Shown here piece after piece: positions 1 to 64,000 of a stretch of DNA of 64,000 nucleotides (positions are counted from its first letter, which is position 1; each line of letters opens with the position of its first letter). The notes beneath the pieces were generated by a model that searched no databases, was not told the DNA's origin, and saw only the letters and a list, made by a program, of their open reading frames with translations. The translations under genes were made by a program, and so were the position numbers. The DNA comes from a virus. Its lineage: Duplodnaviria; Heunggongvirae; Uroviricota; Caudoviricetes. The stretch lies in IMG/VR virus record IMGVR_UViG_3300006217_000002; one strand, 5' to 3'.

Positions 1-76
1 ATAAGCACCAGCATTATTGTTTTAAATGCTGGTGCTTATTTTTTTATTTTTATCAAAAAATGAAAGGAGATTAAAT

Positions 77-1660
77 ATGGATTTAGTATCAGTAATTCTC
101 GAATCAATGGATTTAGATCCATTAAGGAAATATGAAAGCAGCGATCCTTACGAAATGTTTTCAGAAAATGGAGATACGTTCCTTGAAGAAGCATTATCTG
201 AAGCTGGAAAGGATGCAAACAAAAAAAATGTTATACAGAAGATCTGGGATTTTATTAAGAAGATTTGTAAATGGATATCAAAACAATTATCAAGATTTAT
301 ATCTTTCATCAAAGGTTTCTTTAAGAAGAAATCTAAGAGTGCAGATCAAATAGCAGAAGAAGTAGTTCCAAGTAATAAAAGAAATGTTATCACTGGAGCT
401 GCTATGGCTGCAGCAGGTGCAGTAGCAGCTGGTGCCGCAGTTGCTAATAAAAATAAATCATCAGATCCTTCATCAGTATCAGTACAAACAGTTGAATCAA
501 CTAGCATTCCTTCTAATCCATCATCTTCAATTAGTCCTCCTTCACTTGATGATATAGTCAAGAACTTAATTTGTGCATTTGAAGATGATAAAAATACAGT
601 TAAGTTTTCTTGGAATCAAATTCAGGAGAATGGTAAAGGAGCTAAAATTAAAGGCAAAGGATTAGTCAGAGGAATGAATGACGTTGTAGAAGTATACATG
701 ATGATCAATAATCCTGACTTAATGAGTGAATTTCTTGCTTGTCTTGATATTATCAAGACAAGAGAATTAGCTAATAATAATTTCAGTGCTAAATATCAAA
801 GTTTTGTAAATAATTACAATAACTACAGAAGATCAATTAGTAGTATGGCTCAAAGTGATTTTTCAATTAAACTTGATGATCTTGATCGTTTTAATAAACA
901 ATTTATCGAGATTAACAAAGTATTGGAGATTATCGATAGCCCTGAAATTGTTGATCAAAAAGGTATGAATATGGGAGTTACTGCTAAACCGTATGATTCA
1001 AGCTCTGTCATCAGAAATCTTAATGATATAGCTGGTTTAGTAGCAAGATGGCAAATGGGTATAAGTGGTATTGTAGGATGCCTTAAATCTGTATATCAGA
1101 TTGATAGTTCATTTAATAATACTATTGATGATATTGAAACGCTTAGTCAATTCGTTCAGAAATGTATGGATTCAGGAATTCCTGGTAAGTACATTATGTG
1201 GAATGGATATAAAATATCATCACCTAAGTTAAAAGGATCTGGTAAAAATGGATCTGAAACTTCTCCTATTTGGGGTCAGTCAAGATTTGTATTCTTCCCT
1301 GATGATAATCCGCAAGTCGTGTATAAAGTTGCATATAACCCATGGGGATTGAGGGCTAATAAATCTGAAACAATGGTCACTGATAAGGTGAAAGAAACTG
1401 GTTATACAGAAGATATCATTGCTAAGGTTGTTAGTCATACTCAGAACGATCATGTTATTAGTATTGAAAGAGCTGATAATCAAGATACTCCTAGCATTAG
1501 TGTAATTAGCAATGTTAAAGATAAACTTGAAAACTTCTGTAGGTCTCAGAAACTTCCTATATCTCTTATTGCTGATATTCACGCAGGAAATGTTAGAAAG
1601 ATCAAAGGAAAATGGGTTGCAATTGATTACGGCGATGTAGAAAGATCTTATGCAGTATAG
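77..1660 (+). CDS. Putative internal head protein with C-terminal protein-kinase-like domain
   Basis: ATG 77 follows an AAAGGAG RBS. The N-terminus is acidic with xES/xEA motifs and an amphipathic KIWDFIKKICKWISKQLSRFISFIKGFF helix. The C-terminus has GQSRFV...VYKV...KSE...DIHAGN...IDYG kinase-fold motifs. Confidence 0.65.
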   Translation: MDLVSVILESMDLDPLRKYESSDPYEMFSENGDTFLEEALSEAGKDANKKNVIQKIWDFIKKICKWISKQLSRFISFIKGFFKKKSKSADQIAEEVVPSNKRNVITGAAMAAAGAVAAGAAVANKNKSSDPSSVSVQTVESTSIPSNPSSSISPPSLDDIVKNLICAFEDDKNTVKFSWNQIQENGKGAKIKGKGLVRGMNDVVEVYMMINNPDLMSEFLACLDIIKTRELANNNFSAKYQSFVNNYNNYRRSISSMAQSDFSIKLDDLDRFNKQFIEINKVLEIIDSPEIVDQKGMNMGVTAKPYDSSSVIRNLNDIAGLVARWQMGISGIVGCLKSVYQIDSSFNNTIDDIETLSQFVQKCMDSGIPGKYIMWNGYKISSPKLKGSGKNGSETSPIWGQSRFVFFPDDNPQVVYKVAYNPWGLRANKSETMVTDKVKETGYTEDIIAKVVSHTQNDHVISIERADNQDTPSISVISNVKDKLENFCRSQKLPISLIADIHAGNVRKIKGKWVAIDYGDVERSYAV

Positions 1661-1748
1661 AAATATGTAATTATAGAACATGACGTTAAATGGACGAGAT
1701 GTTTACATGTTCTTAAAATAATATTTTAAAGTAAAGGAGATAATCGAC

Positions 1749-2747
1749 ATGAATAAAGGTTTATTTCAACTTGAAAGCTTTGACGAGATGAAAGATGATG
1801 ATCTTCTTCAGATGAATCTGAATGAAGGCTCAGAAGAGTTCTCTGTAAAGTGCCCCTCTTCAAATCCCACCGTAGACTTTGATAAAGATGCTACTAGTGG
1901 TTCGGAACATACAATTCCTGTACCTGGCGGTGACAAGGAATCTCCATCAGCTAAATCTGTTGAAGGAGCTAATGTTGCTGTACCTGGAGGAGATAAAGAA
2001 ACTCCTACTGCTAAACCGAGTGATGCAGCTGCAGTATCTGTGCCTGCTACTGTAACTCTTACGTCAGACGAATACAACAGTGCAATTAGTGCACTTAAAA
2101 AGAGTTTTAAAGAAGCAGTAGATATCTGTGCAATTCTTGAGTCAGCATCAGTAGTTCATAAGACTACAGAAGAGATGCAGGAAGAGTTTGTTGAAGCTGC
2201 TATTGGGGATGCTATTCTTCAGAGCTATGAAGACGGTCCTCTATTTGAAAAAGTATCTAGAACTGATAAAAATGACGTAAAGAAGATTGTAAGAAAGATC
2301 AGATCTGGAGTAGCAAGAGCTTGTAAAAATGACAATGTTCATTTCTATCAGCCTAATCTTGTTGCACGAATTCTCGTAGGAGGGATTACTTCACCTGTGG
2401 GAGGAGCATCTCATCTAGCAGCTGGTCTTACTCAGATCTTTAGTACACGTTTATGGCAAGTTCTTGGTATCTGCCATGCTGAAGATGGAAATATTAAAAC
2501 TATTTGTGATAATTTGACACAAAAGTTTGCGGATGACCTTGGAGATTATAAAGTACTTTATGTAAAAGCTCCTATGACTATCTTTGACGTATTCAAAACT
2601 CATTTTGGATGGAAAGACAATCGCGGAGCGTTTTTCTTGTTAGTAGATACTAAGATTCCTTCTGAGATCAGAGCTGCAGCTAAGGAAATTAACGATCAGC
2701 TTACTAAATCTAAATCTGAAGGAAACAAAGATGGAGAAAAAGAATAA
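1749..2747 (+). CDS. Putative virion head protein (acidic N-terminus, duplicated VPGGDKExPxAK motif)
   Basis: AAAGGAG RBS; LES/NEG/VEA motifs; short internal repeat; co-oriented with the upstream head-like gene. Confidence 0.5.
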   Translation: MNKGLFQLESFDEMKDDDLLQMNLNEGSEEFSVKCPSSNPTVDFDKDATSGSEHTIPVPGGDKESPSAKSVEGANVAVPGGDKETPTAKPSDAAAVSVPATVTLTSDEYNSAISALKKSFKEAVDICAILESASVVHKTTEEMQEEFVEAAIGDAILQSYEDGPLFEKVSRTDKNDVKKIVRKIRSGVARACKNDNVHFYQPNLVARILVGGITSPVGGASHLAAGLTQIFSTRLWQVLGICHAEDGNIKTICDNLTQKFADDLGDYKVLYVKAPMTIFDVFKTHFGWKDNRGAFFLLVDTKIPSEIRAAAKEINDQLTKSKSEGNKDGEKE

Positions 2748-2780
2748 AAATAAATAAATCCATATCTTGTCCAATAAAAT

Positions 2781-2813
2781 ATATGTAGGGAGGTGTTGAA
2801 CCTCCCTACATAT
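2781..2813. terminator. Bidirectional hairpin terminator
   Basis: 13-bp stem ATATGTAGGGAGG/CCTCCCTACATAT between convergent genes. Confidence 0.8.
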
Positions 2814-2819
2814 GATCTT

Positions 2820-3287
2820 TTAATTATTATAGATTGATAAAGCATCGAGACACTGTCTAAGGGAATCTAAAGATTCTTTGGTTTTAATCTTAGAAAGATA
2901 TTCACTTAATTCAGGAGTTATATAACCCTCAGTCAATGCTTCCCTTATAATGATTCTGTCGACAACTTCTTCAGTGGCAGTATTTATGATCTCGATTCGA
3001 TTGTCTGCTGTATTAAGATTAAATCTAACACAGAAATTCTCAATAACTTCACCTACAGTAGGAGGAACGACAATTGTTTCTTCTTTTTCATCTTCAGTAT
3101 CAAAGAAAGAATCTTCATAGTCGTCCTCCTCAATTTCTGTACAATCTCCATCAATAATATCAACATCAGTTAAGTTGAGACCAGGAAATTTGTCCTCCAG
3201 AAATTGTCCAATTGTGTTACACATAGAACCGAACAAAGATCCAATCCTTGTGTCATGCGTGTTTCTCATGTTGTCATAAAATTTCAT
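2820..3287 (-). CDS. Hypothetical acidic protein
   Basis: 155-aa ORF with AAGGAGG RBS. Confidence 0.7.
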   Translation of the reverse strand: MKFYDNMRNTHDTRIGSLFGSMCNTIGQFLEDKFPGLNLTDVDIIDGDCTEIEEDDYEDSFFDTEDEKEETIVVPPTVGEVIENFCVRFNLNTADNRIEIINTATEEVVDRIIIREALTEGYITPELSEYLSKIKTKESLDSLRQCLDALSIYNN

Positions 3288-3321
3288 ATTGGCGTCCTCC
3301 TTTTATAAATAAATTTATTTT

Positions 3322-4206
3322 TTATTCATTAAATTCGAATACCATATTTCCATTTTCATATAGCTGTACAGAATATGAAAATCCTGCTATTCGAATGAAC
3401 CTACTAAATAGTTGAGCGGATAATGGCTTATTGTTGTTTACTGTGGTCAATAAGTTATTGACTGTATAATCATCGTCGCATGATGATCTTAGAGATGCTT
3501 TTGTTATATTCTCCATTATCATCAGTAGCTTAACAATTTTCTTGAATGGATCGTCATTAGTTTTCGTTATATTATCATATTTGACGATACCAGTTTCAAA
3601 TACATCTTCTGGATAGTTATAAGTTAAACATCTTTTATCACCTTTAAACACTTTAACTTTATAACTGAGATGCAATATTCCATCTATCCAGACTGACCAT
3701 TTCTCGTATCTCATAAATGTTATTTTAGTCAGAGCTGAATAGTAGCTTTCAACTATATTTTGATTTATCTTAGGAGCTGCCATATCGATTAAATCCACTA
3801 TGGTGATATTTTTATGACATATAACTCCTTTGATACATTGGGTGAACATATTATCTTCATCGGAGATTTGGGGTTTTAACAAATCTCCGTTATCACTTTT
3901 TCTTTGCATATACAAGACATTTTTGGCTACTTCCTTATCAATTGAAGAAGCTAGGGTTTCAATATCTATTCTCTTAACGTCTTTATCAAAATATTTCTCT
4001 TTTGAAAATTGTGAAATATAATATTTCTTACCATCCCAAATTGGGAAATATCCTGTCTTAGGATTTGACCTAGTCTCGGTTAACGAATAATAATAAAGTC
4101 TTCCATTAGACTTGTCATAATATAATTTTCCCTCTATCGGTGACTTATCGTCAGTAGTACCGTATACTTCGTAGGTACATTTGGTCGATGGTATAATTCC
4201 TAACAT
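3322..4206 (-). CDS. Hypothetical protein with tandem duplicated, possibly HTH-like, C-terminal domain
   Basis: GAGGTG RBS before ATG 4206; DNMFTQCIK..NITIVDL..LSYKVKVF resembles DDPFKKIVK..NITKASL..FSYSVQLY. Confidence 0.55.
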   Translation of the reverse strand: MLGIIPSTKCTYEVYGTTDDKSPIEGKLYYDKSNGRLYYYSLTETRSNPKTGYFPIWDGKKYYISQFSKEKYFDKDVKRIDIETLASSIDKEVAKNVLYMQRKSDNGDLLKPQISDEDNMFTQCIKGVICHKNITIVDLIDMAAPKINQNIVESYYSALTKITFMRYEKWSVWIDGILHLSYKVKVFKGDKRCLTYNYPEDVFETGIVKYDNITKTNDDPFKKIVKLLMIMENITKASLRSSCDDDYTVNNLLTTVNNNKPLSAQLFSRFIRIAGFSYSVQLYENGNMVFEFNE

Positions 4207-4239
4207 AAACAATCACCTCTTATATCTTTATTTACCTCT

Positions 4240-4249
4240 ATAATATATA
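4240..4249 (-). promoter_or_regulatory. Putative early (virion RNAP) promoter motif TATATATTAT
   Basis: The same motif precedes several non-structural genes and resembles AR9/phiKZ early promoter motifs. Confidence 0.5.
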
Positions 4250-4254
4250 AGCAA

Positions 4255-4287
4255 ATTAGAAGGGAGGTTGCGTTCCTCCCTTCTAAT
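4255..4287. terminator. Hairpin terminator
   Basis: 13-bp stem ATTAGAAGGGAGG/CCTCCCTTCTAAT just past the stop of the 4293 ORF. Confidence 0.75.
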
Positions 4288-4292
4288 CACGG

Positions 4293-4976
4293 CTAATCTT
4301 GGAATTCACGAGGATCGATTGTTTTAGGAATATTATTGTTAACAGGTTTCTTAGGAGGAATAATATCTGTATGCGGAGTTATTGGACCATGCTTAACAGT
4401 GGGATTGCAATAATTTAGGTACATCATGAATCCAATACTGTCAATATCTAAATGGTCTAGTGTATGTTCTAACGCTGTTAATTCATTCAATGTCAGTAAT
4501 ACAGATGACTGCTCATTGTTGAATTTGATTTTTATCCCTTCTACCTGTTGATCATTAGTAACTATGATGACTGCAGAGAATTCAATTGTGACGTTTCCAA
4601 TCTTAAAAACTCTACGAACTTTCTCTGCCACTTGTTGATTAAGTTCCAACCTATCTCCCCTGTACACATATAGATCAGGAATTTTCATATCCTTCTTTAT
4701 TTCTTTTAATTCATCAACGAATATAGGAAATGTGTACTTTGTCATCCCAATGGAATCATTAGGATTCCACACTGCTTTTATTTTATTCCCACTTGAATCA
4801 GTTTCTGATGGTCTCACTATATTTAATGATATTACTGGATATAATGAGATATTAGTACTAGTACCTCCATCGAAGGCAGATGAATATTCAGCAGCTCTAT
4901 CGTCAACTGTTATCCTTATTTCCCCAGTGAGTTTATTAGGAATAGTCAGGTATCTATATCTTACGATTTGTTTCAT
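4293..4976 (-). CDS. Hypothetical protein downstream of the RNAP subunit gene
   Basis: GGAGGT RBS before ATG 4976; long ORF. Confidence 0.7.
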   Translation of the reverse strand: MKQIVRYRYLTIPNKLTGEIRITVDDRAAEYSSAFDGGTSTNISLYPVISLNIVRPSETDSSGNKIKAVWNPNDSIGMTKYTFPIFVDELKEIKKDMKIPDLYVYRGDRLELNQQVAEKVRRVFKIGNVTIEFSAVIIVTNDQQVEGIKIKFNNEQSSVLLTLNELTALEHTLDHLDIDSIGFMMYLNYCNPTVKHGPITPHTDIIPPKKPVNNNIPKTIDPREFQD

Positions 4977-4994
4977 ATTTACCTCCAATTTCGA

Positions 4995-6701
4995 TTATTT
5001 GTTTCCATTATCTTCCATAAGTAGAGATTCATCGAACTTCCTGTAATTGTCTCTCGGATCTTTCTCTACAACAATCTCCATTGGGTTATTAGAAACTCCA
5101 GAGATTTTAAGCTTGTTTTCACCTGCCTTAAATAACGCGTCTAGGACTGCATTATATTCTTCTTCAGAATCACATTTGATACATAATTCTTCATAATCAT
5201 CTCCTAAAGGACACTGATCCAGTAGCTTAGATATCTTATAATGCATTTCATTTTCATAAAGTGATTCATCGAAATACATAGATTTGATATCACAATATGG
5301 GCTTAATGAACCAGATCTACCAGGATCGCTTGCCGATGTTTCAGCTATATCAATAAATCCTAACATTGATGGATGAAGAGTTCTTTGACGAATTGGGATT
5401 CTTCTATTATCATTATTTCCAAGTGAGTTAGGACCTTTAGCTGTAAATCTGAATTTAGCTTCAAAATCCATATCAGAGTTATTCTCGGCATATCTTAATA
5501 CTCCAGATGAATATAATTTAGTGATGAATATATCCTCAGGAAATCTGAAACATTTTAGATAGTCCTGAATTCCTGCTTTATCTCCAAGACTAACTATTCG
5601 ATTTATTCTCTTAGATACCTCGGCTGTTACAAAACTACCAATGTATTCATGACATCTTAGTCTTTTATTTATCATGGACAAATTATCCTTTGACCATAGC
5701 GTATGGTAGTTTTGAATAATCCATTTAAGAAGATAATAAATATTCTGTTTATCATATTCATTAATCTTCAATTCCTTACGTGTAACGTCATCCAGTAATC
5801 GATTAAAGAATACATGCTGATATATACCTCTTCGTATAGTATTCTTTCCTCCTACTACCATCATCCAGTTTTCCCAGTTGTCTATGTCCTCATATTTAAC
5901 CTTGGTTTCTTCAAATAGTTTTACGAGGCATCCGACAATTGATTTTACATATATCTCCTGATCAAAGATATCTTTTCTAACCGCTATTACAACGTCAGAT
6001 TTCTTCCCACATTCAAATCTCAAGATATTTTCATGCTTAATAGGGTTCTCACTTTTCTGTTCAACGTGAATGAATCTGTCAACTTCTAAGAAATTTAACA
6101 TCTTAGATACAGTTAGATGTGAATATATAAGTAACACATTTATCGCAGATTTGAAGATTTGAATTGTGTATGTAGGAATTGTGTAAACATTCCCATCAGT
6201 ATCTGTAAAGTCATCTTTAGATGTTTTAACACAGATAGGCATCAATGATTTAATTGTAACAGCACCAAAAGATGGATATAACATTTTATCTACCATCTGG
6301 TATATTAGATAACATTTCTTTCCTTTGATCAAATAATAGCCATCTTTATCTTCAATAGGAATAACAATAGGTTTCTTTAAATACACAACCTTTTCTTTTC
6401 CATCTTTATCGAGTCCTTTTACTTCAATATCAAGATACATAACTCCGCATCTTGTCTCTGCAATGTTTTTGATGACCTTGTTCTTATTTGAGTTACGTCT
6501 GATAACATGATCATTTACATCATATTTATCTTCGTCAGGAACCCATTCGTAGCCTAATATTTTTATATTAGGGAGGATTTCAAATCCTTTAAACGCATCA
6601 AATATAAATTCTTCCAATGGTTTATCGAATGCTTTATTCATTAAATCTTCATTAAGCATATCACGATAATCATTTGGAAGATCGTTCAGATATTTCAGCA
6701 T
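4995..6701 (-). CDS. rpoB: Phage multisubunit RNA polymerase, beta subunit N-terminal half (non-virion RNAP-like)
   Basis: GYYLIKGKKCYLIYQMVD, FTAKGPNSLG and RTLHPSMLGFIDIAETSASDPGRSGSL correspond to conserved beta regions; the protein ends where split phage beta-N subunits end. Confidence 0.85.
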   Translation of the reverse strand: MLKYLNDLPNDYRDMLNEDLMNKAFDKPLEEFIFDAFKGFEILPNIKILGYEWVPDEDKYDVNDHVIRRNSNKNKVIKNIAETRCGVMYLDIEVKGLDKDGKEKVVYLKKPIVIPIEDKDGYYLIKGKKCYLIYQMVDKMLYPSFGAVTIKSLMPICVKTSKDDFTDTDGNVYTIPTYTIQIFKSAINVLLIYSHLTVSKMLNFLEVDRFIHVEQKSENPIKHENILRFECGKKSDVVIAVRKDIFDQEIYVKSIVGCLVKLFEETKVKYEDIDNWENWMMVVGGKNTIRRGIYQHVFFNRLLDDVTRKELKINEYDKQNIYYLLKWIIQNYHTLWSKDNLSMINKRLRCHEYIGSFVTAEVSKRINRIVSLGDKAGIQDYLKCFRFPEDIFITKLYSSGVLRYAENNSDMDFEAKFRFTAKGPNSLGNNDNRRIPIRQRTLHPSMLGFIDIAETSASDPGRSGSLSPYCDIKSMYFDESLYENEMHYKISKLLDQCPLGDDYEELCIKCDSEEEYNAVLDALFKAGENKLKISGVSNNPMEIVVEKDPRDNYRKFDESLLMEDNGNK

Positions 6702-7011
6702 TTTTTAACGCCTCCTTATTATAGAAATTATTTACAACACCTATCTGTACTTGTTCAGCATTTCCATGACTTACTTGTTTCATAAATATACTGGAAGGAT
6801 AAACTCTTCCATTTTTATTTGTAACACCGCTTTGATGGATTGTACATTCAGCTATAACTTCATCTGTATCATAATCGCATACAGTAGAATTGATATCAAT
6901 CTTATATGCCCATCTAAATATAAACCATTTAGGCGGTCTAAAACCTTTCCACTTAGGTGTCCATACAGTTTGAACTTGTTTAATTTTCATCATTGGTTTT
7001 GGTTCCATCAT
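6670..7011 (-). CDS. Hypothetical protein (FRPP-W motif plus prohead-protease-like NKNGRVYP fragment)
   Basis: AAAGGAGG RBS; shares a motif with the adjacent ORF. Confidence 0.6.
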   Translation of the reverse strand: MMEPKPMMKIKQVQTVWTPKWKGFRPPKWFIFRWAYKIDINSTVCDYDTDEVIAECTIHQSGVTNKNGRVYPSSIFMKQVSHGNAEQVQIGVVNNFYNKEALKNAEISERSSK

Positions 7012-7330
7012 CGAATGCCTCCTTTATCTTGTCTGCTAATTTATCGACTTCATCATTTCTTATAGGATTACATTTAAATTCCATGGATATTTCTCTTTCA
7101 ACAGATGTAGAAATACTCTTCGGATAGCAATCCTTGAACAAAATTCTTCTGTCAACTTTATAAGCCCACATGAATATTTTCCACAAGGGAGGCCTAAAAT
7201 GCTTAAATCTCGGCTTATATGATATATAAAGAATATCAAATCCATTTTTGTCATTGTCATTTACTTTATAAGCATGACCATTCTTAAGTTCTTTAATCCA
7301 ATATTGGATCATTTCTTTTACATCACTCAT
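6980..7330 (-). CDS. Hypothetical protein (FRPP-W motif)
   Basis: AGGAGGT RBS; shares FRPPxWxIFxWAYKxD with its neighbour. Confidence 0.65.
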   Translation of the reverse strand: MSDVKEMIQYWIKELKNGHAYKVNDNDKNGFDILYISYKPRFKHFRPPLWKIFMWAYKVDRRILFKDCYPKSISTSVEREISMEFKCNPIRNDEVDKLADKIKEAFDDGTKTNDEN

Positions 7331-7380
7331 AATTTTATACCTCCTAATTTAACAAGAATTGTTTATCTCAAAAACAATGA

Positions 7381-7418
7381 TTATTACATGGAGGGATTTA
7401 AATCCCTCCATGTAATAA
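7381..7418. terminator. Perfect 38-bp palindrome, probable terminator
   Basis: TTATTACATGGAGGGATTT/AAATCCCTCCATGTAATAA after the dcd stop. Confidence 0.75.
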
Positions 7419-7426
7419 ATATATCC

Positions 7427-8098
7427 TTATTTCTCAGGAATATCATCTGTTTTGGATGCAGAATTGAATTCTCTATCCATATTAATCTTGCTACCAGTAG
7501 CTTCTATCTGGCTATAGTATTTTGACCCTTTATTTTTAGCTCCATAAACCTGATTTGCATATTGAGCTTTGAAGAAATACACTTGAGCAACTCTCATTCC
7601 GGTATATAGAGCAATTGGATATTCTGTCTCATTAAACACCTCAAATGTGATAGTACCTCTGAAACCGGAATCAATTAATCCTGCCTGCTCAGTTTGAATT
7701 CCTACTCTTGCTATAGAAGATCTTCCTTGTACAAAACTTAGAATCCCATTTGGAATATTAAGAATTTCTTTTGACGCTAATAATACAAACTTACCAGGTT
7801 CGATGATTATACGATTATCAATTATTCCTCTTTCATATTGGATTTCTTTACGTACATCGATACAGTCAATAAGACCCTTCAGATATCTATGTCCTCCAAA
7901 ATTATTTAATTCCGGAATAGCTGAATTAGGTTTTAGTACCTTATAAGTATTTCCTAAAGTAAGATCAACAGAGTTAGGTTGTAGTTGTTCTTTGGAAATG
8001 GGTTGCTCGATAAGAATTCCTTTCCTATTATATTTCATGATTGTTCTATCACTTAATACAGGGCTAAAATAGTCATGTAACATTCGTAAAGATCCCAT
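7427..8098 (-). CDS. dcd: dCTP deaminase
   Basis: LSDRTI, LQPNSVDLTLG, GRSSIARVG, AGLIDSGFRGTITFE, GMRVAQ motifs; AAGGAGGTG RBS before ATG 8098. Confidence 0.92.
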   Translation of the reverse strand: MGSLRMLHDYFSPVLSDRTIMKYNRKGILIEQPISKEQLQPNSVDLTLGNTYKVLKPNSAIPELNNFGGHRYLKGLIDCIDVRKEIQYERGIIDNRIIIEPGKFVLLASKEILNIPNGILSFVQGRSSIARVGIQTEQAGLIDSGFRGTITFEVFNETEYPIALYTGMRVAQVYFFKAQYANQVYGAKNKGSKYYSQIEATGSKINMDREFNSASKTDDIPEK

Positions 8099-8116
8099 AT
8101 ATTTCACCTCCTTATT

Positions 8117-8608
8117 TTATAATTCACCATGGTAGAAAGATGTTCTAATTCTTTCACTCTTATCTTTATAAAAGTAGTATACGACCAAATATATTTTTCC
8201 TTTGAAAATATCTGTGTCATATAAGAATGGAGTTGCTAAAACTTGTTTCTCTGTAATCAATAACCAGTTATCAAGATCCGCTAATAGACTTTCCAATTTC
8301 TCTTTTATAAATTTATCCCTTTTAGAGATATGAAATGTTACAGGTTTATCAGATGCATATTTACAATTGTATACGAACTCATGTAAAGTATCATCGATAT
8401 AATCATCTATCGATAAGTATATATGAACTTTATGATCCTTATCAATCCATCGTTCAAAAGAGGTAGTTCCTAAAATATTGAACTTATCTTTGAATCCGAG
8501 GAAGCTAAAATTGATGAATACATGTTTCTTCCGAAAATGGTATTCTTTACTTTTTACCAGATTGCTTGTTAGCATATCATTGCTCTTCAAATTTTCTGCA
8601 TTCTTCAT
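8117..8608 (-). CDS. Hypothetical protein
   Basis: 163-aa ORF in a co-oriented run; start uncertain. Confidence 0.6.
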   Translation of the reverse strand: MKNAENLKSNDMLTSNLVKSKEYHFRKKHVFINFSFLGFKDKFNILGTTSFERWIDKDHKVHIYLSIDDYIDDTLHEFVYNCKYASDKPVTFHISKRDKFIKEKLESLLADLDNWLLITEKQVLATPFLYDTDIFKGKIYLVVYYFYKDKSERIRTSFYHGEL

Positions 8609-9308
8609 AAATTTTCTCCTCGTCTTTCTTAGCTACTTTCTTTTGCAATAAAGATTCTTCAATAATGAAACTCCATATATCTTCATCATCTTTAAAAGAT
8701 TTCAATATCCCTTCTGGTGTACTAGATTTAAATCCAGCAATAATACGTTCTTTAAACAATTCAGGATACTCAGCCTGAGCACTATTTGTAATAGCTCCAT
8801 CCTGTTTATAACCAGCGAAATAGCTATCGTATTTAGTTTCAAACATTTCTACGTTTGCATATATTCCGGTATTTGTATAATGAATCTTTAGATAATAATC
8901 ACCGTGAGGATATTCTAATTGCTTCAACAAGAATTTAGGGCCGTCTTTTTCTTTAAATATCCTAACGTAAGGAACGTTCTTGAAATAGTGTTTAGCTACA
9001 ATATACATATCTTCAACGTATGCTGGAATATGTATGATTAGTTTATTTCTTGGGCAACAAAGTCTTATTAAAGAATTAACTTTTTCATTAATCATATAAG
9101 GACTTACCAAGAATAAATGTATTTTGTGGTTACTTTTTCCATCCAAATAATCGATCAACTTATCTAAGTAATTAATATAACCATTTGTACCAGAACCAAA
9201 AGGTTCACCAAAGATTATATGAATATCACCAGTATTAAAGTACTTAGATAAATGAGGGTTGTAATTGTATCTCCCTGTTATCTTGTCAATAAATATATTT
9301 CCATTCAT
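8577..9308 (-). CDS. Hypothetical protein
   Basis: 243-aa ORF with GAAAGGATGG RBS. Confidence 0.7.
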   Translation of the reverse strand: MNGNIFIDKITGRYNYNPHLSKYFNTGDIHIIFGEPFGSGTNGYINYLDKLIDYLDGKSNHKIHLFLVSPYMINEKVNSLIRLCCPRNKLIIHIPAYVEDMYIVAKHYFKNVPYVRIFKEKDGPKFLLKQLEYPHGDYYLKIHYTNTGIYANVEMFETKYDSYFAGYKQDGAITNSAQAEYPELFKERIIAGFKSSTPEGILKSFKDDEDIWSFIIEESLLQKKVAKKDEEKIYEECRKFEEQ

Positions 9309-9359
9309 TTAATGTACCATCCTTTCATAAATTATTATCTATAGTTTCATAATTGGATA

Positions 9360-9368
9360 ATATATTAT
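9360..9368 (+). promoter_or_regulatory. Putative early promoter motif ATATATTAT
   Basis: About 40 bp upstream of the sbcD-like gene. Confidence 0.5.
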
Positions 9369-9405
9369 CAAAATGAATTAATAAGATTTTGGAGGTTAAT
9401 AAAAA

Positions 9406-10545
9406 ATGAGAATATTGTTATTAGCTGATATACACATTGGCAGTATAAAAGATATGACATATACATACAATGTCGTTACTGATATTATTGAAAAAGAGAT
9501 AATGTTTACAAAGACTGATATGGTTGTTATATTAGGAGATTATTTCGATAAATTATTTAAAGTTAATGAAGAACACGTATCAACTGCTATAAATATAATG
9601 TCATTCTTAGTTAGAGCATGTGAACGTTCTAAAACTAAAATACGAATTATATATGGAACTGAATCACATGAAATGAATCAATATAAATTATTTAACTATC
9701 ACTTTACATCTACATCAGTTGATATAAAACTATTCACAACTGCATCAGACGAAGAGATTGATGGTAAAAAGATATTATACTTACCAGAAGAATATGTGTC
9801 TAGTAAAGATAAGTTTTACAAAAAATATTTATATTCAGGAAAACACTATGACTATATATTCGGACATGGAATAATAGAGGAAGGAGTTCCGCTAGGAATT
9901 AAATTAAATAAAACAGCTTCTCAAAATGTAGAGAAACAAGTTCCAAGATTTAAATCTGGGGAACTTCATAAGTCAGGTGATATAGTTGTATTTGGTCACT
10001 ATCATTGTTTTAATGATATTGGAGATAATGTGTATTATCTTGGATCGTTATTTAGGAATTCATTTGGGGAAGAAATTCCTAAAGGATATGGTATAATAGA
10101 AAATGATCAATTTCAGTTTATTGAAAATACTCAAGCTTATATTTATAAAGAATATGAGTTTGATAAAAATTCTGATATATACAAAAACGCTAGTAATATT
10201 TTATCTGCCATAGATAAGATTAAGAAAGATAATAAAGAGATTTTCTCCGGTGAGAAAGTAGGAAAAGTAAAAATAAAATTCTCAATACCAAAAGATGCAG
10301 ATGCATCATTCAGAGATAATTTAAATTCAATTATCTTAAATGATAAACTGTTTACATTATCATTTCAGGAATGTGAAGAGGATATAATAGATGAAGATAC
10401 GACAGATGATAGTGATGAATTTGATTTCGTATTAGAGTCTATGGATATAGGAGATAAAATATTTTCGTTTATAAATAAGACTCACGATATAGATTTATCT
10501 CTTCAAAAAATAAATATGTATATATCAGAACCATTAAAGATATAA
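9406..10545 (+). CDS. sbcD: SbcD/Mre11-like metallophosphoesterase nuclease
   Basis: ADIHIG, LGDYFD, GTESHE, FGHG, FGHYH, YYLGSL motifs. Confidence 0.85.
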   Translation: MRILLLADIHIGSIKDMTYTYNVVTDIIEKEIMFTKTDMVVILGDYFDKLFKVNEEHVSTAINIMSFLVRACERSKTKIRIIYGTESHEMNQYKLFNYHFTSTSVDIKLFTTASDEEIDGKKILYLPEEYVSSKDKFYKKYLYSGKHYDYIFGHGIIEEGVPLGIKLNKTASQNVEKQVPRFKSGELHKSGDIVVFGHYHCFNDIGDNVYYLGSLFRNSFGEEIPKGYGIIENDQFQFIENTQAYIYKEYEFDKNSDIYKNASNILSAIDKIKKDNKEIFSGEKVGKVKIKFSIPKDADASFRDNLNSIILNDKLFTLSFQECEEDIIDEDTTDDSDEFDFVLESMDIGDKIFSFINKTHDIDLSLQKINMYISEPLKI

Positions 10546-10577
10546 TAATGAGGGAGCAATCACGCTCCCTCATTATT
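10544..10577. terminator. Bidirectional hairpin terminator
   Basis: 14-bp stem AATAATGAGGGAGC/GCTCCCTCATTATT between convergent genes. Confidence 0.8.
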
Positions 10578-10579
10578 TT

Positions 10580-11173
10580 TTATTGATATAAGTCTTTAAT
10601 TCTTTCCAACGTTGTATCACCTTCATACGTTGTCATCATTCCATAATAATATTCAGGAATGGTACAATCCTCATTTATTTGAACAGTATTATTTTTGTTC
10701 CACTGATCAATGATATGATCCCATACATAATCCTCATGGAAAAACTCTAATAGCTGTGAAAACTCTTCTCTTGATGGTCTTCCTGAATGTTGAGAGTGTT
10801 TATAATATAATGGATATGTCAAACATATGCATCCCTCAGTTATAGATCCATCATCTTCAGTTTTCTTAAAATGTAAATGAGGTATAGAATCATCATTGGA
10901 ACATAGAAAAAGTTTCATGTTAAGAGAAGTATCTTCAATCTCTATCTCGTTACTATCTGAATCAGCTGACTCTTCAAATATAGTATTTCCGTTTTCATCA
11001 ATAAGTTCTAATTCAGATCCATATCGGATAGTTTTACGATTTGATTCCGGTATATACACTGTGTATGATGGATCAAAATCTTCACCTGTACTTTCTTTGA
11101 TATAACCAATAGATCCTTCCAATGATGTATGAGTTATTCTAACCTTATCTCCTATATTAAATTTATTTTTCAT
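10580..11173 (-). CDS. Hypothetical protein, N-terminal KOW/SH3-like domain and C-terminal PHxH domain
   Basis: FNIGDKVRI...G.IG.I at the N-terminus; IPHLHF motif. Confidence 0.55.
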   Translation of the reverse strand: MKNKFNIGDKVRITHTSLEGSIGYIKESTGEDFDPSYTVYIPESNRKTIRYGSELELIDENGNTIFEESADSDSNEIEIEDTSLNMKLFLCSNDDSIPHLHFKKTEDDGSITEGCICLTYPLYYKHSQHSGRPSREEFSQLLEFFHEDYVWDHIIDQWNKNNTVQINEDCTIPEYYYGMMTTYEGDTTLERIKDLYQ

Positions 11174-11176
11174 TTG

Positions 11177-11401
11177 TTATTCTCCTCCATCAGATATAAG
11201 ACAATATAAAAGGAAACACCAGAAGAATATAAACCATCCACTTATTCGATTCAATATAATTAATGATAAAATAATGGACACCGTTAATGAACGAATAAGC
11301 CGGTTATATCTTCTAAATGAGAGAATAAGCAATAAGAAAATTAACCAATATTCTGATATAGTGCTTAATAAAGCTGATAAAGATTCATATAATAATTCCA
11401 T
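11177..11401 (-). CDS. Small membrane protein
   Basis: 74 aa with 2-3 hydrophobic segments; AAAGGAG RBS. Confidence 0.6.
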   Translation of the reverse strand: MELLYESLSALLSTISEYWLIFLLLILSFRRYNRLIRSLTVSIILSLIILNRISGWFIFFWCFLLYCLISDGGE

Positions 11402-11422
11402 TATTAATTACTCCTTTCGATT

Positions 11423-12043
11423 TTAAAATGGATCTATGGATGGTGTAGGAATATTTACATTCTCATCATATCCCTGTTTAACGTTACCATTAGTTGTTTT
11501 ATCTAATCCCATTTTCATAGTTATCGACGGTTTCTTTCCATTGTAGTTTTGGTCATATCCTCTTTGTATGTAATCGTTATAAGTTATGATAGCCCACTTA
11601 GCATCTACTGCAGAAGACATTATCATACTTAATATTGATAACATTCCTTGTTTTTCTCCCATGAACTTAAATGGAGTATGAGCTCCAGAATATGAAGTTC
11701 CTGCAGAAATAAGTTCTTGTAATCTCGTCAATTCATTCCAAGGGCTTCCAACACTGTTATTGAAACCTTTAGAACTTGTGAACATACCTCCCTCTAATGA
11801 TGACATTTTTCCGCAATCAGAAGACAAAGATGACATAGCAGATGATACTCCGCTCATCGGATCTCCACCAACAGGATGTTCCTCTTCTAAAGGATAACAT
11901 ACTCCAGTACCTATTCCTGCATGTTGTTCCTTAGATTGTATCCTATAACATGGAGCTTCTGCAAATGATATGATTGCTTGAGATACTGCAGATATAACTC
12001 CATCTAGACCAGATGTAATTCTTTCTACATCTCCTCCCATCAT
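11423..12043 (-). CDS. Hypothetical protein, possibly virion-associated
   Basis: 206-aa Gly/Ser-rich ORF with RBS. Confidence 0.6.
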   Translation of the reverse strand: MMGGDVERITSGLDGVISAVSQAIISFAEAPCYRIQSKEQHAGIGTGVCYPLEEEHPVGGDPMSGVSSAMSSLSSDCGKMSSLEGGMFTSSKGFNNSVGSPWNELTRLQELISAGTSYSGAHTPFKFMGEKQGMLSILSMIMSSAVDAKWAIITYNDYIQRGYDQNYNGKKPSITMKMGLDKTTNGNVKQGYDENVNIPTPSIDPF

Positions 12044-12061
12044 AAAGCATCACTCTCCTTT

Positions 12062-12649
12062 CTAATATACTGGCCATTCAGTCATATATATGATTTCGAT
12101 CTTAGCATGAGGTTTAATGGAATAATATAATTCCTGCTTACTTGATACCACTAAACAATCATCTGCTAACATACCATGCTGTATGCAATCGGCTATACCT
12201 TTAGCATAATTATCGAAATCTCCAGTTCTTTTCCATGGCCTGATGAGTCCTAGTTCAGCTAGTACTTTATTTTTTATATTAAATGAAGATGGAGTTTTTT
12301 CATAGATAGTCATATTTAACTCGCAAGGAGTATCAATAAATGGAAGATTATTTTCCTTTGCAAATTCCTCAAACCAATCTCCGTTTTCTTTCGCATGCGG
12401 TACATACATATGTACATACCCTCTTGATGTATTAGCTCTAGGTCTTGCTGATGGTTTTACTATCTTCCACATTGTGAATTCAATTTTCTTTTTCTTGATA
12501 CGTTTAATCTTCTTAGCTTCAAGAGCTATAGCTTTATTAAACTTTTCATTGTTTGATTTCTTTCCCAATATATAAGCAATTCGGTCTAATTGATTATCAG
12601 GTATCATTCCGAATTGCTGTTCATATAAAATATCTTCTCGTCTAGCCAT
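12062..12649 (-). CDS. rusA: RusA-like Holliday junction resolvase
   Basis: KPSARPR, GDFDNYAKGIADCI, LADDCLVV, PHAKIEI match the RusA D-x-DN-x-x-K...DD signature. Confidence 0.8.
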   Translation of the reverse strand: MARREDILYEQQFGMIPDNQLDRIAYILGKKSNNEKFNKAIALEAKKIKRIKKKKIEFTMWKIVKPSARPRANTSRGYVHMYVPHAKENGDWFEEFAKENNLPFIDTPCELNMTIYEKTPSSFNIKNKVLAELGLIRPWKRTGDFDNYAKGIADCIQHGMLADDCLVVSSKQELYYSIKPHAKIEIIYMTEWPVY

Positions 12650-12771
12650 ATATTCATGACACCTCCAATTTATATTTTAGATTTGCTGTTCAGAACTTCT
12701 ATATATTAAAAGTAAATTGTTGGTACATATAATTGTAATCCATATAATTTAAGAAAGGAAGGTAATGTAAA

Positions 12772-14733
12772 ATGGGTTTCATGGAATACTCAAACAAAAA
12801 CCAGGTAAATATCATCCCTCAGCAGGAGTTCGAAGAATTGTCTAGAGAAGTATTTGGAGTTATCTCTAGTAATCTTAGGAGATCTCTTGGACCTCTTGGT
12901 TCATCTGCTACTATTTTGGATGGAACGTTAACAGAGGCAACAAAGGATGGATATCATATTCTAATGAAATATCGTTTCTTTAATCGATATAAGAAGATGA
13001 TATATAACTTAATTAAAGCTCCTTGTACTCGTATGAATAATACTGTAGGAGATGGTACTACAACTGGTATCGTATTAACTTCTGCTATGTTTGACAGATA
13101 TCAAGATGCTAAAGGAAAACTCGTATCTATGTATCGTCTACCTAGGCAGTTCACAAAAGCGTGGGATGAAGTAATTGAGGATATTTGTAGAAGGGTATCA
13201 GAAAAATCTAAGCCTGTCGATCCTACTGATTATGATACTATCTATAATATTGCATATGTAACATCGAATGGAAATAAGGAGATCAGTGAGGCTTTTGCCA
13301 AGACATATAATGAAGCTAAATCTCCAGCAATTAAGATGAAGGATTCTCCGACCAATAAATCTTATATCAAAGAGATTGATGGTTTTGAATTTCCTGCTAA
13401 TGCTATTGATGTAGTATATGTAAGAAATCAGGATCTTACAGCTGAAGAAACCGATGTAGCAATCATGATCTTTGATCATAAAATTGGAACAGACTTCTTC
13501 AATAAAGTTCTTGTTCCGATTAACGAAGTACTTCGTGCAATGGGTAAGAAGCTCATTGTAATAGCTCCATCTTATGATGAATACATGTGTGATACTGTAC
13601 TTAGGCAGTATGTGAATTTAGAATGTAACAAGTATGGAGTTATCAATTTGATTCTTACACAGTATCGTTTAGGAGATCTTACTCCTCATCAATGTGAAGA
13701 TTTAGCAGTAGTATTGAGATGTAAAACTATCAATGAACAACTTGCTGATGGATTAGTTACTAGATTTAGTGAGAAGAACAGTGATCAGATAGTAGAAGAT
13801 ATAATTGAAAACAATGAATATGATCTATACAGAGTCATTGGTTCTGCTGCTAAAGTGTTTACATCTTGTAAGAATGGATGTATCTTTAATGTAACTGATA
13901 TTGAAGAGGATAAGGAATATCAGGAAGCTGTTACCAGAGCTAAAGCTGAACTCGATGCAGTTATAAGTAAAACTGATTTCGAAAAGCAGAGTATGGCTTC
14001 TAAGGTATACGAAGCAAGATCACGATTGATGCAACTGGAAATGAAAAACTACATCTATTATGTAGGAGCTGATAGCGAGCTTCAGAAACAGATTATTTGG
14101 GATTCAATCGATGATGTTATCAAATGCCTGAGATCAGCTATCAAGTACGGTGTAGTTCCAGGATGTCAGTTATCTATTGCGACTTCATGTGAGGAAGCAA
14201 TTACTGATATCATGGAGGAGATCAAGAAATGTCAGGATATTGAAAAGGAAATTAGTTATCAATATCCTCTTAAGATTGAAATTATTGGTATTATTTATAA
14301 TGCCGTGATTGATGTATATTCAATTCTTCTTCATGGAGCTGAAGGTCTTGGTATGGTTAAACTTATCGACGGATGGAATAAAAACAGTGATGAGTATAAT
14401 AAATTAGATGAGGCAGAAGATGCTGAAAGGGACGAAGATAAGAAGAAAGAACTACACGAGAAAAAGAAGAAAGTTCAGGATGAATATATCGATAATATTA
14501 AAGAAAAAGCTAGAGTAAAGGCTGGAGAGATCATTGCTGAATCCATTAAGGAGAATAAAGTATTTGATCTTGAAAACCTTGAATACAGTGATAAGATTAT
14601 CACATCAGCAGAAACTGATATAATGGTACTCAAGGTAGCCTCTGAACTGGTTAAGATTCTTATTAGTGGAAATCAATGTATCTTCCTTGACTCAGATGTT
14701 ACAGAATCTCATCAGGAAACTATGGAAATCTAA
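12772..14733 (+). CDS. groEL: Phage GroEL-like chaperonin
   Basis: SLGPLG, TKDGY, VGDGTTT and GVVPG nucleotide-binding motifs; 653 aa. Confidence 0.88.
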   Translation: MGFMEYSNKNQVNIIPQQEFEELSREVFGVISSNLRRSLGPLGSSATILDGTLTEATKDGYHILMKYRFFNRYKKMIYNLIKAPCTRMNNTVGDGTTTGIVLTSAMFDRYQDAKGKLVSMYRLPRQFTKAWDEVIEDICRRVSEKSKPVDPTDYDTIYNIAYVTSNGNKEISEAFAKTYNEAKSPAIKMKDSPTNKSYIKEIDGFEFPANAIDVVYVRNQDLTAEETDVAIMIFDHKIGTDFFNKVLVPINEVLRAMGKKLIVIAPSYDEYMCDTVLRQYVNLECNKYGVINLILTQYRLGDLTPHQCEDLAVVLRCKTINEQLADGLVTRFSEKNSDQIVEDIIENNEYDLYRVIGSAAKVFTSCKNGCIFNVTDIEEDKEYQEAVTRAKAELDAVISKTDFEKQSMASKVYEARSRLMQLEMKNYIYYVGADSELQKQIIWDSIDDVIKCLRSAIKYGVVPGCQLSIATSCEEAITDIMEEIKKCQDIEKEISYQYPLKIEIIGIIYNAVIDVYSILLHGAEGLGMVKLIDGWNKNSDEYNKLDEAEDAERDEDKKKELHEKKKKVQDEYIDNIKEKARVKAGEIIAESIKENKVFDLENLEYSDKIITSAETDIMVLKVASELVKILISGNQCIFLDSDVTESHQETMEI

Positions 14734-14751
14734 GTGTAACAATATAAACCA

Positions 14752-14789
14752 ATATAGGAATGGGAGGGTGATTCCTCCCATTCCTATAT
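14752..14789. terminator. Bidirectional hairpin terminator closing the radical SAM operon
   Basis: 16-bp stem ATATAGGAATGGGAGG/CCTCCCATTCCTATAT. Confidence 0.8.
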
Positions 14790-14790
14790 G

Positions 14791-15336
14791 TTATTCAGCT
14801 TTTACATACACAGTCATACTCATATCTTCATAATTGGAAGATACTAACTTAAGATCTACTCTGATAATTTCATCACCAGGTCTGAAGAATACATTTGGTC
14901 TGGAATCCATGGTTATCTTAAGAATACAATATTCCTTGTCATAAAAAACATTTACATTTGGAATACTTACAAATCTTCCAAATACATTTTCTGTTCTGAC
15001 AAGTTCGAAGTCAATATCTTTCGGATATTCCTCATTAATAGGCATAGTTTCATTATTTAGTATTTCAGTGATGAGACATCCTATGTTAAGTTTACCTGTA
15101 GATGTGAATTTATCTCCATTAACTGTGATGATCTTATTAGGTAATGATTTAGCTCCCAATTTGTTATTAGAGTCATCTTCGATAATCATTTCTTCGTGTT
15201 TTTCATTAGATACCTCTTCTTCACCATTAAGCTTTCTCTGAACTGCTTCTACCATATCATCAGGAACGTCTTCCAGTGTTAACGCTTCCTTTTGAATTAA
15301 TCTTACGTAATAATTCAATAATGCTTTGTTTGTCAT
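14791..15336 (-). CDS. Protein with N-terminal CD1375-like phage tail-associated domain
   Basis: YYVRLIQKEALTLEDVPDDMVEAVQRKL resembles small CD1375/XkdX-type modules found near tail fibre genes. Confidence 0.5.
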   Translation of the reverse strand: MTNKALLNYYVRLIQKEALTLEDVPDDMVEAVQRKLNGEEEVSNEKHEEMIIEDDSNNKLGAKSLPNKIITVNGDKFTSTGKLNIGCLITEILNNETMPINEEYPKDIDFELVRTENVFGRFVSIPNVNVFYDKEYCILKITMDSRPNVFFRPGDEIIRVDLKLVSSNYEDMSMTVYVKAE

Positions 15337-15351
15337 TATGAATATCCTCCT

Positions 15352-16479
15352 TTACTTGCCGTTATATGTTAGATCATATTCTTGATCAATAAGTTGAGTT
15401 CCAATCCTTATTTTCTGAACCTTCTTTGTTCCATCTGGAACTTTAACTTTATTAACCTGGTGAATGAAACGTTGTTTTTCAAAATCAAATCTGGAAGAAA
15501 TCTCTTCCATATTAGCTCCTGCTCTTGATATAGCATTATGAATACCATTACCTCCAAAAGCAATGATAACATTATTTTTAGCTATTTCAAAATTCCTATC
15601 AATAATCCCAACGTTACAACTTGTATGGAATTGATGATATTCTGGAGTTCTTAAATAATATGGCTCTTCTTCAAATGCAATAACATCATCTATATTTAAA
15701 GATAATGATTCCGGTTTAGCTATTACGTACTCAGAATGATGATCTAAAAAGTCTTTTAAAAGCTTCCTGTAATAAATAGATTTCCCATAATAATTTTTGC
15801 ATTTGAAATTTACAGAAGAACATATTCCGTCAGGTTTTAAAAGTGAAGAAGCTATATCAAGATCATTTATGAATATTTTCCATCCGTGTTCATTATCATC
15901 ATTGAATAATGCTACAATATCGATATTAACAAACATTTTATGTTCATGAAACTTTTCTATAGCCTTCTTCATCATTTCTATATTACCAGGTATTCTCTGT
16001 TGTTCTTTATTTGAAATTTCATCGAATGATTGAACTCCAAAACTTACAGTTTTAATATTCAAATCATTAATGATAAAATCAATCATTTCATCACTAATGT
16101 CGAATGGATGAACTTCAAATGTCTTAAGTTTTATCTCATCATAGATAGGAATATTGTTAATGAGTTCAATTAATTTCTTTTTATTCCATAAAGTAGGTGT
16201 TCCTCCACCGAAATAAATATTATTTACTCTATCAGGAAAGGCATCTTTCATATCCTTTACTAAATTAACAACTGCTTCTTCATATAAACTTATTTGATTA
16301 ATATATTGATGTAGTGTATAGGAACCAAAAACACAAAACTTACAAATAGATCTACAAAAGGGAAAGTCCACATATATCTCGATTCGAGTATCATCATTTA
16401 TTGGATTATTTTTAAAATAATTTTTCCAATAGTTTACGAACTCTTCGTTATTATGAAGATAATAAGGATAAATCATCAA
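15352..16479 (-). CDS. HemN-like radical SAM enzyme
   Basis: IYVDFPFCRSICKFC (CxxxCxxC), IYFGGGTPT, TFEVHP, VSFGVQSF. Confidence 0.85.
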   Translation of the reverse strand: MMIYPYYLHNNEEFVNYWKNYFKNNPINDDTRIEIYVDFPFCRSICKFCVFGSYTLHQYINQISLYEEAVVNLVKDMKDAFPDRVNNIYFGGGTPTLWNKKKLIELINNIPIYDEIKLKTFEVHPFDISDEMIDFIINDLNIKTVSFGVQSFDEISNKEQQRIPGNIEMMKKAIEKFHEHKMFVNIDIVALFNDDNEHGWKIFINDLDIASSLLKPDGICSSVNFKCKNYYGKSIYYRKLLKDFLDHHSEYVIAKPESLSLNIDDVIAFEEEPYYLRTPEYHQFHTSCNVGIIDRNFEIAKNNVIIAFGGNGIHNAISRAGANMEEISSRFDFEKQRFIHQVNKVKVPDGTKKVQKIRIGTQLIDQEYDLTYNGK

Positions 16480-17294
16480 GAACCACCTCCTTTTATCAAT
16501 TCAGCAAGATGCTTAGGATATGAACAATATGGTTGTAATTTACAAGGTCTACATGTCTTTACTCTGTCACATGTATAACATTCTACAGGTGTAGTTCCAG
16601 GTAAATTGTGTGGACATCTATTAACTAAATTTCCATCAGGATATAATGTATATACATTATCACAATCATATTGCCAACTACAAATTCTATCTCCTATTTC
16701 AAATTTAGTATCTAGATCCCATAATTTATAAACTTCACATAACCATAGATCTGCTTTCTCAAAATATTCTTTTGTTACTTCTCCTACGTAATGCTCAAAC
16801 TTTATCTCCAATAAGCATTCATTGTCAAACAATTTAGCTATCTTGATAAACTCCTGAGGAGTAATTTCAAATAGGTCATCTGTTAACGTAATCATCACTG
16901 TATAATTTATTTTAGATTTTGATAATCTATAGCAATTAGCTAACCATTTGTCGAACATAGATTCAGATTTAAATCTATGGGGATTCCATGATGTTGATAC
17001 ATGATGTAGAGTTTTATAAAACTCAATAAGTTCAGAATCTAAAATAATCAGGTTTGTAGAAATAGATGAGATTTTAGAAACCCCATCCACTTTATTTGTT
17101 TCTACAACGTCATTCATTCGTTCACGATTTGAAGTGATCTCTCCTCCAAATAGAATAATTTCTCCATTGAAATTATTCAATTGACTTATGAACTTATCAC
17201 GATTAAATTCCTCAGGAGTATCGACGATAAAACAATGATCACAGTTAAGATTACATTTCATTGTAGGAATTGCATATAAAACTTTATCATCCAT
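16476..17294 (-). CDS. Radical SAM enzyme with Cys-rich C-terminus (SPASM/twitch-like)
   Basis: CNLNCDHC, FGGE, YDC..LYPDGN...CP, CYTC.....CRPC.....C. Confidence 0.85.
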   Translation of the reverse strand: MDDKVLYAIPTMKCNLNCDHCFIVDTPEEFNRDKFISQLNNFNGEIILFGGEITSNRERMNDVVETNKVDGVSKISSISTNLIILDSELIEFYKTLHHVSTSWNPHRFKSESMFDKWLANCYRLSKSKINYTVMITLTDDLFEITPQEFIKIAKLFDNECLLEIKFEHYVGEVTKEYFEKADLWLCEVYKLWDLDTKFEIGDRICSWQYDCDNVYTLYPDGNLVNRCPHNLPGTTPVECYTCDRVKTCRPCKLQPYCSYPKHLAELIKGGGS

Positions 17295-17310
17295 TATGTT
17301 TCATCCTTTC

Positions 17311-18264
17311 TCATATCCACCCATACTTTTTGAATTTATCTTTCATCTTTAACATCTCTTCGCAATGTTCAGGAGGATATTCAATTTTCTGTGATCTACA
17401 GCCATTACAAATTGGAAACAGTTCACAAAAAATACAATTAGAATTTACATGTTCTGACACATGGGGATATTTTGACTCAGGTTCTGCATTATCATTTTCA
17501 AGATCTAACAGATGTTCTTTATCGACGATATCACAGCAGTCATAGTAATGAAGAACATCATTAGCATCAACATAACATGTTCTGATCATTGCATGACATA
17601 ACATATCTTTGTTAATAGGACATTTATTCATTTCATGGAATTTACAATAGACCTCATAATCTCCTAAACCGGCTTCAATGATTTCAAAATATTTAGCAAA
17701 TAATTTGTATCTAGGATATGTTGTCTGTTGTCTTCCTTGTTTCGTTGCATTGTTTATACGTACATATGTTCCTAATCGTTTAGCAAGTTCTGCTAATTGA
17801 ATAGCTGTATCTTCATTATCTTCATCTAGAACGGCAATGAATGGAAGATCCTTTCCATTAGTATATTTTTTATACAATTCATATATTTCAATAAACTTCT
17901 CTTCAGTAAATACTGTGTTAGGATCCCATCTTCTTGTCTCTCCATAGTTGAAAGATGTTGTAATTCCTATCCAAGGTTCGTTGAATAATGGAGCCCATTT
18001 TTCTGGATGGAAATAGAAATCCTTCAAATTAGTCGTAATTGCTATATGGCAACCTGCTAACTCGTGAAGTTCATAATAGTATGAAGGATCTACCATCAAC
18101 GGTTCTCCACCACTAATGATTATTCCATTTGGTTTAATTGTTTCTATTACCTTTTTGATCTGCTCAGGTACACCATTTTTAGGATGAGATATTTCCATAT
18201 CTCCTGCTGAACAGAAGGTGCAATCAAAGTTGCACCTTCCGGTTACTCTTATAATCAATTCCAT
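17311..18264 (-). CDS. Radical SAM/SPASM-domain enzyme
   Basis: CNFDCTFC, SGGEPL, ITTN, C-terminal CIFCELFPICNGC...HC. Confidence 0.88.
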   Translation of the reverse strand: MELIIRVTGRCNFDCTFCSAGDMEISHPKNGVPEQIKKVIETIKPNGIIISGGEPLMVDPSYYYELHELAGCHIAITTNLKDFYFHPEKWAPLFNEPWIGITTSFNYGETRRWDPNTVFTEEKFIEIYELYKKYTNGKDLPFIAVLDEDNEDTAIQLAELAKRLGTYVRINNATKQGRQQTTYPRYKLFAKYFEIIEAGLGDYEVYCKFHEMNKCPINKDMLCHAMIRTCYVDANDVLHYYDCCDIVDKEHLLDLENDNAEPESKYPHVSEHVNSNCIFCELFPICNGCRSQKIEYPPEHCEEMLKMKDKFKKYGWI

Positions 18265-18267
18265 ATG

Positions 18268-19512
18268 TTACTTGACCTCCGATCCATTATTACCAATTAA
18301 GCTATCGATAACTTTCTGAATATCGTCTTCCAATTTTGAATTAGCTTCTTTTTCCAAGTTACTTTGAACTTCCAAGATCTTCTTTTCATTATTTTCTAAC
18401 ATATCAGGATCTACGAGTTTATCGAAATATCTAACTTTCATATGTCCAATATCGCTGAATAACTTATAGAAAGCAATATTATATTCCTTTTCTCTTGTGC
18501 GAACAAATGCTGAATTAGGATCTTCGTCTCTATAAAGTAGAATATAAGGCTCAAACATATTTACCATATATTCAGTAGATTTACATATAATATTCCGAAG
18601 AGATTCATCTCTATCAACCATTGCATCTACAATACGATTTCTTACAGTATCTTCATTCGATAAATACACTACTGCAGGGACAGAAGGAATCTTTAGAAGT
18701 TTTGCAATGAAAAGGATAACATTATCTTTGATATCAACTGCTGATAGTACTTCACCATTCATTCTTAAGAATATTGGATCTTTGATTCCATTCTTTAAAA
18801 TATCCTCATAAAGAATATTAAATTCCTCCGAGTTCATATCACCAAATACATGATCATTTTTATCCATATCCCAGTTATATACACTTGGATGAAGTGGTTG
18901 ATATCTATAATAGTTATACGGGATATCAACACATAAAACATGAATAGGATCCTGAAGAGACGGAATCAATAATCCTGATTCATAAACCTCTGTTCCGAAT
19001 GAAGTATAATGCATACTCTTAAATTGTTTGAAGTCATGTTGTTTTAGTACGATGGCTTTATCTACTGATAAAACACTATGAAGATCTACTCTATCACGAA
19101 TAATAGATGGTCTCCTATCAATATCAAATAGGTCCTCTCCATTATAAATTGTAACCATTGCATCTTCATTATGTTCAATTACATACTTAATATAGTATGG
19201 GTGTACTATATACTTCTCATGACCGCCGACATATTCAGACACGGAAAATGCATCGCGTATATTTGATAAATTAATTGAATCATCAAGATCTATAGAATCA
19301 AGATCATCAATTTCTGCTTTGTCTGATTCATAAAATAGAACATCTTTAATTTCCATTAGATTTCTAAACTCTTCCATTGTCAATCTAATGGTCTGTCTAG
19401 TTCTTACAGCAGAAGATGCGTATTCCATATCTATAACAGGATTCATTATAAGATTACTTGTAAGATTAGGAAACTTACAAACGTTTCTAATCTGGTCTTT
19501 GATATTATCCAT
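18268..19512 (-). CDS. Hypothetical protein of the radical SAM operon, with a degenerate ParB/Srx-like segment
   Basis: AAGGAGG RBS before ATG 19512; LYEDILKNGIKDPIFL...IAKLLKIPSVPAVV. Confidence 0.55.
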   Translation of the reverse strand: MDNIKDQIRNVCKFPNLTSNLIMNPVIDMEYASSAVRTRQTIRLTMEEFRNLMEIKDVLFYESDKAEIDDLDSIDLDDSINLSNIRDAFSVSEYVGGHEKYIVHPYYIKYVIEHNEDAMVTIYNGEDLFDIDRRPSIIRDRVDLHSVLSVDKAIVLKQHDFKQFKSMHYTSFGTEVYESGLLIPSLQDPIHVLCVDIPYNYYRYQPLHPSVYNWDMDKNDHVFGDMNSEEFNILYEDILKNGIKDPIFLRMNGEVLSAVDIKDNVILFIAKLLKIPSVPAVVYLSNEDTVRNRIVDAMVDRDESLRNIICKSTEYMVNMFEPYILLYRDEDPNSAFVRTREKEYNIAFYKLFSDIGHMKVRYFDKLVDPDMLENNEKKILEVQSNLEKEANSKLEDDIQKVIDSLIGNNGSEVK

Positions 19513-20239
19513 TATCATTTCCTCCTTGTAAAGAATCATTTAAATTGTTTATAAATTCTTGCTGAAGTTCGGGACTGCCGAACATTATTAACATAAAATC
19601 GATATATGGTAAATTATCCATTATTTTGCTTAAATAAAAAGCATTATCGAAATTATTAAAAATATTCTTGAAATATTTTGGTTGAGAATTTTCTTCCAAA
19701 AGAAGATTGAATGATGGAAATTGAGTAAGCTGATAAAAGTTACACATTGAAATGTTATCTTCTTCAGATACATCAAATTCACTTAGATCAAATCCTTCCT
19801 TGTCCTCTTCATGAAATGTAGATATCGCATATAGAGGTAGTGAATTTATAAACTCATGAATCACTGAGATAAACCCACTGTGATTACTATTAAACTTTTT
19901 GATTTCATTTTCATCCAAGATAGAGTATTTATTTATAGCATCAGAATTGTGTAATATTTCAATCCATGAAATTGCTAGTTCTTCGGACTTAACTTCAATT
20001 CCAGATGTCATCCATAACATCAAAAACTCATCTTTATCTTCATAAGAACATTTACTGAAATCCAATTTCATTTTAATACCGCTATTTCTGATAAAAATGA
20101 AACTAGCAAGTTTTTGTTTATCAATTGGAACAGGAAAGTCTCCAATATCAGACATATCAACAACCAACTCATCTGATTCATTAATACTGGTTATGAATCC
20201 AGGAATCAGTAAGTCTTTCATAGATATATGTTTAAGCAT
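19505..20239 (-). CDS. Hypothetical protein of the radical SAM operon
   Basis: 244-aa acidic ORF overlapping the next gene's start. Confidence 0.7.
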   Translation of the reverse strand: MLKHISMKDLLIPGFITSINESDELVVDMSDIGDFPVPIDKQKLASFIFIRNSGIKMKLDFSKCSYEDKDEFLMLWMTSGIEVKSEELAISWIEILHNSDAINKYSILDENEIKKFNSNHSGFISVIHEFINSLPLYAISTFHEEDKEGFDLSEFDVSEEDNISMCNFYQLTQFPSFNLLLEENSQPKYFKNIFNNFDNAFYLSKIMDNLPYIDFMLIMFGSPELQQEFINNLNDSLQGGNDNG

Positions 20240-20257
20240 ATTTGCTATCTCTCCTTC

Positions 20258-20821
20258 TTACTTATAACAACTTGATTTAGAATGGCAATCAGAGTGGCAA
20301 TTTGAATGACAACGAGAATGACATAAGTCAACTCTTTTGACATTATTATGCTTATTCGCACTTCTCCATGATGCTAATAAATTAGCAAATAAAGTATTAA
20401 TAGAACGAATAGAAATAGTTCCATCAAGTGCAACTCCACCATTAGCAACTGCAGGAAGAGATTTAATATAGTTCGAATTAAACAAAGCTCTTCCTGATCC
20501 TGAACGTTGAACACTTATGTTTCCATTGGTATTGTAAGTTCTAGTATAAGTCCATGTTCCAACTCTGGTCAGGATTCGAGTTACCTCTACAAGATTATTA
20601 TAAATCTGAGAAGCTGAAATAGCTCCATCTTTAACTCCTACAGAAGGATTAGGTACAGATGAAAGAGCTCCTAAAATTGAAGCAGGTACCATTTCATATG
20701 AACCATCCATAGGTACATTTCCAGAATGGTTTACTCCACTAAGAATAGTGTTTTTTACCTGAGAAATAAAATCATTATTGATCGCACCTGTTGTGATAAC
20801 AGTATCTACAGTCATAGCCAT
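20258..20821 (-). CDS. Putative radical SAM substrate: virion-like protein with C-terminal (CHSx)4 repeat
   Basis: C-terminus VDLCHSRCHSNCHSDCHSKSSCYK; first gene of the radical SAM operon. Confidence 0.7.
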   Translation of the reverse strand: MAMTVDTVITTGAINNDFISQVKNTILSGVNHSGNVPMDGSYEMVPASILGALSSVPNPSVGVKDGAISASQIYNNLVEVTRILTRVGTWTYTRTYNTNGNISVQRSGSGRALFNSNYIKSLPAVANGGVALDGTISIRSINTLFANLLASWRSANKHNNVKRVDLCHSRCHSNCHSDCHSKSSCYK

Positions 20822-20891
20822 AATATTACCGTCCTTTCGTTTTATCGTTTTCTAAATAGTTGTAAAGAAAACCTATTCAAATTTATAAAAG

Positions 20892-20921
20892 AGTGTATGG
20901 AGAGATATCTCTCCATACACT
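20892..20921. terminator. Perfect 30-bp palindrome, probable terminator or processing site
   Basis: AGTGTATGGAGAGAT/ATCTCTCCATACACT between the fibre genes and the radical SAM operon. Confidence 0.7.
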
Positions 20922-20939
20922 TGTGTTTACAGTTATTTT

Positions 20940-21425
20940 TTAAGAAGCAAATACAGCTTTGAGTGCTACCCATTTATTTCCATGATAAACATACGGAATG
21001 AAATTCGTTGTATTAATCCAAAGCTCCTTATCGTTCTTAGGATTAGATGGAGATGAACTCTTGATAGATACGCGAATACCGTTAACAGTATCACTGTTAC
21101 CTCCACCTGCTTTGAATGTTTCAGGAATTTCAAGAAGATCAGGATATCTACCTGTATGAGCTACAACACTCAATCCTGTAATCATTGTATACGGGTGAGT
21201 AGGTGGATGAGGGTTGTTAAGAGCTCCATCTTCAATACCAGCAAGTTTGCTCTTCTCTGCGTTTGTATAATCATTAGTACTAAACCCAGGAACAGTACCA
21301 TTTCCAAGACGGTGGTTTGCTACTCCCCCAGATCCAAGATGATTAGCAAAATCAACTACTACCTTATCCCACTTAGTACGCTCTTCAATACTAACGTGTT
21401 GTTTGATATCAGCATTATTAGGCAT
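20940..21425 (-). CDS. Small tail-fibre-associated protein
   Basis: HVSIEERTKWD and TNDYTNAEKSKLAGIEDGA are typical fibre motifs; the first is shared with the 1121-aa fibre (HITEEERDKWN). Confidence 0.65.
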   Translation of the reverse strand: MPNNADIKQHVSIEERTKWDKVVVDFANHLGSGGVANHRLGNGTVPGFSTNDYTNAEKSKLAGIEDGALNNPHPPTHPYTMITGLSVVAHTGRYPDLLEIPETFKAGGGNSDTVNGIRVSIKSSSPSNPKNDKELWINTTNFIPYVYHGNKWVALKAVFAS

Positions 21426-21439
21426 ATAAGTTTCCTCCT

Positions 21440-24400
21440 TTATTTAAATTTCCTTATAGGCAATGTATCAGTTGAGTTAGGACATTTCTCTTTAAACTTA
21501 GCAGCTCCATCTCCAGCAATAGTAATACCTGTGCTGAATGTAGTTTTACTACGTTCGAAACATCCAAATGTTAAACCATTGATTTCCATTCCTTCTGCAG
21601 CTGCAGCTGATACTGTAATGGTAGAAATCATATTCCAAGTGTCTCTCATAAATCCTCTCATATTAGCAGTACCTGCTAAAGCGTTAGGAAGAGTAAGTGC
21701 TTTGTTAAATGAGATACATCTGAACAAGAAATGATCCAAACATCTTGCTCCTGTAACGCCAGCAGGGATAGTAAGAGCCTGATTGAACGTACTGCAATAT
21801 TCTAAGAATCTCATCAAACATTGCTCGCCAGTTAAACTAGCAGGGATAGTAAGAGCCTGATTGAACTTAGTACAGCCAGAAAGAAATCTCTTCATAGCTC
21901 CTTTACCTGTAACGCCAGCAGGGATAGTAACTGCACTATTGAATGCTGTACAATTCTTCAAAAATCCATGTAAACATTCTTCTCCTGTAACGCCAGCAGG
22001 GATAGTAAGAGCCTGATTGAACTTAGTACATCCTTCCAGGAATTCCATTAAGCAGCGATCTCCTGTAACATTTGGAATTCTATTAACTTTAACAAGGTTA
22101 ATGAAGTTACATCCAAAACTACGTAAAGATGTAGGAACTGTCAATCCCGTATCAGCTTTCCAGAATTCAACTTCAGTAATATCGCTCTTCTTAAATACTT
22201 TTCCAGCAATATTAATATTTGAATTTGCTACCCTATGATTACATAATCTACTTAACTGAGACATCCATTTGATTATAACTGTTTCCCCACTAGCAAGTTT
22301 CACTTTAGCTAAAGGATCATCATCAGTAGCTTTAGTTTTATTAGGATCTTCTGCAATAGTTATTTCAAAATCCTGATAATATGATTCTGCCTGGAATACA
22401 ATTTTTTCAGGATCATTTTCTTTTGCATCTTTATACCATTCATAAGCTTCATGTTTACCCTGAGGAACTTCAGCTCTGATTTTAATCTTCTTTCCAACAT
22501 CTTCATTACCAATGGTAAGTGTTCCATCATTTGTAATACTTGTGCCAGTAGTTCCCCCGCTGTCAATCAACGACCATCTTACATCAGTATAGCTAGGAAC
22601 TTCTTCATCATACGTATTACTTTGCCTGTTTCCGATAACTTTATTTGTGTGACATTTAGGATCCAATACATATGAATTATCAGTTCCATTGACATAAACG
22701 GTTTCAGGAATATTAACTATGTTAGCAACTTCCATATATTCAGGAAGAAATGTTACATAGTAGCTATGTTCCCATGTAGAATTTGTTTCAGGTGTAACTT
22801 TTTCAATTCCATTAGGAACAGCAAATACGAATTTTGTAACTCCATCCTCGTAATTATAAAGGTAATAACAATCCATATTCCAGTCATAATCAGGATTGAA
22901 TTCAATGTTGTAATTCGTCTCCCAGTAATTCTGACTTTCAGTTCTAGGTCTAAAGGCTGTACATAATCCTCCTTTAAACTCAGGATCATTCGGTCTAATA
23001 GGAGAAACTTCAATTGACTGACCTGTTGCATTGAAAGGATCCGTTCCAAAACATAACATTGGTATTGGTCTCTTTGCTCTTATAATGGAGGGAAGATTCA
23101 TTCTAATACCTTCTACAGCAACGAATATATCAGGCGAAGCAGGAGGTACAATCGTAATACTAGCTGTTGCTACAAAATTAACTCCTCTTCGAACACCGTC
23201 TACAACTGTCATCTCAACCACTATAGGATCATTTATATTTTTAAGCCATTGATCAAAATAATCAGGAGGTGTAGGAGAAGGATTTCTGTTCCACCATGTT
23301 ACATTTTCATAGTCGATAACTAGCTGATTCTGTAAATTAAGACTGACTCTTGCAGCTGCTGGAGCGCTCTTAATTTTATATATGATATTTTTCATCGTAG
23401 CGTTAGATGGATACACGGTACCTGTTAAGTTCAAAGGCTCGTCAACAGGATCAAAGTTTTCAGGCATATTAGTAATGCTTTCAACAGATATCCACTCACT
23501 TCCTACGTTGATTGTGAATGTTCTTTCGTAGTTTACAGTTTCAGAGATACCTTTAACAATGGTAGCTTTAATTTTCAATGTACCAGCTCCTGTTGTAGAA
23601 AGTAAATCTCCATTCAATCTTGCTCCAGTAGTTCCAGCATCAGCAATACTATAACTAACATTTCTATATGTTGCATTTTCTGGTGTAACATTAGCTGTTA
23701 GTAATATAACCTCTTTAGCAATAATTGTACTATCGATTTGTAGAGTTACTCCTTCTACCGGAACAAACTTTGTTTTCACATCAATCCAAAAATCTCTTGT
23801 ATAATCCTGACTAGGACTTATACCTTTTCTTACAGTAGCTCTGATTAAACATGTACCAGCTACTCGAGCTCTTAAGTAACCATTATTGATATATGCTCCT
23901 GTACCTCTGGCATCAAGAATTGACCATTCGATTGTTTTAACAGAAGCATCACTTGGTTCAACGATTCCATTTAATAGAATATTGGTATCTGTATCAATAG
24001 TAGTTGAGATCCCTGAAACATTTGTAACTGATACATATCTCGGTACCACTACAGTACATGAAGCTGATAATTTTCCGTCAATAGTTGTAGCTGTAAATGT
24101 AACTGATCCTTCATTAATTACTGAAATAACTCCAGTATCTTTGTTAATACTAGCTACATATGAGTTAGAGCTATTCCATACTACTTTAGGTAAGTCAGCT
24201 GCTGCGGCATCTTTACCAATCTCAAGTTTATAAGTTGAATCTATATAAAGCTTTTCAGGAGCATTACTAATAAAGATAGATCCTAACTCTGCCGATACAT
24301 AGACATCACAGATATCTGAGAATACGTCTCGAGCTCCAGCTGCTGATACTTTACAATAGTAATAGAAATGACCAATTCTATTATATGGAACATTAAACGA

Positions 24401-25540
24401 AGATGATGTTTCTCCAGTTAATTCAGTACCATTCTCTGTAGACTTGGTAGAATTTCTATACCATTGATATTGCATGATTTTTGTAGTCGTTGAAGTTGCA
24501 TTTACAGCTAAAATATCTCCAGCTTTGTTCAGTGTAAGATTGATATTGGGAACTGGCTGACTGATAATTTGGATTTCATTTTCAACAGCTCTCACATTGA
24601 AATTTTTGAAATAACTTTTATCTGGACCAAGAGCCTTAGGAATAGTACATTTTAAAACAACAACTCCTGTTGATGTAGCTATAAGCTTATTATTTTCAAT
24701 TACAGCGTTACCAGATACTACTTCCCACACAGTACTCTGAACTGTTGCGTTGTATGGAAGAACTGTCATTTCTTCAAGAACGAATGGAACGTTTGTTACA
24801 ATATTATCAGGTAAACCGATTATATCAGTAACCGGAATAAATGCAGCTTCACCACTTTGAGGTTCAACATTAAGTACAGCTTTATCACTTCTATATACCA
24901 GTACTCCAGGAGAATTAGAAGGATATGCTGTATCCATTGTAAACCTGATAACAGCATTGTCTCTATTTGTGAACATTACTGTTGCATTACGCAATGTGAT
25001 GATAGATCCATCCCCCATTCTAACTCCCCAGTGGTTAGGATCATTACTGATAGTAAATACAACATCTGTAGACTGATTGGGAAATGGTATTGTAGCCTGT
25101 AGAGTTTTTGTATATCCATACTCTAAATTAGCTCCAGTGTTATCATCTATTGTAAATGCAAAGTATCCGCAAATGCTATTCATTTCAAACGGCCTTACAT
25201 CACTTCTTGCAGTAATTCCCCATGATGCAGTATCACTTCGATACATAAGAAAACATGGAGAGTTTGCAGGATATTTTTTATCCATAGTAAATAAGACTAT
25301 GGAATTATCTTTGTTAACAAATAATATTTCAGGGTCACGAATGGGGATGATAGATCCATCCCCCATTTGTGCAGCCCAATCTTCATGGCCTCTGCTGATA
25401 GTCAAATTGACATCACTAGCCTGAAGAGGATATGTTAATGCAAAAATACATTTGTTTGTATCACCATTACTATCACTGAGATTTCCGGTAGTGTCAATAG
25501 TAAACCCGTAAAATCCAGTTTTAGTATTTTTTATACCCAT
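21440..25540 (-). CDS. Large adhesin/receptor-binding protein: Ig-like (Big_2) domains plus C-terminal BspA/DUF285-like 26-aa repeats
   Basis: Repeated V.V..V...V.PxNAT...I.WS Ig-like units; YQWY...YYYCKVS Ig unit; CTKFNQALTIPAGVTG repeats. Confidence 0.75.
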   Translation of the reverse strand: MGIKNTKTGFYGFTIDTTGNLSDSNGDTNKCIFALTYPLQASDVNLTISRGHEDWAAQMGDGSIIPIRDPEILFVNKDNSIVLFTMDKKYPANSPCFLMYRSDTASWGITARSDVRPFEMNSICGYFAFTIDDNTGANLEYGYTKTLQATIPFPNQSTDVVFTISNDPNHWGVRMGDGSIITLRNATVMFTNRDNAVIRFTMDTAYPSNSPGVLVYRSDKAVLNVEPQSGEAAFIPVTDIIGLPDNIVTNVPFVLEEMTVLPYNATVQSTVWEVVSGNAVIENNKLIATSTGVVVLKCTIPKALGPDKSYFKNFNVRAVENEIQIISQPVPNINLTLNKAGDILAVNATSTTTKIMQYQWYRNSTKSTENGTELTGETSSSFNVPYNRIGHFYYYCKVSAAGARDVFSDICDVYVSAELGSIFISNAPEKLYIDSTYKLEIGKDAAAADLPKVVWNSSNSYVASINKDTGVISVINEGSVTFTATTIDGKLSASCTVVVPRYVSVTNVSGISTTIDTDTNILLNGIVEPSDASVKTIEWSILDARGTGAYINNGYLRARVAGTCLIRATVRKGISPSQDYTRDFWIDVKTKFVPVEGVTLQIDSTIIAKEVILLTANVTPENATYRNVSYSIADAGTTGARLNGDLLSTTGAGTLKIKATIVKGISETVNYERTFTINVGSEWISVESITNMPENFDPVDEPLNLTGTVYPSNATMKNIIYKIKSAPAAARVSLNLQNQLVIDYENVTWWNRNPSPTPPDYFDQWLKNINDPIVVEMTVVDGVRRGVNFVATASITIVPPASPDIFVAVEGIRMNLPSIIRAKRPIPMLCFGTDPFNATGQSIEVSPIRPNDPEFKGGLCTAFRPRTESQNYWETNYNIEFNPDYDWNMDCYYLYNYEDGVTKFVFAVPNGIEKVTPETNSTWEHSYYVTFLPEYMEVANIVNIPETVYVNGTDNSYVLDPKCHTNKVIGNRQSNTYDEEVPSYTDVRWSLIDSGGTTGTSITNDGTLTIGNEDVGKKIKIRAEVPQGKHEAYEWYKDAKENDPEKIVFQAESYYQDFEITIAEDPNKTKATDDDPLAKVKLASGETVIIKWMSQLSRLCNHRVANSNINIAGKVFKKSDITEVEFWKADTGLTVPTSLRSFGCNFINLVKVNRIPNVTGDRCLMEFLEGCTKFNQALTIPAGVTGEECLHGFLKNCTAFNSAVTIPAGVTGKGAMKRFLSGCTKFNQALTIPASLTGEQCLMRFLEYCSTFNQALTIPAGVTGARCLDHFLFRCISFNKALTLPNALAGTANMRGFMRDTWNMISTITVSAAAAEGMEINGLTFGCFERSKTTFSTGITIAGDGAAKFKEKCPNSTDTLPIRKFK
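21748..22030. repeat. 78-bp-period tandem repeats encoding 26-aa LRR-like units
   Basis: 41-bp identity 21748-21788 = 21982-22022; 36-bp identity 21839-21874 = 21995-22030. Confidence 0.9.
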
Positions 25541-25558
25541 AATCCGTTTCCTCCTTCC

Positions 25559-28500
25559 TTAATCTGTCTTCAATTCAATCCATGCTCTACTAGATCTATA
25601 TACTAACTGACATGGAGAGTTTGCAGGATATGGAGTATCAAGCTTGAACTGTACAACTGCATTAGATTCGGTGCGTTCAATTACTTCAGGTTCATTGATT
25701 TTAATCATAGTACCATCACCCATCTTGACAGCAAATACATTCTTCTCTTTAGATACATTGATAGCGAAGTTCATGTCTTTCATCGGAGGATAAGGAATTG
25801 CAACCCATACATATTCAACCTGACCATGTTCATCAGCTCCATTAACAGAAACTGTGAATGCACTATATCCGGCCATACGGTTGATGATTGTCTCTTCATC
25901 AGGATCATCCGGATCAATTTCAGGTTTACCAGGACCAAATGAGATATCAGATTGACCAGTTCCTGGAACAGGATTAATTAATTGCCATCTTTCACCATCA
26001 AATACAAACATGTGTTCATGGTTCTTACCAATCATACCATCTGTAAGCGTTTTACCTCCAAAACGAACTTCTGCATCACCTGTTTCATTTACATTGAGAT
26101 ACGTTGGATTATCTCTGCCTCCGCTCTTATCTTCATTCTTAAACATAATAGATACTGTTGAACCTATTTGTCTCATAAATACAACAGGATTCATATAAGT
26201 AGATCTCAAAGTTGCAACTTTATGAGATTCATTTCCATTTGAATAACAATCACCCTTTATTACACCTATAGCATTTCTTCTAATCCACTCTGTATTAGCT
26301 ATACAATGATCATTAGAATCATCAGGAGGTGTAGGAGTTTTAGGTTCTCCAGTAAATTCATACTGATTATGAGCTTCATCAGGCCAATGCATAGGAGCAC
26401 GTGTAGTATCGGTAGGATGTCGGTGATCTCCTCTAGCATAATATCCGTCATCAGTACCTACAAACGGAATACCATCCATCAATGGATCAACATTTGTTGA
26501 ACGAGTATGTCCAAACAAATCAACAGTGGCTCTTCCAAAAGTACTTCCAGATGGAGAAGTATGAACCTTTGGAGCTTTTGTAAGATTCAGATAACGACCC
26601 ATATTCGCCGATAACGCAGCTATTTCATTACTTGATTCAAGGTGATCTATTACATCTATTCCTGACATATCATGGATTATCTGTAATACATCTTCTACGT
26701 CTGCTTTCTTTTGATTTAAGATACGACCCATATTAGCAGACAGCGGTCTATCTGTTTCATAGGAGATGAGATTATCAATTACAATAGATTTGACAAACTC
26801 TGTAGTTGCAATACGAACTGATCTATCTCCAACAGGTTGAGTTGTAGTTGTAGGAGATTCTCTTAAGTTAACAGATGCAATGATGTCATCTCCTGTAATT
26901 GTGTCAGGTATAATTGTAGCCTTAATATTTCCATCAGTATCTACATCTACTTTGATATTCTTACTATTTACACCTAAGTATTTAGTAACTAATCTCTTGA
27001 TGTTAATTCTATGCTCATCTGCATTAGGAAGTACGAGGACTAGTTCACTATTTACATCATCAAAGTAAAGAGATTTAAATATAGGAATAATAGGAATTTC
27101 CAAATCGAATTCTGTACCATCACGATAGTTGAAAGTAATTGTACAAGTACTATCTTCCCAACTTACATTAGCTACAAAATTATTATTACCAACATCTTCC
27201 TGAAGCAGATTCAGTTGTCTCTTAATTCGGTCTATAGCTTCTTGTGTAGCATCTGATATAGGTTTATCTTTATCAGATGTATTATCTACATTAGGTATTC
27301 CTAATTGTTCTAATGTTACATTATGAGGATTATTAAAATTAGAAATATGCTCCAAAAATAAAGAGTTAGAAACTGCACCAATCTGTTCAGGTGTAACTCT
27401 ATGAGGATTGTTGTAATCATTTAAGTGATCATTCAGTCTATTTCTTACAACTGCAATATCACCAAGATCTACAATAATCTGCTGAATTCTATCTTTAAGA
27501 AGATCGATTTGTTCTGTTGCAGCACGTTGAGTAATGAAACCATCAGAGTTAGTTCCAGTCTCATCATACCATTTAGGTCTTCCATTAATAGAATCCCAGT
27601 TGACAATTCCATCCGGTAATCCTCCACCAGCTAGAATATAATCTCCTAATACATCAGTTAGCGATTTCCATACTGTATCAAAATCATCATCACTAACTTT
27701 AACTAAGATATCATTAGCTGTACCACCATCAGGAACGCCTTCACCATCAGCTCCATCAAAGTAATCAACTCCTTTAATAGGAGAATAACCTTGAGGTCCT
27801 CTGATAGTCATAGGATCAGGAGCTGTAACTTCAGTAGATCTAGTCCACGTTAAAATTCCATCTGAAGAGATTATAGGTCTCCACATTAAAATGCTTTCAC
27901 CTGCATCTCCTCCTTCATCATCTGCTGCACTTCCATCAAACAGATTAATGAATCTTCCCTGCATCCATACATACATCTGAGTATCATAGTACCTGATTAC
28001 AAGATCACCAGGTTTCATTTCCTGTACTCCAACTTCTTGCCATACAAGACCAGGTTTCTTTACATAAATAATACAATCCTGAGTTTCATCAGTCGAGTAG
28101 TCGGTCGCTGGTTTTAATGCAAAATAAGTTAAAGTAGGATCTGTAACTTCAGGAAGCTCATCACCATGAGCCAATACATAGTTTGGATTCCAGTTAACAG
28201 ATTCATATTCAACTAATACAGCTGTATTAGTTCTATCATCATATTCAATGTTTTTATAATTGAAGAAAGAGTCTCTGATTTCTTTGATCATTTCATCAAT
28301 TTCTTTCCTACTATATGTTCCAACTTGATGGGCTGTTACATTATGAGGATTATTGATATCTAAAATGTGTTCATTTAAATCAGATTGATCTGCTTTCTTA
28401 TTCCAACTCTCCCTTTCATCCATAGTAATATGAACAAACTGATCTGTTATATGATGATTAAAATCTTGGGCTGGAGCCATACTATTCCATTTATCCCGTT

Positions 28501-28924
28501 CTTCTTCAGTGATGTGAATATCCTTATCACGCACATGTGCTTCAAAAGTTGCAGCAGAAACTTTTGTATCCATCATTTCTCCTACAGCTCTTTCCGAAGG
28601 AACTTTCGAATGAGACCTAGCATTAGGCTCTCTATTAATAGTTTTAATGATTTCAGTCTCACCTACAACGCCATCTATTCCACTCCATGTCATTAATTTA
28701 CCAGCACCGCCTCCAGAAAGAATTGGCTGCTTTTCTGCAATAAGTCTATATATGGCATTAATTTCTTCAGTGAGAGTAGTGGAATCATCATCGAAAGTTT
28801 TACGAATTGCATCATATACCGTTTTAGGATATGTATAGTCATAATCATAAACGGGAATTGGTTCTTGCTTTCCATCCAGATAAATTCTGGACTGAACAAT
28901 TCTTCTTTCTTTCAATCGTCCCAT
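25559..28924 (-). CDS. Tail fibre protein
   Basis: NNPHxVT repeats, NVDNTSDKDKPIS, LSANMGR x2, IATTEFV, YARGDHRHPTDTTRA fibre motifs. Confidence 0.8.
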   Translation of the reverse strand: MGRLKERRIVQSRIYLDGKQEPIPVYDYDYTYPKTVYDAIRKTFDDDSTTLTEEINAIYRLIAEKQPILSGGGAGKLMTWSGIDGVVGETEIIKTINREPNARSHSKVPSERAVGEMMDTKVSAATFEAHVRDKDIHITEEERDKWNSMAPAQDFNHHITDQFVHITMDERESWNKKADQSDLNEHILDINNPHNVTAHQVGTYSRKEIDEMIKEIRDSFFNYKNIEYDDRTNTAVLVEYESVNWNPNYVLAHGDELPEVTDPTLTYFALKPATDYSTDETQDCIIYVKKPGLVWQEVGVQEMKPGDLVIRYYDTQMYVWMQGRFINLFDGSAADDEGGDAGESILMWRPIISSDGILTWTRSTEVTAPDPMTIRGPQGYSPIKGVDYFDGADGEGVPDGGTANDILVKVSDDDFDTVWKSLTDVLGDYILAGGGLPDGIVNWDSINGRPKWYDETGTNSDGFITQRAATEQIDLLKDRIQQIIVDLGDIAVVRNRLNDHLNDYNNPHRVTPEQIGAVSNSLFLEHISNFNNPHNVTLEQLGIPNVDNTSDKDKPISDATQEAIDRIKRQLNLLQEDVGNNNFVANVSWEDSTCTITFNYRDGTEFDLEIPIIPIFKSLYFDDVNSELVLVLPNADEHRINIKRLVTKYLGVNSKNIKVDVDTDGNIKATIIPDTITGDDIIASVNLRESPTTTTQPVGDRSVRIATTEFVKSIVIDNLISYETDRPLSANMGRILNQKKADVEDVLQIIHDMSGIDVIDHLESSNEIAALSANMGRYLNLTKAPKVHTSPSGSTFGRATVDLFGHTRSTNVDPLMDGIPFVGTDDGYYARGDHRHPTDTTRAPMHWPDEAHNQYEFTGEPKTPTPPDDSNDHCIANTEWIRRNAIGVIKGDCYSNGNESHKVATLRSTYMNPVVFMRQIGSTVSIMFKNEDKSGGRDNPTYLNVNETGDAEVRFGGKTLTDGMIGKNHEHMFVFDGERWQLINPVPGTGQSDISFGPGKPEIDPDDPDEETIINRMAGYSAFTVSVNGADEHGQVEYVWVAIPYPPMKDMNFAINVSKEKNVFAVKMGDGTMIKINEPEVIERTESNAVVQFKLDTPYPANSPCQLVYRSSRAWIELKTD

Positions 28925-28985
28925 AACATATATTCACTCCTTTACTTAAGAATAACTTCAAAGATTATTAGGAGGTGGTTCTCTA

Positions 28986-30908
28986 ATGGGAGTTAATGTT
29001 GGAGATAGAGTCCAAATAAGAGATGGTGGCATAGATGTTACTAACGGCAAGAAAGCAAGAGCAGGATATAGATATGGAGAAGGAGGTCCAGATTTTGCTA
29101 CAGTAGAAGCTATTGTAGAGAACTGGAATACTGGAGGTAGATGGGGTCTACCAAATAGAGTTACTAAAGTAAGATGCTCAAATAGTGGAGTAGTTGTATG
29201 GCAAGTCCAGCCTCAAGATATAGCTGGGCAAAAAGTAGATGCTTCTCAGCCAGCTCCAGTACCTGCAAAACCGGCTCCTCCTCCATCTGTAACTATACCT
29301 GGAAAACCTAGAGTTGAACCGTCTAGACCTACTAAAAAATATCCTAATTCAGCTATAGGAGCATCAAAGAATCCTTATGCTATTTTAAAAGGATCTGAAG
29401 TATGGTCTGAAGATGGTGGTGTAAAAACTCAACAAAATACAGATCTAAATACAATACCTGATGTCACTTTAGAGAGTTCAAAAGTGACAGACGAAACTGC
29501 ATTCAGAGGTACAGGAGCATATCCTGTAAGATCATCTTTTAAAACTATAGATGCAGATGGTAAAATGAATGCAGATCAGATAAAAAAGACAGGAAGCAAA
29601 AACGTTTCAATAGACAAGAAAATTCAAGTTTCCACATTTAGTACAGCATGGGAAGAAACTGATAAGAGAAATGAAATGCTTAATAAAAAGAAAGGGTTAA
29701 TTCAGAATAGTTATAATTTTCCTTTTTATGTTGGACAGAGCGGAAATCTTCCTGCAAAATACGATTACAGAATACTTGTTGGTGACCCTAGGTATACTCA
29801 CGGACCAACATACAATCTTGAAGATAAGTTAATGGAGTTAAGAACTGAGTTAGGTATTCCTGTTCATGGTAATAATCAAATTGCTAAAGCAATGAAATAT
29901 TATATGTATAATAGGTATAAAATACCTGACAAAAATCTAGCTCATAATAAAACCGTAACTCATGTATTCTTTACAAGACCAGATTTAAATTTGTTAAAGC
30001 AAGCTGCTCAAGGATATACAGCTAACGAGCAAATTATGAATCATACTGAAGCTGCAATGTTATGGAGAAGACATCCAGAATTATTTAAACTTCTATCTGA
30101 TAGATCTCATTGTGGAGATGAGAATAACTTCAATTTGTTATTGTCAAATCAAGTTCAATCTTTTGATATTCAGGATGAAACGTTAACTACTAATAGAGCT
30201 GGAAAATCATGGAATGAATATGAAATGCAATATGGTGATGCTTATTCTGGAAGAACAGCTGGAGAATTTTCATGTGAGTTTCTTGATACATCTGAGTTTG
30301 AAATTATTAACTTAATGAAGCTATGGATAACATATATTGACAATGTGGCCAGAGGCGCATGGTCTCCATCATATAGTCTGTCTGGAATGAGTAAGACTAA
30401 TATTAATGCAAGTCATGTATATTCAAAAACTCTTGATTATGCTTCGTCAGCTTACGTTTTCAAGTGTGGCCCTGATGGGGAAGATGTACTATATTGGTCT
30501 AAGTATTATGGAATATTTCCTATTAATACTGGTGCAAATGCATTGTCATGGAGTTTAGGAACTCCTATAGGCGATCCTCAGAAACTCAATATAAGATTCG
30601 CTTATTGTTATAAAAGAGATATGTCTCCGATTTCGCTTATTGAGTTTAATAATGCCTCTGGAGTAACAACCGATAATCCTAAATATGAACCTGCATTCAA
30701 TGTTAATTTAGGTCATACTGGAAGACCTTATGTTGGTGCACCTTTCATTGAAATAGATTTAGGATATCCATCTTTAACTTCTAATGATGTTAATAGAACT
30801 GGTAAGAGAACTCAGATAAGATTGAAATTTAGGAGAGATAATAAACAATCTAGATCTGACTCTATTCTATTTAAGGCAGAAGGAAGATTGAATAAGAATC
30901 AATTATAA
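28986..30908 (+). CDS. Virion structural protein (baseplate/tail-tube-like) with N-terminal SH3-like domain and Pro-rich linker
   Basis: HVFFTRPDLN motif, FSCEF.D...W..YI, YYGIFP; adjacent to the baseplate gene. Confidence 0.55.
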   Translation: MGVNVGDRVQIRDGGIDVTNGKKARAGYRYGEGGPDFATVEAIVENWNTGGRWGLPNRVTKVRCSNSGVVVWQVQPQDIAGQKVDASQPAPVPAKPAPPPSVTIPGKPRVEPSRPTKKYPNSAIGASKNPYAILKGSEVWSEDGGVKTQQNTDLNTIPDVTLESSKVTDETAFRGTGAYPVRSSFKTIDADGKMNADQIKKTGSKNVSIDKKIQVSTFSTAWEETDKRNEMLNKKKGLIQNSYNFPFYVGQSGNLPAKYDYRILVGDPRYTHGPTYNLEDKLMELRTELGIPVHGNNQIAKAMKYYMYNRYKIPDKNLAHNKTVTHVFFTRPDLNLLKQAAQGYTANEQIMNHTEAAMLWRRHPELFKLLSDRSHCGDENNFNLLLSNQVQSFDIQDETLTTNRAGKSWNEYEMQYGDAYSGRTAGEFSCEFLDTSEFEIINLMKLWITYIDNVARGAWSPSYSLSGMSKTNINASHVYSKTLDYASSAYVFKCGPDGEDVLYWSKYYGIFPINTGANALSWSLGTPIGDPQKLNIRFAYCYKRDMSPISLIEFNNASGVTTDNPKYEPAFNVNLGHTGRPYVGAPFIEIDLGYPSLTSNDVNRTGKRTQIRLKFRRDNKQSRSDSILFKAEGRLNKNQL

Positions 30909-30935
30909 AATAATAAGAAAGGAGTTGAAATATAA

Positions 30936-33869
30936 ATGCTGGAAAAAATTGGAAATAAAGACGTTGTAGTCCATAATTATACCAGTAATTTTGATGTAAA
31001 AGAATTCATCCAGGAAGTGTTAATTCCAAGGGCATTTCCTGGAATCCCTATGAATAAATTGAATGTCGGATTCAATGGTGTTATTTCAGAATACGTAGGC
31101 CAAGCTATAGAAGATTCGCATGCCACTGGAGCATTAATGCTTAATGAAGCTTTTATAACTAAAGCAATGCTACCTAAATCTATATATGCAGAAGCTTCAG
31201 CTTACGACTTGGGATATACTTTTGCTACACCATCTCGTTGTGATTTCGCACTTCAGTTATCTCTTACAGACGTAATTAGGTATTCAACAAGAGTTCCAAA
31301 TAGTAGTATCATGAGATATGTATTGGATAAAGATACAAAACTTATGCTTGGTGATAGTAATTACAAACTTGATTATGATATCATTATTGATCACATGATG
31401 CAAGATGGTAAAAGAATTTTCAAAATTTATTATGATATGACAGAAGAAAATTCAATATCAACTGTCACAAGTAAATATATTAAACACCAAGCTACAATTA
31501 TCGATTGGCTTGTATTATTCTTAAATCTCAGAGAATTTGACCGTAAGAAAGATGATGTACCTCTTACAGATAATCTCATCACTACTAATAGTGAAGTTGA
31601 ATTATCATGGACTGGTCAAATTGCTGGAATTGATTTGGTATATATAAATCCATACGGAGAACGTATGCCAATGAAAATGAAGATTGAGAATACTAAAGCT
31701 GACGTAAAACCATTTGTATGGTATCGATTTGAAAACGATAATAAAATAGTTTTATCATTCTCATCTAATGATGGATATTGGATGCCTGATTTTAACTCAA
31801 AGATTGAATATACTATTTATACATGCAGAGGTTCTGAAGCTAATTTTGATATGTATAATAGTAAATCTGGTGTACCTGTTCAAAAAACTGGTGAGAGATA
31901 CTCATACAATGCTAGTACAAAAATGGTAGCATTGTGTTATGGAGGATCTGTAGGAGGTATTGATAAAGGGGATGTGGAAGATCTTCGCAGTGATGTTATT
32001 ATTGCAAAAAATACTTGCGGATCCATATCAACAGCATATGATCTTCAGTTATGGTATGAACGATATGCGAATAAGTTTAAGTCGAGATCTAAGTTCTTTA
32101 AAAGAAGAGATGATCCATCTGGACAGTTGTTCTCGCAGTTCATAGCTATTACTAAAGATACCTATATCTATCCATCAAATACATTGACGATATCTGTAGA
32201 TCAAGATCAATTTGATTTTATTAACTCTAATGCAGATGGCGTTAATAAGGAATTCATTATAAAAGCTGGGCATTTATGGGAATATGATCAACACTTTATA
32301 GAGCAATCAGATATTAGGGTAAACGATGAAGGACATGTTGTAATGTCTGATAAATACGGAGATCTAGGTTACAGATTTGAAATCGATGATAGAGATCATC
32401 TGATGGTAAAAGTTCCAAAAGATACAGATGTTAATTTCTATATCGATGAAAATGGCCACCTTAAAGCTTCATATGACGTAGTAAGAAATAGGGTGAAGAT
32501 GGTCAAAGGAACAGATGGAATGGCTATGATATCTGACGAAACAATTCCTCCAATAACGGAAGAAAGACCATTTATGTTTGTTAACCCGTTCTCCATTAAA
32601 ATCAATAGAGACCCGTCAGTATCAATGAATTACAATTACTTGATTAACCATACATCATGGCCTGATGATGTTCCATTGAATAATGATTGCTTCTATCAAT
32701 TTCAGCTTGCAACATTTTCTATAGAAAGAAGTTTATCTCATAAATACAATAACATGTATCACATCGAAGTTATCTGTGTTCCTACAGTTAATTCGACAGC
32801 TACTCTTAAATATGTAGAAGGAATAGGAGACGATTTCCCTCTAGTTGATAACAATATGCGTTTAGTATTGATAATTCAGACTAAAGAGGATGGGGAAACC
32901 GGATATATTGAAATGACTCCTAAGGAGATAAGAGAAGCTGGATCAATACTGTTTGAAACAGATATCGCAGTACTCGATAATATAAGATCAGATAAGATGA
33001 TTGAAGTAGATCTTGAAAGAACTAAGAGTATGCATTCTCTGATTCTTCGTGGTCCAAGAGCAGGTAAAGTATTTATGGATTCTGAGGAAAGTAGTTTCCA
33101 CTTTGCAGTAATGATGAAAGACTCAACAGGTAAACTCACAACAGGTTTATTTGATGATGAATCATTTAAGAATTATACCATGGCAAATAGATTTGCAAAC
33201 GATCACAGAGATTTGATATTATATAAACCAATGAATATGATGAGATCTGTTATTAAGTTTAATGGAGAGAATGGTGATTATAATATTCAAGCTTCATTAA
33301 TGTCATTTCTTAAATGGGATATTCCATTTGATGATGAGAAGATGGCTTACTTTGTGCAAGCTTTTGCAAATCAATATAAAGCAATGGAACCAGTATTATC
33401 TAAGCTTGAAGGAAATGCTTTCTTGGACTTTAAACTGTTTAATTCGTATGGCAGGTCAAATAACTACTATATTGGTCCAAAAGATGGATCTACAGTACTG
33501 CGTGATTCTGATATTCTTCTCGATGATGTATATGTGAGAATTAAGTTAAAGATGGCCGTATATGATAGATCAATGTATGCTCAAACCGCAAATGAAGTAA
33601 TAAATGAAATAATCTCTTTCTTCAATATGCTGAATGATGGAGATAAAACAGATGTACATTTATCGAATATTATTCACAATATTGAATGTTACCATCCAAA
33701 TGTGAAATATCTAAGATTCTTAGGTTTCAATAATTATGATGCTAACAAACAATCCATATTCGTTAAGTATACAGACGTATCCGAACTTAAAGAAAATGAA
33801 TTGATGACCCATATCCCTGAAATGATAAGAGTCGATTCAAACAGTATTGAAATTACTGAAGAAATCTAA
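30936..33869 (+). CDS. Baseplate wedge-like protein
   Basis: NEAFITKAMLPKSIY, YTCRGSEANF, GGSVGGIDK...LR architecture resembles T4 gp6-type wedge proteins; 977 aa. Confidence 0.65.
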   Translation: MLEKIGNKDVVVHNYTSNFDVKEFIQEVLIPRAFPGIPMNKLNVGFNGVISEYVGQAIEDSHATGALMLNEAFITKAMLPKSIYAEASAYDLGYTFATPSRCDFALQLSLTDVIRYSTRVPNSSIMRYVLDKDTKLMLGDSNYKLDYDIIIDHMMQDGKRIFKIYYDMTEENSISTVTSKYIKHQATIIDWLVLFLNLREFDRKKDDVPLTDNLITTNSEVELSWTGQIAGIDLVYINPYGERMPMKMKIENTKADVKPFVWYRFENDNKIVLSFSSNDGYWMPDFNSKIEYTIYTCRGSEANFDMYNSKSGVPVQKTGERYSYNASTKMVALCYGGSVGGIDKGDVEDLRSDVIIAKNTCGSISTAYDLQLWYERYANKFKSRSKFFKRRDDPSGQLFSQFIAITKDTYIYPSNTLTISVDQDQFDFINSNADGVNKEFIIKAGHLWEYDQHFIEQSDIRVNDEGHVVMSDKYGDLGYRFEIDDRDHLMVKVPKDTDVNFYIDENGHLKASYDVVRNRVKMVKGTDGMAMISDETIPPITEERPFMFVNPFSIKINRDPSVSMNYNYLINHTSWPDDVPLNNDCFYQFQLATFSIERSLSHKYNNMYHIEVICVPTVNSTATLKYVEGIGDDFPLVDNNMRLVLIIQTKEDGETGYIEMTPKEIREAGSILFETDIAVLDNIRSDKMIEVDLERTKSMHSLILRGPRAGKVFMDSEESSFHFAVMMKDSTGKLTTGLFDDESFKNYTMANRFANDHRDLILYKPMNMMRSVIKFNGENGDYNIQASLMSFLKWDIPFDDEKMAYFVQAFANQYKAMEPVLSKLEGNAFLDFKLFNSYGRSNNYYIGPKDGSTVLRDSDILLDDVYVRIKLKMAVYDRSMYAQTANEVINEIISFFNMLNDGDKTDVHLSNIIHNIECYHPNVKYLRFLGFNNYDANKQSIFVKYTDVSELKENELMTHIPEMIRVDSNSIEITEEI

Positions 33870-33913
33870 CGGAACCATTTTAGTAAGACAATAAGAATAT
33901 AGGAGGTATATTT

Positions 33914-34996
33914 ATGGAAGGAGAAACCTTAACTCAATTTTATGACAAACTGAAATCACAGCTTGATGGTCCTCAGGGTGGTCAGGTGTCTCCAATGATT
34001 AATGTACAGAGAAACCCTGGAGGTTTAGATAAATCTCCTGGTGCATTAATGTGGAGAAATAAAGCTGCAAATCATGCTGAAGGACTCAAGGACAAATGTA
34101 GAAAACATATTCTCGTTGATATGTATTGTAAGATAATTCCTCTTGATGACGATTATGTATGCGGACATCATAGACAGATGCAAACAGACATTGATAACAT
34201 GCTTGATCGTAAAGGAATGACAGCTTCACAATATCTCACATCTTGTTATGAGTCTACTCATGCTCCTCTTCTTGAGTTCATCTTAAGATCCACTGATAAT
34301 ATTGGTAATAGCTATCTTGAAGATGCTAAAGAAACTCTTAAAGATGCTCAGGAAAATGATGTGAAATTATCAGAACCTAAGGAACCAAGTATCGAGGATA
34401 AGAATGTGGAAGATCAGTTGGTTGATATTACACAGGATTCAGAATATGAAACATTCATTGATAAGCTTAAACAGAAAACAATCAATAAGATTGTCAATGA
34501 TGTATCTAAGATAATTTCTGATAAGAAAGAAGAAAAGAAAATGACTTTCGATACAACTCCTGGAGTTGATAATCCTACAACTGAATCAACTGTATCTGTT
34601 GGAGTAGATTATCTCCAGAAAAATCTGTGGAATGAAAGTGCTTCTTTATCTCCTGCTGATCAGGAAGGAATGATTGGAATGGCAATCCGTGAAGCTACAT
34701 TACATCAGTTTGACGTTGTATTTGATCAGCCTGGCAAAACTTTAAAGGAATTCACATCAATGATTAACTTTGGCAAAGGAGCAGTTATTAATGAATCTGC
34801 TATTACTTACTTCAAAGAAAACGCTACTGAAAGGTACGAGCCTTTGTATAAGGAAGTAGATGGAAATAAGTTTGATATCTCCAATTTCGAGAAAGTAGAT
34901 TCTAGTGGAAACAAAACTCCTATGTCAGATTCAGAAGCAAAGTCCGTACTTGATCCTGACGGATACAAAAAATTTCAGGACCAAAAGAAGAAATAA
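33914..34996 (+). CDS. Putative virion head-associated protein
   Basis: AGGAGG RBS; several YES/NES/TES motifs. Confidence 0.5.
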   Translation: MEGETLTQFYDKLKSQLDGPQGGQVSPMINVQRNPGGLDKSPGALMWRNKAANHAEGLKDKCRKHILVDMYCKIIPLDDDYVCGHHRQMQTDIDNMLDRKGMTASQYLTSCYESTHAPLLEFILRSTDNIGNSYLEDAKETLKDAQENDVKLSEPKEPSIEDKNVEDQLVDITQDSEYETFIDKLKQKTINKIVNDVSKIISDKKEEKKMTFDTTPGVDNPTTESTVSVGVDYLQKNLWNESASLSPADQEGMIGMAIREATLHQFDVVFDQPGKTLKEFTSMINFGKGAVINESAITYFKENATERYEPLYKEVDGNKFDISNFEKVDSSGNKTPMSDSEAKSVLDPDGYKKFQDQKKK

Positions 34997-35007
34997 AATA
35001 TAACAAT

Positions 35008-35043
35008 GTATATCAGGAGGGGATTATACCCCTCCTGATATAC
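35008..35043 (+). terminator. Hairpin terminator
   Basis: 15-bp stem GTATATCAGGAGGGG/CCCCTCCTGATATAC. Confidence 0.75.
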
Positions 35044-35110
35044 TGAACGTATTTTCTATAAACTATTAACTTAATAATTTATACAATGCTATTTGGAAGA
35101 GGTGATATTA

Positions 35111-36886
35111 ATGGCTTCAATGACAGCAGTATTGGTATCAGAATTGATGCAACTTGAAGGATTACATGGTCAAGATCCTGAAACTGGAGCTGGTGTTCAT
35201 TCTTCGACTTCATATTTATCAGAATACACAAACAGAATTTTTGGCGCTCCGTACCAGTTATTAGATTCAGTAGACAGAAGATTTCCTTCTGTCAATGAAT
35301 ATGTAGGAAATGAATACTTGAGAAATTTTCTATTAAACAGTCCTATCTTGCATATTAAACCAGGATTACCTAAATATACTGGCAAAGAAGAAGGTCTGCT
35401 TGATAGTATCAAACAAGTATACATTGATACATCAAGTGGAAATATGTCATTTGCTTCTGCTCTATTAGAAGAAATGGCTAGTAGCACTATATTCGGAAAA
35501 GGATCACAATTACAAAAAAGAATGTTCGGTTTCCGTGAAACTTATTATCAATATATGCAGCATGTAAATTATATGTGTAGATCAATGGCATCATTCATAG
35601 GTTTAGTTAATAATACTAAATTTCCTAATGGAACATTTACGGGTGAATCTTCATCAATGAAACCATTTAAAACTATGAAGTGGGAAAATTACAGGATGCT
35701 AAGTAAAACTACAGTTACTACTCCATGGGATCAATTGCAAGAAATGGGAGGAGCAACATTAGTAGGAGCTGCTGCTGGAAGTGTTGGAGATATTATTGGA
35801 GGTCTTGTTACTGGTGTAAAAAAATCTGCAAAAGACACTGCAAAAGCATTAACTGAAATATTAGTAGGAGGAACTTCCGCTTCAGATGTACTAGGAGATC
35901 TTGGATCATCTTTAGCAAGTGATGCTGCTGAGACAGCTGGATCTATGTGGAGTGATGTAAAAGGCAATTTCAGCCATGCGCTTAGTACATCAATTACTGA
36001 CGTCGCAGTTGATAAAGTATCATCTGTACAATTTATGGTAGAACCAGTTCAGTTCGATGAAACGTTAATTAACAATGTAGAAGATTCTATGATTGAATCT
36101 GCTATTGACGCAGTAACAAAAGGAATTGGATCTGAAATAGCTTTCATTACTGGATCTAATGTTGATCTTGGTCTTGTAGAAGGAATTACTGATTTCCTTG
36201 GTAACACTTTAGAGAGTGCAGCAACTATGATACAGGGATTAGTAGAACCTGTGGCTGGAGGTTTCGCTTCCAATCTTTTCAGTGGTGCTTTAAGATCAAT
36301 AAAAGGACAAAAAATGATTTATCCAAAAATTTATAAATCGTCTGAAAGTACAATGAATTATCAGTTCACAATAAACTTGAATTCTCCATATGGTGACCCA
36401 TATAATTATTATATGAATATCGTGGTTCCTCTAATGCATTTAATAGCTCTCGCAGCTCCTAGAATGGTTACATCAAATAGTATAACTTCTCCATTCTTAG
36501 TACAAGCATTTATTCCTGGAATGTGTACATGTCAGTTAGGAATTATTCAGCAAATGAATATAAGTAAAAACCCTTCAACAAAACATGTATCAGTTCATGG
36601 ATTCCCTCTTGATGTAAAGGTAACATTTACTATTCAAGAATTATACAATGCATTATCCATATCTCCAGCAAATGATCCAGCATCATTTTTATTTAATGAA
36701 ACATTAAATGATTATATGTCTAATCTTGCTGGGTTAATGCCATCAGTAGATACTTATACTGAGCAAAGGAAAATAATGTTCCAAAATTTACAGAACTATT
36801 TTGAGAGTTCTGAGTACTTGAATGATATTGCAAATAACTTATTAACAAAAGTTGAAAATACTTTTAATCCATTTCAAGGAAGATAA
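35111..36886 (+). CDS. Virion structural protein (baseplate/tail-tube-initiator-like)
   Basis: GAGGTG RBS; PKIYKSSES..YQFTINLNSPYGD, SPFLVQA, GFPLDVKVTFTIQELY. Confidence 0.55.
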   Translation: MASMTAVLVSELMQLEGLHGQDPETGAGVHSSTSYLSEYTNRIFGAPYQLLDSVDRRFPSVNEYVGNEYLRNFLLNSPILHIKPGLPKYTGKEEGLLDSIKQVYIDTSSGNMSFASALLEEMASSTIFGKGSQLQKRMFGFRETYYQYMQHVNYMCRSMASFIGLVNNTKFPNGTFTGESSSMKPFKTMKWENYRMLSKTTVTTPWDQLQEMGGATLVGAAAGSVGDIIGGLVTGVKKSAKDTAKALTEILVGGTSASDVLGDLGSSLASDAAETAGSMWSDVKGNFSHALSTSITDVAVDKVSSVQFMVEPVQFDETLINNVEDSMIESAIDAVTKGIGSEIAFITGSNVDLGLVEGITDFLGNTLESAATMIQGLVEPVAGGFASNLFSGALRSIKGQKMIYPKIYKSSESTMNYQFTINLNSPYGDPYNYYMNIVVPLMHLIALAAPRMVTSNSITSPFLVQAFIPGMCTCQLGIIQQMNISKNPSTKHVSVHGFPLDVKVTFTIQELYNALSISPANDPASFLFNETLNDYMSNLAGLMPSVDTYTEQRKIMFQNLQNYFESSEYLNDIANNLLTKVENTFNPFQGR

Positions 36887-36899
36887 ACAAAAATTGGCT

Positions 36900-36938
36900 A
36901 ATATTAATAGAGCCCCATCGTGGGGCTCTATTAATATT
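36900..36938. terminator. Bidirectional hairpin terminator
   Basis: AATATTAATAGAGCCCCA/TGGGGCTCTATTAATATT between convergent genes. Confidence 0.8.
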
Positions 36939-36947
36939 TATTTAAGC

Positions 36948-37232
36948 CTAGAAGTCACGTGATTCTTCTAAATGTTCAGTCGCGAATTTCTGAAGCGATT
37001 CAATATTATTAGATTTGGATTTCATAATCTCAATAATATTAGAAATCTCTTCTTGACTCGAGACTATGTATCTCTTATCTGAGCATTTCAGAATGATTAA
37101 ATTCTGAAGATTAGAGTTATGAATAATTGCTGTATCATGACCTAATGTAACTTCCGTTATACCATCATCTTTCATTTCAATTTTTCCAACTCTGTTCATT
37201 TTAAATATCCATACAAACTTATGTTGTTCCAT
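36948..37232 (-). CDS. Hypothetical protein
   Basis: 94-aa ORF overlapping the upstream gene. Confidence 0.6.
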   Translation of the reverse strand: MEQHKFVWIFKMNRVGKIEMKDDGITEVTLGHDTAIIHNSNLQNLIILKCSDKRYIVSSQEEISNIIEIMKSKSNNIESLQKFATEHLEESRDF

Positions 37233-37467
37233 TGTTATCGATCTCCTCCCGTTGCCATTCTATGAATGGGTACATTCTTTGAAGATGCATCGTCTTCCCA
37301 CATTTAGTACATTTGTGTGGTATTAATGGAGGATTGGTCATAAGAGTAGGTGCTTCTCCAGTTGGATCAACAACCATTTCACCATCACCACAAAATTCAC
37401 AAATATATCTAACACCAATAGGCTTAACAGGAAATGTTTCTTCATGTTCCTTAGGTTGGTAGCTCAT
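37219..37467 (-). CDS. Zinc-ribbon protein
   Basis: CEFCGDG...HKCTKCG. Confidence 0.7.
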   Translation of the reverse strand: MSYQPKEHEETFPVKPIGVRYICEFCGDGEMVVDPTGEAPTLMTNPPLIPHKCTKCGKTMHLQRMYPFIEWQREEIDNNGTT

Positions 37468-37481
37468 AGTTTTTATTCTCC

Positions 37482-38606
37482 TTATACAAGATATTTCTGC
37501 TGATCTTCAAAGATGATATGATCAGTTGAAATGCAGTCAGCAAGTAATGGAATTGCAACCTCTCTCATCTGAGGATGTGCATGGCCTTCAGCTCTCATGT
37601 CAAAGAAATGTTTCATTTCTCCAAGGCGAGCAGTCATTACAAGTTCTGCTTTTGTAGAATGACTAAGGACTGATCTCGCCTGCTGAGGTACCCATTTATC
37701 TTCTTTGATATTAGTAGTATCAGATGATACAAGGTCTTCATAGATATTAGAGCTGTGAATAATTGAATCAAGATAGTCCAAAGTTCTATATGACAGATTG
37801 TGAGGGTTAGAAGCCATAAAGTACTGATCTTTCAAATAATCTTCAAGCATTTCATCACTCAAGAGAACTTCTTTATCATGATCAGATAACCATTCAGGAA
37901 GAATGTATGTGCATCCTTTCTTTCCATAGTTGACATACCTTGTACTTTCCTGAGCCCAACTTGCAGGACGATGACGTACAGCCTCATGAGTTACTCCGCG
38001 ATCTACAATGAACTTAGTTGTCATGAAATCATGGATAAGACGAATGTTCCTAGGCATAGATTTCATCTCACTACGAGAGATAAGTTTTACTCCATCATGC
38101 ATCTCGAAGTCATTAGGGAAATAGAATCCTTCCGGCATCTTAGTAATTTCAGAATAATTATCGAGCATGAATTTACAAATATAATGGAAGCAAGAAATAA
38201 CGCCAGGGTTATTATATGCCGCCGTATCCCATAGATAATTAATTGCTGTAGCAGATGCAGAGAGAATGTATTGTTTATCAAGATCATCGCTTCCTTTAAT
38301 GTTGCTTAATTTTACAAATGATACTGCATTTGCAAAATCATAATCGTCACAATGTTCCATCATGATTTCATAGAACTCGTCATAGAAACTCCTAGGTATA
38401 TAAAATGCAAAGATATAGTGCTCCAACATAGCCCAGTGTTTACGATCACGAATGTTGTTCAAATATTTGATACAACTTTCATCTGTAATTTTATCCTCGC
38501 TTTTGTAACATACTCTACCGATTTTTTCCAGATGTTTAAGAACCTCCATTTTCTCAAACGGTTCAGGAATAGAAAACCTTTCAAATACAGCTTCAATAAA
38601 TCTCAT
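37482..38606 (-). CDS. thyX: Flavin-dependent thymidylate synthase
   Basis: GRVCYKS, HWAMLEH, HEAVRHRPASWAQESTRY, ARSVL, AHPQMRE. Confidence 0.92.
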   Translation of the reverse strand: MRFIEAVFERFSIPEPFEKMEVLKHLEKIGRVCYKSEDKITDESCIKYLNNIRDRKHWAMLEHYIFAFYIPRSFYDEFYEIMMEHCDDYDFANAVSFVKLSNIKGSDDLDKQYILSASATAINYLWDTAAYNNPGVISCFHYICKFMLDNYSEITKMPEGFYFPNDFEMHDGVKLISRSEMKSMPRNIRLIHDFMTTKFIVDRGVTHEAVRHRPASWAQESTRYVNYGKKGCTYILPEWLSDHDKEVLLSDEMLEDYLKDQYFMASNPHNLSYRTLDYLDSIIHSSNIYEDLVSSDTTNIKEDKWVPQQARSVLSHSTKAELVMTARLGEMKHFFDMRAEGHAHPQMREVAIPLLADCISTDHIIFEDQQKYLV

Positions 38607-38608
38607 TG

Positions 38609-38845
38609 TTACTTCCTCCTTATTTTAGATTGAATATATTGTGGGTTCTGATGGCGATATAATATTCTCATACATTGAATATACATGTCGTCATCGATAT
38701 ATCTCAAATCATGTAAATCTACATGAATTTGACTCTTAGACATTAAGAACTCTTTAGCTATATCCCTTATACTGTCATTAGGATGATCCAATAGCCATTG
38801 ACCGACTTCACGTTTACGTTTTCTTATTTTGTATGCGTCATTCAT
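38609..38845 (-). CDS. spoIIID: SpoIIID-like sporulation transcription regulator (HTH)
   Basis: EVGQWLLD...SIRDIAKEFLMSKSQIHVDL..LRYID..MY....RIL..H aligns by eye with SpoIIID (IGKYIV...TVRVIAKEFGVSKSTVHKDL..RLPEIN....EVKEILDYH). Confidence 0.75.
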   Translation of the reverse strand: MNDAYKIRKRKREVGQWLLDHPNDSIRDIAKEFLMSKSQIHVDLHDLRYIDDDMYIQCMRILYRHQNPQYIQSKIRRK

Positions 38846-38847
38846 AG

Positions 38848-39528
38848 CTATTCCTCCTGTATAGTTACACCTAATACAGATTCAATTATCCTTTTAATAT
38901 GGCTAAAAAGTACGTCAGGATCGAGAGTTCCATCAACTATCTTAATATTCTCTCCTCCATTGTTAATAAGATAATCAATTCCGTATCTGTAAGATTCACG
39001 AATCTTACAGAGCTTCTCTGTATTTTCATATACAGTTACAGCAGAATCTTCTCTAGCAGCATGAATTCTATCCAATGCAACCTTAGGAGGAGTATCAATA
39101 TATATAGTGACATCCGGTCGTAAGAGATCCATATTGATCTTATTACGATAAACGATATCAAGTAGTGCCGGCTGATATTTGTCGGTCCTAATATACTGAT
39201 ATGTATCATATGCAAGCGAAGATAGATAATATCTATCGCTTAAAACATGAATTCCTTCATTCAAAATATTCAACATGCCATCTTCTTCATTGGTTATGTG
39301 ATCCAATCTATCAGCAGCATATAGCATGTTTATTACTCTTTCATCACATTTCCGCTTTCCAGAAAGATAAAGATTTCTTAATAACTTTCCAATAGGGTTG
39401 TCTGTACATTCTCTTGTTACATGAACATGGAAGTCATTATGAGTTAACAACTTCTCAATCTTTTTAACTTGAGTAGTTTTCCCACTCCCATCAATTCCTT
39501 CAATAACTATAAATTTACCACGCTCCAT
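38848..39528 (-). CDS. tmk: Thymidylate kinase
   Basis: FIVIEGIDGSGKTTQ, LYAADR, LSDRYYLSSLAY, RPDVTIYID. Confidence 0.92.
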   Translation of the reverse strand: MERGKFIVIEGIDGSGKTTQVKKIEKLLTHNDFHVHVTRECTDNPIGKLLRNLYLSGKRKCDERVINMLYAADRLDHITNEEDGMLNILNEGIHVLSDRYYLSSLAYDTYQYIRTDKYQPALLDIVYRNKINMDLLRPDVTIYIDTPPKVALDRIHAAREDSAVTVYENTEKLCKIRESYRYGIDYLINNGGENIKIVDGTLDPDVLFSHIKRIIESVLGVTIQEE

Positions 39529-39635
39529 TTTTAATACCATCCTTTCTTGTTTAAATATTTTTAGATACAGAGTTTTATCTACTCTATATAATTAATACTA
39601 ACTTTATAAATGAATATTTTCAACGATACTCAGAA

Positions 39636-39645
39636 ATAATATATA
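39636..39645 (-). promoter_or_regulatory. Putative early promoter motif TATATATTAT
   Basis: Upstream of the tmk-spoIIID-thyX operon. Confidence 0.5.
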
Positions 39646-39669
39646 AATAACTAAGAGAGGTGAAATCAA

Positions 39670-41967
39670 ATGGCTGGTAGAACAGTACTTCCTAGTGGGG
39701 AAGAATTACAGGTAACACCTGAAGAAATACTGAGATATATAAACCCTGATGGCCTGAGACAATTGCTTCGACAAGAAAGATTGAGATGGAATCTTAAAAC
39801 TAATAAGGATGTTGATTATTACGATAATACTCGTTTAAGCAAACATTCTGGAGAAGCTCATAATGAAGGATTGTATCAGAGATTAGAAATAAGGACGTTT
39901 CCTGATAACGGAGCAAATGCTGGATATACCGGTATTAATAATGATAGCGGATTATTCGGTCTTCCTCATAATGTCGAATTATGGGATAAATCTATATCAG
40001 AAGAATCACTGAAAGAAATAGTAAATAGAACTACAATAGGTTCTCTTGCTAAAATTCCTGGTAAAAGTGGTTATGGTCTTGATGATAATGGCAAGATGAC
40101 TACTGATACAGATAATAGAATTGCTTTAATCTTATTCGATCCTGAAGATGGAAGAGCTTATTTATTATCGAATGATGATCCGAATTATGTAAATAATGAA
40201 ACTAGATCAGTAGATCAAAGGATTCCTGAACGTGCTGTAGCAAGAATTGGAGATATACCAACACGAATGGCACAGCTTGAAAATGATTTTGACATGGTAG
40301 CTGATCCTGACTATGTTCATACCGATAACAACTTCACAAACTCAAACCGTTTTATTCTTGATAATATTGATGATAGAACGTTTGTTTATCCCGAGATTGC
40401 TCGTGATAAAAATGGTGGAGATTTTATCGAGAATTATCGTGTTGGATTAAATGGCGAACCAGACTATGACGAATGTGATGGTTTGCTTACACCTAATTCA
40501 CAACCTGATTTAGGTGTCAATCCTGATCTTGGTAAGTATGGAGATAGATTTGGAGAAGCAATATCTTCATATAATAAAAACATTAATTTCTCTGGAGTAA
40601 ATCATCGAAAAGGTTATCTTCCTGGAATATTCAGATCATTAGAAGAATTGGAGCGAGTGGATTTGATTGATCAAACTATGACTCCAAGAACTCATCAAGA
40701 TACACCTGGAGCTAAGAGACCTAATAATTATTACATCTTTGATGGGAAATGGTCTCCTAATTGGTTTGATAGAATTATGTATAATGATTCTTATCTTGCT
40801 CAATCTCTTAACCCAAGCAATATGGAATTAAACGTGCCTGATGTTGAGCCGACCCCTTTTGGAAAATTAGATCAAAGCGAAGATAAGTTTAACATGGGAA
40901 AATTATATCAGTGGAGATACAATAGAGTTACGCTTAAATATCTATCTGAAGATATCACATGTAGTATTGTAGAATCAGGTGAGCAATATAGAGTTGGAGA
41001 TATTTTAAGATGGAGCTTCGCTGATGATAGTTTTGTGTTTGAAGTTACGATGGTGGGAGCTAATGGGCAAATTCAAAGAGGTGAATTTAAACCTGAAGCA
41101 AATAGAGTATATGAGCAGGATCCATCTACACATGGTGTTGGGGTTCCATTTGCTAATACAAGCGGAGTAGGTCATGGAGCTAAGATTGCTATCAACTCAA
41201 AGGTTACAATTGAAACTCATGCATCTCAGATAAAAAATAATTTGTATGCATATGTGGATATAACACCTACAGTTAGATCTGATAATTCACTTCCGTGGAG
41301 TGATACTAAATCGTCAGATGATCAAGATGGTAAAGTGGTTGTAAGATCTACAGCTGCTGGTCCTGCTTATTCTGGAATTAATTCTGGTAGAGGAGGTCCT
41401 GCTCCGGATGAATTAACTTCTGATACTGTATTCTATGAGCATGGAGGAAATGCAACAGCTGGTGTTCACGTACATTTATTTAGATACGTAATTGATACTG
41501 AAAATCCGACATGGGTTATTAGAAATGGAATTCAGATATTTACTGGTAGATGGGTTGATCAAGGTCCTATGGGTATTGAAAGACCTTGTGATATTAAAGC
41601 ATTATTATTCTCTAATCCTGATACGAATAACTTCAATAACTATTATAAGTTCTTAATGGATACTATGTTTGATACAATGAATCGTAATCCTGATACAGTT
41701 ATTACTAATGATAAGAATTCTATTACGAATGCATATATTCATTATGATCAAGAGGATCCTGAACCTGATCAGAAATTCTATCAATGGAAGATTAATCCTG
41801 AGACATCACAAGTTAGCAAAGTAGATATAACTGAAAAAGTTCTATATATTAACCTTGCTACTGGAATTACTTTTGTATATAATCAGTCATTCAAGAATGA
41901 TCCGAAATATGGTTATGGTATGAGAGCTCCTGGATGGGTTGCTATTGCAGGCGCAGTTTCAAAATAA
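39670..41967 (+). CDS. Large hypothetical protein, probably virion structural
   Basis: 765 aa, Gly/Asp/Asn-rich; SGEQYRVGDIL...FEVTMVGANGQI...TSGVGHGAKI beta-repeat typical of tail proteins. Confidence 0.55.
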   Translation: MAGRTVLPSGEELQVTPEEILRYINPDGLRQLLRQERLRWNLKTNKDVDYYDNTRLSKHSGEAHNEGLYQRLEIRTFPDNGANAGYTGINNDSGLFGLPHNVELWDKSISEESLKEIVNRTTIGSLAKIPGKSGYGLDDNGKMTTDTDNRIALILFDPEDGRAYLLSNDDPNYVNNETRSVDQRIPERAVARIGDIPTRMAQLENDFDMVADPDYVHTDNNFTNSNRFILDNIDDRTFVYPEIARDKNGGDFIENYRVGLNGEPDYDECDGLLTPNSQPDLGVNPDLGKYGDRFGEAISSYNKNINFSGVNHRKGYLPGIFRSLEELERVDLIDQTMTPRTHQDTPGAKRPNNYYIFDGKWSPNWFDRIMYNDSYLAQSLNPSNMELNVPDVEPTPFGKLDQSEDKFNMGKLYQWRYNRVTLKYLSEDITCSIVESGEQYRVGDILRWSFADDSFVFEVTMVGANGQIQRGEFKPEANRVYEQDPSTHGVGVPFANTSGVGHGAKIAINSKVTIETHASQIKNNLYAYVDITPTVRSDNSLPWSDTKSSDDQDGKVVVRSTAAGPAYSGINSGRGGPAPDELTSDTVFYEHGGNATAGVHVHLFRYVIDTENPTWVIRNGIQIFTGRWVDQGPMGIERPCDIKALLFSNPDTNNFNNYYKFLMDTMFDTMNRNPDTVITNDKNSITNAYIHYDQEDPEPDQKFYQWKINPETSQVSKVDITEKVLYINLATGITFVYNQSFKNDPKYGYGMRAPGWVAIAGAVSK

Positions 41968-41969
41968 AA

Positions 41970-42002
41970 AATAATGGGGAGCTGTTAGAGCTCCCCATTA
42001 TT
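41970..42002. terminator. Bidirectional hairpin terminator
   Basis: 14-bp stem AATAATGGGGAGCT/AGCTCCCCATTATT. Confidence 0.8.
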
Positions 42003-42022
42003 ATAATTTCTTTTTTCTCTTC

Positions 42023-42307
42023 TTAAGATTCTTCAATTACTGAATCTAAAATATCGATATCTTCAATTTGACATATATGTTCATTGAAATATTTCTTTAA
42101 CTCCGTATTTCCTTCATCCATATATTCATATGGAGCCATGAATTTAAATGTCTGATTGATGTTTTCTGTTAGCGGAATAAGTACTTCAACTTCAACATAT
42201 CGTTGGTTATCACCAACAACACTTTCTGTGAAATACTGAGAAATCTTATTTCTATATTTAGCTGCCTTATTTTCAGCAACTCGCCATTCTATTTCACTTG
42301 CTCCCAT
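42023..42307 (-). CDS. Hypothetical protein
   Basis: 94 aa; GGAGGT RBS. Confidence 0.65.
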   Translation of the reverse strand: MGASEIEWRVAENKAAKYRNKISQYFTESVVGDNQRYVEVEVLIPLTENINQTFKFMAPYEYMDEGNTELKKYFNEHICQIEDIDILDSVIEES

Positions 42308-42309
42308 TT

Positions 42310-42795
42310 TTATACCTCCAGATTTATCATTTTTGATTTGATTGCATAAAATCTTCTATTAAAACATGAATGAATTTTTATTGTATATTTATCTTTTTTA
42401 AACTTTAATGCATTGATATCAACCAAATGTTTTATAACTGTATTTCTACTATATCCTTCTATTTCTTTTGATAAAATTCTATCTAGAGCTTTACCTCTTA
42501 TACACAAGCATTCATTGTATATTACGCAATCATGTTTACTGTCATCAAATAATTGCAAGGATGGAGCAATTTTAAAATCTCCTAGTTTATATAAGAGAGT
42601 TATTAATCCGAGATAATTATTATTAATACAAATAATCATTATTTTTGAATGTGCTGACATATGCATTGTTAATACATTCATACCTAAAATCATTCCAGAT
42701 TTGAAATTAGTTGCGTTTTCAAAAGATGATGATTTAATTAATTTATCCAATTGATCTTTATCTTTTACACATATTACATTTTTAATAATAATCAA
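42310..42795 (-). CDS. Hypothetical basic protein (possible winged-helix C-terminus)
   Basis: 161 aa; TTG start after GAGGAGG. Confidence 0.55.
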   Translation of the reverse strand: MIIIKNVICVKDKDQLDKLIKSSSFENATNFKSGMILGMNVLTMHMSAHSKIMIICINNNYLGLITLLYKLGDFKIAPSLQLFDDSKHDCVIYNECLCIRGKALDRILSKEIEGYSRNTVIKHLVDINALKFKKDKYTIKIHSCFNRRFYAIKSKMINLEV

Positions 42796-42884
42796 TCCTC
42801 CTCATTTATATCAGTATTTTCTTCAAGAGCAATATCTGTATCGTTGTAGTCTCTATCGCCTACAGAATATTCGTTCTCATCCAC
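42792..42884 (-). CDS. 30-aa acidic peptide (not in the ORF track)
   Basis: AAGGAGG RBS, GTG start, MDENEYSVGDRDYNDTDIALEENTDINEED; stop overlaps the next start. Confidence 0.55.
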   Translation of the reverse strand: MDENEYSVGDRDYNDTDIALEENTDINEED

Positions 42885-42950
42885 GCAAGTTCCTCCTTCC
42901 CATAGAGTTGTAGCAGAATGGGAAATATTATCCTCTATTCTCTTATAATG

Positions 42951-42959
42951 ATAATATAT
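42951..42959 (-). promoter_or_regulatory. Putative early promoter motif ATATATTAT
   Basis: Upstream of the small-gene run 42884-42023. Confidence 0.45.
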
Positions 42960-42987
42960 GAATAAGTATTGTTAATATACTATATAG

Positions 42988-43173
42988 TCATGTATTACTT
43001 TTAGGAGAATAATTAGAATGAATGATTTTATTAATCTTTCTTTCTATTTTTGATATACGAACTGTTCTAACAATAACTGTGATTACGAGGATAAAAAATA
43101 ATACGAGAAGAAGCAACTTTATACAATCACATATACACATGTTTCCGAATAGTTCACAAATATCTATCATCAT
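42988..43173 (-). CDS. Small membrane protein
   Basis: 61 aa, one hydrophobic helix, AAAGGAG RBS. Confidence 0.55.
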   Translation of the reverse strand: MMIDICELFGNMCICDCIKLLLLVLFFILVITVIVRTVRISKIERKINKIIHSNYSPKSNT

Positions 43174-43230
43174 AATCTCATCTCCTTTACTATATAATAT
43201 TTTATCTTCTAGTCATAATATTAAACACAT

Positions 43231-43266
43231 ATACAATAGGATCCCATTAATGGGATCCTATTGTAT
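43231..43266. terminator. Perfect 36-bp palindrome, probable terminator
   Basis: ATACAATAGGATCCCATT/AATGGGATCCTATTGTAT after the 1086-aa gene. Confidence 0.75.
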
Positions 43267-43272
43267 CTATCA

Positions 43273-46200
43273 CTACTCGTCTTTCTTAGGTTCATCTTCT
43301 ATTGGTCCGTTTAGTATATCACCTTTTTGGATCATCATCTGAATATAAGTATCAAAAGTATCACTTAATACTTCCTTAAGTTGAATCTCTCCATTTGAAT
43401 CTTCAGCTCGATACACCTTTTTGTCTTTGATATTGAACACTCTAAGATCTTTTGGAGTAGCAGCAAATATGAGCATTTCGTCAAGATGTTTGTTATTAGC
43501 ATTTAATTTTCGTAATTCCGCCACCTGGAAAAATGTTAAATCTCCGGCTAGTACACATAACATAGGATTAGCAAGACGATAGAAATATCTCATCTCATGT
43601 GGAACGAATGGATACGAATCATGAAATGCATCCTTATCAAATATACTACCGAATGTATTTCTAGAATTATATTCTTTGCTCCATTCGATAAATGCAATAT
43701 ATAACTTCTTACGTCTCACTCCATTTTTATCCGACTCTGCTCTATCTGCTTGTTTTGGTAATGATTCTTTTTTTGGCTCAGGGTTTTCTTCCTTTACTTC
43801 TTCTTCGTTAGGAGTTTCGTTACCAACTTCGTTATTCTGATCACTATTACCTGAAGTATCTGTCCCTGCATCTTTTTCATCCTCACTTTCTTTATTAGTA
43901 ATTTTATCATCGCTTTCCGATTGTTCATCTACAACGTTGTTATCCAATTCAGGAGGTGAGTCTATCTCTTCATCGAGAACATTTTTTTCTTCCACAGTAT
44001 CAAGTTCAGGAGGATCTTCAATATCAGCTTCTGTGAAAACTTTTCCTTGAGGTATCACTCGTTCACAAAGAACTTCAGTTCTCCAGCTTTGATTTTCCAT
44101 ACTTGAATATGCACTTGACTCAAATGATTTCCTGAATTCTTCATCATTCATAAATTGCTGTATCCAGTCGAATCCTTCCTTAATAGCTTGACCTTTGTCA
44201 AATAGTCGATCATCTTCCAATCTCCACGATTCAACATATTCTCCTAAACTCATTCCACATCTGTAATTAGAATGAGTAGCAAATACAATTCCATCATACT
44301 TATGTGAATTGATATCATTGTCATCGTTATAGACTTCTAATACAGCGTCTTTAATTTCATTCACACTATTGTATGGTCCATGAATACCAGATTGATCCTC
44401 CCAAGCATTCTCAAACCACCAAAATTTGAATGGACCTTTTGCTGCATTTTCTTCATTAAATGGAGCTTTCCAGTCAGCAGATAATTTGGCTTCCTTAGCA
44501 GCAGTTCTGAACCACGTAAGAGTATGAGAGTTACCTCCTATAGGATTATCTTTACTGAACTCAACGAAGAAAATTTGTCCATTTATGATTCCAAGTGAAT
44601 GAAATATAAATGCTTCAAATAATGCCTGATCATGGCAATTACCTTTCTTTTCTACGTATACTTCTGATGGAAGTTTCAATTTCCATCCAGTGATAGTTTT
44701 ATCGTACGAAATATTCTTATGCATCCATTCGTAAATTTCTTCTGGTGTATGTCCAATCTCATTTAATGTACTTGAGTTAAGTACAATTGCTTCATTAGAC
44801 ATAACACTTTCATTGAATGATTCATTTGCTGATTGGTTAGTACTAAGAAACATATCATATTGAGAAGATAAACCATTATCAACTTTAGATTGACTTTCCT
44901 GTGAAATTTCAAAACCATGACTTTTATAGGTCTTTAATGCTATCTCATTATCCATCTGAACTGATAATGCATCTACTCCATGATCGATTGCATAATCAAG
45001 TAATTGATGACTAAGTCCATATCCATTATAAGCATAAGCGACATCCATTCCAGAAATCCATTTATGACCATCATCTTTATTGGGAACTTTGTCATATGTT
45101 ATAGAACAAACATAGTTTCCTTGATCATCAACCCAGAGTAAACACTCATCATCATATTTAGGATCATCATCTCTCATATATGAAATAAGTTTACCTTGAT
45201 CAGCAAATTTCTTCGTGAGTTCCTTTGTTATTTTCATCATTGTGAAATCTGAAAGAGACTTAGTTCCTTTTGGTTTGAAATTTTCATCAACATTACTCTT
45301 CAGAACCTTGAAGTAGTCACTTTCATCAAACAGATTTATCCTCATACTCTCAAATATGTGTTGCTGAATAAAATGGAAATTTTCTGCAATTCTTTCATTG
45401 TAAACATTGTCGCGTTTCATAGTGTTGATTTCTTTTACAGTATCACGATGAAACTGTTCAGCTTTAAAACCAATCTTTTTAGCTGCTTCAATATTTTCCT
45501 CTCTATCATCAAAGAAGATACATGTATGAGGATTTAACTTAAATCTATCAATAAGAAGTTGATAAATTTTAGGATCAGGTTTTTGACATCCAACATCATA
45601 TGAAACTAATCCCCCATCAAATTGATCAAGATATTTAAATTTTCCTTTCTGCTTCATAAGTTCGAATCCACTTTTATGCCAATTGGAAAGATAATATAAT
45701 TTGTATCCTTTATTTTTCAGCTCCTTGATCATGGAATCAGTATAATCATATGCATCTCCAGATAATGCTAATATTTCAAAAATATCATCTGAATATTGTT
45801 TAATATCATCCGTAAGAAAAGATTGATATAATTTCTTAGCATTGAAAATTGATGCAGTTTCATAATCCTCCAATTTGTCATAATAAGATTTTACAAAACA
45901 ATCAAGCTGAGTCTCATTAAATTTATTATGATATTTCTTCTTGATTAATTCTTTTCCGCCTTTCGGTTCACTTAAAACAGAGCCTATATCGAATATAACT
46001 GTATCAACTCCATCGAAATCAAATCTTTCTGTGAACTTCTTTGTTTTAGTATCTTGGAAATAAAGTTCACCATGATGCCATACTGGCTCAATACTCAATT
46101 CTCTGAAATGTTTATTAAGATGAGCAACTATTTGTTTATTTTCTGGAGTATGATTTACAAGAACTCCCTGATTTCTAGCACATATGTATGCTGATCTTAA

Positions 46201-46533
46201 TCCAGGTATAGATACGACTAACTGACCATTCTTGATAACGTGATGCGGATACTTACATCCAGATCTGCTAAATGGAGTACGACCATATGGACTATTTTTA
46301 ATATCTTTTACAGGAGCTACTGCATATGCTTCTTTAAGAAAACCAGGCCAATCACAGTAATCGCCAGATTTAATAGCAGCTTCTAAATCCTTAGGATTTG
46401 TAGGAATATCTCCTTTACAATACATTGCATCAAGAAGTTGATCATATAGTTTAGCTCCAGGGTCTTTCCATTTACCTTTAATTATAGCTGCTTTTCTGCT
46501 ATTATTAATTTTCAACACAATTAATTTTCCCAT
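43273..46533 (-). CDS. Multidomain (polyvalent) protein: KYPHH domain, HAD phosphatase, GNAT acetyltransferase, transglutaminase-like domain, acidic linker, C-terminal domain
   Basis: IFDIGSVL/LSNW/KPDPKIY/FFDDREEN (HAD); YNGYGLSHQLL...NEIALKTYKSHGF (GNAT); WMHKNISYD/GNCHDQA/SHTL/WFE (transglutaminase-like). Confidence 0.8.
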   Translation of the reverse strand: MGKLIVLKINNSRKAAIIKGKWKDPGAKLYDQLLDAMYCKGDIPTNPKDLEAAIKSGDYCDWPGFLKEAYAVAPVKDIKNSPYGRTPFSRSGCKYPHHVIKNGQLVVSIPGLRSAYICARNQGVLVNHTPENKQIVAHLNKHFRELSIEPVWHHGELYFQDTKTKKFTERFDFDGVDTVIFDIGSVLSEPKGGKELIKKKYHNKFNETQLDCFVKSYYDKLEDYETASIFNAKKLYQSFLTDDIKQYSDDIFEILALSGDAYDYTDSMIKELKNKGYKLYYLSNWHKSGFELMKQKGKFKYLDQFDGGLVSYDVGCQKPDPKIYQLLIDRFKLNPHTCIFFDDREENIEAAKKIGFKAEQFHRDTVKEINTMKRDNVYNERIAENFHFIQQHIFESMRINLFDESDYFKVLKSNVDENFKPKGTKSLSDFTMMKITKELTKKFADQGKLISYMRDDDPKYDDECLLWVDDQGNYVCSITYDKVPNKDDGHKWISGMDVAYAYNGYGLSHQLLDYAIDHGVDALSVQMDNEIALKTYKSHGFEISQESQSKVDNGLSSQYDMFLSTNQSANESFNESVMSNEAIVLNSSTLNEIGHTPEEIYEWMHKNISYDKTITGWKLKLPSEVYVEKKGNCHDQALFEAFIFHSLGIINGQIFFVEFSKDNPIGGNSHTLTWFRTAAKEAKLSADWKAPFNEENAAKGPFKFWWFENAWEDQSGIHGPYNSVNEIKDAVLEVYNDDNDINSHKYDGIVFATHSNYRCGMSLGEYVESWRLEDDRLFDKGQAIKEGFDWIQQFMNDEEFRKSFESSAYSSMENQSWRTEVLCERVIPQGKVFTEADIEDPPELDTVEEKNVLDEEIDSPPELDNNVVDEQSESDDKITNKESEDEKDAGTDTSGNSDQNNEVGNETPNEEEVKEENPEPKKESLPKQADRAESDKNGVRRKKLYIAFIEWSKEYNSRNTFGSIFDKDAFHDSYPFVPHEMRYFYRLANPMLCVLAGDLTFFQVAELRKLNANNKHLDEMLIFAATPKDLRVFNIKDKKVYRAEDSNGEIQLKEVLSDTFDTYIQMMIQKGDILNGPIEDEPKKDE

Positions 46534-46749
46534 CTTACAATCTCCTTTACTATAAAATTACAGGATGTTATTATCAGGTAACTTTTATTATTTCATTATA
46601 ATAAAAATATATAATTTATGAATTCTGCAATACCATATATTAATCCTAGAAAGATTAATTAAAATGATTTAAATTGTCAAATTAATTAGTCTTTGAAATT
46701 GTGGGTTATATAAGTCATGATTACGTAACACCTCCCTAAAATTGTTGAT

Positions 46750-46793
46750 ACAGAATGGCGGTTGGCCCTTAAATGGGCTGGCTGCTGTTTTGT
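46750..46793 (+). other. G-U-rich 19-bp RNA hairpin in the divergent intergenic region
   Basis: ACAGAATGGCGGTTGGCCC-TTAAAT-GGGCTGGCTGCTGTTTTGT pairs fully only as plus-strand RNA (7 G-U pairs). Confidence 0.6.
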
Positions 46794-46860
46794 CTATTAT
46801 TTGAACTTTTTGGCAAACGGGATTATAACAAGAAAGCATTCATAATAGAGGTGATCAAAA

Positions 46861-48327
46861 ATGATTATAACAAAGGAAAGAACCAGACTAATCTTTACTG
46901 AATATACGCCATTAGAAAAAAAGAAAATAGAAGATCTAGTGGCTAGTCTTGATAATGTATTTTTATATCAAGATCCTGACGATAAAATGATAGGTCTTCC
47001 TACAGGAATGGAAAAAACTATAAAACAGCTTTTTCATAAAGCTAAATTTATAGACCATTCTAATAGCTATTGGGAATACGAAAGAATTACTCCAGTAGAA
47101 CACAATGCTCAACCTAGAAACCAATTACAAATCGATTTCATAAAGTTTGTATTAGATCACGCCAAGAAACGTGAGAAACTTGCAGGTATCTTATCCCCTG
47201 GAACGGGAAAAACATTTATGGCATGTTATTCAGCAATCAAAGTTGGTTTACGAACATTGATCATAGTTCCTACATCTGGAATCAAAAAACAATGGGGAGA
47301 AACACTAACTGGCATGTTTAACGTTGATCCGTCAAGAGTTAAACTTGTGAATTCGCCAAAAGATTTTATCAATGTAAAGGAAGATTTCGTTGTTGTATCA
47401 CAAGCATCATTATCAGTACTAAATAAAACATATGATCTTGAAAAGATTATGCAAAATAATAAATTCGGTATTAAAGTAATCGATGAAGTACAGATGTGGT
47501 TTCATAATATTATCAAAGTAGATGCTAATTCTAATATAGCTCATAATTGGTATCTTACAGGAACATTTGGAAGATCAGGAGATACAGAGAATAAATTATA
47601 TCAAGAAATGTTTGGAGATTTAGCTATATTTAGAGAGGAACAAAAGAAGGCTACTATATTCAATAGAAAACCTGGTAATGTATACGGAATGAAACCTCAT
47701 ATGCATGTAAGTATGATGTGGACTAAATCAGGATTATCTCCTGAAGAAATCAAAGCAGTAACATCATCAATGAGGTATAGTGAACGTGAAGGAAAATGGA
47801 TAAGATATGGAATAAGCATTCCTGCATATACAGAATTAGTTATTCCTCCAGATGGTACAATGACTAGATTCCTAAAAAATGTTCTTAAAACTGTAGAAAT
47901 AGCTCAGAATGAAGTTAAGTATGGAAAAATGCTTATTCTATCTCCTACAATTGTATCAGTTAATATCATAGCAGGTTATGTAGAAAAAATGTATCCAAAA
48001 CTTAAGATAGGAACTATTAATTCTCATAATAGCGCTGCTGAAAATGATAGAGTAAAAGCTGAATGTGATATATTAGTATCTACAGTAAAATCGTGTGGTA
48101 CTGGATTTGATGTAAAAGATTTATCTAAACTTGTAGTAGCAGAACAGTTTAAATCTTGGATATTAGCAGATCAAGTATCAGGAAGATTGAGAAGAAGACC
48201 AGATGGGAAAGACACTTATATGTGGGATATTGTAGATTCCCAGATTCCTCAGTTAAGAGCATGGGCTAATGCACGAGCAGACGTACTTAAAAGAAAAGCT
48301 AAATCATTTAAAGTAATAGACATGTAA
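46861..48327 (+). CDS. Superfamily 2 DNA helicase (UvsW-like)
   Basis: PRNQLQ, SPGTGKT, IVPT, IDEVQ, LTGT, GTGFDV, QVSGRLRR. Confidence 0.85.
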   Translation: MIITKERTRLIFTEYTPLEKKKIEDLVASLDNVFLYQDPDDKMIGLPTGMEKTIKQLFHKAKFIDHSNSYWEYERITPVEHNAQPRNQLQIDFIKFVLDHAKKREKLAGILSPGTGKTFMACYSAIKVGLRTLIIVPTSGIKKQWGETLTGMFNVDPSRVKLVNSPKDFINVKEDFVVVSQASLSVLNKTYDLEKIMQNNKFGIKVIDEVQMWFHNIIKVDANSNIAHNWYLTGTFGRSGDTENKLYQEMFGDLAIFREEQKKATIFNRKPGNVYGMKPHMHVSMMWTKSGLSPEEIKAVTSSMRYSEREGKWIRYGISIPAYTELVIPPDGTMTRFLKNVLKTVEIAQNEVKYGKMLILSPTIVSVNIIAGYVEKMYPKLKIGTINSHNSAAENDRVKAECDILVSTVKSCGTGFDVKDLSKLVVAEQFKSWILADQVSGRLRRRPDGKDTYMWDIVDSQIPQLRAWANARADVLKRKAKSFKVIDM

Positions 48328-48360
48328 TAAAGTATGGGGTGAATATCACCCCATACTTTA
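48328..48360. terminator. Bidirectional hairpin terminator
   Basis: 15-bp stem TAAAGTATGGGGTGA/TCACCCCATACTTTA. Confidence 0.8.
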
Positions 48361-48369
48361 TATTGACAT

Positions 48370-48774
48370 TTAAAATCCGAATAAAATGAAATATATAATC
48401 CATGATCCAATAATCTGGATTAAATGAGATACTTGATCCTGTATTAAATTTATACATAATTTATTTGCTTTCATATCATCTACAATAGAATGGATAATCC
48501 CATTAAATAATATTATAACTATACTTAATATCCATCCAATATTAGATCTTGTAGATGTGATATTATGTAATAATAATGGGATTTGAATAGCAAATGACCA
48601 CGAAAATCCATGTACTAATAATACAGCAATATAGTCGTACTTATACGAATCTTTATATTGCGGATGGTTTAACCACCATGTCTTTTGTTTCATATTTGCA
48701 ATTGTATCTCCTTGATGGAAATCAAGAATGCAATGGATAAATATCATTGCAAATAATAAAATAATTTTAAACAT
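48370..48774 (-). CDS. DUF3307-like membrane protein
   Basis: HCILDFHQG, LLVHG, IHSIVDDMK, DQVSHL pattern with hydrophobic helices. Confidence 0.7.
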   Translation of the reverse strand: MFKIILLFAMIFIHCILDFHQGDTIANMKQKTWWLNHPQYKDSYKYDYIAVLLVHGFSWSFAIQIPLLLHNITSTRSNIGWILSIVIILFNGIIHSIVDDMKANKLCINLIQDQVSHLIQIIGSWIIYFILFGF

Positions 48775-48822
48775 AAATTGAACCTCCCTTAACGATATTC
48801 ATTTATAACAATATTAATATTG

Positions 48823-49053
48823 TTAGTCATAATAAATATTTAAAGTTCTGATAGGAACTTGTTTGTTTGGAGACTCTTTATTATATTTTATACCAAACGT
48901 AGAATTTACATTCTTAATGTTTCTATGTTCTTTAAGCCATTTTCTTGCGAGCTCAATCATTTGATTAAATGTAGCTTTACATTCATTTCCATTACCATCC
49001 GTAAATGTTTGGCCTTCCTCAAATGTTTCACATTTTCTTTTAATCTCAGCCAT
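48823..49053 (-). CDS. Hypothetical protein
   Basis: 76 aa; GAAAGGACGG RBS. Confidence 0.6.
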   Translation of the reverse strand: MAEIKRKCETFEEGQTFTDGNGNECKATFNQMIELARKWLKEHRNIKNVNSTFGIKYNKESPNKQVPIRTLNIYYD

Positions 49054-49167
49054 AATATTACCGTCCTTTCTTAAAAATTAAAATAATTTACTGTATTTTA
49101 TTATAAAGTAATTATATATTCTATAAATGTATCAGTACATAAAATATATTTAAGGAGGTATATTGTT

Positions 49168-49431
49168 ATGAATCAACAAACTCAAGATACCACAAATAAA
49201 CCCATTATGCATATTAAAGTTTCTGAGAAACTTGGATATATTAATGGGAAAAGACTTACACAAACTTTGCAAAAGTTTTATTCAGATAAGTTTGTATTAA
49301 TTACCACTGGGAAATCAGTGGAGTTGACTGCGGATAACATGGTAGTTATTGATGTACATGAAGATACCAACATTGATGATTTCATTTGCAAAATCGAAAA
49401 CTTTTACAACAAAACAACTCAGGAGGTATAA
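49168..49431 (+). CDS. Hypothetical protein
   Basis: AAGGAGG RBS; 87 aa. Confidence 0.65.
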   Translation: MNQQTQDTTNKPIMHIKVSEKLGYINGKRLTQTLQKFYSDKFVLITTGKSVELTADNMVVIDVHEDTNIDDFICKIENFYNKTTQEV

Positions 49432-49433
49432 TA

Positions 49434-50450
49434 ATGAAACAAAAATTGTATGTAACTGTAAGAGAGTCTGCTGGGTTTCTGTTTATGATGGAGATTGAAA
49501 GCGCATTATACGAAAAATTCGAAGATTTCAATGTTGTAATTGAAAATGACATAAGTGATTATAGCATTAAAAATGTAATCTCTGTTAATATGGATAATCT
49601 CGGAACAGCTGAAACAGCAGATATTTTAAAGCGATTAGCAGAATTTTCAAAAGCATTCAATGTGGTAATAATTACAGGAGAACAGAAAACAGGCGTTACT
49701 GCTGTAGGGTTTGACAAAGATATCCTGACTGATGACTTAAAAGAATTCTTCAATAATAGTCACGGAATTGTAAAAACAATCGAGCTTACATGTAGATGGT
49801 GCCCTGAACAATATGATTGTTTCGATGAATATGGTAATCAAGTTGCATATCTGAGATTGAGACATGGAGTATTTACTGTCGAGTGTCCTGATTGTGGAAT
49901 CGGAACTTCTACATGTGTATATGAAAATTGGGAAGACATTACCGGAGATGGAGACTTTGGAAGCGACGAGGAAAGAATTAGTCAGTTGGAATGTGCATTT
50001 AATGCTATTGACTATTATTATTCTCACACTGTAAAAACCATACGCAGAATTGCATCTGAGTCTGAAGATGAAGATTACAAATATGAGAAGATCGATTCTG
50101 AGTATACTGATCAGGAAATGATGGAAACATTATACGCATATCAGAAATCTAATTTCATGCCGGATGAAGTTCTTTCTATTAGACATAAAGGGCCTGCTAT
50201 TGGATACAAAGAAGCTGTAAAGAAAGTACTCAGAGAACATCGTCTGATTAGGCACAATATGTTTCCTGAAGAAAATGGTGCTGATGGTCTTAATGAAGAA
50301 CACATCGAACACGAGTTAGAATTTTTCAAAACGACAATCGATGGGCTTGGAGGTCAAATCAAAACAATCAATTGGTTGTTTAATAAGAACTTTAAAGACT
50401 TTGAAACTATATTCAGGGAATATGCTACTAAGGGTACTAATAGTCTATAA
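49434..50450 (+). CDS. Hypothetical protein (CPEQYD/YLRLRHG domain)
   Basis: AGGAGGT RBS before ATG 49434. Confidence 0.7.
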   Translation: MKQKLYVTVRESAGFLFMMEIESALYEKFEDFNVVIENDISDYSIKNVISVNMDNLGTAETADILKRLAEFSKAFNVVIITGEQKTGVTAVGFDKDILTDDLKEFFNNSHGIVKTIELTCRWCPEQYDCFDEYGNQVAYLRLRHGVFTVECPDCGIGTSTCVYENWEDITGDGDFGSDEERISQLECAFNAIDYYYSHTVKTIRRIASESEDEDYKYEKIDSEYTDQEMMETLYAYQKSNFMPDEVLSIRHKGPAIGYKEAVKKVLREHRLIRHNMFPEENGADGLNEEHIEHELEFFKTTIDGLGGQIKTINWLFNKNFKDFETIFREYATKGTNSL

Positions 50451-50456
50451 TAATTA

Positions 50457-50496
50457 AAAATAATATATAGGGAGATATCTCCCTATATATTATTTT
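50457..50496. terminator. Perfect 40-bp palindrome containing the early-promoter-like motif
   Basis: AAAATAATATATAGGGAGAT/ATCTCCCTATATATTATTTT. Confidence 0.65.
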
Positions 50497-50516
50497 ATAT
50501 AAGGAGGAATAATTTT

Positions 50517-50969
50517 ATGAATATATTAAATGAAGAAACTATAAAGATTCTTAAAGATATTAGAAATTATATCAAAGATCATTATCCAGATAGCTGCATA
50601 GCCCATAATCAAGAAAAAGAAGGAGAAGAACTTCTGGAGGAATGTTCAGATTTTTTCAAATATGAGATCCTTGGATTTTGTGGTTGCGGAATGAATTCAC
50701 TTTGTGTCGAAAGTGTGGTCAATTATTTAAGTATAGTAAAGGTACAGTGTGAATTAAATTTTAAAACTGAAAAATTATATCAAGAAAAATTTGGTATAAA
50801 CGACGTATACTCAAATGGATTGATATTATATATGGCATATGATCTTGATGATAGGGAACTGACTGAACATGGATCGAACATAAGCGGTGCTTGGTTGACT
50901 ACATTAGGAGATATATGTTTATATGTATTCGATCTATTATTGAAGGAGGAAATAAATGGTGAGGGATAG
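50517..50969 (+). CDS. Hypothetical protein (GFCGCG, TEHGS motifs)
   Basis: AAGGAGG RBS; 150 aa. Confidence 0.7.
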   Translation: MNILNEETIKILKDIRNYIKDHYPDSCIAHNQEKEGEELLEECSDFFKYEILGFCGCGMNSLCVESVVNYLSIVKVQCELNFKTEKLYQEKFGINDVYSNGLILYMAYDLDDRELTEHGSNISGAWLTTLGDICLYVFDLLLKEEINGEG

Positions 50970-51237
50970 AGATATTTTTGTCAACGATATAAAAGTAGGT
51001 GATTGGGTATATCTTACAAAAAGAATTGAAGAATATCAGAAGAATCCAATTGACATGTGTAAAGATGCTCCATCACAACCATTCAAAACAAAGGTAAGAA
51101 ATATCGTTCATACTAAAAATGGTAAGACATTATATCAAGTTAACAGATGTCATTTTAGTGACAAAGATATTGGAGTCAGTGTCTTTAAAAATTATGATGA
51201 TGCCAGAGATAATTTGAAAAAGGAAAGAGGTTTATAA
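50956..51237 (+). CDS. Hypothetical protein
   Basis: AAGGAGG RBS; 93 aa. Confidence 0.65.
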   Translation: MVRDRDIFVNDIKVGDWVYLTKRIEEYQKNPIDMCKDAPSQPFKTKVRNIVHTKNGKTLYQVNRCHFSDKDIGVSVFKNYDDARDNLKKERGL

Positions 51238-51239
51238 TA

Positions 51240-51767
51240 ATGAGAATTGATTTAGATATAAGATTATATACTGATGGGGATTTTTCTTTCGGAGATGTAT
51301 CAAAACTGATCGATAGAGAATCTCCTGAGTACGATTCTATATATGTTGGATATGCTGCTGTAAATGAAGATTATTATATACTAATCCGATCTGTTATTTC
51401 AGGGAATGATGATGAAGTTTGCTTGAAAGCTTTAGAAAATATCTTTGATAACATATCCAACAATTTACGTGCAAAAGATTATGTAAAGAAATATATCGAA
51501 GATATTATAGATCCTATTAGAAATCATATTGTATACTGTAAGGGAAATATGGAATATAATGATGTGTTGTCAGGAAATTATGAAGGAAATATTCATATAT
51601 CAATTAATAATAATAAATCTCCTTGTGAATATGAATGGGACGTAACAGAAGAAATGCTAAAAGAGTTAGAAGAGAATGTTGTTTTGAAAGGGCACAGAGA
51701 AATCTCCAAAACTCTAGAAATACAAGCTCATGAAATATTTTCACAAGGGGAGGGGAATGGAAGATGA
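51240..51767 (+). CDS. Hypothetical protein
   Basis: 175 aa, within an operon. Confidence 0.65.
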   Translation: MRIDLDIRLYTDGDFSFGDVSKLIDRESPEYDSIYVGYAAVNEDYYILIRSVISGNDDEVCLKALENIFDNISNNLRAKDYVKKYIEDIIDPIRNHIVYCKGNMEYNDVLSGNYEGNIHISINNNKSPCEYEWDVTEEMLKELEENVVLKGHREISKTLEIQAHEIFSQGEGNGR

Positions 51768-51904
51768 TATTATATCCTGACTGCGATTATTATCGTGAGA
51801 AAAGAGATGATGAATTTGCATCAATAGATGAGTGCGAAAGTTGTTATCGTTATGATATATGCAAAACTGCATATGATAAGCAGCAAAAGGAGGAAAATAA
51901 ATAA
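51764..51904 (+). CDS. 46-aa Cys-rich protein (not in the ORF track)
   Basis: MILYPDCDYY...ECESCYRYDICKTAY...; ATGA and TAATG overlaps with both neighbours. Confidence 0.65.
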   Translation: MILYPDCDYYREKRDDEFASIDECESCYRYDICKTAYDKQQKEENK

Positions 51905-52521
51905 TGGATTTAGGAGCATATGGACAAATTGAATATCTAAAAAGCATAGCAGAAGCTAATAATATCGATATCCCAAGATTGAGGGGATATCGATTAATGA
52001 AAAATGAAAGTATGGTATCAAAAGATCAAATTGATGAAATGATGAAAGATTGTGAAATTGATATCGCCGAATGGTTATGTGAGACAGAACCTCCGTTTGA
52101 TAACAGATGTAATTGCAGATGTTGGTGTGAAGAGACCGATAATGTCAAAAGATATTATCTTATTCTGAATCCAAAACGGCATGAAGAAGGAGAAAGAGAA
52201 TACATAGGTATTCGTTGGGATAGAATTCATGGAAAGAAACGAAAGATCTTGAAATTTGAAATTAAGAAACAGAAGAAAAGAATTCAACAGCAATATGATG
52301 TATTCAATAAATATGTAGGCAGAGAAGACGTGCTTTATATCCATTCAAGGATGGGAGGAGATAATTGGAAGTGTTTTAAGAATAAACACGAGTTGATATC
52401 TCAACCATGGTTCTTGGAAAGAGTTGATGATTCTTTCGATAATACTTATTGTGACTTCTATGCAAAAATTGACTTGAATAAATCTGTACATGGAGGTAAT
52501 GATGAAAAATTGGATAAGTGA
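51904..52521 (+). CDS. Hypothetical protein
   Basis: AAGGAGG RBS; 205 aa. Confidence 0.7.
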   Translation: MDLGAYGQIEYLKSIAEANNIDIPRLRGYRLMKNESMVSKDQIDEMMKDCEIDIAEWLCETEPPFDNRCNCRCWCEETDNVKRYYLILNPKRHEEGEREYIGIRWDRIHGKKRKILKFEIKKQKKRIQQQYDVFNKYVGREDVLYIHSRMGGDNWKCFKNKHELISQPWFLERVDDSFDNTYCDFYAKIDLNKSVHGGNDEKLDK

Positions 52522-52645
52522 AAATAGCAAAGAGTATTATAGTGGAATTCCTAATAATGATGAAATTATGGATATCATAGGAAGAATATCTCTTGCAATA
52601 TTTGCAGTTCTCGCTATTGTATTTATTATTGGAATGATGTTATAG
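52502..52645 (+). CDS. 47-aa membrane peptide (not in the ORF track)
   Basis: GGAGGT RBS; C-terminal ISLAIFAVLAIVFIIGMML. Confidence 0.55.
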   Translation: MKNWISENSKEYYSGIPNNDEIMDIIGRISLAIFAVLAIVFIIGMML

Positions 52646-52657
52646 GAGGTGATTACA

Positions 52658-52957
52658 ATGGATGAAAATATGCAGTTGCTTACGACATGTAAACAAGCTG
52701 TCATGAAAATGGAATCAGCAATGTCTGATATCAATGAGATAAAAGAATCAGAATTGCTAACAGAAGATGAAAAACATGTATTCGACAATATGATAGAAAC
52801 AACTGGAGACATGATGGCGGTTATCGTGAATATGGTATCTGAAAAATCAGGTGTAAGTGAAGAAGACTTTATGAGCGAACAGATTACTCCTGAAGAAATA
52901 TCGGAATATCCTGATGTAAATAAATCTGAAGATATTCTCAATGAGCCAATAGAATAA
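52658..52957 (+). CDS. Hypothetical acidic protein
   Basis: AGGAGGTG RBS before ATG 52658. Confidence 0.65.
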   Translation: MDENMQLLTTCKQAVMKMESAMSDINEIKESELLTEDEKHVFDNMIETTGDMMAVIVNMVSEKSGVSEEDFMSEQITPEEISEYPDVNKSEDILNEPIE

Positions 52958-52974
52958 AAAATAAGTAATTAAGA

Positions 52975-52999
52975 AGAGGGAGCTTTTTGAGCTCCCTCT
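52975..52999. terminator. Bidirectional hairpin terminator
   Basis: AGAGGGAGCT/AGCTCCCTCT between convergent genes. Confidence 0.7.
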
Positions 53000-53008
53000 A
53001 ATTTCTTT

Positions 53009-54442
53009 TTATCGACAATAGGTTTCTCTGATCTTATCAAGCAATGCTTGTACAGCAACCGGTTTAATATTTAATCTTTCATTGAGCTGAGACTTTACAA
53101 ACGGAATCAAGTCAGAAGAAATTCCTACTTTTTCTTTTCCTCTTGTATTGATAGCTCTCATAAGATCTAATCCGTTTGATATATTTCTTTTTGTAGAAAC
53201 GTCATATATTGTCCGAAGAGCTTCTACACTTTTAACGTACTTATGATTAGATTTAATAGGTTGCATTACAATACTACCAGCATTTCTTTCCTTTATACCA
53301 AACAGCCCAAATAGACCATAGTAAATTGAGTTACCTATAGCCTTGTAATATGTCGATTCCTTCATCGGATGGTGTCCTTTGAAATTCTTTTTGTAATTCC
53401 TATACATTCCTCTTGCTCTGATATCGTTAGTTACAATATTAGACATATATGAGATTACTTTTAGCATTTCATCATTATTAATAATCTCGTCATTCAACGG
53501 GTTATTTTCAATACTGACTGTAACATCACCATCCAATTCAGATATATCTTTAGCAAACCTTGATTTATATCTAGACACTGTAGTTGCTTTAATTCCGAAA
53601 GCTTCAGCTGTTTTATCAATTCCATTCGTTTCAAGATATGCTAAAAATTCCTTCTTTCTGAATATATCCCACATAGGCTTAGACCCGTCAAGATCATCAT
53701 CACAATTATATCCTTTCAGATCTATTCCTTTAATTTTTATATGATGATATTTGTATCTATCAGTATGGAAGAAATCGTCTATGTTAAGATCTCTACATAA
53801 GGAATCAACAAACATCGGCATATCAATTTCATCAGCATCAATAGATCTATCTGCACAATATTTATCAAATATATCTCTGATGTCTGATATAGGAATCTCA
53901 ACTTCTGAATTAGATACAACTATATTTTCTTCTATGAAAGCTTTTATAACTTCCTTGCTGTCGATACTACAAAGTTTAGGTTTGTTATATTCCTTGCTAT
54001 ATATATCATCTATTTTCTTAGCTACAACCTCCTCTCCATGATTTCTTAAATAAGAGGATATAGAAGGATTTGTTAATGTCAGCATTGATAAATCAAGATC
54101 TAACATAACGTCATCAGGTAACGTACATATGTACTTGTCTAACATCTTAGGATGAGCAGGAAATATTTTTCTAGGCTGTGCATATGTAGTAGTGACGCTG
54201 AATACATGTTTTAGATCAATTCTAATATCAGTTTCATACCTTTTATGAGATGAGCATGGAATAACCAATATCGAGTGCTGATCAATAGTTTCGCTATCTT
54301 GTATTATGATAGCATATCTGTTAAATCTCAGAGTCATTTCACCGACTTCTATGTCTTTTCTTCTGTTATCCTTCTTCTCTCCGTAAATTGGATCAGTCCA
54401 CCTCCAGACTTGCCCTCTTATGAATCTCATTGTAGTCTCCAT
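53009..54442 (-). CDS. PemK/MazF-like domain fused to winged-helix and HTH-like domains
   Basis: RGQVW...RYAIIIQ...ILVIPCSS...LDKYICTLPDDVM (MazF-like); FIEENIV...IRDIFDKYC; GIDKTAEAFGIKATTVSRY (HTH). Confidence 0.6.
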   Translation of the reverse strand: METTMRFIRGQVWRWTDPIYGEKKDNRRKDIEVGEMTLRFNRYAIIIQDSETIDQHSILVIPCSSHKRYETDIRIDLKHVFSVTTTYAQPRKIFPAHPKMLDKYICTLPDDVMLDLDLSMLTLTNPSISSYLRNHGEEVVAKKIDDIYSKEYNKPKLCSIDSKEVIKAFIEENIVVSNSEVEIPISDIRDIFDKYCADRSIDADEIDMPMFVDSLCRDLNIDDFFHTDRYKYHHIKIKGIDLKGYNCDDDLDGSKPMWDIFRKKEFLAYLETNGIDKTAEAFGIKATTVSRYKSRFAKDISELDGDVTVSIENNPLNDEIINNDEMLKVISYMSNIVTNDIRARGMYRNYKKNFKGHHPMKESTYYKAIGNSIYYGLFGLFGIKERNAGSIVMQPIKSNHKYVKSVEALRTIYDVSTKRNISNGLDLMRAINTRGKEKVGISSDLIPFVKSQLNERLNIKPVAVQALLDKIRETYCR

Positions 54443-54458
54443 GTTAGTAACTCTCCTT

Positions 54459-54800
54459 TCAATAATAATCGCCTACATTATCTTTTACAAATCCTTTCAT
54501 ATATTCTTTAGGAGGTTCCTTCCATGCTACAACATTAATAGTTCTATCACATAATCCAATAGTTTTAAGAAGTTTATCATTCTTCTTGGTTTCATTGTTG
54601 TATCCATAAACATCGTAATCATCAAAGATAGTTTGTCTTCTATTATCTTTGAACCTCCCTACTGTAGGATACCAGTATAGATCCATAACATATCGCTGCT
54701 GTCCAGGTACTTCTACAGTACAAATATAATTTCCCTTAGTTTTAGGCTTTATTTTAGGAAATGGTCTCCACATATTAAAGATTCTTCTTAAATTAAACAT
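54459..54800 (-). CDS. Hypothetical protein (DUF551-like WxP...VVAW pattern)
   Basis: AAAGGAG RBS before ATG 54800; the upstream extension in the track overlaps another gene. Confidence 0.6.
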   Translation of the reverse strand: MFNLRRIFNMWRPFPKIKPKTKGNYICTVEVPGQQRYVMDLYWYPTVGRFKDNRRQTIFDDYDVYGYNNETKKNDKLLKTIGLCDRTINVVAWKEPPKEYMKGFVKDNVGDYY

Positions 54801-55224
54801 CAATGTCTCCTTTCTTTGTATATGATGATAATAAATAAATCTTCTTACATATTTCTTTAATTTTTCTGATAAATCTCTTAAAGATATTTTCTTTCTTGGA
54901 TTTATCTGTAAATAAATCAGAACTAGGAAATGTCCATATATTACCATAATGATTGATTTCTCCCAAATATATAACTCTTCTCCTATCATCTGAAGGAATA
55001 TCGGATATAACAGTCCCTGATTCAGTTTCATGTATGTGAAGATTAGTTTGTTTAAATACAGGACACCTATATGGGGAACATTGATTTGATTTGAGAGGAC
55101 AAATTTTACAATGTTCATATGAACCTTCAAACCAATGGCCTCCTATTAAAGGCACTGTGTTATTTTTATATGCATCACCATCTGTAATTTTTTGATCATT
55201 CCATTTCCAATTATTTTCGTTCAT
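54793..55224 (-). CDS. Hypothetical protein with a Cys cluster
   Basis: AAAGGAG RBS; CKICP....C....CP. Confidence 0.6.
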   Translation of the reverse strand: MNENNWKWNDQKITDGDAYKNNTVPLIGGHWFEGSYEHCKICPLKSNQCSPYRCPVFKQTNLHIHETESGTVISDIPSDDRRRVIYLGEINHYGNIWTFPSSDLFTDKSKKENIFKRFIRKIKEICKKIYLLSSYTKKGDIDV

Positions 55225-55235
55225 TATATTCTCCT

Positions 55236-56981
55236 TTAATATTCATCTAAGTCTACAAACTCTGACTGCTTAATAGTTTGCAATCTTGGAACCGCGTTTG
55301 CCTTTTCTTTATCAATAATATCAATATCTGATACTAGACTCTGAAGCGATAATACTTTATCAATATTAATATCATCAATTAGACGTAATCCATTTTTCTT
55401 TGAGAACGGATGAGCTAAATATGTGTACTTAGCAAACTCAGATTCTGACGAATCAATACGTCTTCTTTTAACTACTTCGAGTTCCATATATCTATCATCT
55501 GTTCCAGGTTTATATGCAATATTTGTCATAGCTACAAAATCAGAAGTTTCAATTACTTCCCACGCATCTCCAGTATGTTCTCTACCTACATTCTTAAGAC
55601 CATCTCCTTTTCCTTGTCTTACAGCATTATCAAGAACAGCAGCTCCTGCTCTATTCATTTGATGAGCAGTTACTACTGGGATATCCTCTCGTACTGCTAA
55701 TGCTTTAAGTTCGTTAATAATTCTATTTAATTCCAGCTTTACATTATCAGCTGCTGGTGTTGCTGGTTCAATACGTTTGATATAGTCAAATACTAATGTA
55801 CATACTTCCATATTTTCATCTCTAAGATCAGAGATAATTGTAAACAGGTCATCAGTATTAATCTCTCTATATGAGAAATATTTAATGACTAGCTCGATAT
55901 TACTTTTATTGCTTTCATCCGGCTCCTTAATAAGATCTGCTAATGTTCTTTCATTAGTATCCAAATCAGTAACAACTACATCATCTTTCAATATTCTTGT
56001 TATACCTAATTCATTACAAAGAATATCTGTTGCCTCATCTACAGAATAGTTAGTAATAGGATCATCGAATGTCATATTCCAAATCCTTTCAATCGTTTCT
56101 GTAAATGAGTTTTCCATAGTTATATATAGAACACACGATCTCATACCAGGAGTTCTTGGTTGGTAATCTGGGTTATACTTTCTTATATCAAGAGCAGTCT
56201 TTAAAAGGATTAATGATTTACCAGATCCTGGCGCCCCTATATAAGTATACAATCTTCCATTCATGTAAGCTGGAGATAATAAAGTATTCCATCTTCTTAT
56301 TCCAACTTTAAACATGTTATTTGAAACACTTAATGATTCAATAGTAGAACTTAAAGCTTCTTTAACTGAATCAATATCTGCAGTATTAAATGTCACTTTA
56401 TTGGCTACTAAATTTGTGTTATGTTTAATATCCAATAGACTTTGAGATATCATAAATAATCTTTCCAATATGACTCTAAAAGCTCCTGAATCATTTAGAT
56501 CGATATCTTCTAATAAAGTAATATATTCATCTCTTACTGCACCTACGAATCCTAACTGTAAAGCTTCAGCTATTAGATCAAATATCATTTTAGCTTCTGG
56601 AGGAGTGACGATATTAGGATCGTTTATACATTCTTCGATGACACTATTTTTTATATTATCAAAATCAGGTTGTCTTTTAGCCATCTCAATGATAATATCT
56701 GGGGATACAACTCCAGAAAGCCATTCTTTTGATATATAGCTTATACACCATATGAATGAAAGAAGTTCCTGATGATTCTGATATTTCTTTAAATCTAGAT
56801 TAGCAAATAATCTATTTATGTTCTTAACTGATTTGAATGTCCTGAATCCAGAATGTTCCATAGTGAGTATCTTGAGTATGGACTTCAGAATAGGTCTTTT
56901 ATAAAACACGCTTATCTTATCAAATTTGATCTCGTTTGTTTTCGGAAGCGTTGTTATTTTTTTCTTACTACTTTTTGGCAT
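55236..56981 (-). CDS. dnaB: DnaB-like replicative helicase
   Basis: GAPGSGKS Walker A, LYITMENS, VFDYIKRI, ELKALA...PVVTAHQMNR. Confidence 0.88.
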   Translation of the reverse strand: MPKSSKKKITTLPKTNEIKFDKISVFYKRPILKSILKILTMEHSGFRTFKSVKNINRLFANLDLKKYQNHQELLSFIWCISYISKEWLSGVVSPDIIIEMAKRQPDFDNIKNSVIEECINDPNIVTPPEAKMIFDLIAEALQLGFVGAVRDEYITLLEDIDLNDSGAFRVILERLFMISQSLLDIKHNTNLVANKVTFNTADIDSVKEALSSTIESLSVSNNMFKVGIRRWNTLLSPAYMNGRLYTYIGAPGSGKSLILLKTALDIRKYNPDYQPRTPGMRSCVLYITMENSFTETIERIWNMTFDDPITNYSVDEATDILCNELGITRILKDDVVVTDLDTNERTLADLIKEPDESNKSNIELVIKYFSYREINTDDLFTIISDLRDENMEVCTLVFDYIKRIEPATPAADNVKLELNRIINELKALAVREDIPVVTAHQMNRAGAAVLDNAVRQGKGDGLKNVGREHTGDAWEVIETSDFVAMTNIAYKPGTDDRYMELEVVKRRRIDSSESEFAKYTYLAHPFSKKNGLRLIDDINIDKVLSLQSLVSDIDIIDKEKANAVPRLQTIKQSEFVDLDEY

Positions 56982-57051
56982 ATAAAATGACTCCTTTCCT
57001 TCACCAAGTAATAATTTGCATCAAATTAATCATATTTAGAAAAGAGGTTGA

Positions 57052-59076
57052 GTGTTTATGAAAGATATAAAAAGTCTTTACAACGAAGCGAGAAAAACTG
57101 GTAATGCATCAGATATTTCCGCATATCAAGAAGCAATTCAGACTTATCTTGAGTGCAACCCCTATGGTTATATTTCAAACCTAGAATATATCATTACATC
57201 TGATATTGGGGCTAGTACTCTAAAAAAGTTTGTAGAAACAAATGGTTTACCAATTTCTTGCTATGATAATGTTATGGAAGTGCTTGAAAAAGCAATCCAT
57301 AAATGTGATATCTCAGGAAAAGACAGTTCATATTTCAAAGAGGCTGCTGACTGGTTATCTAACTATCGCAGGAAATATTTGAATTGCTTTATGATGTATG
57401 AATATTATACAGAAGAAGTAGATCCTAGATATGTTGAAACATATTATGGTTTTAACGAATCTGGTATTCCTGGAAGAAAACTAGTGGCAGGAATGATTGA
57501 TTCCTTTGGAGAGTCTGCTGTAGCAGATGCGTTAATTACATCAAATACCATCGGGTCAGAATCTACAGCGATATTGCATGACTATTGTACGAATAAATAC
57601 GCCGGTAATAAGATGATGTTCGAGTGGTTGGCAGTAACACTTAATGATTTATTTATTAAAAACTATGCAGAATCAGTAACAAGTAGTATTACCGATAATT
57701 CGCTATCACGAAAAGTAGCTGATAGTAAATCCGAAAAATGTAAAGTATATAGAGAATCTGTTATTTGTAATACTGATGCTGTATATGAATATTCCGAAGA
57801 AGAAATTGAAAATATTAAATCATTAATTGAGTTCAAAGAATATCAGTTAACTTGGGCAGATGAAATGACTGAAAGTAATATCATGGATATTCAGCATGAG
57901 ATTTATGATTTATATGAAGAATTAGCTTCTGTCATATCAGAATCAGACGCTGATCTTGTAGATATGCTTCCTGGAACTCCTGTAAAAGAAGGGGCTCCTT
58001 GGATAGTAAATACAAGGAACAAGAAAACTGGATCATCCCCTACCTATATAGGTAGAAATCACGATATGGCTAAATACGGAGAAGATGATGATTCTGGAGA
58101 AGTTGTTAAATCTGATAATCCTGATATGAGCATGGATGATTATAAACGTCCATCTGCTGGGGGTACTTCATCTCTTGATACTAATGATTTAGATGATGAA
58201 GAAAATAATTCATCTGAAGATAAATCAAGTAAAACTAATGATAATACAAGCGGTGTTCAGAATTATTATTATTATACATACAATAATTCATTGAATAAAA
58301 ATAGTAATTCTTTCAATAGGGATAATAGCTCTAAAGATGATCATTCTATTCATAAATCATCTTATGATTCTTCTACTGGAAAACATGTTAATTCTCATAA
58401 CAACAATGTAGAAGAAGTTAATAATAAAGAAGAAAAAGATTTTGAAGGATTAAAAGAATCTTCTCTTCCTTGGGAACTTAATATCGGTTTTGAAATCAAA
58501 TCTATCAACGAAGCAGTAGGTGATGCTGATGATAACAAACCTGAATCAGATCATCCTATTAAAGATATTCTTACAGATATTGATAGAGCAACTGTAAAGA
58601 AGCAGCAACAGGCTAAGAAGAAAGTTCAGGATATTCAGAATGTTGGTAGAGCTGCTATGAAACCTGTTAATAGAACTAAAGAGTGGATTGGAAACATGAT
58701 AGGCAAGTGGAAGGATGCTGACGAAACTAATATCAAAGAGAAGATGGCCGATCCTCATGCTAGAAGTAATTTATTCACTGCTATTAAGAAATCTATTACA
58801 GCTGGATCTCTTCTCAAAGCAGGCCTACTTCTTAATCCTGTATTTTTGTTTTTAACAGTTACTAGAGGTATCGGTAAAAACAAGAGAGAATTCAGAATCC
58901 GTAATGAAATGATAGGAGAAATCAAGACTGAAATTTCCATCATTGATGAGAAGATTAAAGATGCTGATTCTAAAGGAGATAACAAAGCTAAGTATCAATT
59001 AATGCGTTTTAAAAACGAATTAAATAAGAAGCTGTTGAGAGTCGGTGGAGGTAAAAGATGGGCTAAGCTCATATAA
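57052..59076 (+). CDS. Putative head structural protein
   Basis: GTG start after GAGGT; upstream of the capsid gene; many xES/xEA motifs; C-terminal coiled coil. Confidence 0.6.
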   Translation: MFMKDIKSLYNEARKTGNASDISAYQEAIQTYLECNPYGYISNLEYIITSDIGASTLKKFVETNGLPISCYDNVMEVLEKAIHKCDISGKDSSYFKEAADWLSNYRRKYLNCFMMYEYYTEEVDPRYVETYYGFNESGIPGRKLVAGMIDSFGESAVADALITSNTIGSESTAILHDYCTNKYAGNKMMFEWLAVTLNDLFIKNYAESVTSSITDNSLSRKVADSKSEKCKVYRESVICNTDAVYEYSEEEIENIKSLIEFKEYQLTWADEMTESNIMDIQHEIYDLYEELASVISESDADLVDMLPGTPVKEGAPWIVNTRNKKTGSSPTYIGRNHDMAKYGEDDDSGEVVKSDNPDMSMDDYKRPSAGGTSSLDTNDLDDEENNSSEDKSSKTNDNTSGVQNYYYYTYNNSLNKNSNSFNRDNSSKDDHSIHKSSYDSSTGKHVNSHNNNVEEVNNKEEKDFEGLKESSLPWELNIGFEIKSINEAVGDADDNKPESDHPIKDILTDIDRATVKKQQQAKKKVQDIQNVGRAAMKPVNRTKEWIGNMIGKWKDADETNIKEKMADPHARSNLFTAIKKSITAGSLLKAGLLLNPVFLFLTVTRGIGKNKREFRIRNEMIGEIKTEISIIDEKIKDADSKGDNKAKYQLMRFKNELNKKLLRVGGGKRWAKLI

Positions 59077-59116
59077 CCTTTAATATACAAATATCAAAGA
59101 AAGGAGGTTATTCCAT

Positions 59117-59731
59117 ATGGAAATGGATACAAAGAGTATTAATTTTTTTACTCGATATTTATCTGAAGCTCCTGATGAAACTCCACCAGATGTAGCTGCA
59201 GCTCAAGAAGATTCAGGAACACCTGATGTACCTGAAAATGGACCAGACATTGATGCTGGACCTCCAGATATGTCAGATGATATAGGTGAAGAAACAACAG
59301 ATGATGGACCACCAGATCTTGATGATAATTTTGATAGTGGATTTGGTGGAGATGATACAAGTGATGAAGATAATCAGGAAGGAGAAGGATCTGATCCTGA
59401 AAAAGTTGATCTTGGTCTTGATGAAAAGGTATCAGCTATTATGAATCAGCAACTATATCAGCGTTTTTTAAATCTGATTAGTTCCATCGCTAATCAATTA
59501 ACGATGATTAAAAATAATAATGATATCTTATATACATTATCTGAAGACACATTGGAAACTGAATCTTCATTGAAGAAGCTGGATGAAAACATTCGTTTAT
59601 ACATTAAATACAACTTCGTTAATGAGAACTACAGTAAGAACCTACTATTCTTTAACAAATGCTTGAATTTGTTAAAGTTACTTAATGACGCTTTCGATAA
59701 GAATATTCGGAAGGGAATAAAGGACTTGTAG
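59117..59731 (+). CDS. Putative head assembly/scaffold-like protein with acidic Pro-Asp N-terminus
   Basis: LSEAP then repeated PPD motifs; immediately upstream of the capsid gene. Confidence 0.55.
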   Translation: MEMDTKSINFFTRYLSEAPDETPPDVAAAQEDSGTPDVPENGPDIDAGPPDMSDDIGEETTDDGPPDLDDNFDSGFGGDDTSDEDNQEGEGSDPEKVDLGLDEKVSAIMNQQLYQRFLNLISSIANQLTMIKNNNDILYTLSEDTLETESSLKKLDENIRLYIKYNFVNENYSKNLLFFNKCLNLLKLLNDAFDKNIRKGIKDL

Positions 59732-59813
59732 TAACCATTATGTAAAATACTGCATACTCAAGACTTTATGAGTAACTAAGTAAAAAATCTATAGAAAAGG
59801 AGATTGAATCATT

Positions 59814-61667
59814 ATGAATGGAAACAAAGTTAGCTGGTTTTATGAATCAGCAAGCGAACGCGAAAGAAGTGGCTACACACCTAGCAAGAGTTCCTTCGGC
59901 GTTTATATTGGTGAAGGAATGAAAACATTCGATGAGCATTTCGAAGATCTGTACAATCAATACAAAGAAAGTCAGGGCATTGATATTAAACGTGATATCA
60001 ATGGTATGATTGGTGACAGGACTTTCATGGAAAACTATAAAACAGACCTTATGGCTCCTGTATTGGAAGGCTTCCAGGAAATGTCACCTAATGATCCTCA
60101 TATCCAGAGTATCATTGAGAATGTTAACAGGTTCTGGGATACTAAGGTAAAGACTTTCTCTGAGTCTGCTTCTATGCTCGGATTCCTTCCTATTTCCACA
60201 CTGGAATTCCCTGTACTGGTTAAACAGTTCTTCAGTTCTATTCTTAAGGATATTATTGAAGTTGAAACCACCAAGACTCCAAGTATCACGAAGCATGTTC
60301 GTACAACTTATCTGGTTGATAATCAGACCGGAGATGAGTATGAATATCCTAAGTGTATGTTTGATGGCACATGGGAGAAGGTATTCGATGCTTCTAAGGG
60401 TCTGAAAATTCCTGAGAACGTTGTTCCTCTTACCAATGGTCGTCTATGGAAGCATGATATTATCGCAATGGCTGGCGGTGTTGCTGGTATCGATAGAATG
60501 AGCTTCCAGTTCAAGATTATTGCTATTCAGGCTTCTGTTGGTGGCAAGGATGAGGTCATTCCGCTGCGTGGAAATGGTATCACCGTTGAGTTCTCCACTA
60601 ATGGTACTCTTGTTAATGGTGATCTGAACTTTGATTACAATGGAACTTTAATTGACGATGTACTTGGAGGTCAGGTTGACTTCAAGAATGGTACGATTAC
60701 AATTGCTTCTGCATCCGGTCAGGTTACTGGTGTAGTATTTAGCGGTTATCTTTCTAATGAGAAGAATCTGCGTCATGTATCCGTAAGAGAGAAGAGAGAC
60801 ATTCTGAAGTTCCAGATCGAAGATGGCCCTCGTTGGAATATGCCGTTCTCTATCGAAGAGATCGAAGATGCTGCAGCTCTGCTTGATATTAATTACTACA
60901 ATCGTATGGTTGATGAAATCGTTCGTACACAGGAAATGCAGGAGTGCATGACTGTTATTAAGTTCCTGAACGATGAATTCATGAAGTTCAATGGAGTAGA
61001 AACAGATACATTTAAGCTTGAGAGTGTTGCTCAGACATATAAGGTAGATCTGGATCCTGCATCTATGACACCTAACTTCGCTGGCGATCCTTACAAGTTC
61101 ATGAGTACTGCAATTCAGTTCCGTCTGAAAGGTATTATTCATCAGCTTATGGATATGACCAAGTTGGATGATATGTCCTTCATTATCGTTGGTAACCCGA
61201 TGGCTTGCCAGCTGATCAATGAATTCGTTCAGTGGAAATCTCAGACTGGTTCTACCATCGGTGGTATCAGTGTAAACAACAGCTATGGCTTTGCAACAGA
61301 TCTTGGTGCAAATATCCGTGTTGTAGCTACTAACCTGTATGATGCATACACTGTTGATAAGGTTGATGATACAGGCGATCGTGAGCTTATCCTCCACATC
61401 TATGGTTATCCTACAGATGCAGAACATGTCAGCCAGCGTCACCTTAAGTATACATCTCACCTGTTCACAAGTCAGAGCCAGACTGCATATCAGTCCACTC
61501 AGGCCCCTGGTGGTGCATACAACATCGTTACAGCAACAAGCCGCTTCAAGACTATCTCTGTTCAGGGCATTCAGGCTAGACTCGTTATGCTTAATAGTGA
61601 TCGTGTATATGGTCCGGCTCCTAAGAGACCTCCTGTACTTGGTGCACCTTGGCAGGCTGCTGCGTAA
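59814..61667 (+). CDS. Major capsid protein (AR9/phiKZ-like)
   Basis: 617 aa; strongly biased, high-expression codon usage; N-terminal propeptide ending near FSESAS followed by LPISTLEFPVLVK; in a head-gene cluster and followed by a strong terminator. Confidence 0.75.
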   Translation: MNGNKVSWFYESASERERSGYTPSKSSFGVYIGEGMKTFDEHFEDLYNQYKESQGIDIKRDINGMIGDRTFMENYKTDLMAPVLEGFQEMSPNDPHIQSIIENVNRFWDTKVKTFSESASMLGFLPISTLEFPVLVKQFFSSILKDIIEVETTKTPSITKHVRTTYLVDNQTGDEYEYPKCMFDGTWEKVFDASKGLKIPENVVPLTNGRLWKHDIIAMAGGVAGIDRMSFQFKIIAIQASVGGKDEVIPLRGNGITVEFSTNGTLVNGDLNFDYNGTLIDDVLGGQVDFKNGTITIASASGQVTGVVFSGYLSNEKNLRHVSVREKRDILKFQIEDGPRWNMPFSIEEIEDAAALLDINYYNRMVDEIVRTQEMQECMTVIKFLNDEFMKFNGVETDTFKLESVAQTYKVDLDPASMTPNFAGDPYKFMSTAIQFRLKGIIHQLMDMTKLDDMSFIIVGNPMACQLINEFVQWKSQTGSTIGGISVNNSYGFATDLGANIRVVATNLYDAYTVDKVDDTGDRELILHIYGYPTDAEHVSQRHLKYTSHLFTSQSQTAYQSTQAPGGAYNIVTATSRFKTISVQGIQARLVMLNSDRVYGPAPKRPPVLGAPWQAAA

Positions 61668-61698
61668 TGTAACTGTAAATCAACAAAATTAACATAAG

Positions 61699-61731
61699 TA
61701 AGTAGGTGAGGGATAATCCCTCACCTACTTA
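61699..61731 (+). terminator. Hairpin terminator after the capsid gene
   Basis: 16-bp stem TAAGTAGGTGAGGGAT/ATCCCTCACCTACTTA followed by a T-rich tract. Confidence 0.85.
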
Positions 61732-61796
61732 TCTTTGTTTTAGTTTACTAGTTTATAATGTCATTAAAGAATCTATAGTAAAGGAGATAGATAAAT

Positions 61797-64000
61797 ATGG
61801 GAAGAATTAAAAGTAAAAAACAAGTTCGAGATGGTTTTTTAGGTGATCTCCCTGAATCAGTTCAGAATAGAGTTATGGCCGTTCATAAACTAGTAGTTGA
61901 AACAACAAATTCAGTTATGAAAAATAAAAACTACGAGGACATAATCCATACTCAATGGGCAAAATCTATGTTAGATGAATTTCTAACTATGCCAGCTGAT
62001 AAAAAACAAACTGGATCAGTTAGAGTATATAAACAAGGAAAACGTTTCTCTTGTATGATACAGTTAACTGGTCATGTCACAAATGATAGAAACGATATTG
62101 ATCATGAGTTATTCCATGATATGATTAGAAATATCCATGTTTCTATGAGATCTAAAGTAAGAAGAAAATTCGATATGACTCTTACATGTGAATCAGAACA
62201 CGGAGAACATTTCGAAGGATTCGATGTATGGACCAAGCAAAAAGAAGCGAAGGAAATATGGGAACTCTTCAGCGATAAGACTACTAAAGATATCAGAGAG
62301 TTTAAAGAATCAGCAGACAATGACAGTGATAAAGAAGTAATAATTGTAGAGTTTTCTGATCTTCCTGGTGGCATTCAAAAATTTGTGGAACATACAAAAT
62401 CGCAGATTGTTGAATGTATCAATGAGTATGCACAAAAAAATAGATATAATGCTTTATATGGAACTAAAACAGTGTATAAGAATTTTTTAAATAATGTATC
62501 TGGTAAATTACCAACATCTGTAACAATTGGAGATACTTATTTAAGAAGGAATTCTGATTATACGCATGAAGGAAGTATTGTTGTTACACCAGAACCAAAT
62601 TCTACAATCACATCAGAATATTATGAATACATGAATTCTTTGGAAAATGAATTATTGATGGAAGTGTTTGAATCAGTTAATGAGAAAGTATCTCAAATTG
62701 ATTTCACAAAAAAATTAGTTCTTACAGAGAATTCTATAGGAAAATATTTTGAGTTATATCTAACTCCTGAATATGCACAAAAACTATTTGAGTATTTTGA
62801 AGAAAGAGATGTTTGCAATGAAACTATTATAGCTGAAAGCAGCAAGAATGAATCGATTCCTGAATACAATACTGATATGACTGAAGCAGAGGCAAAACGT
62901 ACTCTTCGTACATTATCTCAGGAAATGATTAATGGTATGAAGAATGATAAGAATTATAAGGTGACACAATACAAGGCTAATATTTATGCCAATATTATCA
63001 CTAAGAATCTATTACCTAGATGGGCTAAAGGTTTTAGAAAGTTCTCCATCACTTTAGATTCATATCAATCATTCTTCACATTCGAGTTCAAAGTTCCCAA
63101 CATGACTCAGGATTTTGTTTCTCGCTTCATTGAAGGAAGAGAATCTCTTAATGGATTCATTCATAGAAATTCTGAGATCAAGGTTAAAATGTCTCCGAGG
63201 ATATTCCATACGATGGAAAATCCTGATGACGCATTTAATTTCTTCAAGAGTGCTATTAAGTATTATAACGAAGGAATCTTAAAAGCTGGAGACAAATTGA
63301 TGGCTTCTGCTATGAAGATGAATAGAGAGATGAAACACTTGGTATCAACTACTAAATTGTCTGGTATTGTTACAATGCCTATGCAATTACTATTCGTATT
63401 TGATGATGTCAAGATGAGTAACAAAGATACATTCAAAGTATCTCAGGAAGATATCAATGCAGTTAACTCGTTCATCAAAGGAATTTATACAAAATATGCA
63501 TCTCCTGAAAAAGAAAAGAAACAGATAGTTGATGACGTAAAAGACATGGTTAAAGCTTTAAGAGAATATTGTGAGAATGATTTTAATATCACTCAGATAT
63601 CTTTATTTCCCGAAGCGTTGGAAGAATACTTTGATGGTAAGATGCAGCCTATTCTTGAATCATTTAACAGGTCATGGATATATGAACATCTTGACATGGA
63701 CTGGGTAAATAAACAAAAGAATCCTCAAACTAAATATCTTCAGGAAAAGTTTGGAGTTAAGAAACTTAAGAAGATCCCTACCGATCTTGTAGCATACATC
63801 ACTATTGAGACTGAATGTATTAAAGATTCAAACGATAAGATGATGATTGCATCCTATTGTTTAGGGAAGATTGAAATTGTAGAATGGTATATTGAACTCC
63901 TTGAAGTAGGAAGTAAAAAATATATTGTACCTCATACAAAACCTTATCTTGATTCAGTAAGAACTCAACTACTTGCATGCTACAAAAAAATTATGGAAAC
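61797..64000 (+). CDS. Large putative virion protein, truncated by the window end (not in the ORF track)
   Basis: AAAGGAG RBS, ATG 61797 (MGRIKSKKQVRDGFLGDLPES...); the same frame is still open at 64000 (...LLACYKKIME). Confidence 0.75.
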   Translation, partial: MGRIKSKKQVRDGFLGDLPESVQNRVMAVHKLVVETTNSVMKNKNYEDIIHTQWAKSMLDEFLTMPADKKQTGSVRVYKQGKRFSCMIQLTGHVTNDRNDIDHELFHDMIRNIHVSMRSKVRRKFDMTLTCESEHGEHFEGFDVWTKQKEAKEIWELFSDKTTKDIREFKESADNDSDKEVIIVEFSDLPGGIQKFVEHTKSQIVECINEYAQKNRYNALYGTKTVYKNFLNNVSGKLPTSVTIGDTYLRRNSDYTHEGSIVVTPEPNSTITSEYYEYMNSLENELLMEVFESVNEKVSQIDFTKKLVLTENSIGKYFELYLTPEYAQKLFEYFEERDVCNETIIAESSKNESIPEYNTDMTEAEAKRTLRTLSQEMINGMKNDKNYKVTQYKANIYANIITKNLLPRWAKGFRKFSITLDSYQSFFTFEFKVPNMTQDFVSRFIEGRESLNGFIHRNSEIKVKMSPRIFHTMENPDDAFNFFKSAIKYYNEGILKAGDKLMASAMKMNREMKHLVSTTKLSGIVTMPMQLLFVFDDVKMSNKDTFKVSQEDINAVNSFIKGIYTKYASPEKEKKQIVDDVKDMVKALREYCENDFNITQISLFPEALEEYFDGKMQPILESFNRSWIYEHLDMDWVNKQKNPQTKYLQEKFGVKKLKKIPTDLVAYITIETECIKDSNDKMMIASYCLGKIEIVEWYIELLEVGSKKYIVPHTKPYLDSVRTQLLACYKKIME

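Follow-up and report, generated by a model that had tools for sequence, protein, structure and literature searches.

An uncultured phage with a genome of ~234 kb encodes, directly after its tail-fibre genes, a cassette of seven co-oriented genes (g1-g7), located on the minus strand at positions 14791-20821 of the 64,000-nucleotide stretch that we analysed (the window). A preliminary description of this DNA reported seven tightly packed genes, bounded by palindromes and lying immediately downstream of fibre or adhesin genes. Examination of the sequence bears this out: the open reading frames overlap or are separated by small gaps, both flanking palindromes are real hairpins, and the upstream genes annotate as fibre- or adhesin-like. 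The hairpin preceding g1 resembles a terminator, though it may instead stabilise RNA, and the one following g7 is likely a bidirectional terminator (Table 1).

Table 1. Features of the cassette and its borders (window coordinates)
Feature	Position	Strand	Description
g0	20940..21425	-	161 aa, small, tail-fibre-repeat-like motifs; weak partial matches to PHROG 18608 and tail-fibre family 24456
hairpin g0/g1	20892..20921	-	13-bp stem, 4-nt loop, then T-run on the minus strand
g1	20258..20821	-	187 aa; C-terminus CHSRCHSNCHSDCHSKSSCYK; presumed substrate
g1 tail	20261-20323	-	disordered (Cys-His-Ser-x)4...CYK
g2	19505..20239	-	244 aa; conserved partner
g3	18268..19539	-	423 aa, probably 414 aa from an internal Met at 19512; accessory
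g4	17311..18264	-	317 aa; radical SAM/SPASM; core enzyme
g5	16476..17294	-	272 aa; second radical SAM/SPASM; core enzyme
g6	15352..16479	-	HemN-like (class-C-type) radical SAM; accessory
g7	14791..15336	-	181 aa; cassette relatives lack g7
hairpin g7/GroEL-like gene	14752..14789		perfect 16-bp stem, between converging genes

We scanned the whole window for the two motifs that characterize the cassette. CX3CX2C occurs in the open reading frames of g4, g5 and g6 only, plus one stray match in a plus-strand, 96-codon stop-to-stop stretch opposite the gene at 21440-25540, and the CHxx repeat is confined to g1. As described before, the cassette and the annotated window ORFs hold no recognisable exporter or peptidase. 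Likewise, g2-g7 and their neighbours gave no PqqD, peptidase or ABC matches; g2, which has no recognised fold, could hide an RRE.

The g1 product carries the (Cys-His-Ser-x)4 tail ascribed to it. Structure prediction gives residues 1-167 a globular alpha/beta fold and leaves the C-terminal tail disordered (AF2 pLDDT 85.8; tail below 50). No Pfam domain and, at E 10, no HxsA match was found in g1, and its family is covered by no Pfam or NCBIfam model. The family is nevertheless large: a profile search collects 437 cluster representatives at E<=1e-3, and at E<=1e-10 there are still 194; in BFVD the profile matches a 296-aa protein of phage Atu_ph07 and other phage unknowns. Across 42 sequences with a mean column identity of 25%, the only invariant columns are Cys-His dyads spaced four residues apart (C167 H168 C171 H172 C175 H176). 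Unit positions 3 and 4 drift, and the number of units ranges from 3 to 6 or more. The majority of tails in the family end in RGRR, and the RR-type relatives that make up this majority read C-H-x-S; the window tail reads C-H-S-x, with Ser directly after His and no His-x-Ser unit. Fusions to Gly_rich_2, Ig (He_PIG) and BspA-type LRR domains occur, and in some members LRR or Ig domains follow the tail. g1 itself combines the alpha/beta domain, at least three C-H-x-x units and g2- and g5-type neighbours that mark the Cys-His-tail family. It also contains the literal pattern of a Cys at every fourth residue; against TIGR04117, Haft's in-silico model of a Cys-Xaa-Xaa-Xaa target (cut-off 50 bits), window g1 gave no match even at E 10, and two relatives stay under that cut-off (P0031, 14.9 bits; P0026, 11.9 bits). 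From gene linkage, g1 is presumed to be the substrate of the cassette enzymes.

All three enzymes reported as radical SAM proteins hold the CX3CX2C motif. Against Pfam Radical_SAM (PF04055, gathering cut-off 29.5 bits) g4 and g6 score 53 and 68.9 bits, and both pass as members of the superfamily. g5 stays under the cut-off with 21.4 bits and is identified through PHROG 1802 (1e-16); its best matches in RSF1 and Atu_ph07 are annotated as radical SAM (weak BLASTP matches, E 2e-5 and 2e-6). For the Cys-rich, SPASM-like tails noted in g4 and g5, the Cys sets are conserved in both enzymes and in jumbo-phage orthologues. g4 has a cluster at Cys11/15/18 and eight conserved auxiliary Cys (C215, C223, C243, C277-x2-C280-x5-C286-x2-C289, C301), and g5 a cluster at Cys14/18/21 and a seven-Cys SPASM pattern (C211, C227, C239-x2-C242-x5-C248-x2-C251, C257). 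Compared with the reference pattern CX9-15GX4C ... CX2CX5CX3C ... C, the arrangement is SPASM-like, with a last spacing of CX2C instead of CX3C; a Pfam search of the cassette returned no RRE match and, at E 0.1, no SPASM match.

Orthologues of g4 score ~400 bits in IMG/VR loci, and similarity to characterized enzymes is far lower. The sole full-length PDB match of the g4 family is anSME 4k37 (profile 2-319 against chain 5-353; E 4e-7), a minimal radical SAM/SPASM enzyme that works without an RRE on Cys/Ser of a protein. Apart from the low similarity, the cassette differs in relying on a pair of paralogues together with a partner protein, and the anSME target motif, C/S-x-P-x-R, is missing from the g1 tail. 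The PapB-type model NF047865 aligns weakly with nearly all of g4 (residues 3-289; E 8e-4), at 18.8 bits against a cut-off of 340. HxsC ranks third among the NCBIfam models for g4, shortly after two MoaA models, with E 1e-6 over the N-terminal region only.

The label "HemN-like" for g6 refers to its radical SAM core. This core aligns with HemN, ChuW/HutW and HemW and shares their CX3CX2C and GGGTP motifs, but the models match the N-terminal half only (E 1e-19, far under cut-offs; E. coli HemN 1OLT, E 2.8e-8, residues 31-164) and no HemN_C domain was found. No NCBIfam score of g6 exceeds 70 bits, where the cut-offs lie at 205-650 (ChuW, 69.9 against 400 bits), and its context is putative protein maturation as opposed to haem metabolism. 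The description of g7 as a CD1375-like tail-associated protein was not confirmed: the match to that family (NF040910) spans 29 residues (10-38) and reaches 20.1 bits against a cut-off of 22.5. Cassettes of relatives lack g7, and other small genes take its position in L005 and L008. Thus g7 is outside the conserved unit and is co-transcribed by position.

The remaining genes differ in how widely they are kept. g2, which has no Pfam match, is homologous to Atu_ph07 gp169, RSF1 ORF073 and DT01 00064 (hhalign probability 97.5%, E 6e-12) and always lies directly downstream of the tailed-protein gene; directly upstream of that gene, most relatives have g5. In contrast, g0 is kept directly upstream of g1 in the window subfamily only, with orthologues of 62-68% identity in L003 and L005-L007, and also in L014, L016 and L039. 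g6 is present in L005, L006, L008, L009, L014 and L016 and absent from L003, L039 and every RR-type locus. g3 is accessory to the window subfamily, since L003 and the RR-type cassettes do without it; an atlas feature score of 0.90 links it to ParB_N clusters, which is a weak lead only.

We examined how regularly the tailed protein and the enzymes occur together, as the preliminary description had suggested. Loci found in IMG/VR with the tail profile contain a g5-type radical SAM gene in 80 of 80 cases, g2 in 77 and a g4-type gene in 68, all on the same strand; the three loci without g2 end at or within ~300 bases of the g1 gene. Loci found with the g4 profile have g1 within 10 kb in 51/80. Five of the other 29 were searched as whole records, and all five encode a CH-tail gene elsewhere; in two complete genomes it is 18-42 kb from the enzymes. 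Among cultured phages, the tailed protein is encoded in each of the 15 records with a g4 homologue, RSF1, RSL2, Atu_ph07 and DT01 among them. Enzyme clusters devoid of the repeat protein, named beforehand as evidence against the proposal, were not encountered in these whole records. The order g0-g1-g2-g3-g4-g5-g6 is kept at a g1 identity of only 46-47%, and hundreds of large phages, found in soil, water and gut and including low-GC uncultured ones, carry the cassette. A literature search found no published description of it. Together the results show that the universal core consists of four genes, g1, g2, g4 and g5, and on genetic grounds they support the view that the tailed protein forms one conserved functional unit with the radical SAM/SPASM enzymes.

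The proposed location beside tail genes proved common but not general. In a sample of 10 diverse RR-type loci, the nearest large co-oriented upstream ORF matches tail or tail-fibre PHROGs in seven; two further ORFs match only the unannotated phrog_22593, which in five of the seven is matched alongside a fibre family. The tenth is a DNA repair exonuclease (L083), and in RSF1 the cassette is interleaved with DHFR genes and does not touch the fibre genes.

Both Cys and His commonly serve as metal ligands, and fibre proteins of T4 contain iron or zinc coordinated by His. Hence the tail could work without modification, binding a metal or an Fe-S cluster within a structural or fibre-associated protein, and the enzymes would then have their substrate elsewhere, be it a cofactor, a small molecule or some other virion protein. 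The drift of all tail positions other than Cys and His and the variable number of units would suit such a motif. We nevertheless judge this explanation unlikely. Near-complete co-occurrence at the genome level and a fixed order with two orthologous SPASM enzymes in very distant phages are hard to explain other than by a direct functional link. Moreover, peptides or proteins are the usual substrates of SPASM enzymes, and the core offers no other conserved candidate for that role.

Data from a cultured relative show where a homologue of the protein ends up. In the virion proteome of Atu_ph07, tabulated at protein level, the 31.89 kDa gp170 is represented by 8 peptides (35% coverage) and is most abundant in gel band 1 (PMC6102473). 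We checked the identity of gp170; it is a distant homologue (30% identity to g1 over 66 residues) and the only family member with known virion presence. Neither the partner gp169 nor the radical SAM proteins (gp165, gp168, gp171) appear in the table rows covered (PMC6102473). As far as these rows go, the presence of the homologue and the absence of the enzymes speak for a virion protein that is modified rather than for a peptide that is secreted.

A C-terminal core beside radical SAM/SPASM enzymes is the standard layout of RiPP clusters, in which case the ~165-aa domain would serve as an outsized leader, and cleavage would free the Cys-His core as a small bioactive peptide or metallophore with an antibacterial, signalling or host-takeover role. 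Maturases of ranthipeptides, sactipeptides and triceptides (PapB/CteB/YhhB/ChlB type) likewise stand next to Cys- or aromatic-rich repeats; the sub-threshold similarity to PapB, HxsC and cyclophane maturases, and that of relatives' tails to TIGR04117, point the same way. All of these scores are, however, far under the cut-offs. The putative leader is a well-folded conserved domain in the AF2 model, so that the precursor would be a folded protein of 187 aa, and neither the cassette nor the annotated window ORFs supply a protease, exporter or RRE. Some family members run past the tail into LRR or Ig domains, a poor fit to a released core, and the Atu_ph07 product stays in a protein recovered from virions at 35% coverage. 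We therefore give little credence to release of a peptide. The earlier reading, a RiPP-like system with a virion protein as product, is partly supported, by the co-occurrence counts and by gp170 in virions; what did not survive of it is g7 as part of the unit, and its gene set is not unique to the window phage.

A precedent is the HXS antiphage system, in which two radical SAM enzymes, HxsB and HxsC, mature the repeat-bearing HxsA with the small partner HxsD (Li et al., Nat Commun 2026, PMC13128918). Since 2026, radical SAM maturation has thus been known for a defence effector as well (PMC13128918). The cassette resembles HXS in its two dedicated radical SAM enzymes, its small partner and a substrate of protein size in which short repeats containing His stand in tandem; in HXS, too, the product works as a protein and no peptide is released. 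Membership in HXS (TIGR03976-03979) was rejected: g4 reaches 27.6 bits against the HxsC cut-off of 267.9, over its N-terminal 55 residues only, g5 matches no Hxs model in NCBIfam, and the window has no effector with His-Xaa-Ser repeats or a peptidoglycan-binding domain. Further differences are the invariant Cys of the Cys-His-x-x repeat, the HemN-like g6, which has no HXS counterpart, and a phage-encoded product that, in Atu_ph07, is a virion protein.

The shared logic raises the idea of a counter-defence or entry device. Its matured tail, which is basic (RGRR or CYK end), would have no part in receptor binding but would work in the envelope of the host as the DNA is ejected; it might, for instance, neutralise periplasmic barriers of the HXS kind or escort the DNA. 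HxsA acts on DNA entry (PMC13128918), the majority of tails end in RGRR, and a protein found in virions, as in Atu_ph07, could be delivered with the particle. Yet the sequences belong to no Hxs family, the window tail has no His-x-Ser units, and HXS is almost confined to Pseudomonadota whereas the cassette also occurs in low-GC uncultured phages. We consider such a device very unlikely.

We think it probable that the locus is a phage protein-maturation cassette that rebuilds the Cys-His tail of g1 for the virion. Late in infection, the compact alpha/beta domain of g1 would fold and leave the disordered (Cys-His-x-x)n tail exposed, which g2 would probably offer to the enzymes. g4 and g5 may each generate a 5'-deoxyadenosyl radical that abstracts hydrogen from tail residues, with covalent rebuilding to follow; candidate chemistries include thioether, C-C or other cross-links, conversion of Cys to formylglycine and a His cyclophane. 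In the window subfamily, HemN-like g6 would probably add a one-carbon unit and g3 may have an accessory role. The finished protein would become part of the virion, and the gene position suggests the fibre or baseplate region as its most likely site. It is conceivable, though we hold it only tentatively, that the enzymes, together with the HemN-like C1 enzyme, thereby give rise to a structure, cross-linked or cofactor-like, on which adsorption or DNA entry depends, possibly a phage counterpart of the bacterial HXS barrier.

Radical SAM maturation is familiar from secreted peptides (RiPPs) and sulfatases. To our knowledge, no case involves a structural protein of a virus particle, and the proposal, if true, would represent a class of enzymatic virion maturation without described precedent. 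Because the cassette usually lies in the host-recognition region, it may affect host range or entry. The cultured phages Atu_ph07, RSF1/RSL2 and DT01 make the proposal directly testable. The window gene set is a variant of this widespread large-phage cassette, and a rarer one, with a CYK tail end, a HemN-like enzyme, a 423-aa protein of unknown function and no oxygenases; it separates the four true core genes from the accessories.

Seven co-oriented minus-strand genes, overlapping or separated by short gaps and here called g1 to g7 or the cassette, extend from 20821 to 14791 in the ORF list of the window. The palindromes claimed at its borders are both present (Table), and the fibre/adhesin genes said to precede it are confirmed by PHROG matches of two upstream proteins, one of 1366 aa ('structural protein with Ig domain' and 'major tail protein') and one of 1121 aa, a tail-fibre protein. 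The preliminary label 'CD1375-like' for g7 is weak: the match covers 29 residues and reaches 20.1 bits, where the cut-off is 22.5. A six-frame motif scan of the window found CX3CX2C in g4, g5 and g6 and in one further place, a 96-codon stop-to-stop stretch on the plus strand opposite the 21440-25540 gene, and confined the CHxx repeat to g1. A 94%-identical g3 is found on a contig of 233,988 bp, indicating that the window phage is a jumbo phage of ~234 kb. A phage-encoded GroEL-like chaperonin (PHROG 5725 at 2e-61; Pfam Cpn60_TCP1 match restricted to the N-terminal 160 residues) converges on the cassette, shares its hairpin, a likely terminator, and is kept beside it in the relative L009.

Table. 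Features of the cassette and of other genes in the window.
Feature	Position	Strand	Description
g1	20258-20821	minus	187 aa, C-terminus CHSRCHSNCHSDCHSKSSCYK
g2		minus	244 aa
g3		minus	423 aa
g4		minus	317 aa, CX3CX2C near start
g5		minus	272 aa, CX3CX2C near start
g6		minus	375 aa, CX3CX2C at residues 42-49 and GGGTP motif
g7		minus	181 aa
hairpin	14752-14789		perfect 16-bp stem, between g7 and converging GroEL-like gene
hairpin	20892-20921		13-bp stem and T-run, between g0 (gene directly upstream of g1) and g1
GroEL-like chaperonin	12772-14733	plus	653 aa
dCTP deaminase-like	7427-8107	minus	
ThyX-type thymidylate synthase	37482-38606	minus	
thymidylate kinase	38848-39540	minus	
multidomain protein	43273-46533	minus	1086 aa
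PemK/MazF-like and STAND NTPase matches	53009-54442	minus	477 aa

The order g0-g1-g2-g3-g4-g5-g6 is kept on contigs of six relatives in which g1 is just 46-47% identical, and L003 retains g0-g1-g2-g4-g5 only. Searches of cultured phages by tblastn with g1 and by blastn with the region gave no match, nor did an initial scan of IMG/VR that used g1 alone as query; the tie to cultured phages was found solely via g4 and inspection of neighbouring ORFs. Homologues of g4 (~30% identity) occur in 15 cultured jumbo-phage records, and all 15 encode a Cys-His-tailed protein beside radical SAM genes, among them RSF1 ORF071 (C-terminus ...VCHSSCHSSCHGSRGRR), Atu_ph07 gp170 (...FCHSSCHASCHNSRSRR), DT01 PA10_00065 (...ICHTSCHTSCHSARGRR) and a protein of Phosso. 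The gene that immediately follows the tailed protein in these phages is a homologue of g2 (hhalign probability 97.5%, E 6e-12).

We then followed this linkage in both directions. In the forward test, the family profile of g1 retrieved 80 IMG/VR loci, usually ordered g5-g1-g2-...-g4. Every one carries a g5-type radical SAM gene and 68 carry a g4-type gene within 8 kb. A g2 gene is present in 77, and the remaining three loci stop at the g1 gene or no more than ~300 bases from it. In the reverse test, g1 lay within 10 kb in 51 of 80 loci found with g4. Whole-record searches took in 5 of the 29 apparent exceptions, many of the other 24 being short contigs, and recovered a CH-tail gene in 5/5, just past the locus or 18-42 kb off in complete genomes of 267-270 kb. 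Thus none of the cases resolved is a radical SAM cluster without the repeat protein, an arrangement that had been named in advance as speaking against a modification system. Among 185,579 species genomes of cellular organisms the tailed-protein family occupies just 7 loci, indicating that it is essentially viral. Five of the seven are in MAG contigs of Bdellovibrio-like predatory bacteria (L182-L185 and L187, Bdellovibrionota) and may represent prophages, phage contigs binned wrongly or genuine chromosomal genes.

Among 5.8 billion proteins searched, g1 has 12 relatives; when these are aligned, conservation is highest in the tail, where C167, H168, C171, H172 and C175 are invariant. Scanning 1.84 billion cluster representatives with a profile enlarged the family to 437 representatives at E<=1e-3, of which 194 also pass E<=1e-10, and neither Pfam nor NCBIfam has a model that covers it. 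Members end in two main ways, with longer Cys/His-rich variants besides: the majority in ...V-C-H-[AS]-S-C-H-[SN]-S-C-H-[GS]-S-R-G-R-R (RR-type), and a rarer group, to which the window's g1 belongs, in (C-H-S-x)3-4...C-Y-K. In an alignment of 42 diverse members, whose columns average 25% identity, nothing but the three Cys-His dyads is invariant. That these dyads form an unmodified metal site is a rather unlikely reading. AlphaFold2 models the alpha/beta domain of g1 with confidence (mean pLDDT 85.8) and predicts a disordered tail, residues 173-187 falling below 50. Foldseek of this model against the PDB gave no match at E<=0.001, and a wide VIA search reached a best Z of 3.8, recognising no known fold, which does not in itself prove a new one. 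BFVD matches were uncharacterised phage proteins only, including the 296-aa protein of Atu_ph07. Fusions also occur in the family: some of its proteins carry Gly_rich_2, He_PIG Ig or DUF285/BspA LRR domains, which are typical of surface or fibre proteins. In one cassette architecture, that of L176, L177 and L178 (IMG/VR G002, G003 and G005), two tandem paralogous genes encode short tailed proteins of 126-138 aa, both with the ending CHxSCHxSCHxSRGRR; the g5-g4 enzyme pair is ~9 kb away and on the other strand.

The assignment of three radical SAM enzymes to the operon is borne out by the CX3CX2C motifs of g4, g5 and g6 and by Pfam and PHROG matches. Pfam Radical_SAM scores are 53 bits for g4 and 68.9 bits for g6; g5, although below the cut-off of 29.5 at 21.4 bits, matches PHROG 1802 'radical SAM' at 1e-16. 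Conserved cysteines are Cys11/15/18 and eight further ones in g4, and Cys14/18/21 and seven further ones in g5, and a SPASM-like Cys spacing is common to these two enzymes and their jumbo-phage orthologues. Among solved structures, only anSME (4k37; E 4e-7) is related to the g4 profile over its full length; it is a minimal radical SAM/SPASM enzyme with a protein as its target. Models of HemN, ChuW and HemW match only the N-terminal half of g6, far below equivalog cut-offs; g6 also matches E. coli HemN 1OLT (E 2.8e-8). Together with the accessory protein g3, g6 is limited to the window's subfamily, where the two stand in place of the extra SPASM paralogues, cupin and 2OG oxygenases of the RSF1, DT01 and Atu_ph07 cassettes. 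No homologue of g3 was found in jumbo-phage cassettes, and g3 has no Pfam or PDB sequence match. Its AF2 model is poor (pLDDT 57), and a VIA search with it matched the C-terminal helix only; a ParB_N-like identity is a lead from Atlas feature scores of 0.90 that Pfam, AF2 and VIA did not confirm. The Atlas model of g2 is likewise poor and gave no usable matches, and a predicted g1-g2 complex scored 0.00, below the mark, which speaks neither for nor against binding. A role of the enzymes on DNA or nucleotides was weighed because DHFR genes sit within the RSF1 cluster, and was rejected: the conserved core (g1, g2, g4 and g5) contains no nucleotide genes. The window's dCTP deaminase-like, ThyX-type and thymidylate kinase genes lie 6-20 kb away and are ordinary for a jumbo phage.

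In the virion proteome of Atu_ph07, gp170 has an entry at 31.89 kDa, for which 8 unique peptides give 35% coverage (PMC6102473, Table S5). Calculated for the tailed protein, the mass is likewise 31.89 kDa, which confirms the identity of gp170. The rows of that table examined do not include gp164, gp165, gp168, gp169 or gp171. In the same source gp170 appears in gel bands 1-9 of virions and is most abundant in band 1, the topmost slice (PMC6102473); a predominance at some four times the mass of the protein itself would fit an SDS-stable or covalent assembly. Gene position points to the fibres, whose genes in the window come just ahead of the cassette. In ten diverse RR-type loci the nearest large co-oriented ORF upstream matches tail or tail-fibre PHROGs in 7, only phrog_22593 in 2, and is a DNA repair exonuclease in 1; phrog_22593 is unannotated and co-matches with tail-fibre family 19602 in 5 of the 7 tail-type ORFs. 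Radical SAM cassettes of pelagimyophages, which may or may not be the g1 cassette, have been placed in a host-recognition cluster (PMC7029224).

We consider it probable, with moderate confidence, that g4 and g5, with help from g2, covalently remodel the Cys-His tail of g1, their presumed substrate, that g6 adds a C1 unit in the window's subfamily, and that the matured g1 is incorporated into the virion, perhaps at the fibres. Release of the product as a RiPP is very improbable for a protein with a homologue in virions. The closest characterised system is HXS, where maturation of HxsA by HxsD and a pair of radical SAM enzymes leaves a +8 Da change on an SHRSS motif (PMC13128918). The cassette differs from HXS in scores, repeat, domain content and origin: g4 matches HxsC, as it does PapB and cyclophane maturases, far below model cut-offs, and the window's tail, unlike the HXS repeat, has no His-x-Ser. 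An HXS-like role in entry or counter-defence is improbable, and remodelling of the g1 tail for the virion is the reading we prefer. Full-text literature searches found no functional study of the cassette; what they returned were annotations of its radical SAM genes in genome papers on jumbo phages.

Elsewhere in the window, the 477-aa protein has faint PemK/MazF-like and STAND NTPase matches, both below Pfam cut-offs. In the 1086-aa protein a transglutaminase-like core occurs together with HAD hydrolase and GNAT acetyltransferase domains; near its own cassette, L003 encodes a protein of 1473 aa that matches Transglut_core weakly.

Follow-up and report, generated by a model that had tools for sequence, protein, structure and literature searches.

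Why does a tailed phage set a protein that ends in a run of Cys-His units beside several radical SAM genes, and what becomes of that protein? The question is raised by a 187-residue protein in the window, by which we mean the whole 64,000-nucleotide stretch of IMG/VR virus record IMGVR_UViG_3300006217_000002 (Caudoviricetes) that was analyzed. Multiple radical SAM genes within the structural blocks of jumbo and T4-like phages have been recorded as an unexplained oddity (PMC12390700, PMC5332604, PMC8541153, PMC8066314, PMC11898562). The paper on another giant phage, Aeromonas phage 332-Vera, cited here for radical SAM clustering, termed its eight radical SAM genes in the structural gene cluster highly unusual. 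The literature searched on phage radical SAM genes nowhere mentions the tailed protein, and no description of its family was found there. A preliminary description of the locus had proposed a peptide precursor, with a leader of about 165 residues followed by a 21-residue Cys/His core.

Tail and Body of the 187-Residue Protein

The only cysteines of the tailed protein are at positions 167, 171, 175, 179, and 185 (window 20261-20323; Table 1), and the tail reads C-H-S-R, C-H-S-N, C-H-S-D, C-H-S-K, and then S-S-C-Y-K, or (CHSx)4-SSCYK. As the preliminary description had stated, all five cysteines of the ORF lie in its last 21 residues, four of them at a spacing of four. Its observation that the units use different synonymous codons (TGT/TGC, CAT/CAC, and TCT/TCA) was confirmed, and recent slippage is ruled out because these codons vary among the units. 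The chance expectation for four successive CH pairs spaced at period 4 is 4e-8 across all six reading frames of the window, which contain one such run. C167, H168, C171, H172, and C175 are unchanged across 13 homologues, and the tail is the more conserved part of the protein, with a majority fraction of 0.77 versus 0.59 for the body. The tail is the probable site of radical SAM modification.

The body had been described as rich in Gly, Ser, Thr, and Asn, which agrees with its composition: the commonest residues among the first 165 are N, S, V, T, and G. The internal similarity that had also been claimed, between GAISASQIYNNL and GTISIRSINTLF, gives a local score of 23 against a shuffle mean of 22.5 (p ~0.43), and internal duplication of the body was dropped on this ground. 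By eye, the N-terminus (MAMTVDT...) has no evident signal peptide.

Structure prediction and a Foldseek search of the body, which the preliminary description had named as a check, yielded a confident fold with no relative in the PDB. An AlphaFold2 model of the tailed protein built from 21 sequences has a pLDDT of 86.5 and a pTM of 0.79. In this model the body (residues 1-167) forms an alpha/beta domain whose last strand leads directly into the first Cys, and pLDDT falls below 50 in tail residues 178-187. Foldseek against the PDB returned nothing at E ≤ 1e-3 for the body, and an exhaustive aligner (VIA-align wide) found no solved relative, with a best Z of 3.7. Because its fold is predicted confidently, albeit without a solved relative, the body does not appear to be a leader peptide. 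The BFVD fold matches of the body comprise family members and three larger paralogues of one uncultured myovirus, and nothing else. These paralogues (A0A8S5USJ7, A0A8S5USJ8, and A0A8S5USV2 of Myoviridae sp. ctijX18) are 504-660 residues long and share the body fold, which shows that larger proteins reuse this domain.

Table 1. Positions of the features discussed in the text, in window coordinates
Feature	Coordinates	Strand	Basis or remark
Three fiber/adhesin genes, p1121, p1366, and p161	20940..28924	(-)	PHROG tail-fiber matches; Pfam Big_2
Hairpin with T-run, 13-bp stem, 5′ boundary of unit	20892..20921	(-)	Terminator scan; after the p161 gene
Cys-His-tailed protein, 187 residues	20258..20821	(-)	ORF with ribosome-binding site; homologues; AlphaFold2 model
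Tail, residues 167-187, four C-H-S-x units and fifth Cys	20261..20323	(-)	Invariant C/H columns
Helper p244	19505..20239	(-)	Remote homologue of the canonical 240-residue helper
p423, clade-specific	18268..19539	(-)	No Pfam/NCBIfam match; 4 close homologues
Radical SAM A, 317 residues, SPASM-type	17311..18264	(-)	Pfam Radical_SAM
Radical SAM B, 272 residues, SPASM-type	16476..17294	(-)	Synteny and profile searches
HemN/HutW-like radical SAM, 375 residues, extra enzyme of clade	15352..16479	(-)	NCBIfam HutW/HemN; PDB 1olt
p181, last gene of unit	14791..15336	(-)	Weak CD1375-family N-terminal match, below cut-off
Hairpin terminator, 16-bp stem, 3′ end of unit	14752..14789	(-)	Terminator scan

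Transcription Unit in the Window

A terminator scan places the tailed-protein gene first among seven co-directional genes bounded by two hairpin terminators. It is followed by p244, p423, a 317-residue radical SAM enzyme (radical SAM A), a 272-residue radical SAM enzyme (radical SAM B), a 375-residue HemN/HutW-like radical SAM enzyme, and p181. Directly 5′ of the unit, and co-directional with it, stand three fiber/adhesin genes. According to PHROG, p1121 (1121 residues) is a tail fiber and p161 (161 residues) contains a tail-fiber motif; p1366 (1366 residues) has a Big_2 adhesin domain by Pfam and an LRR region recognized by eye only. Among the seven unit genes, three of them unannotated, no peptidase or transporter family was recognized with Pfam or NCBIfam. 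The tailed protein, p244, and p423 have no match in Pfam, NCBIfam, or PADLOC.

Translation of p423 probably begins at Met10 (19512): its homologues have lengths of 409-414 residues, and a start there would also clear the overlap with p244. A weak ParB_N-like lead for p423 (score 0.90) came from the ESM Atlas only, and p423 was rejected as the counterpart of the canonical 380-residue family (hhalign probability 0.4%). A T4-like late promoter, TATAAAT, 5′ of the tailed-protein gene was likewise set aside; the motif is uninformative because the AT-rich window contains it 37 times, mostly within genes. A GroEL-like chaperonin gene on the opposite strand (12772-14733 (+); phrog_5725, E 2e-61) converges on the end of the unit.

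A Large Phage Family

Sequence comparison places the window protein, which is encoded by a giant gut phage, as a divergent member of a large family restricted to phages. A word-indexed search returned 12 metagenomic homologues, the nearest of which have a four-unit tail and a CYK end. Scanning IMG/VR yielded 21 loci, whose proteins are 167-295 residues long, most of them with (CHxS)3-RGRR at the C-terminus. When 1.84 billion representatives, each standing for a cluster at 50% identity, were searched with a profile, 830 proteins passed E ≤ 1e-3, and 575 of them passed E ≤ 1e-10. In the best 150 of the 830, three CH units are present in 115 (range 2 to 8) and an RxRR end in 108, and S, N, or D nearly always occupies position 4 of the unit.

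The cultured carriers are Ralstonia phages RSF1 (ORF071), RSL2, RsoM3USA, and the FLC4 isolates; Burkholderia phages FLC6, FLC8, and SURPRISE13; and Pseudomonas phage pPa_SNUABM_DT01, Agrobacterium phage Atu_ph07 (gp170), and Sinorhizobium phage Phosso. Of these, RSF1, RSL2, FLC6, SURPRISE13, pPa_SNUABM_DT01, Atu_ph07, and Phosso are jumbo phages. RSF1 ORF071 seeded phrog_35144, a PHROG of unknown function, and matches it at E 5e-129. The window protein matches the same PHROG weakly (E 0.003 over residues 44-177), and the family profile built here joins it with ORF071. A nucleotide search with the operon, and tblastn with the window protein and a marine member, gave no match in 50,697 phage records; the tail was probably masked as low complexity. 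Because prokaryote representative genomes (185,579 species) hold three relatives only, all on MAG contigs, the family is essentially viral.

Several members are fused to other domains. P0092 and P0109 extend beyond the Cys-His run into a He_PIG Ig domain or a DUF285/BspA-LRR domain, so that the run is internal. An LRR_5 domain interrupts the body of P0122 and P0125 at a loop that corresponds to residues 115-137 of the window protein, and P0081 has a Gly_rich_2 domain fused N-terminally. These LRR, Ig, and Gly-rich domains are adhesin-type modules.

Smaller Cys-His proteins were also encountered. One locus (L018:9653-10156, IMG/VR contig 3300044712_000810) encodes a 167-residue protein with ~10 CH units and no recognizable family body. 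A second Cys-His protein of 86 residues is encoded nearby, and both lie among five radical-SAM-like CxxxCxxC genes that are only weakly related to the core enzymes described below. The two proteins look more like a true peptide precursor. A Fusobacteriaceae MAG contig (L026:7806-8432; GC 30%) encodes tandem small proteins of 90 and 109 residues that end in N-C-H-S-N-C-H-S-D-C-H/Y-S-N-C-N-S-S-S-G-C-G-D and have no match to the family body profile. This pair may represent the motif in peptide form, in a bacterium or a prophage.

A Conserved Four-Gene Core

In all 21 IMG/VR loci, two to seven CxxxCxxC genes lie on the same strand within 10 kb of the tailed-protein gene, and several radical SAM genes adjoin it in the cultured jumbo phages examined. 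A four-gene core emerges from clustering and profile searches: the tailed protein, a helper of ~240 residues, radical SAM A, and radical SAM B. By profile searches, the core is complete in ~20 of the 24 loci compared. Contig ends or crude gene calling account for most of the gaps; in L003 no radical SAM A gene lies within 10 kb, and the architecture of L018 differs. The helper, present in 22 of the 24 loci, is encoded immediately downstream of the tailed-protein gene in canonical loci. Its counterpart in the window, p244, aligns to the canonical helper with an hhalign probability of 98.6% (E 8e-16); the AlphaFold2 model of p244 has a pLDDT of 88, and a fold search against the PDB gave no match (best Z 3.4). 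Orthologues of radical SAM A at 30-35% identity occur in 19 of 21 loci. Radical SAM B usually stands immediately upstream, with a reading frame that overlaps the tailed-protein gene; in L002, the former ends at 9963 and the latter starts at 9947. In the 50,697 phage records, radical SAM A and the helper are found in the same 15 records. On the MAG contigs from Bdellovibrionaceae (L024) and Bacteriovoracaceae (L025), the tailed protein and radical SAM B are both present; the former contig carries the full cassette including the helper and radical SAM A, and the latter ends ~2 kb past the tailed-protein gene.

Canonical loci additionally encode a cupin, three or four 2OG-Fe(II) oxygenases, and a B12-type radical SAM enzyme. 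The window, L001, and L013/L016 have radical SAM enzymes only, without the cupin and 2OG-oxygenase families; the window has three radical SAM genes, and L001 and L013 have six or seven. These oxygenase-free loci suggest that phages of anaerobes run the pathway without oxygen, a host assignment that we infer. The gut-phage variant, with its four units, CYK end, and HemN-like enzyme and without oxygen-dependent enzymes, offers a natural comparison for identifying the essential steps.

In three lineages, represented by the window, L001, and L002, the cassette lies 3′ of fiber or baseplate genes. It follows tail-fiber genes in L001, and a baseplate wedge gene, a gene for a giant protein, and a fiber-like gene in L002.

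Enzymes of the Cassette

As read from their sequences, radical SAM A and radical SAM B begin at the CxxxCxxC motif and end in a SPASM-like CX2CX5CX2C motif; Pfam SPASM was detected in the L002 orthologue. Single-sequence searches of the PDB with the two enzymes returned nothing. With family profiles, radical SAM A aligns over its full length to the anaerobic sulfatase-maturating enzyme anSME (4k37, E 3.6e-11), and radical SAM B matches 8vpo, anSME, and CteB. The PapB model matches 10 of 11 radical SAM B orthologues (best E 3e-14, below cut-off), which also match DarE, DynA, and other curated models; radical SAM B most resembles peptide maturases of the PapB, DarE, and CteB kind. The HemN-like enzyme matches NCBIfam HutW/HemN over its N-terminal part only, far below cut-off, and PDB 1olt at E 2.8e-8; it has no counterpart among the fetched loci. 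No enzyme of the unit reached the cut-off of a curated family, and radical SAM A and B are therefore regarded as new subfamilies of SPASM peptide/protein maturases.

Proposed Function and Alternatives

Our best reading, to which we assign a probability of about 0.55, is that the cassette tailors the Cys-His segment of an intact, probably fiber-associated protein. Because the family nearly always adjoins the same helper and two radical SAM enzymes, chemical modification of the tail is probable, with the rest of the protein left attached. The 187-residue protein would be the substrate of a phage-specific maturation cassette in which the two SPASM enzymes take hydrogen atoms from the tail and the helper perhaps presents them with the substrate. 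The resulting covalent links would most likely be Cys thioethers to the S/N/D residue at position 4, or carbon cross-links of His/Cys; for members of the family, this tail chemistry is a guess. An additional reaction, for example the addition of one carbon, might fall to the HemN-like enzyme. The modified protein would remain uncleaved and act whole, yielding no free peptide, and would supply a stapled, possibly metal-binding segment of a modular accessory protein of the fiber/adhesin apparatus.

The preliminary description had inferred that the leader is a retained virion-docking domain. Virion or fiber association of the tailed protein is plausible because its gene follows tail-fiber/baseplate genes and because members are fused to adhesin domains. 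The same fusions and gene position argue against a leader-core peptide and for a modular surface or fiber-associated protein. In the GenBank records of RSF1, RSL2, and Atu_ph07, the homologue is annotated as 'hypothetical protein' and its neighbors as 'virion structural protein'. The virion proteomics table of phiRP31, a phage without the family, lists no relevant protein (PMC5468394).

The Cys/His repeat could also bind metal without enzymatic change. In an oligomer, layers of Cys and His would then coordinate Fe or Zn, and the neighboring radical SAM enzymes would have another target, such as a fiber protein or a small molecule. His motifs coordinate metal in the fiber tips and spikes of phages, as in T4 gp37 and P2 gpV, and an adjacent Cys and His at a fixed period would give two ligands per chain per layer. 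The variation in repeat number, from 2 to 8 or more, resembles that of a variable-length stalk, and the adhesin fusions and fiber-gene context suit a structural protein. However, the same two SPASM enzymes are near-universal in synteny with the tailed protein, often with overlapping reading frames, and a position 4 restricted in this way to S, N, or D would be expected of cross-link acceptors more than of metal sites. We consider a plain metal site unlikely.

Somewhat less probable still is a true RiPP, in which the body is an unusually long leader or scaffold and the modified tail is cut off to act as a free peptide, for instance a metallophore, toxin, or signal. Most members do carry the motif at the C-terminus, with SPASM maturases encoded directly alongside, an arrangement known from RiPP precursors; multi-block tails such as that of P0126 resemble multi-core precursors; and small Cys-His proteins of 86-109 residues occur beside radical SAM genes in L018 and as a tandem pair in L026. 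Against this, no protease, exporter, or cleavage motif is recognized in the unit, the first Cys is predicted to sit at the end of the last strand of the conserved fold, some members continue past the repeat into Ig or LRR domains, and conservation spans the entire body.

The precursor idea of the preliminary description is retained in part: the tail is very probably a radical SAM substrate, as several radical SAM genes adjoin it, whereas the leader logic is not supported. The 165-residue part is a compact, confidently predicted alpha/beta fold (pLDDT 86.5) conserved across 830 cluster representatives. Some relatives have Ig or LRR domains C-terminal to an internal Cys-His run, and the unit lacks a recognizable protease or exporter, which also speaks against a leader.

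It is very improbable that the protein is an accessory factor rather than a substrate, serving as an Fe-S/metal carrier or electron donor for the many radical SAM enzymes of the phage: its tail is rich in Cys/His, and genes for Fe-S assembly are present as well in marine phages that have numerous radical SAM genes (PMC5332604), but adhesin-type LRR, Ig, and Gly-rich fusions make no sense for a cluster carrier, and the protein does not resemble IscU, A-type carriers, or ferredoxins.

Returning to tailoring of an intact protein, a more general formulation can be offered tentatively, at less than even odds. Large phages would possess a dedicated radical SAM pathway that cross-links a Cys-His repeat, or builds a metal site, in a modular fiber-associated adhesin scaffold, which would be the first radical-SAM-tailored virion protein; phages of anaerobes, that of the window among them, would use radical SAM enzymes alone, and aerobic relatives would add a cupin and 2OG oxygenases. 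If the tail is indeed cross-linked or made into a metal site, it would represent new post-translational chemistry on a phage particle or adhesion protein, and the modification could bear on fiber stability and host recognition. The family offers a concrete candidate substrate and a four-gene core open to expression and assay.

Comparison with Known Systems

Several described systems resemble parts of the cassette. The model for maturases of CXXX-repeat radical SAM targets (TIGR04115) matches 6 of 11 radical SAM B orthologues weakly (best E 2e-9) and does not match the window's own radical SAM B, which we accordingly do not place in that family. The likeness to anSME lies in a minimal SPASM radical SAM enzyme that modifies a Cys or Ser of a whole protein, and anSME is the best solved relative of radical SAM A. 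The anSME model (TIGR03942) gives a weak match in 8 of 11 orthologues and none for the window's own enzyme. Unlike the anSME system, the cassette contains no sulfatase, and the tail has no C/S-x-P/A-x-R motif.

Triceptides carry three-residue cyclophanes, including those made by the His-modifying enzymes HaaB and HtkB (PMC11499958). The His-Ser-x of every unit could be read as an aromatic-X-X motif, and the cyclophane maturase models XyeB, AmcB, YhhB, and FxsB give weak matches, to orthologues only and below cut-offs. Here, however, Cys is the invariant partner in each unit, and the substrate is a folded protein.

Ranthipeptides contain thioether bonds to non-alpha carbons. In the PapB/freyrasin type, thioethers are formed in Cys-X3-Asp units (PMC9413430) of a short leader-core precursor. 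As in that system, repeated Cys units adjoin a radical SAM enzyme, here one of SPASM-like type, and PapB is the most widely matched curated model of radical SAM B. In contrast, the unit here is C-H-S-[S/N/D/R/K] rather than C-X3-D/E, the substrate is a 187-residue folded protein with no recognizable leader or RRE, and the enzymes start at CxxxCxxC without an N-terminal extension.

[quoted passage not shown] Its effector contains His-Xaa-Ser repeats that are matured by two radical SAM enzymes and HxsD, with a change of +8 Da on SHRSS; HXS is a bacterial defense system whose periplasmic effector binds peptidoglycan (PMC13128918). Both systems combine a folded protein bearing a short His/Ser repeat with two radical SAM enzymes and a small partner (PMC13128918). 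HxsA acts as a protein, not a short peptide, and so offers a precedent for our reading. The HxS repeat, however, has period 3 and is Cys-free, whereas the phage tail is built of C-H-S-x at period 4. The preliminary description had already set the tail apart from the period-3 His-Xaa-Ser family, and rightly so: besides the period of 4, there is no NCBIfam match at E ≤ 0.1. The HxsC model (TIGR03977) scores 27.6 bits against a cut-off of 267.9, over the N-terminal 55 residues only, and the HxsB model (TIGR03978) has matches (E 2e-10) in 5 of the 11 radical SAM B orthologues but none to the window's own enzyme; both models score far below their cut-offs. The contexts also differ, with a bacterial chromosomal locus and an exported effector on one side and, on the other, a phage locus placed after tail-fiber genes and a family nearly absent from the prokaryote representative genomes. 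By motif, enzymes, and context, the cassette is not a member of HXS; if our reading is correct, it would be the phage-side counterpart of the bacterial HXS defense effector.
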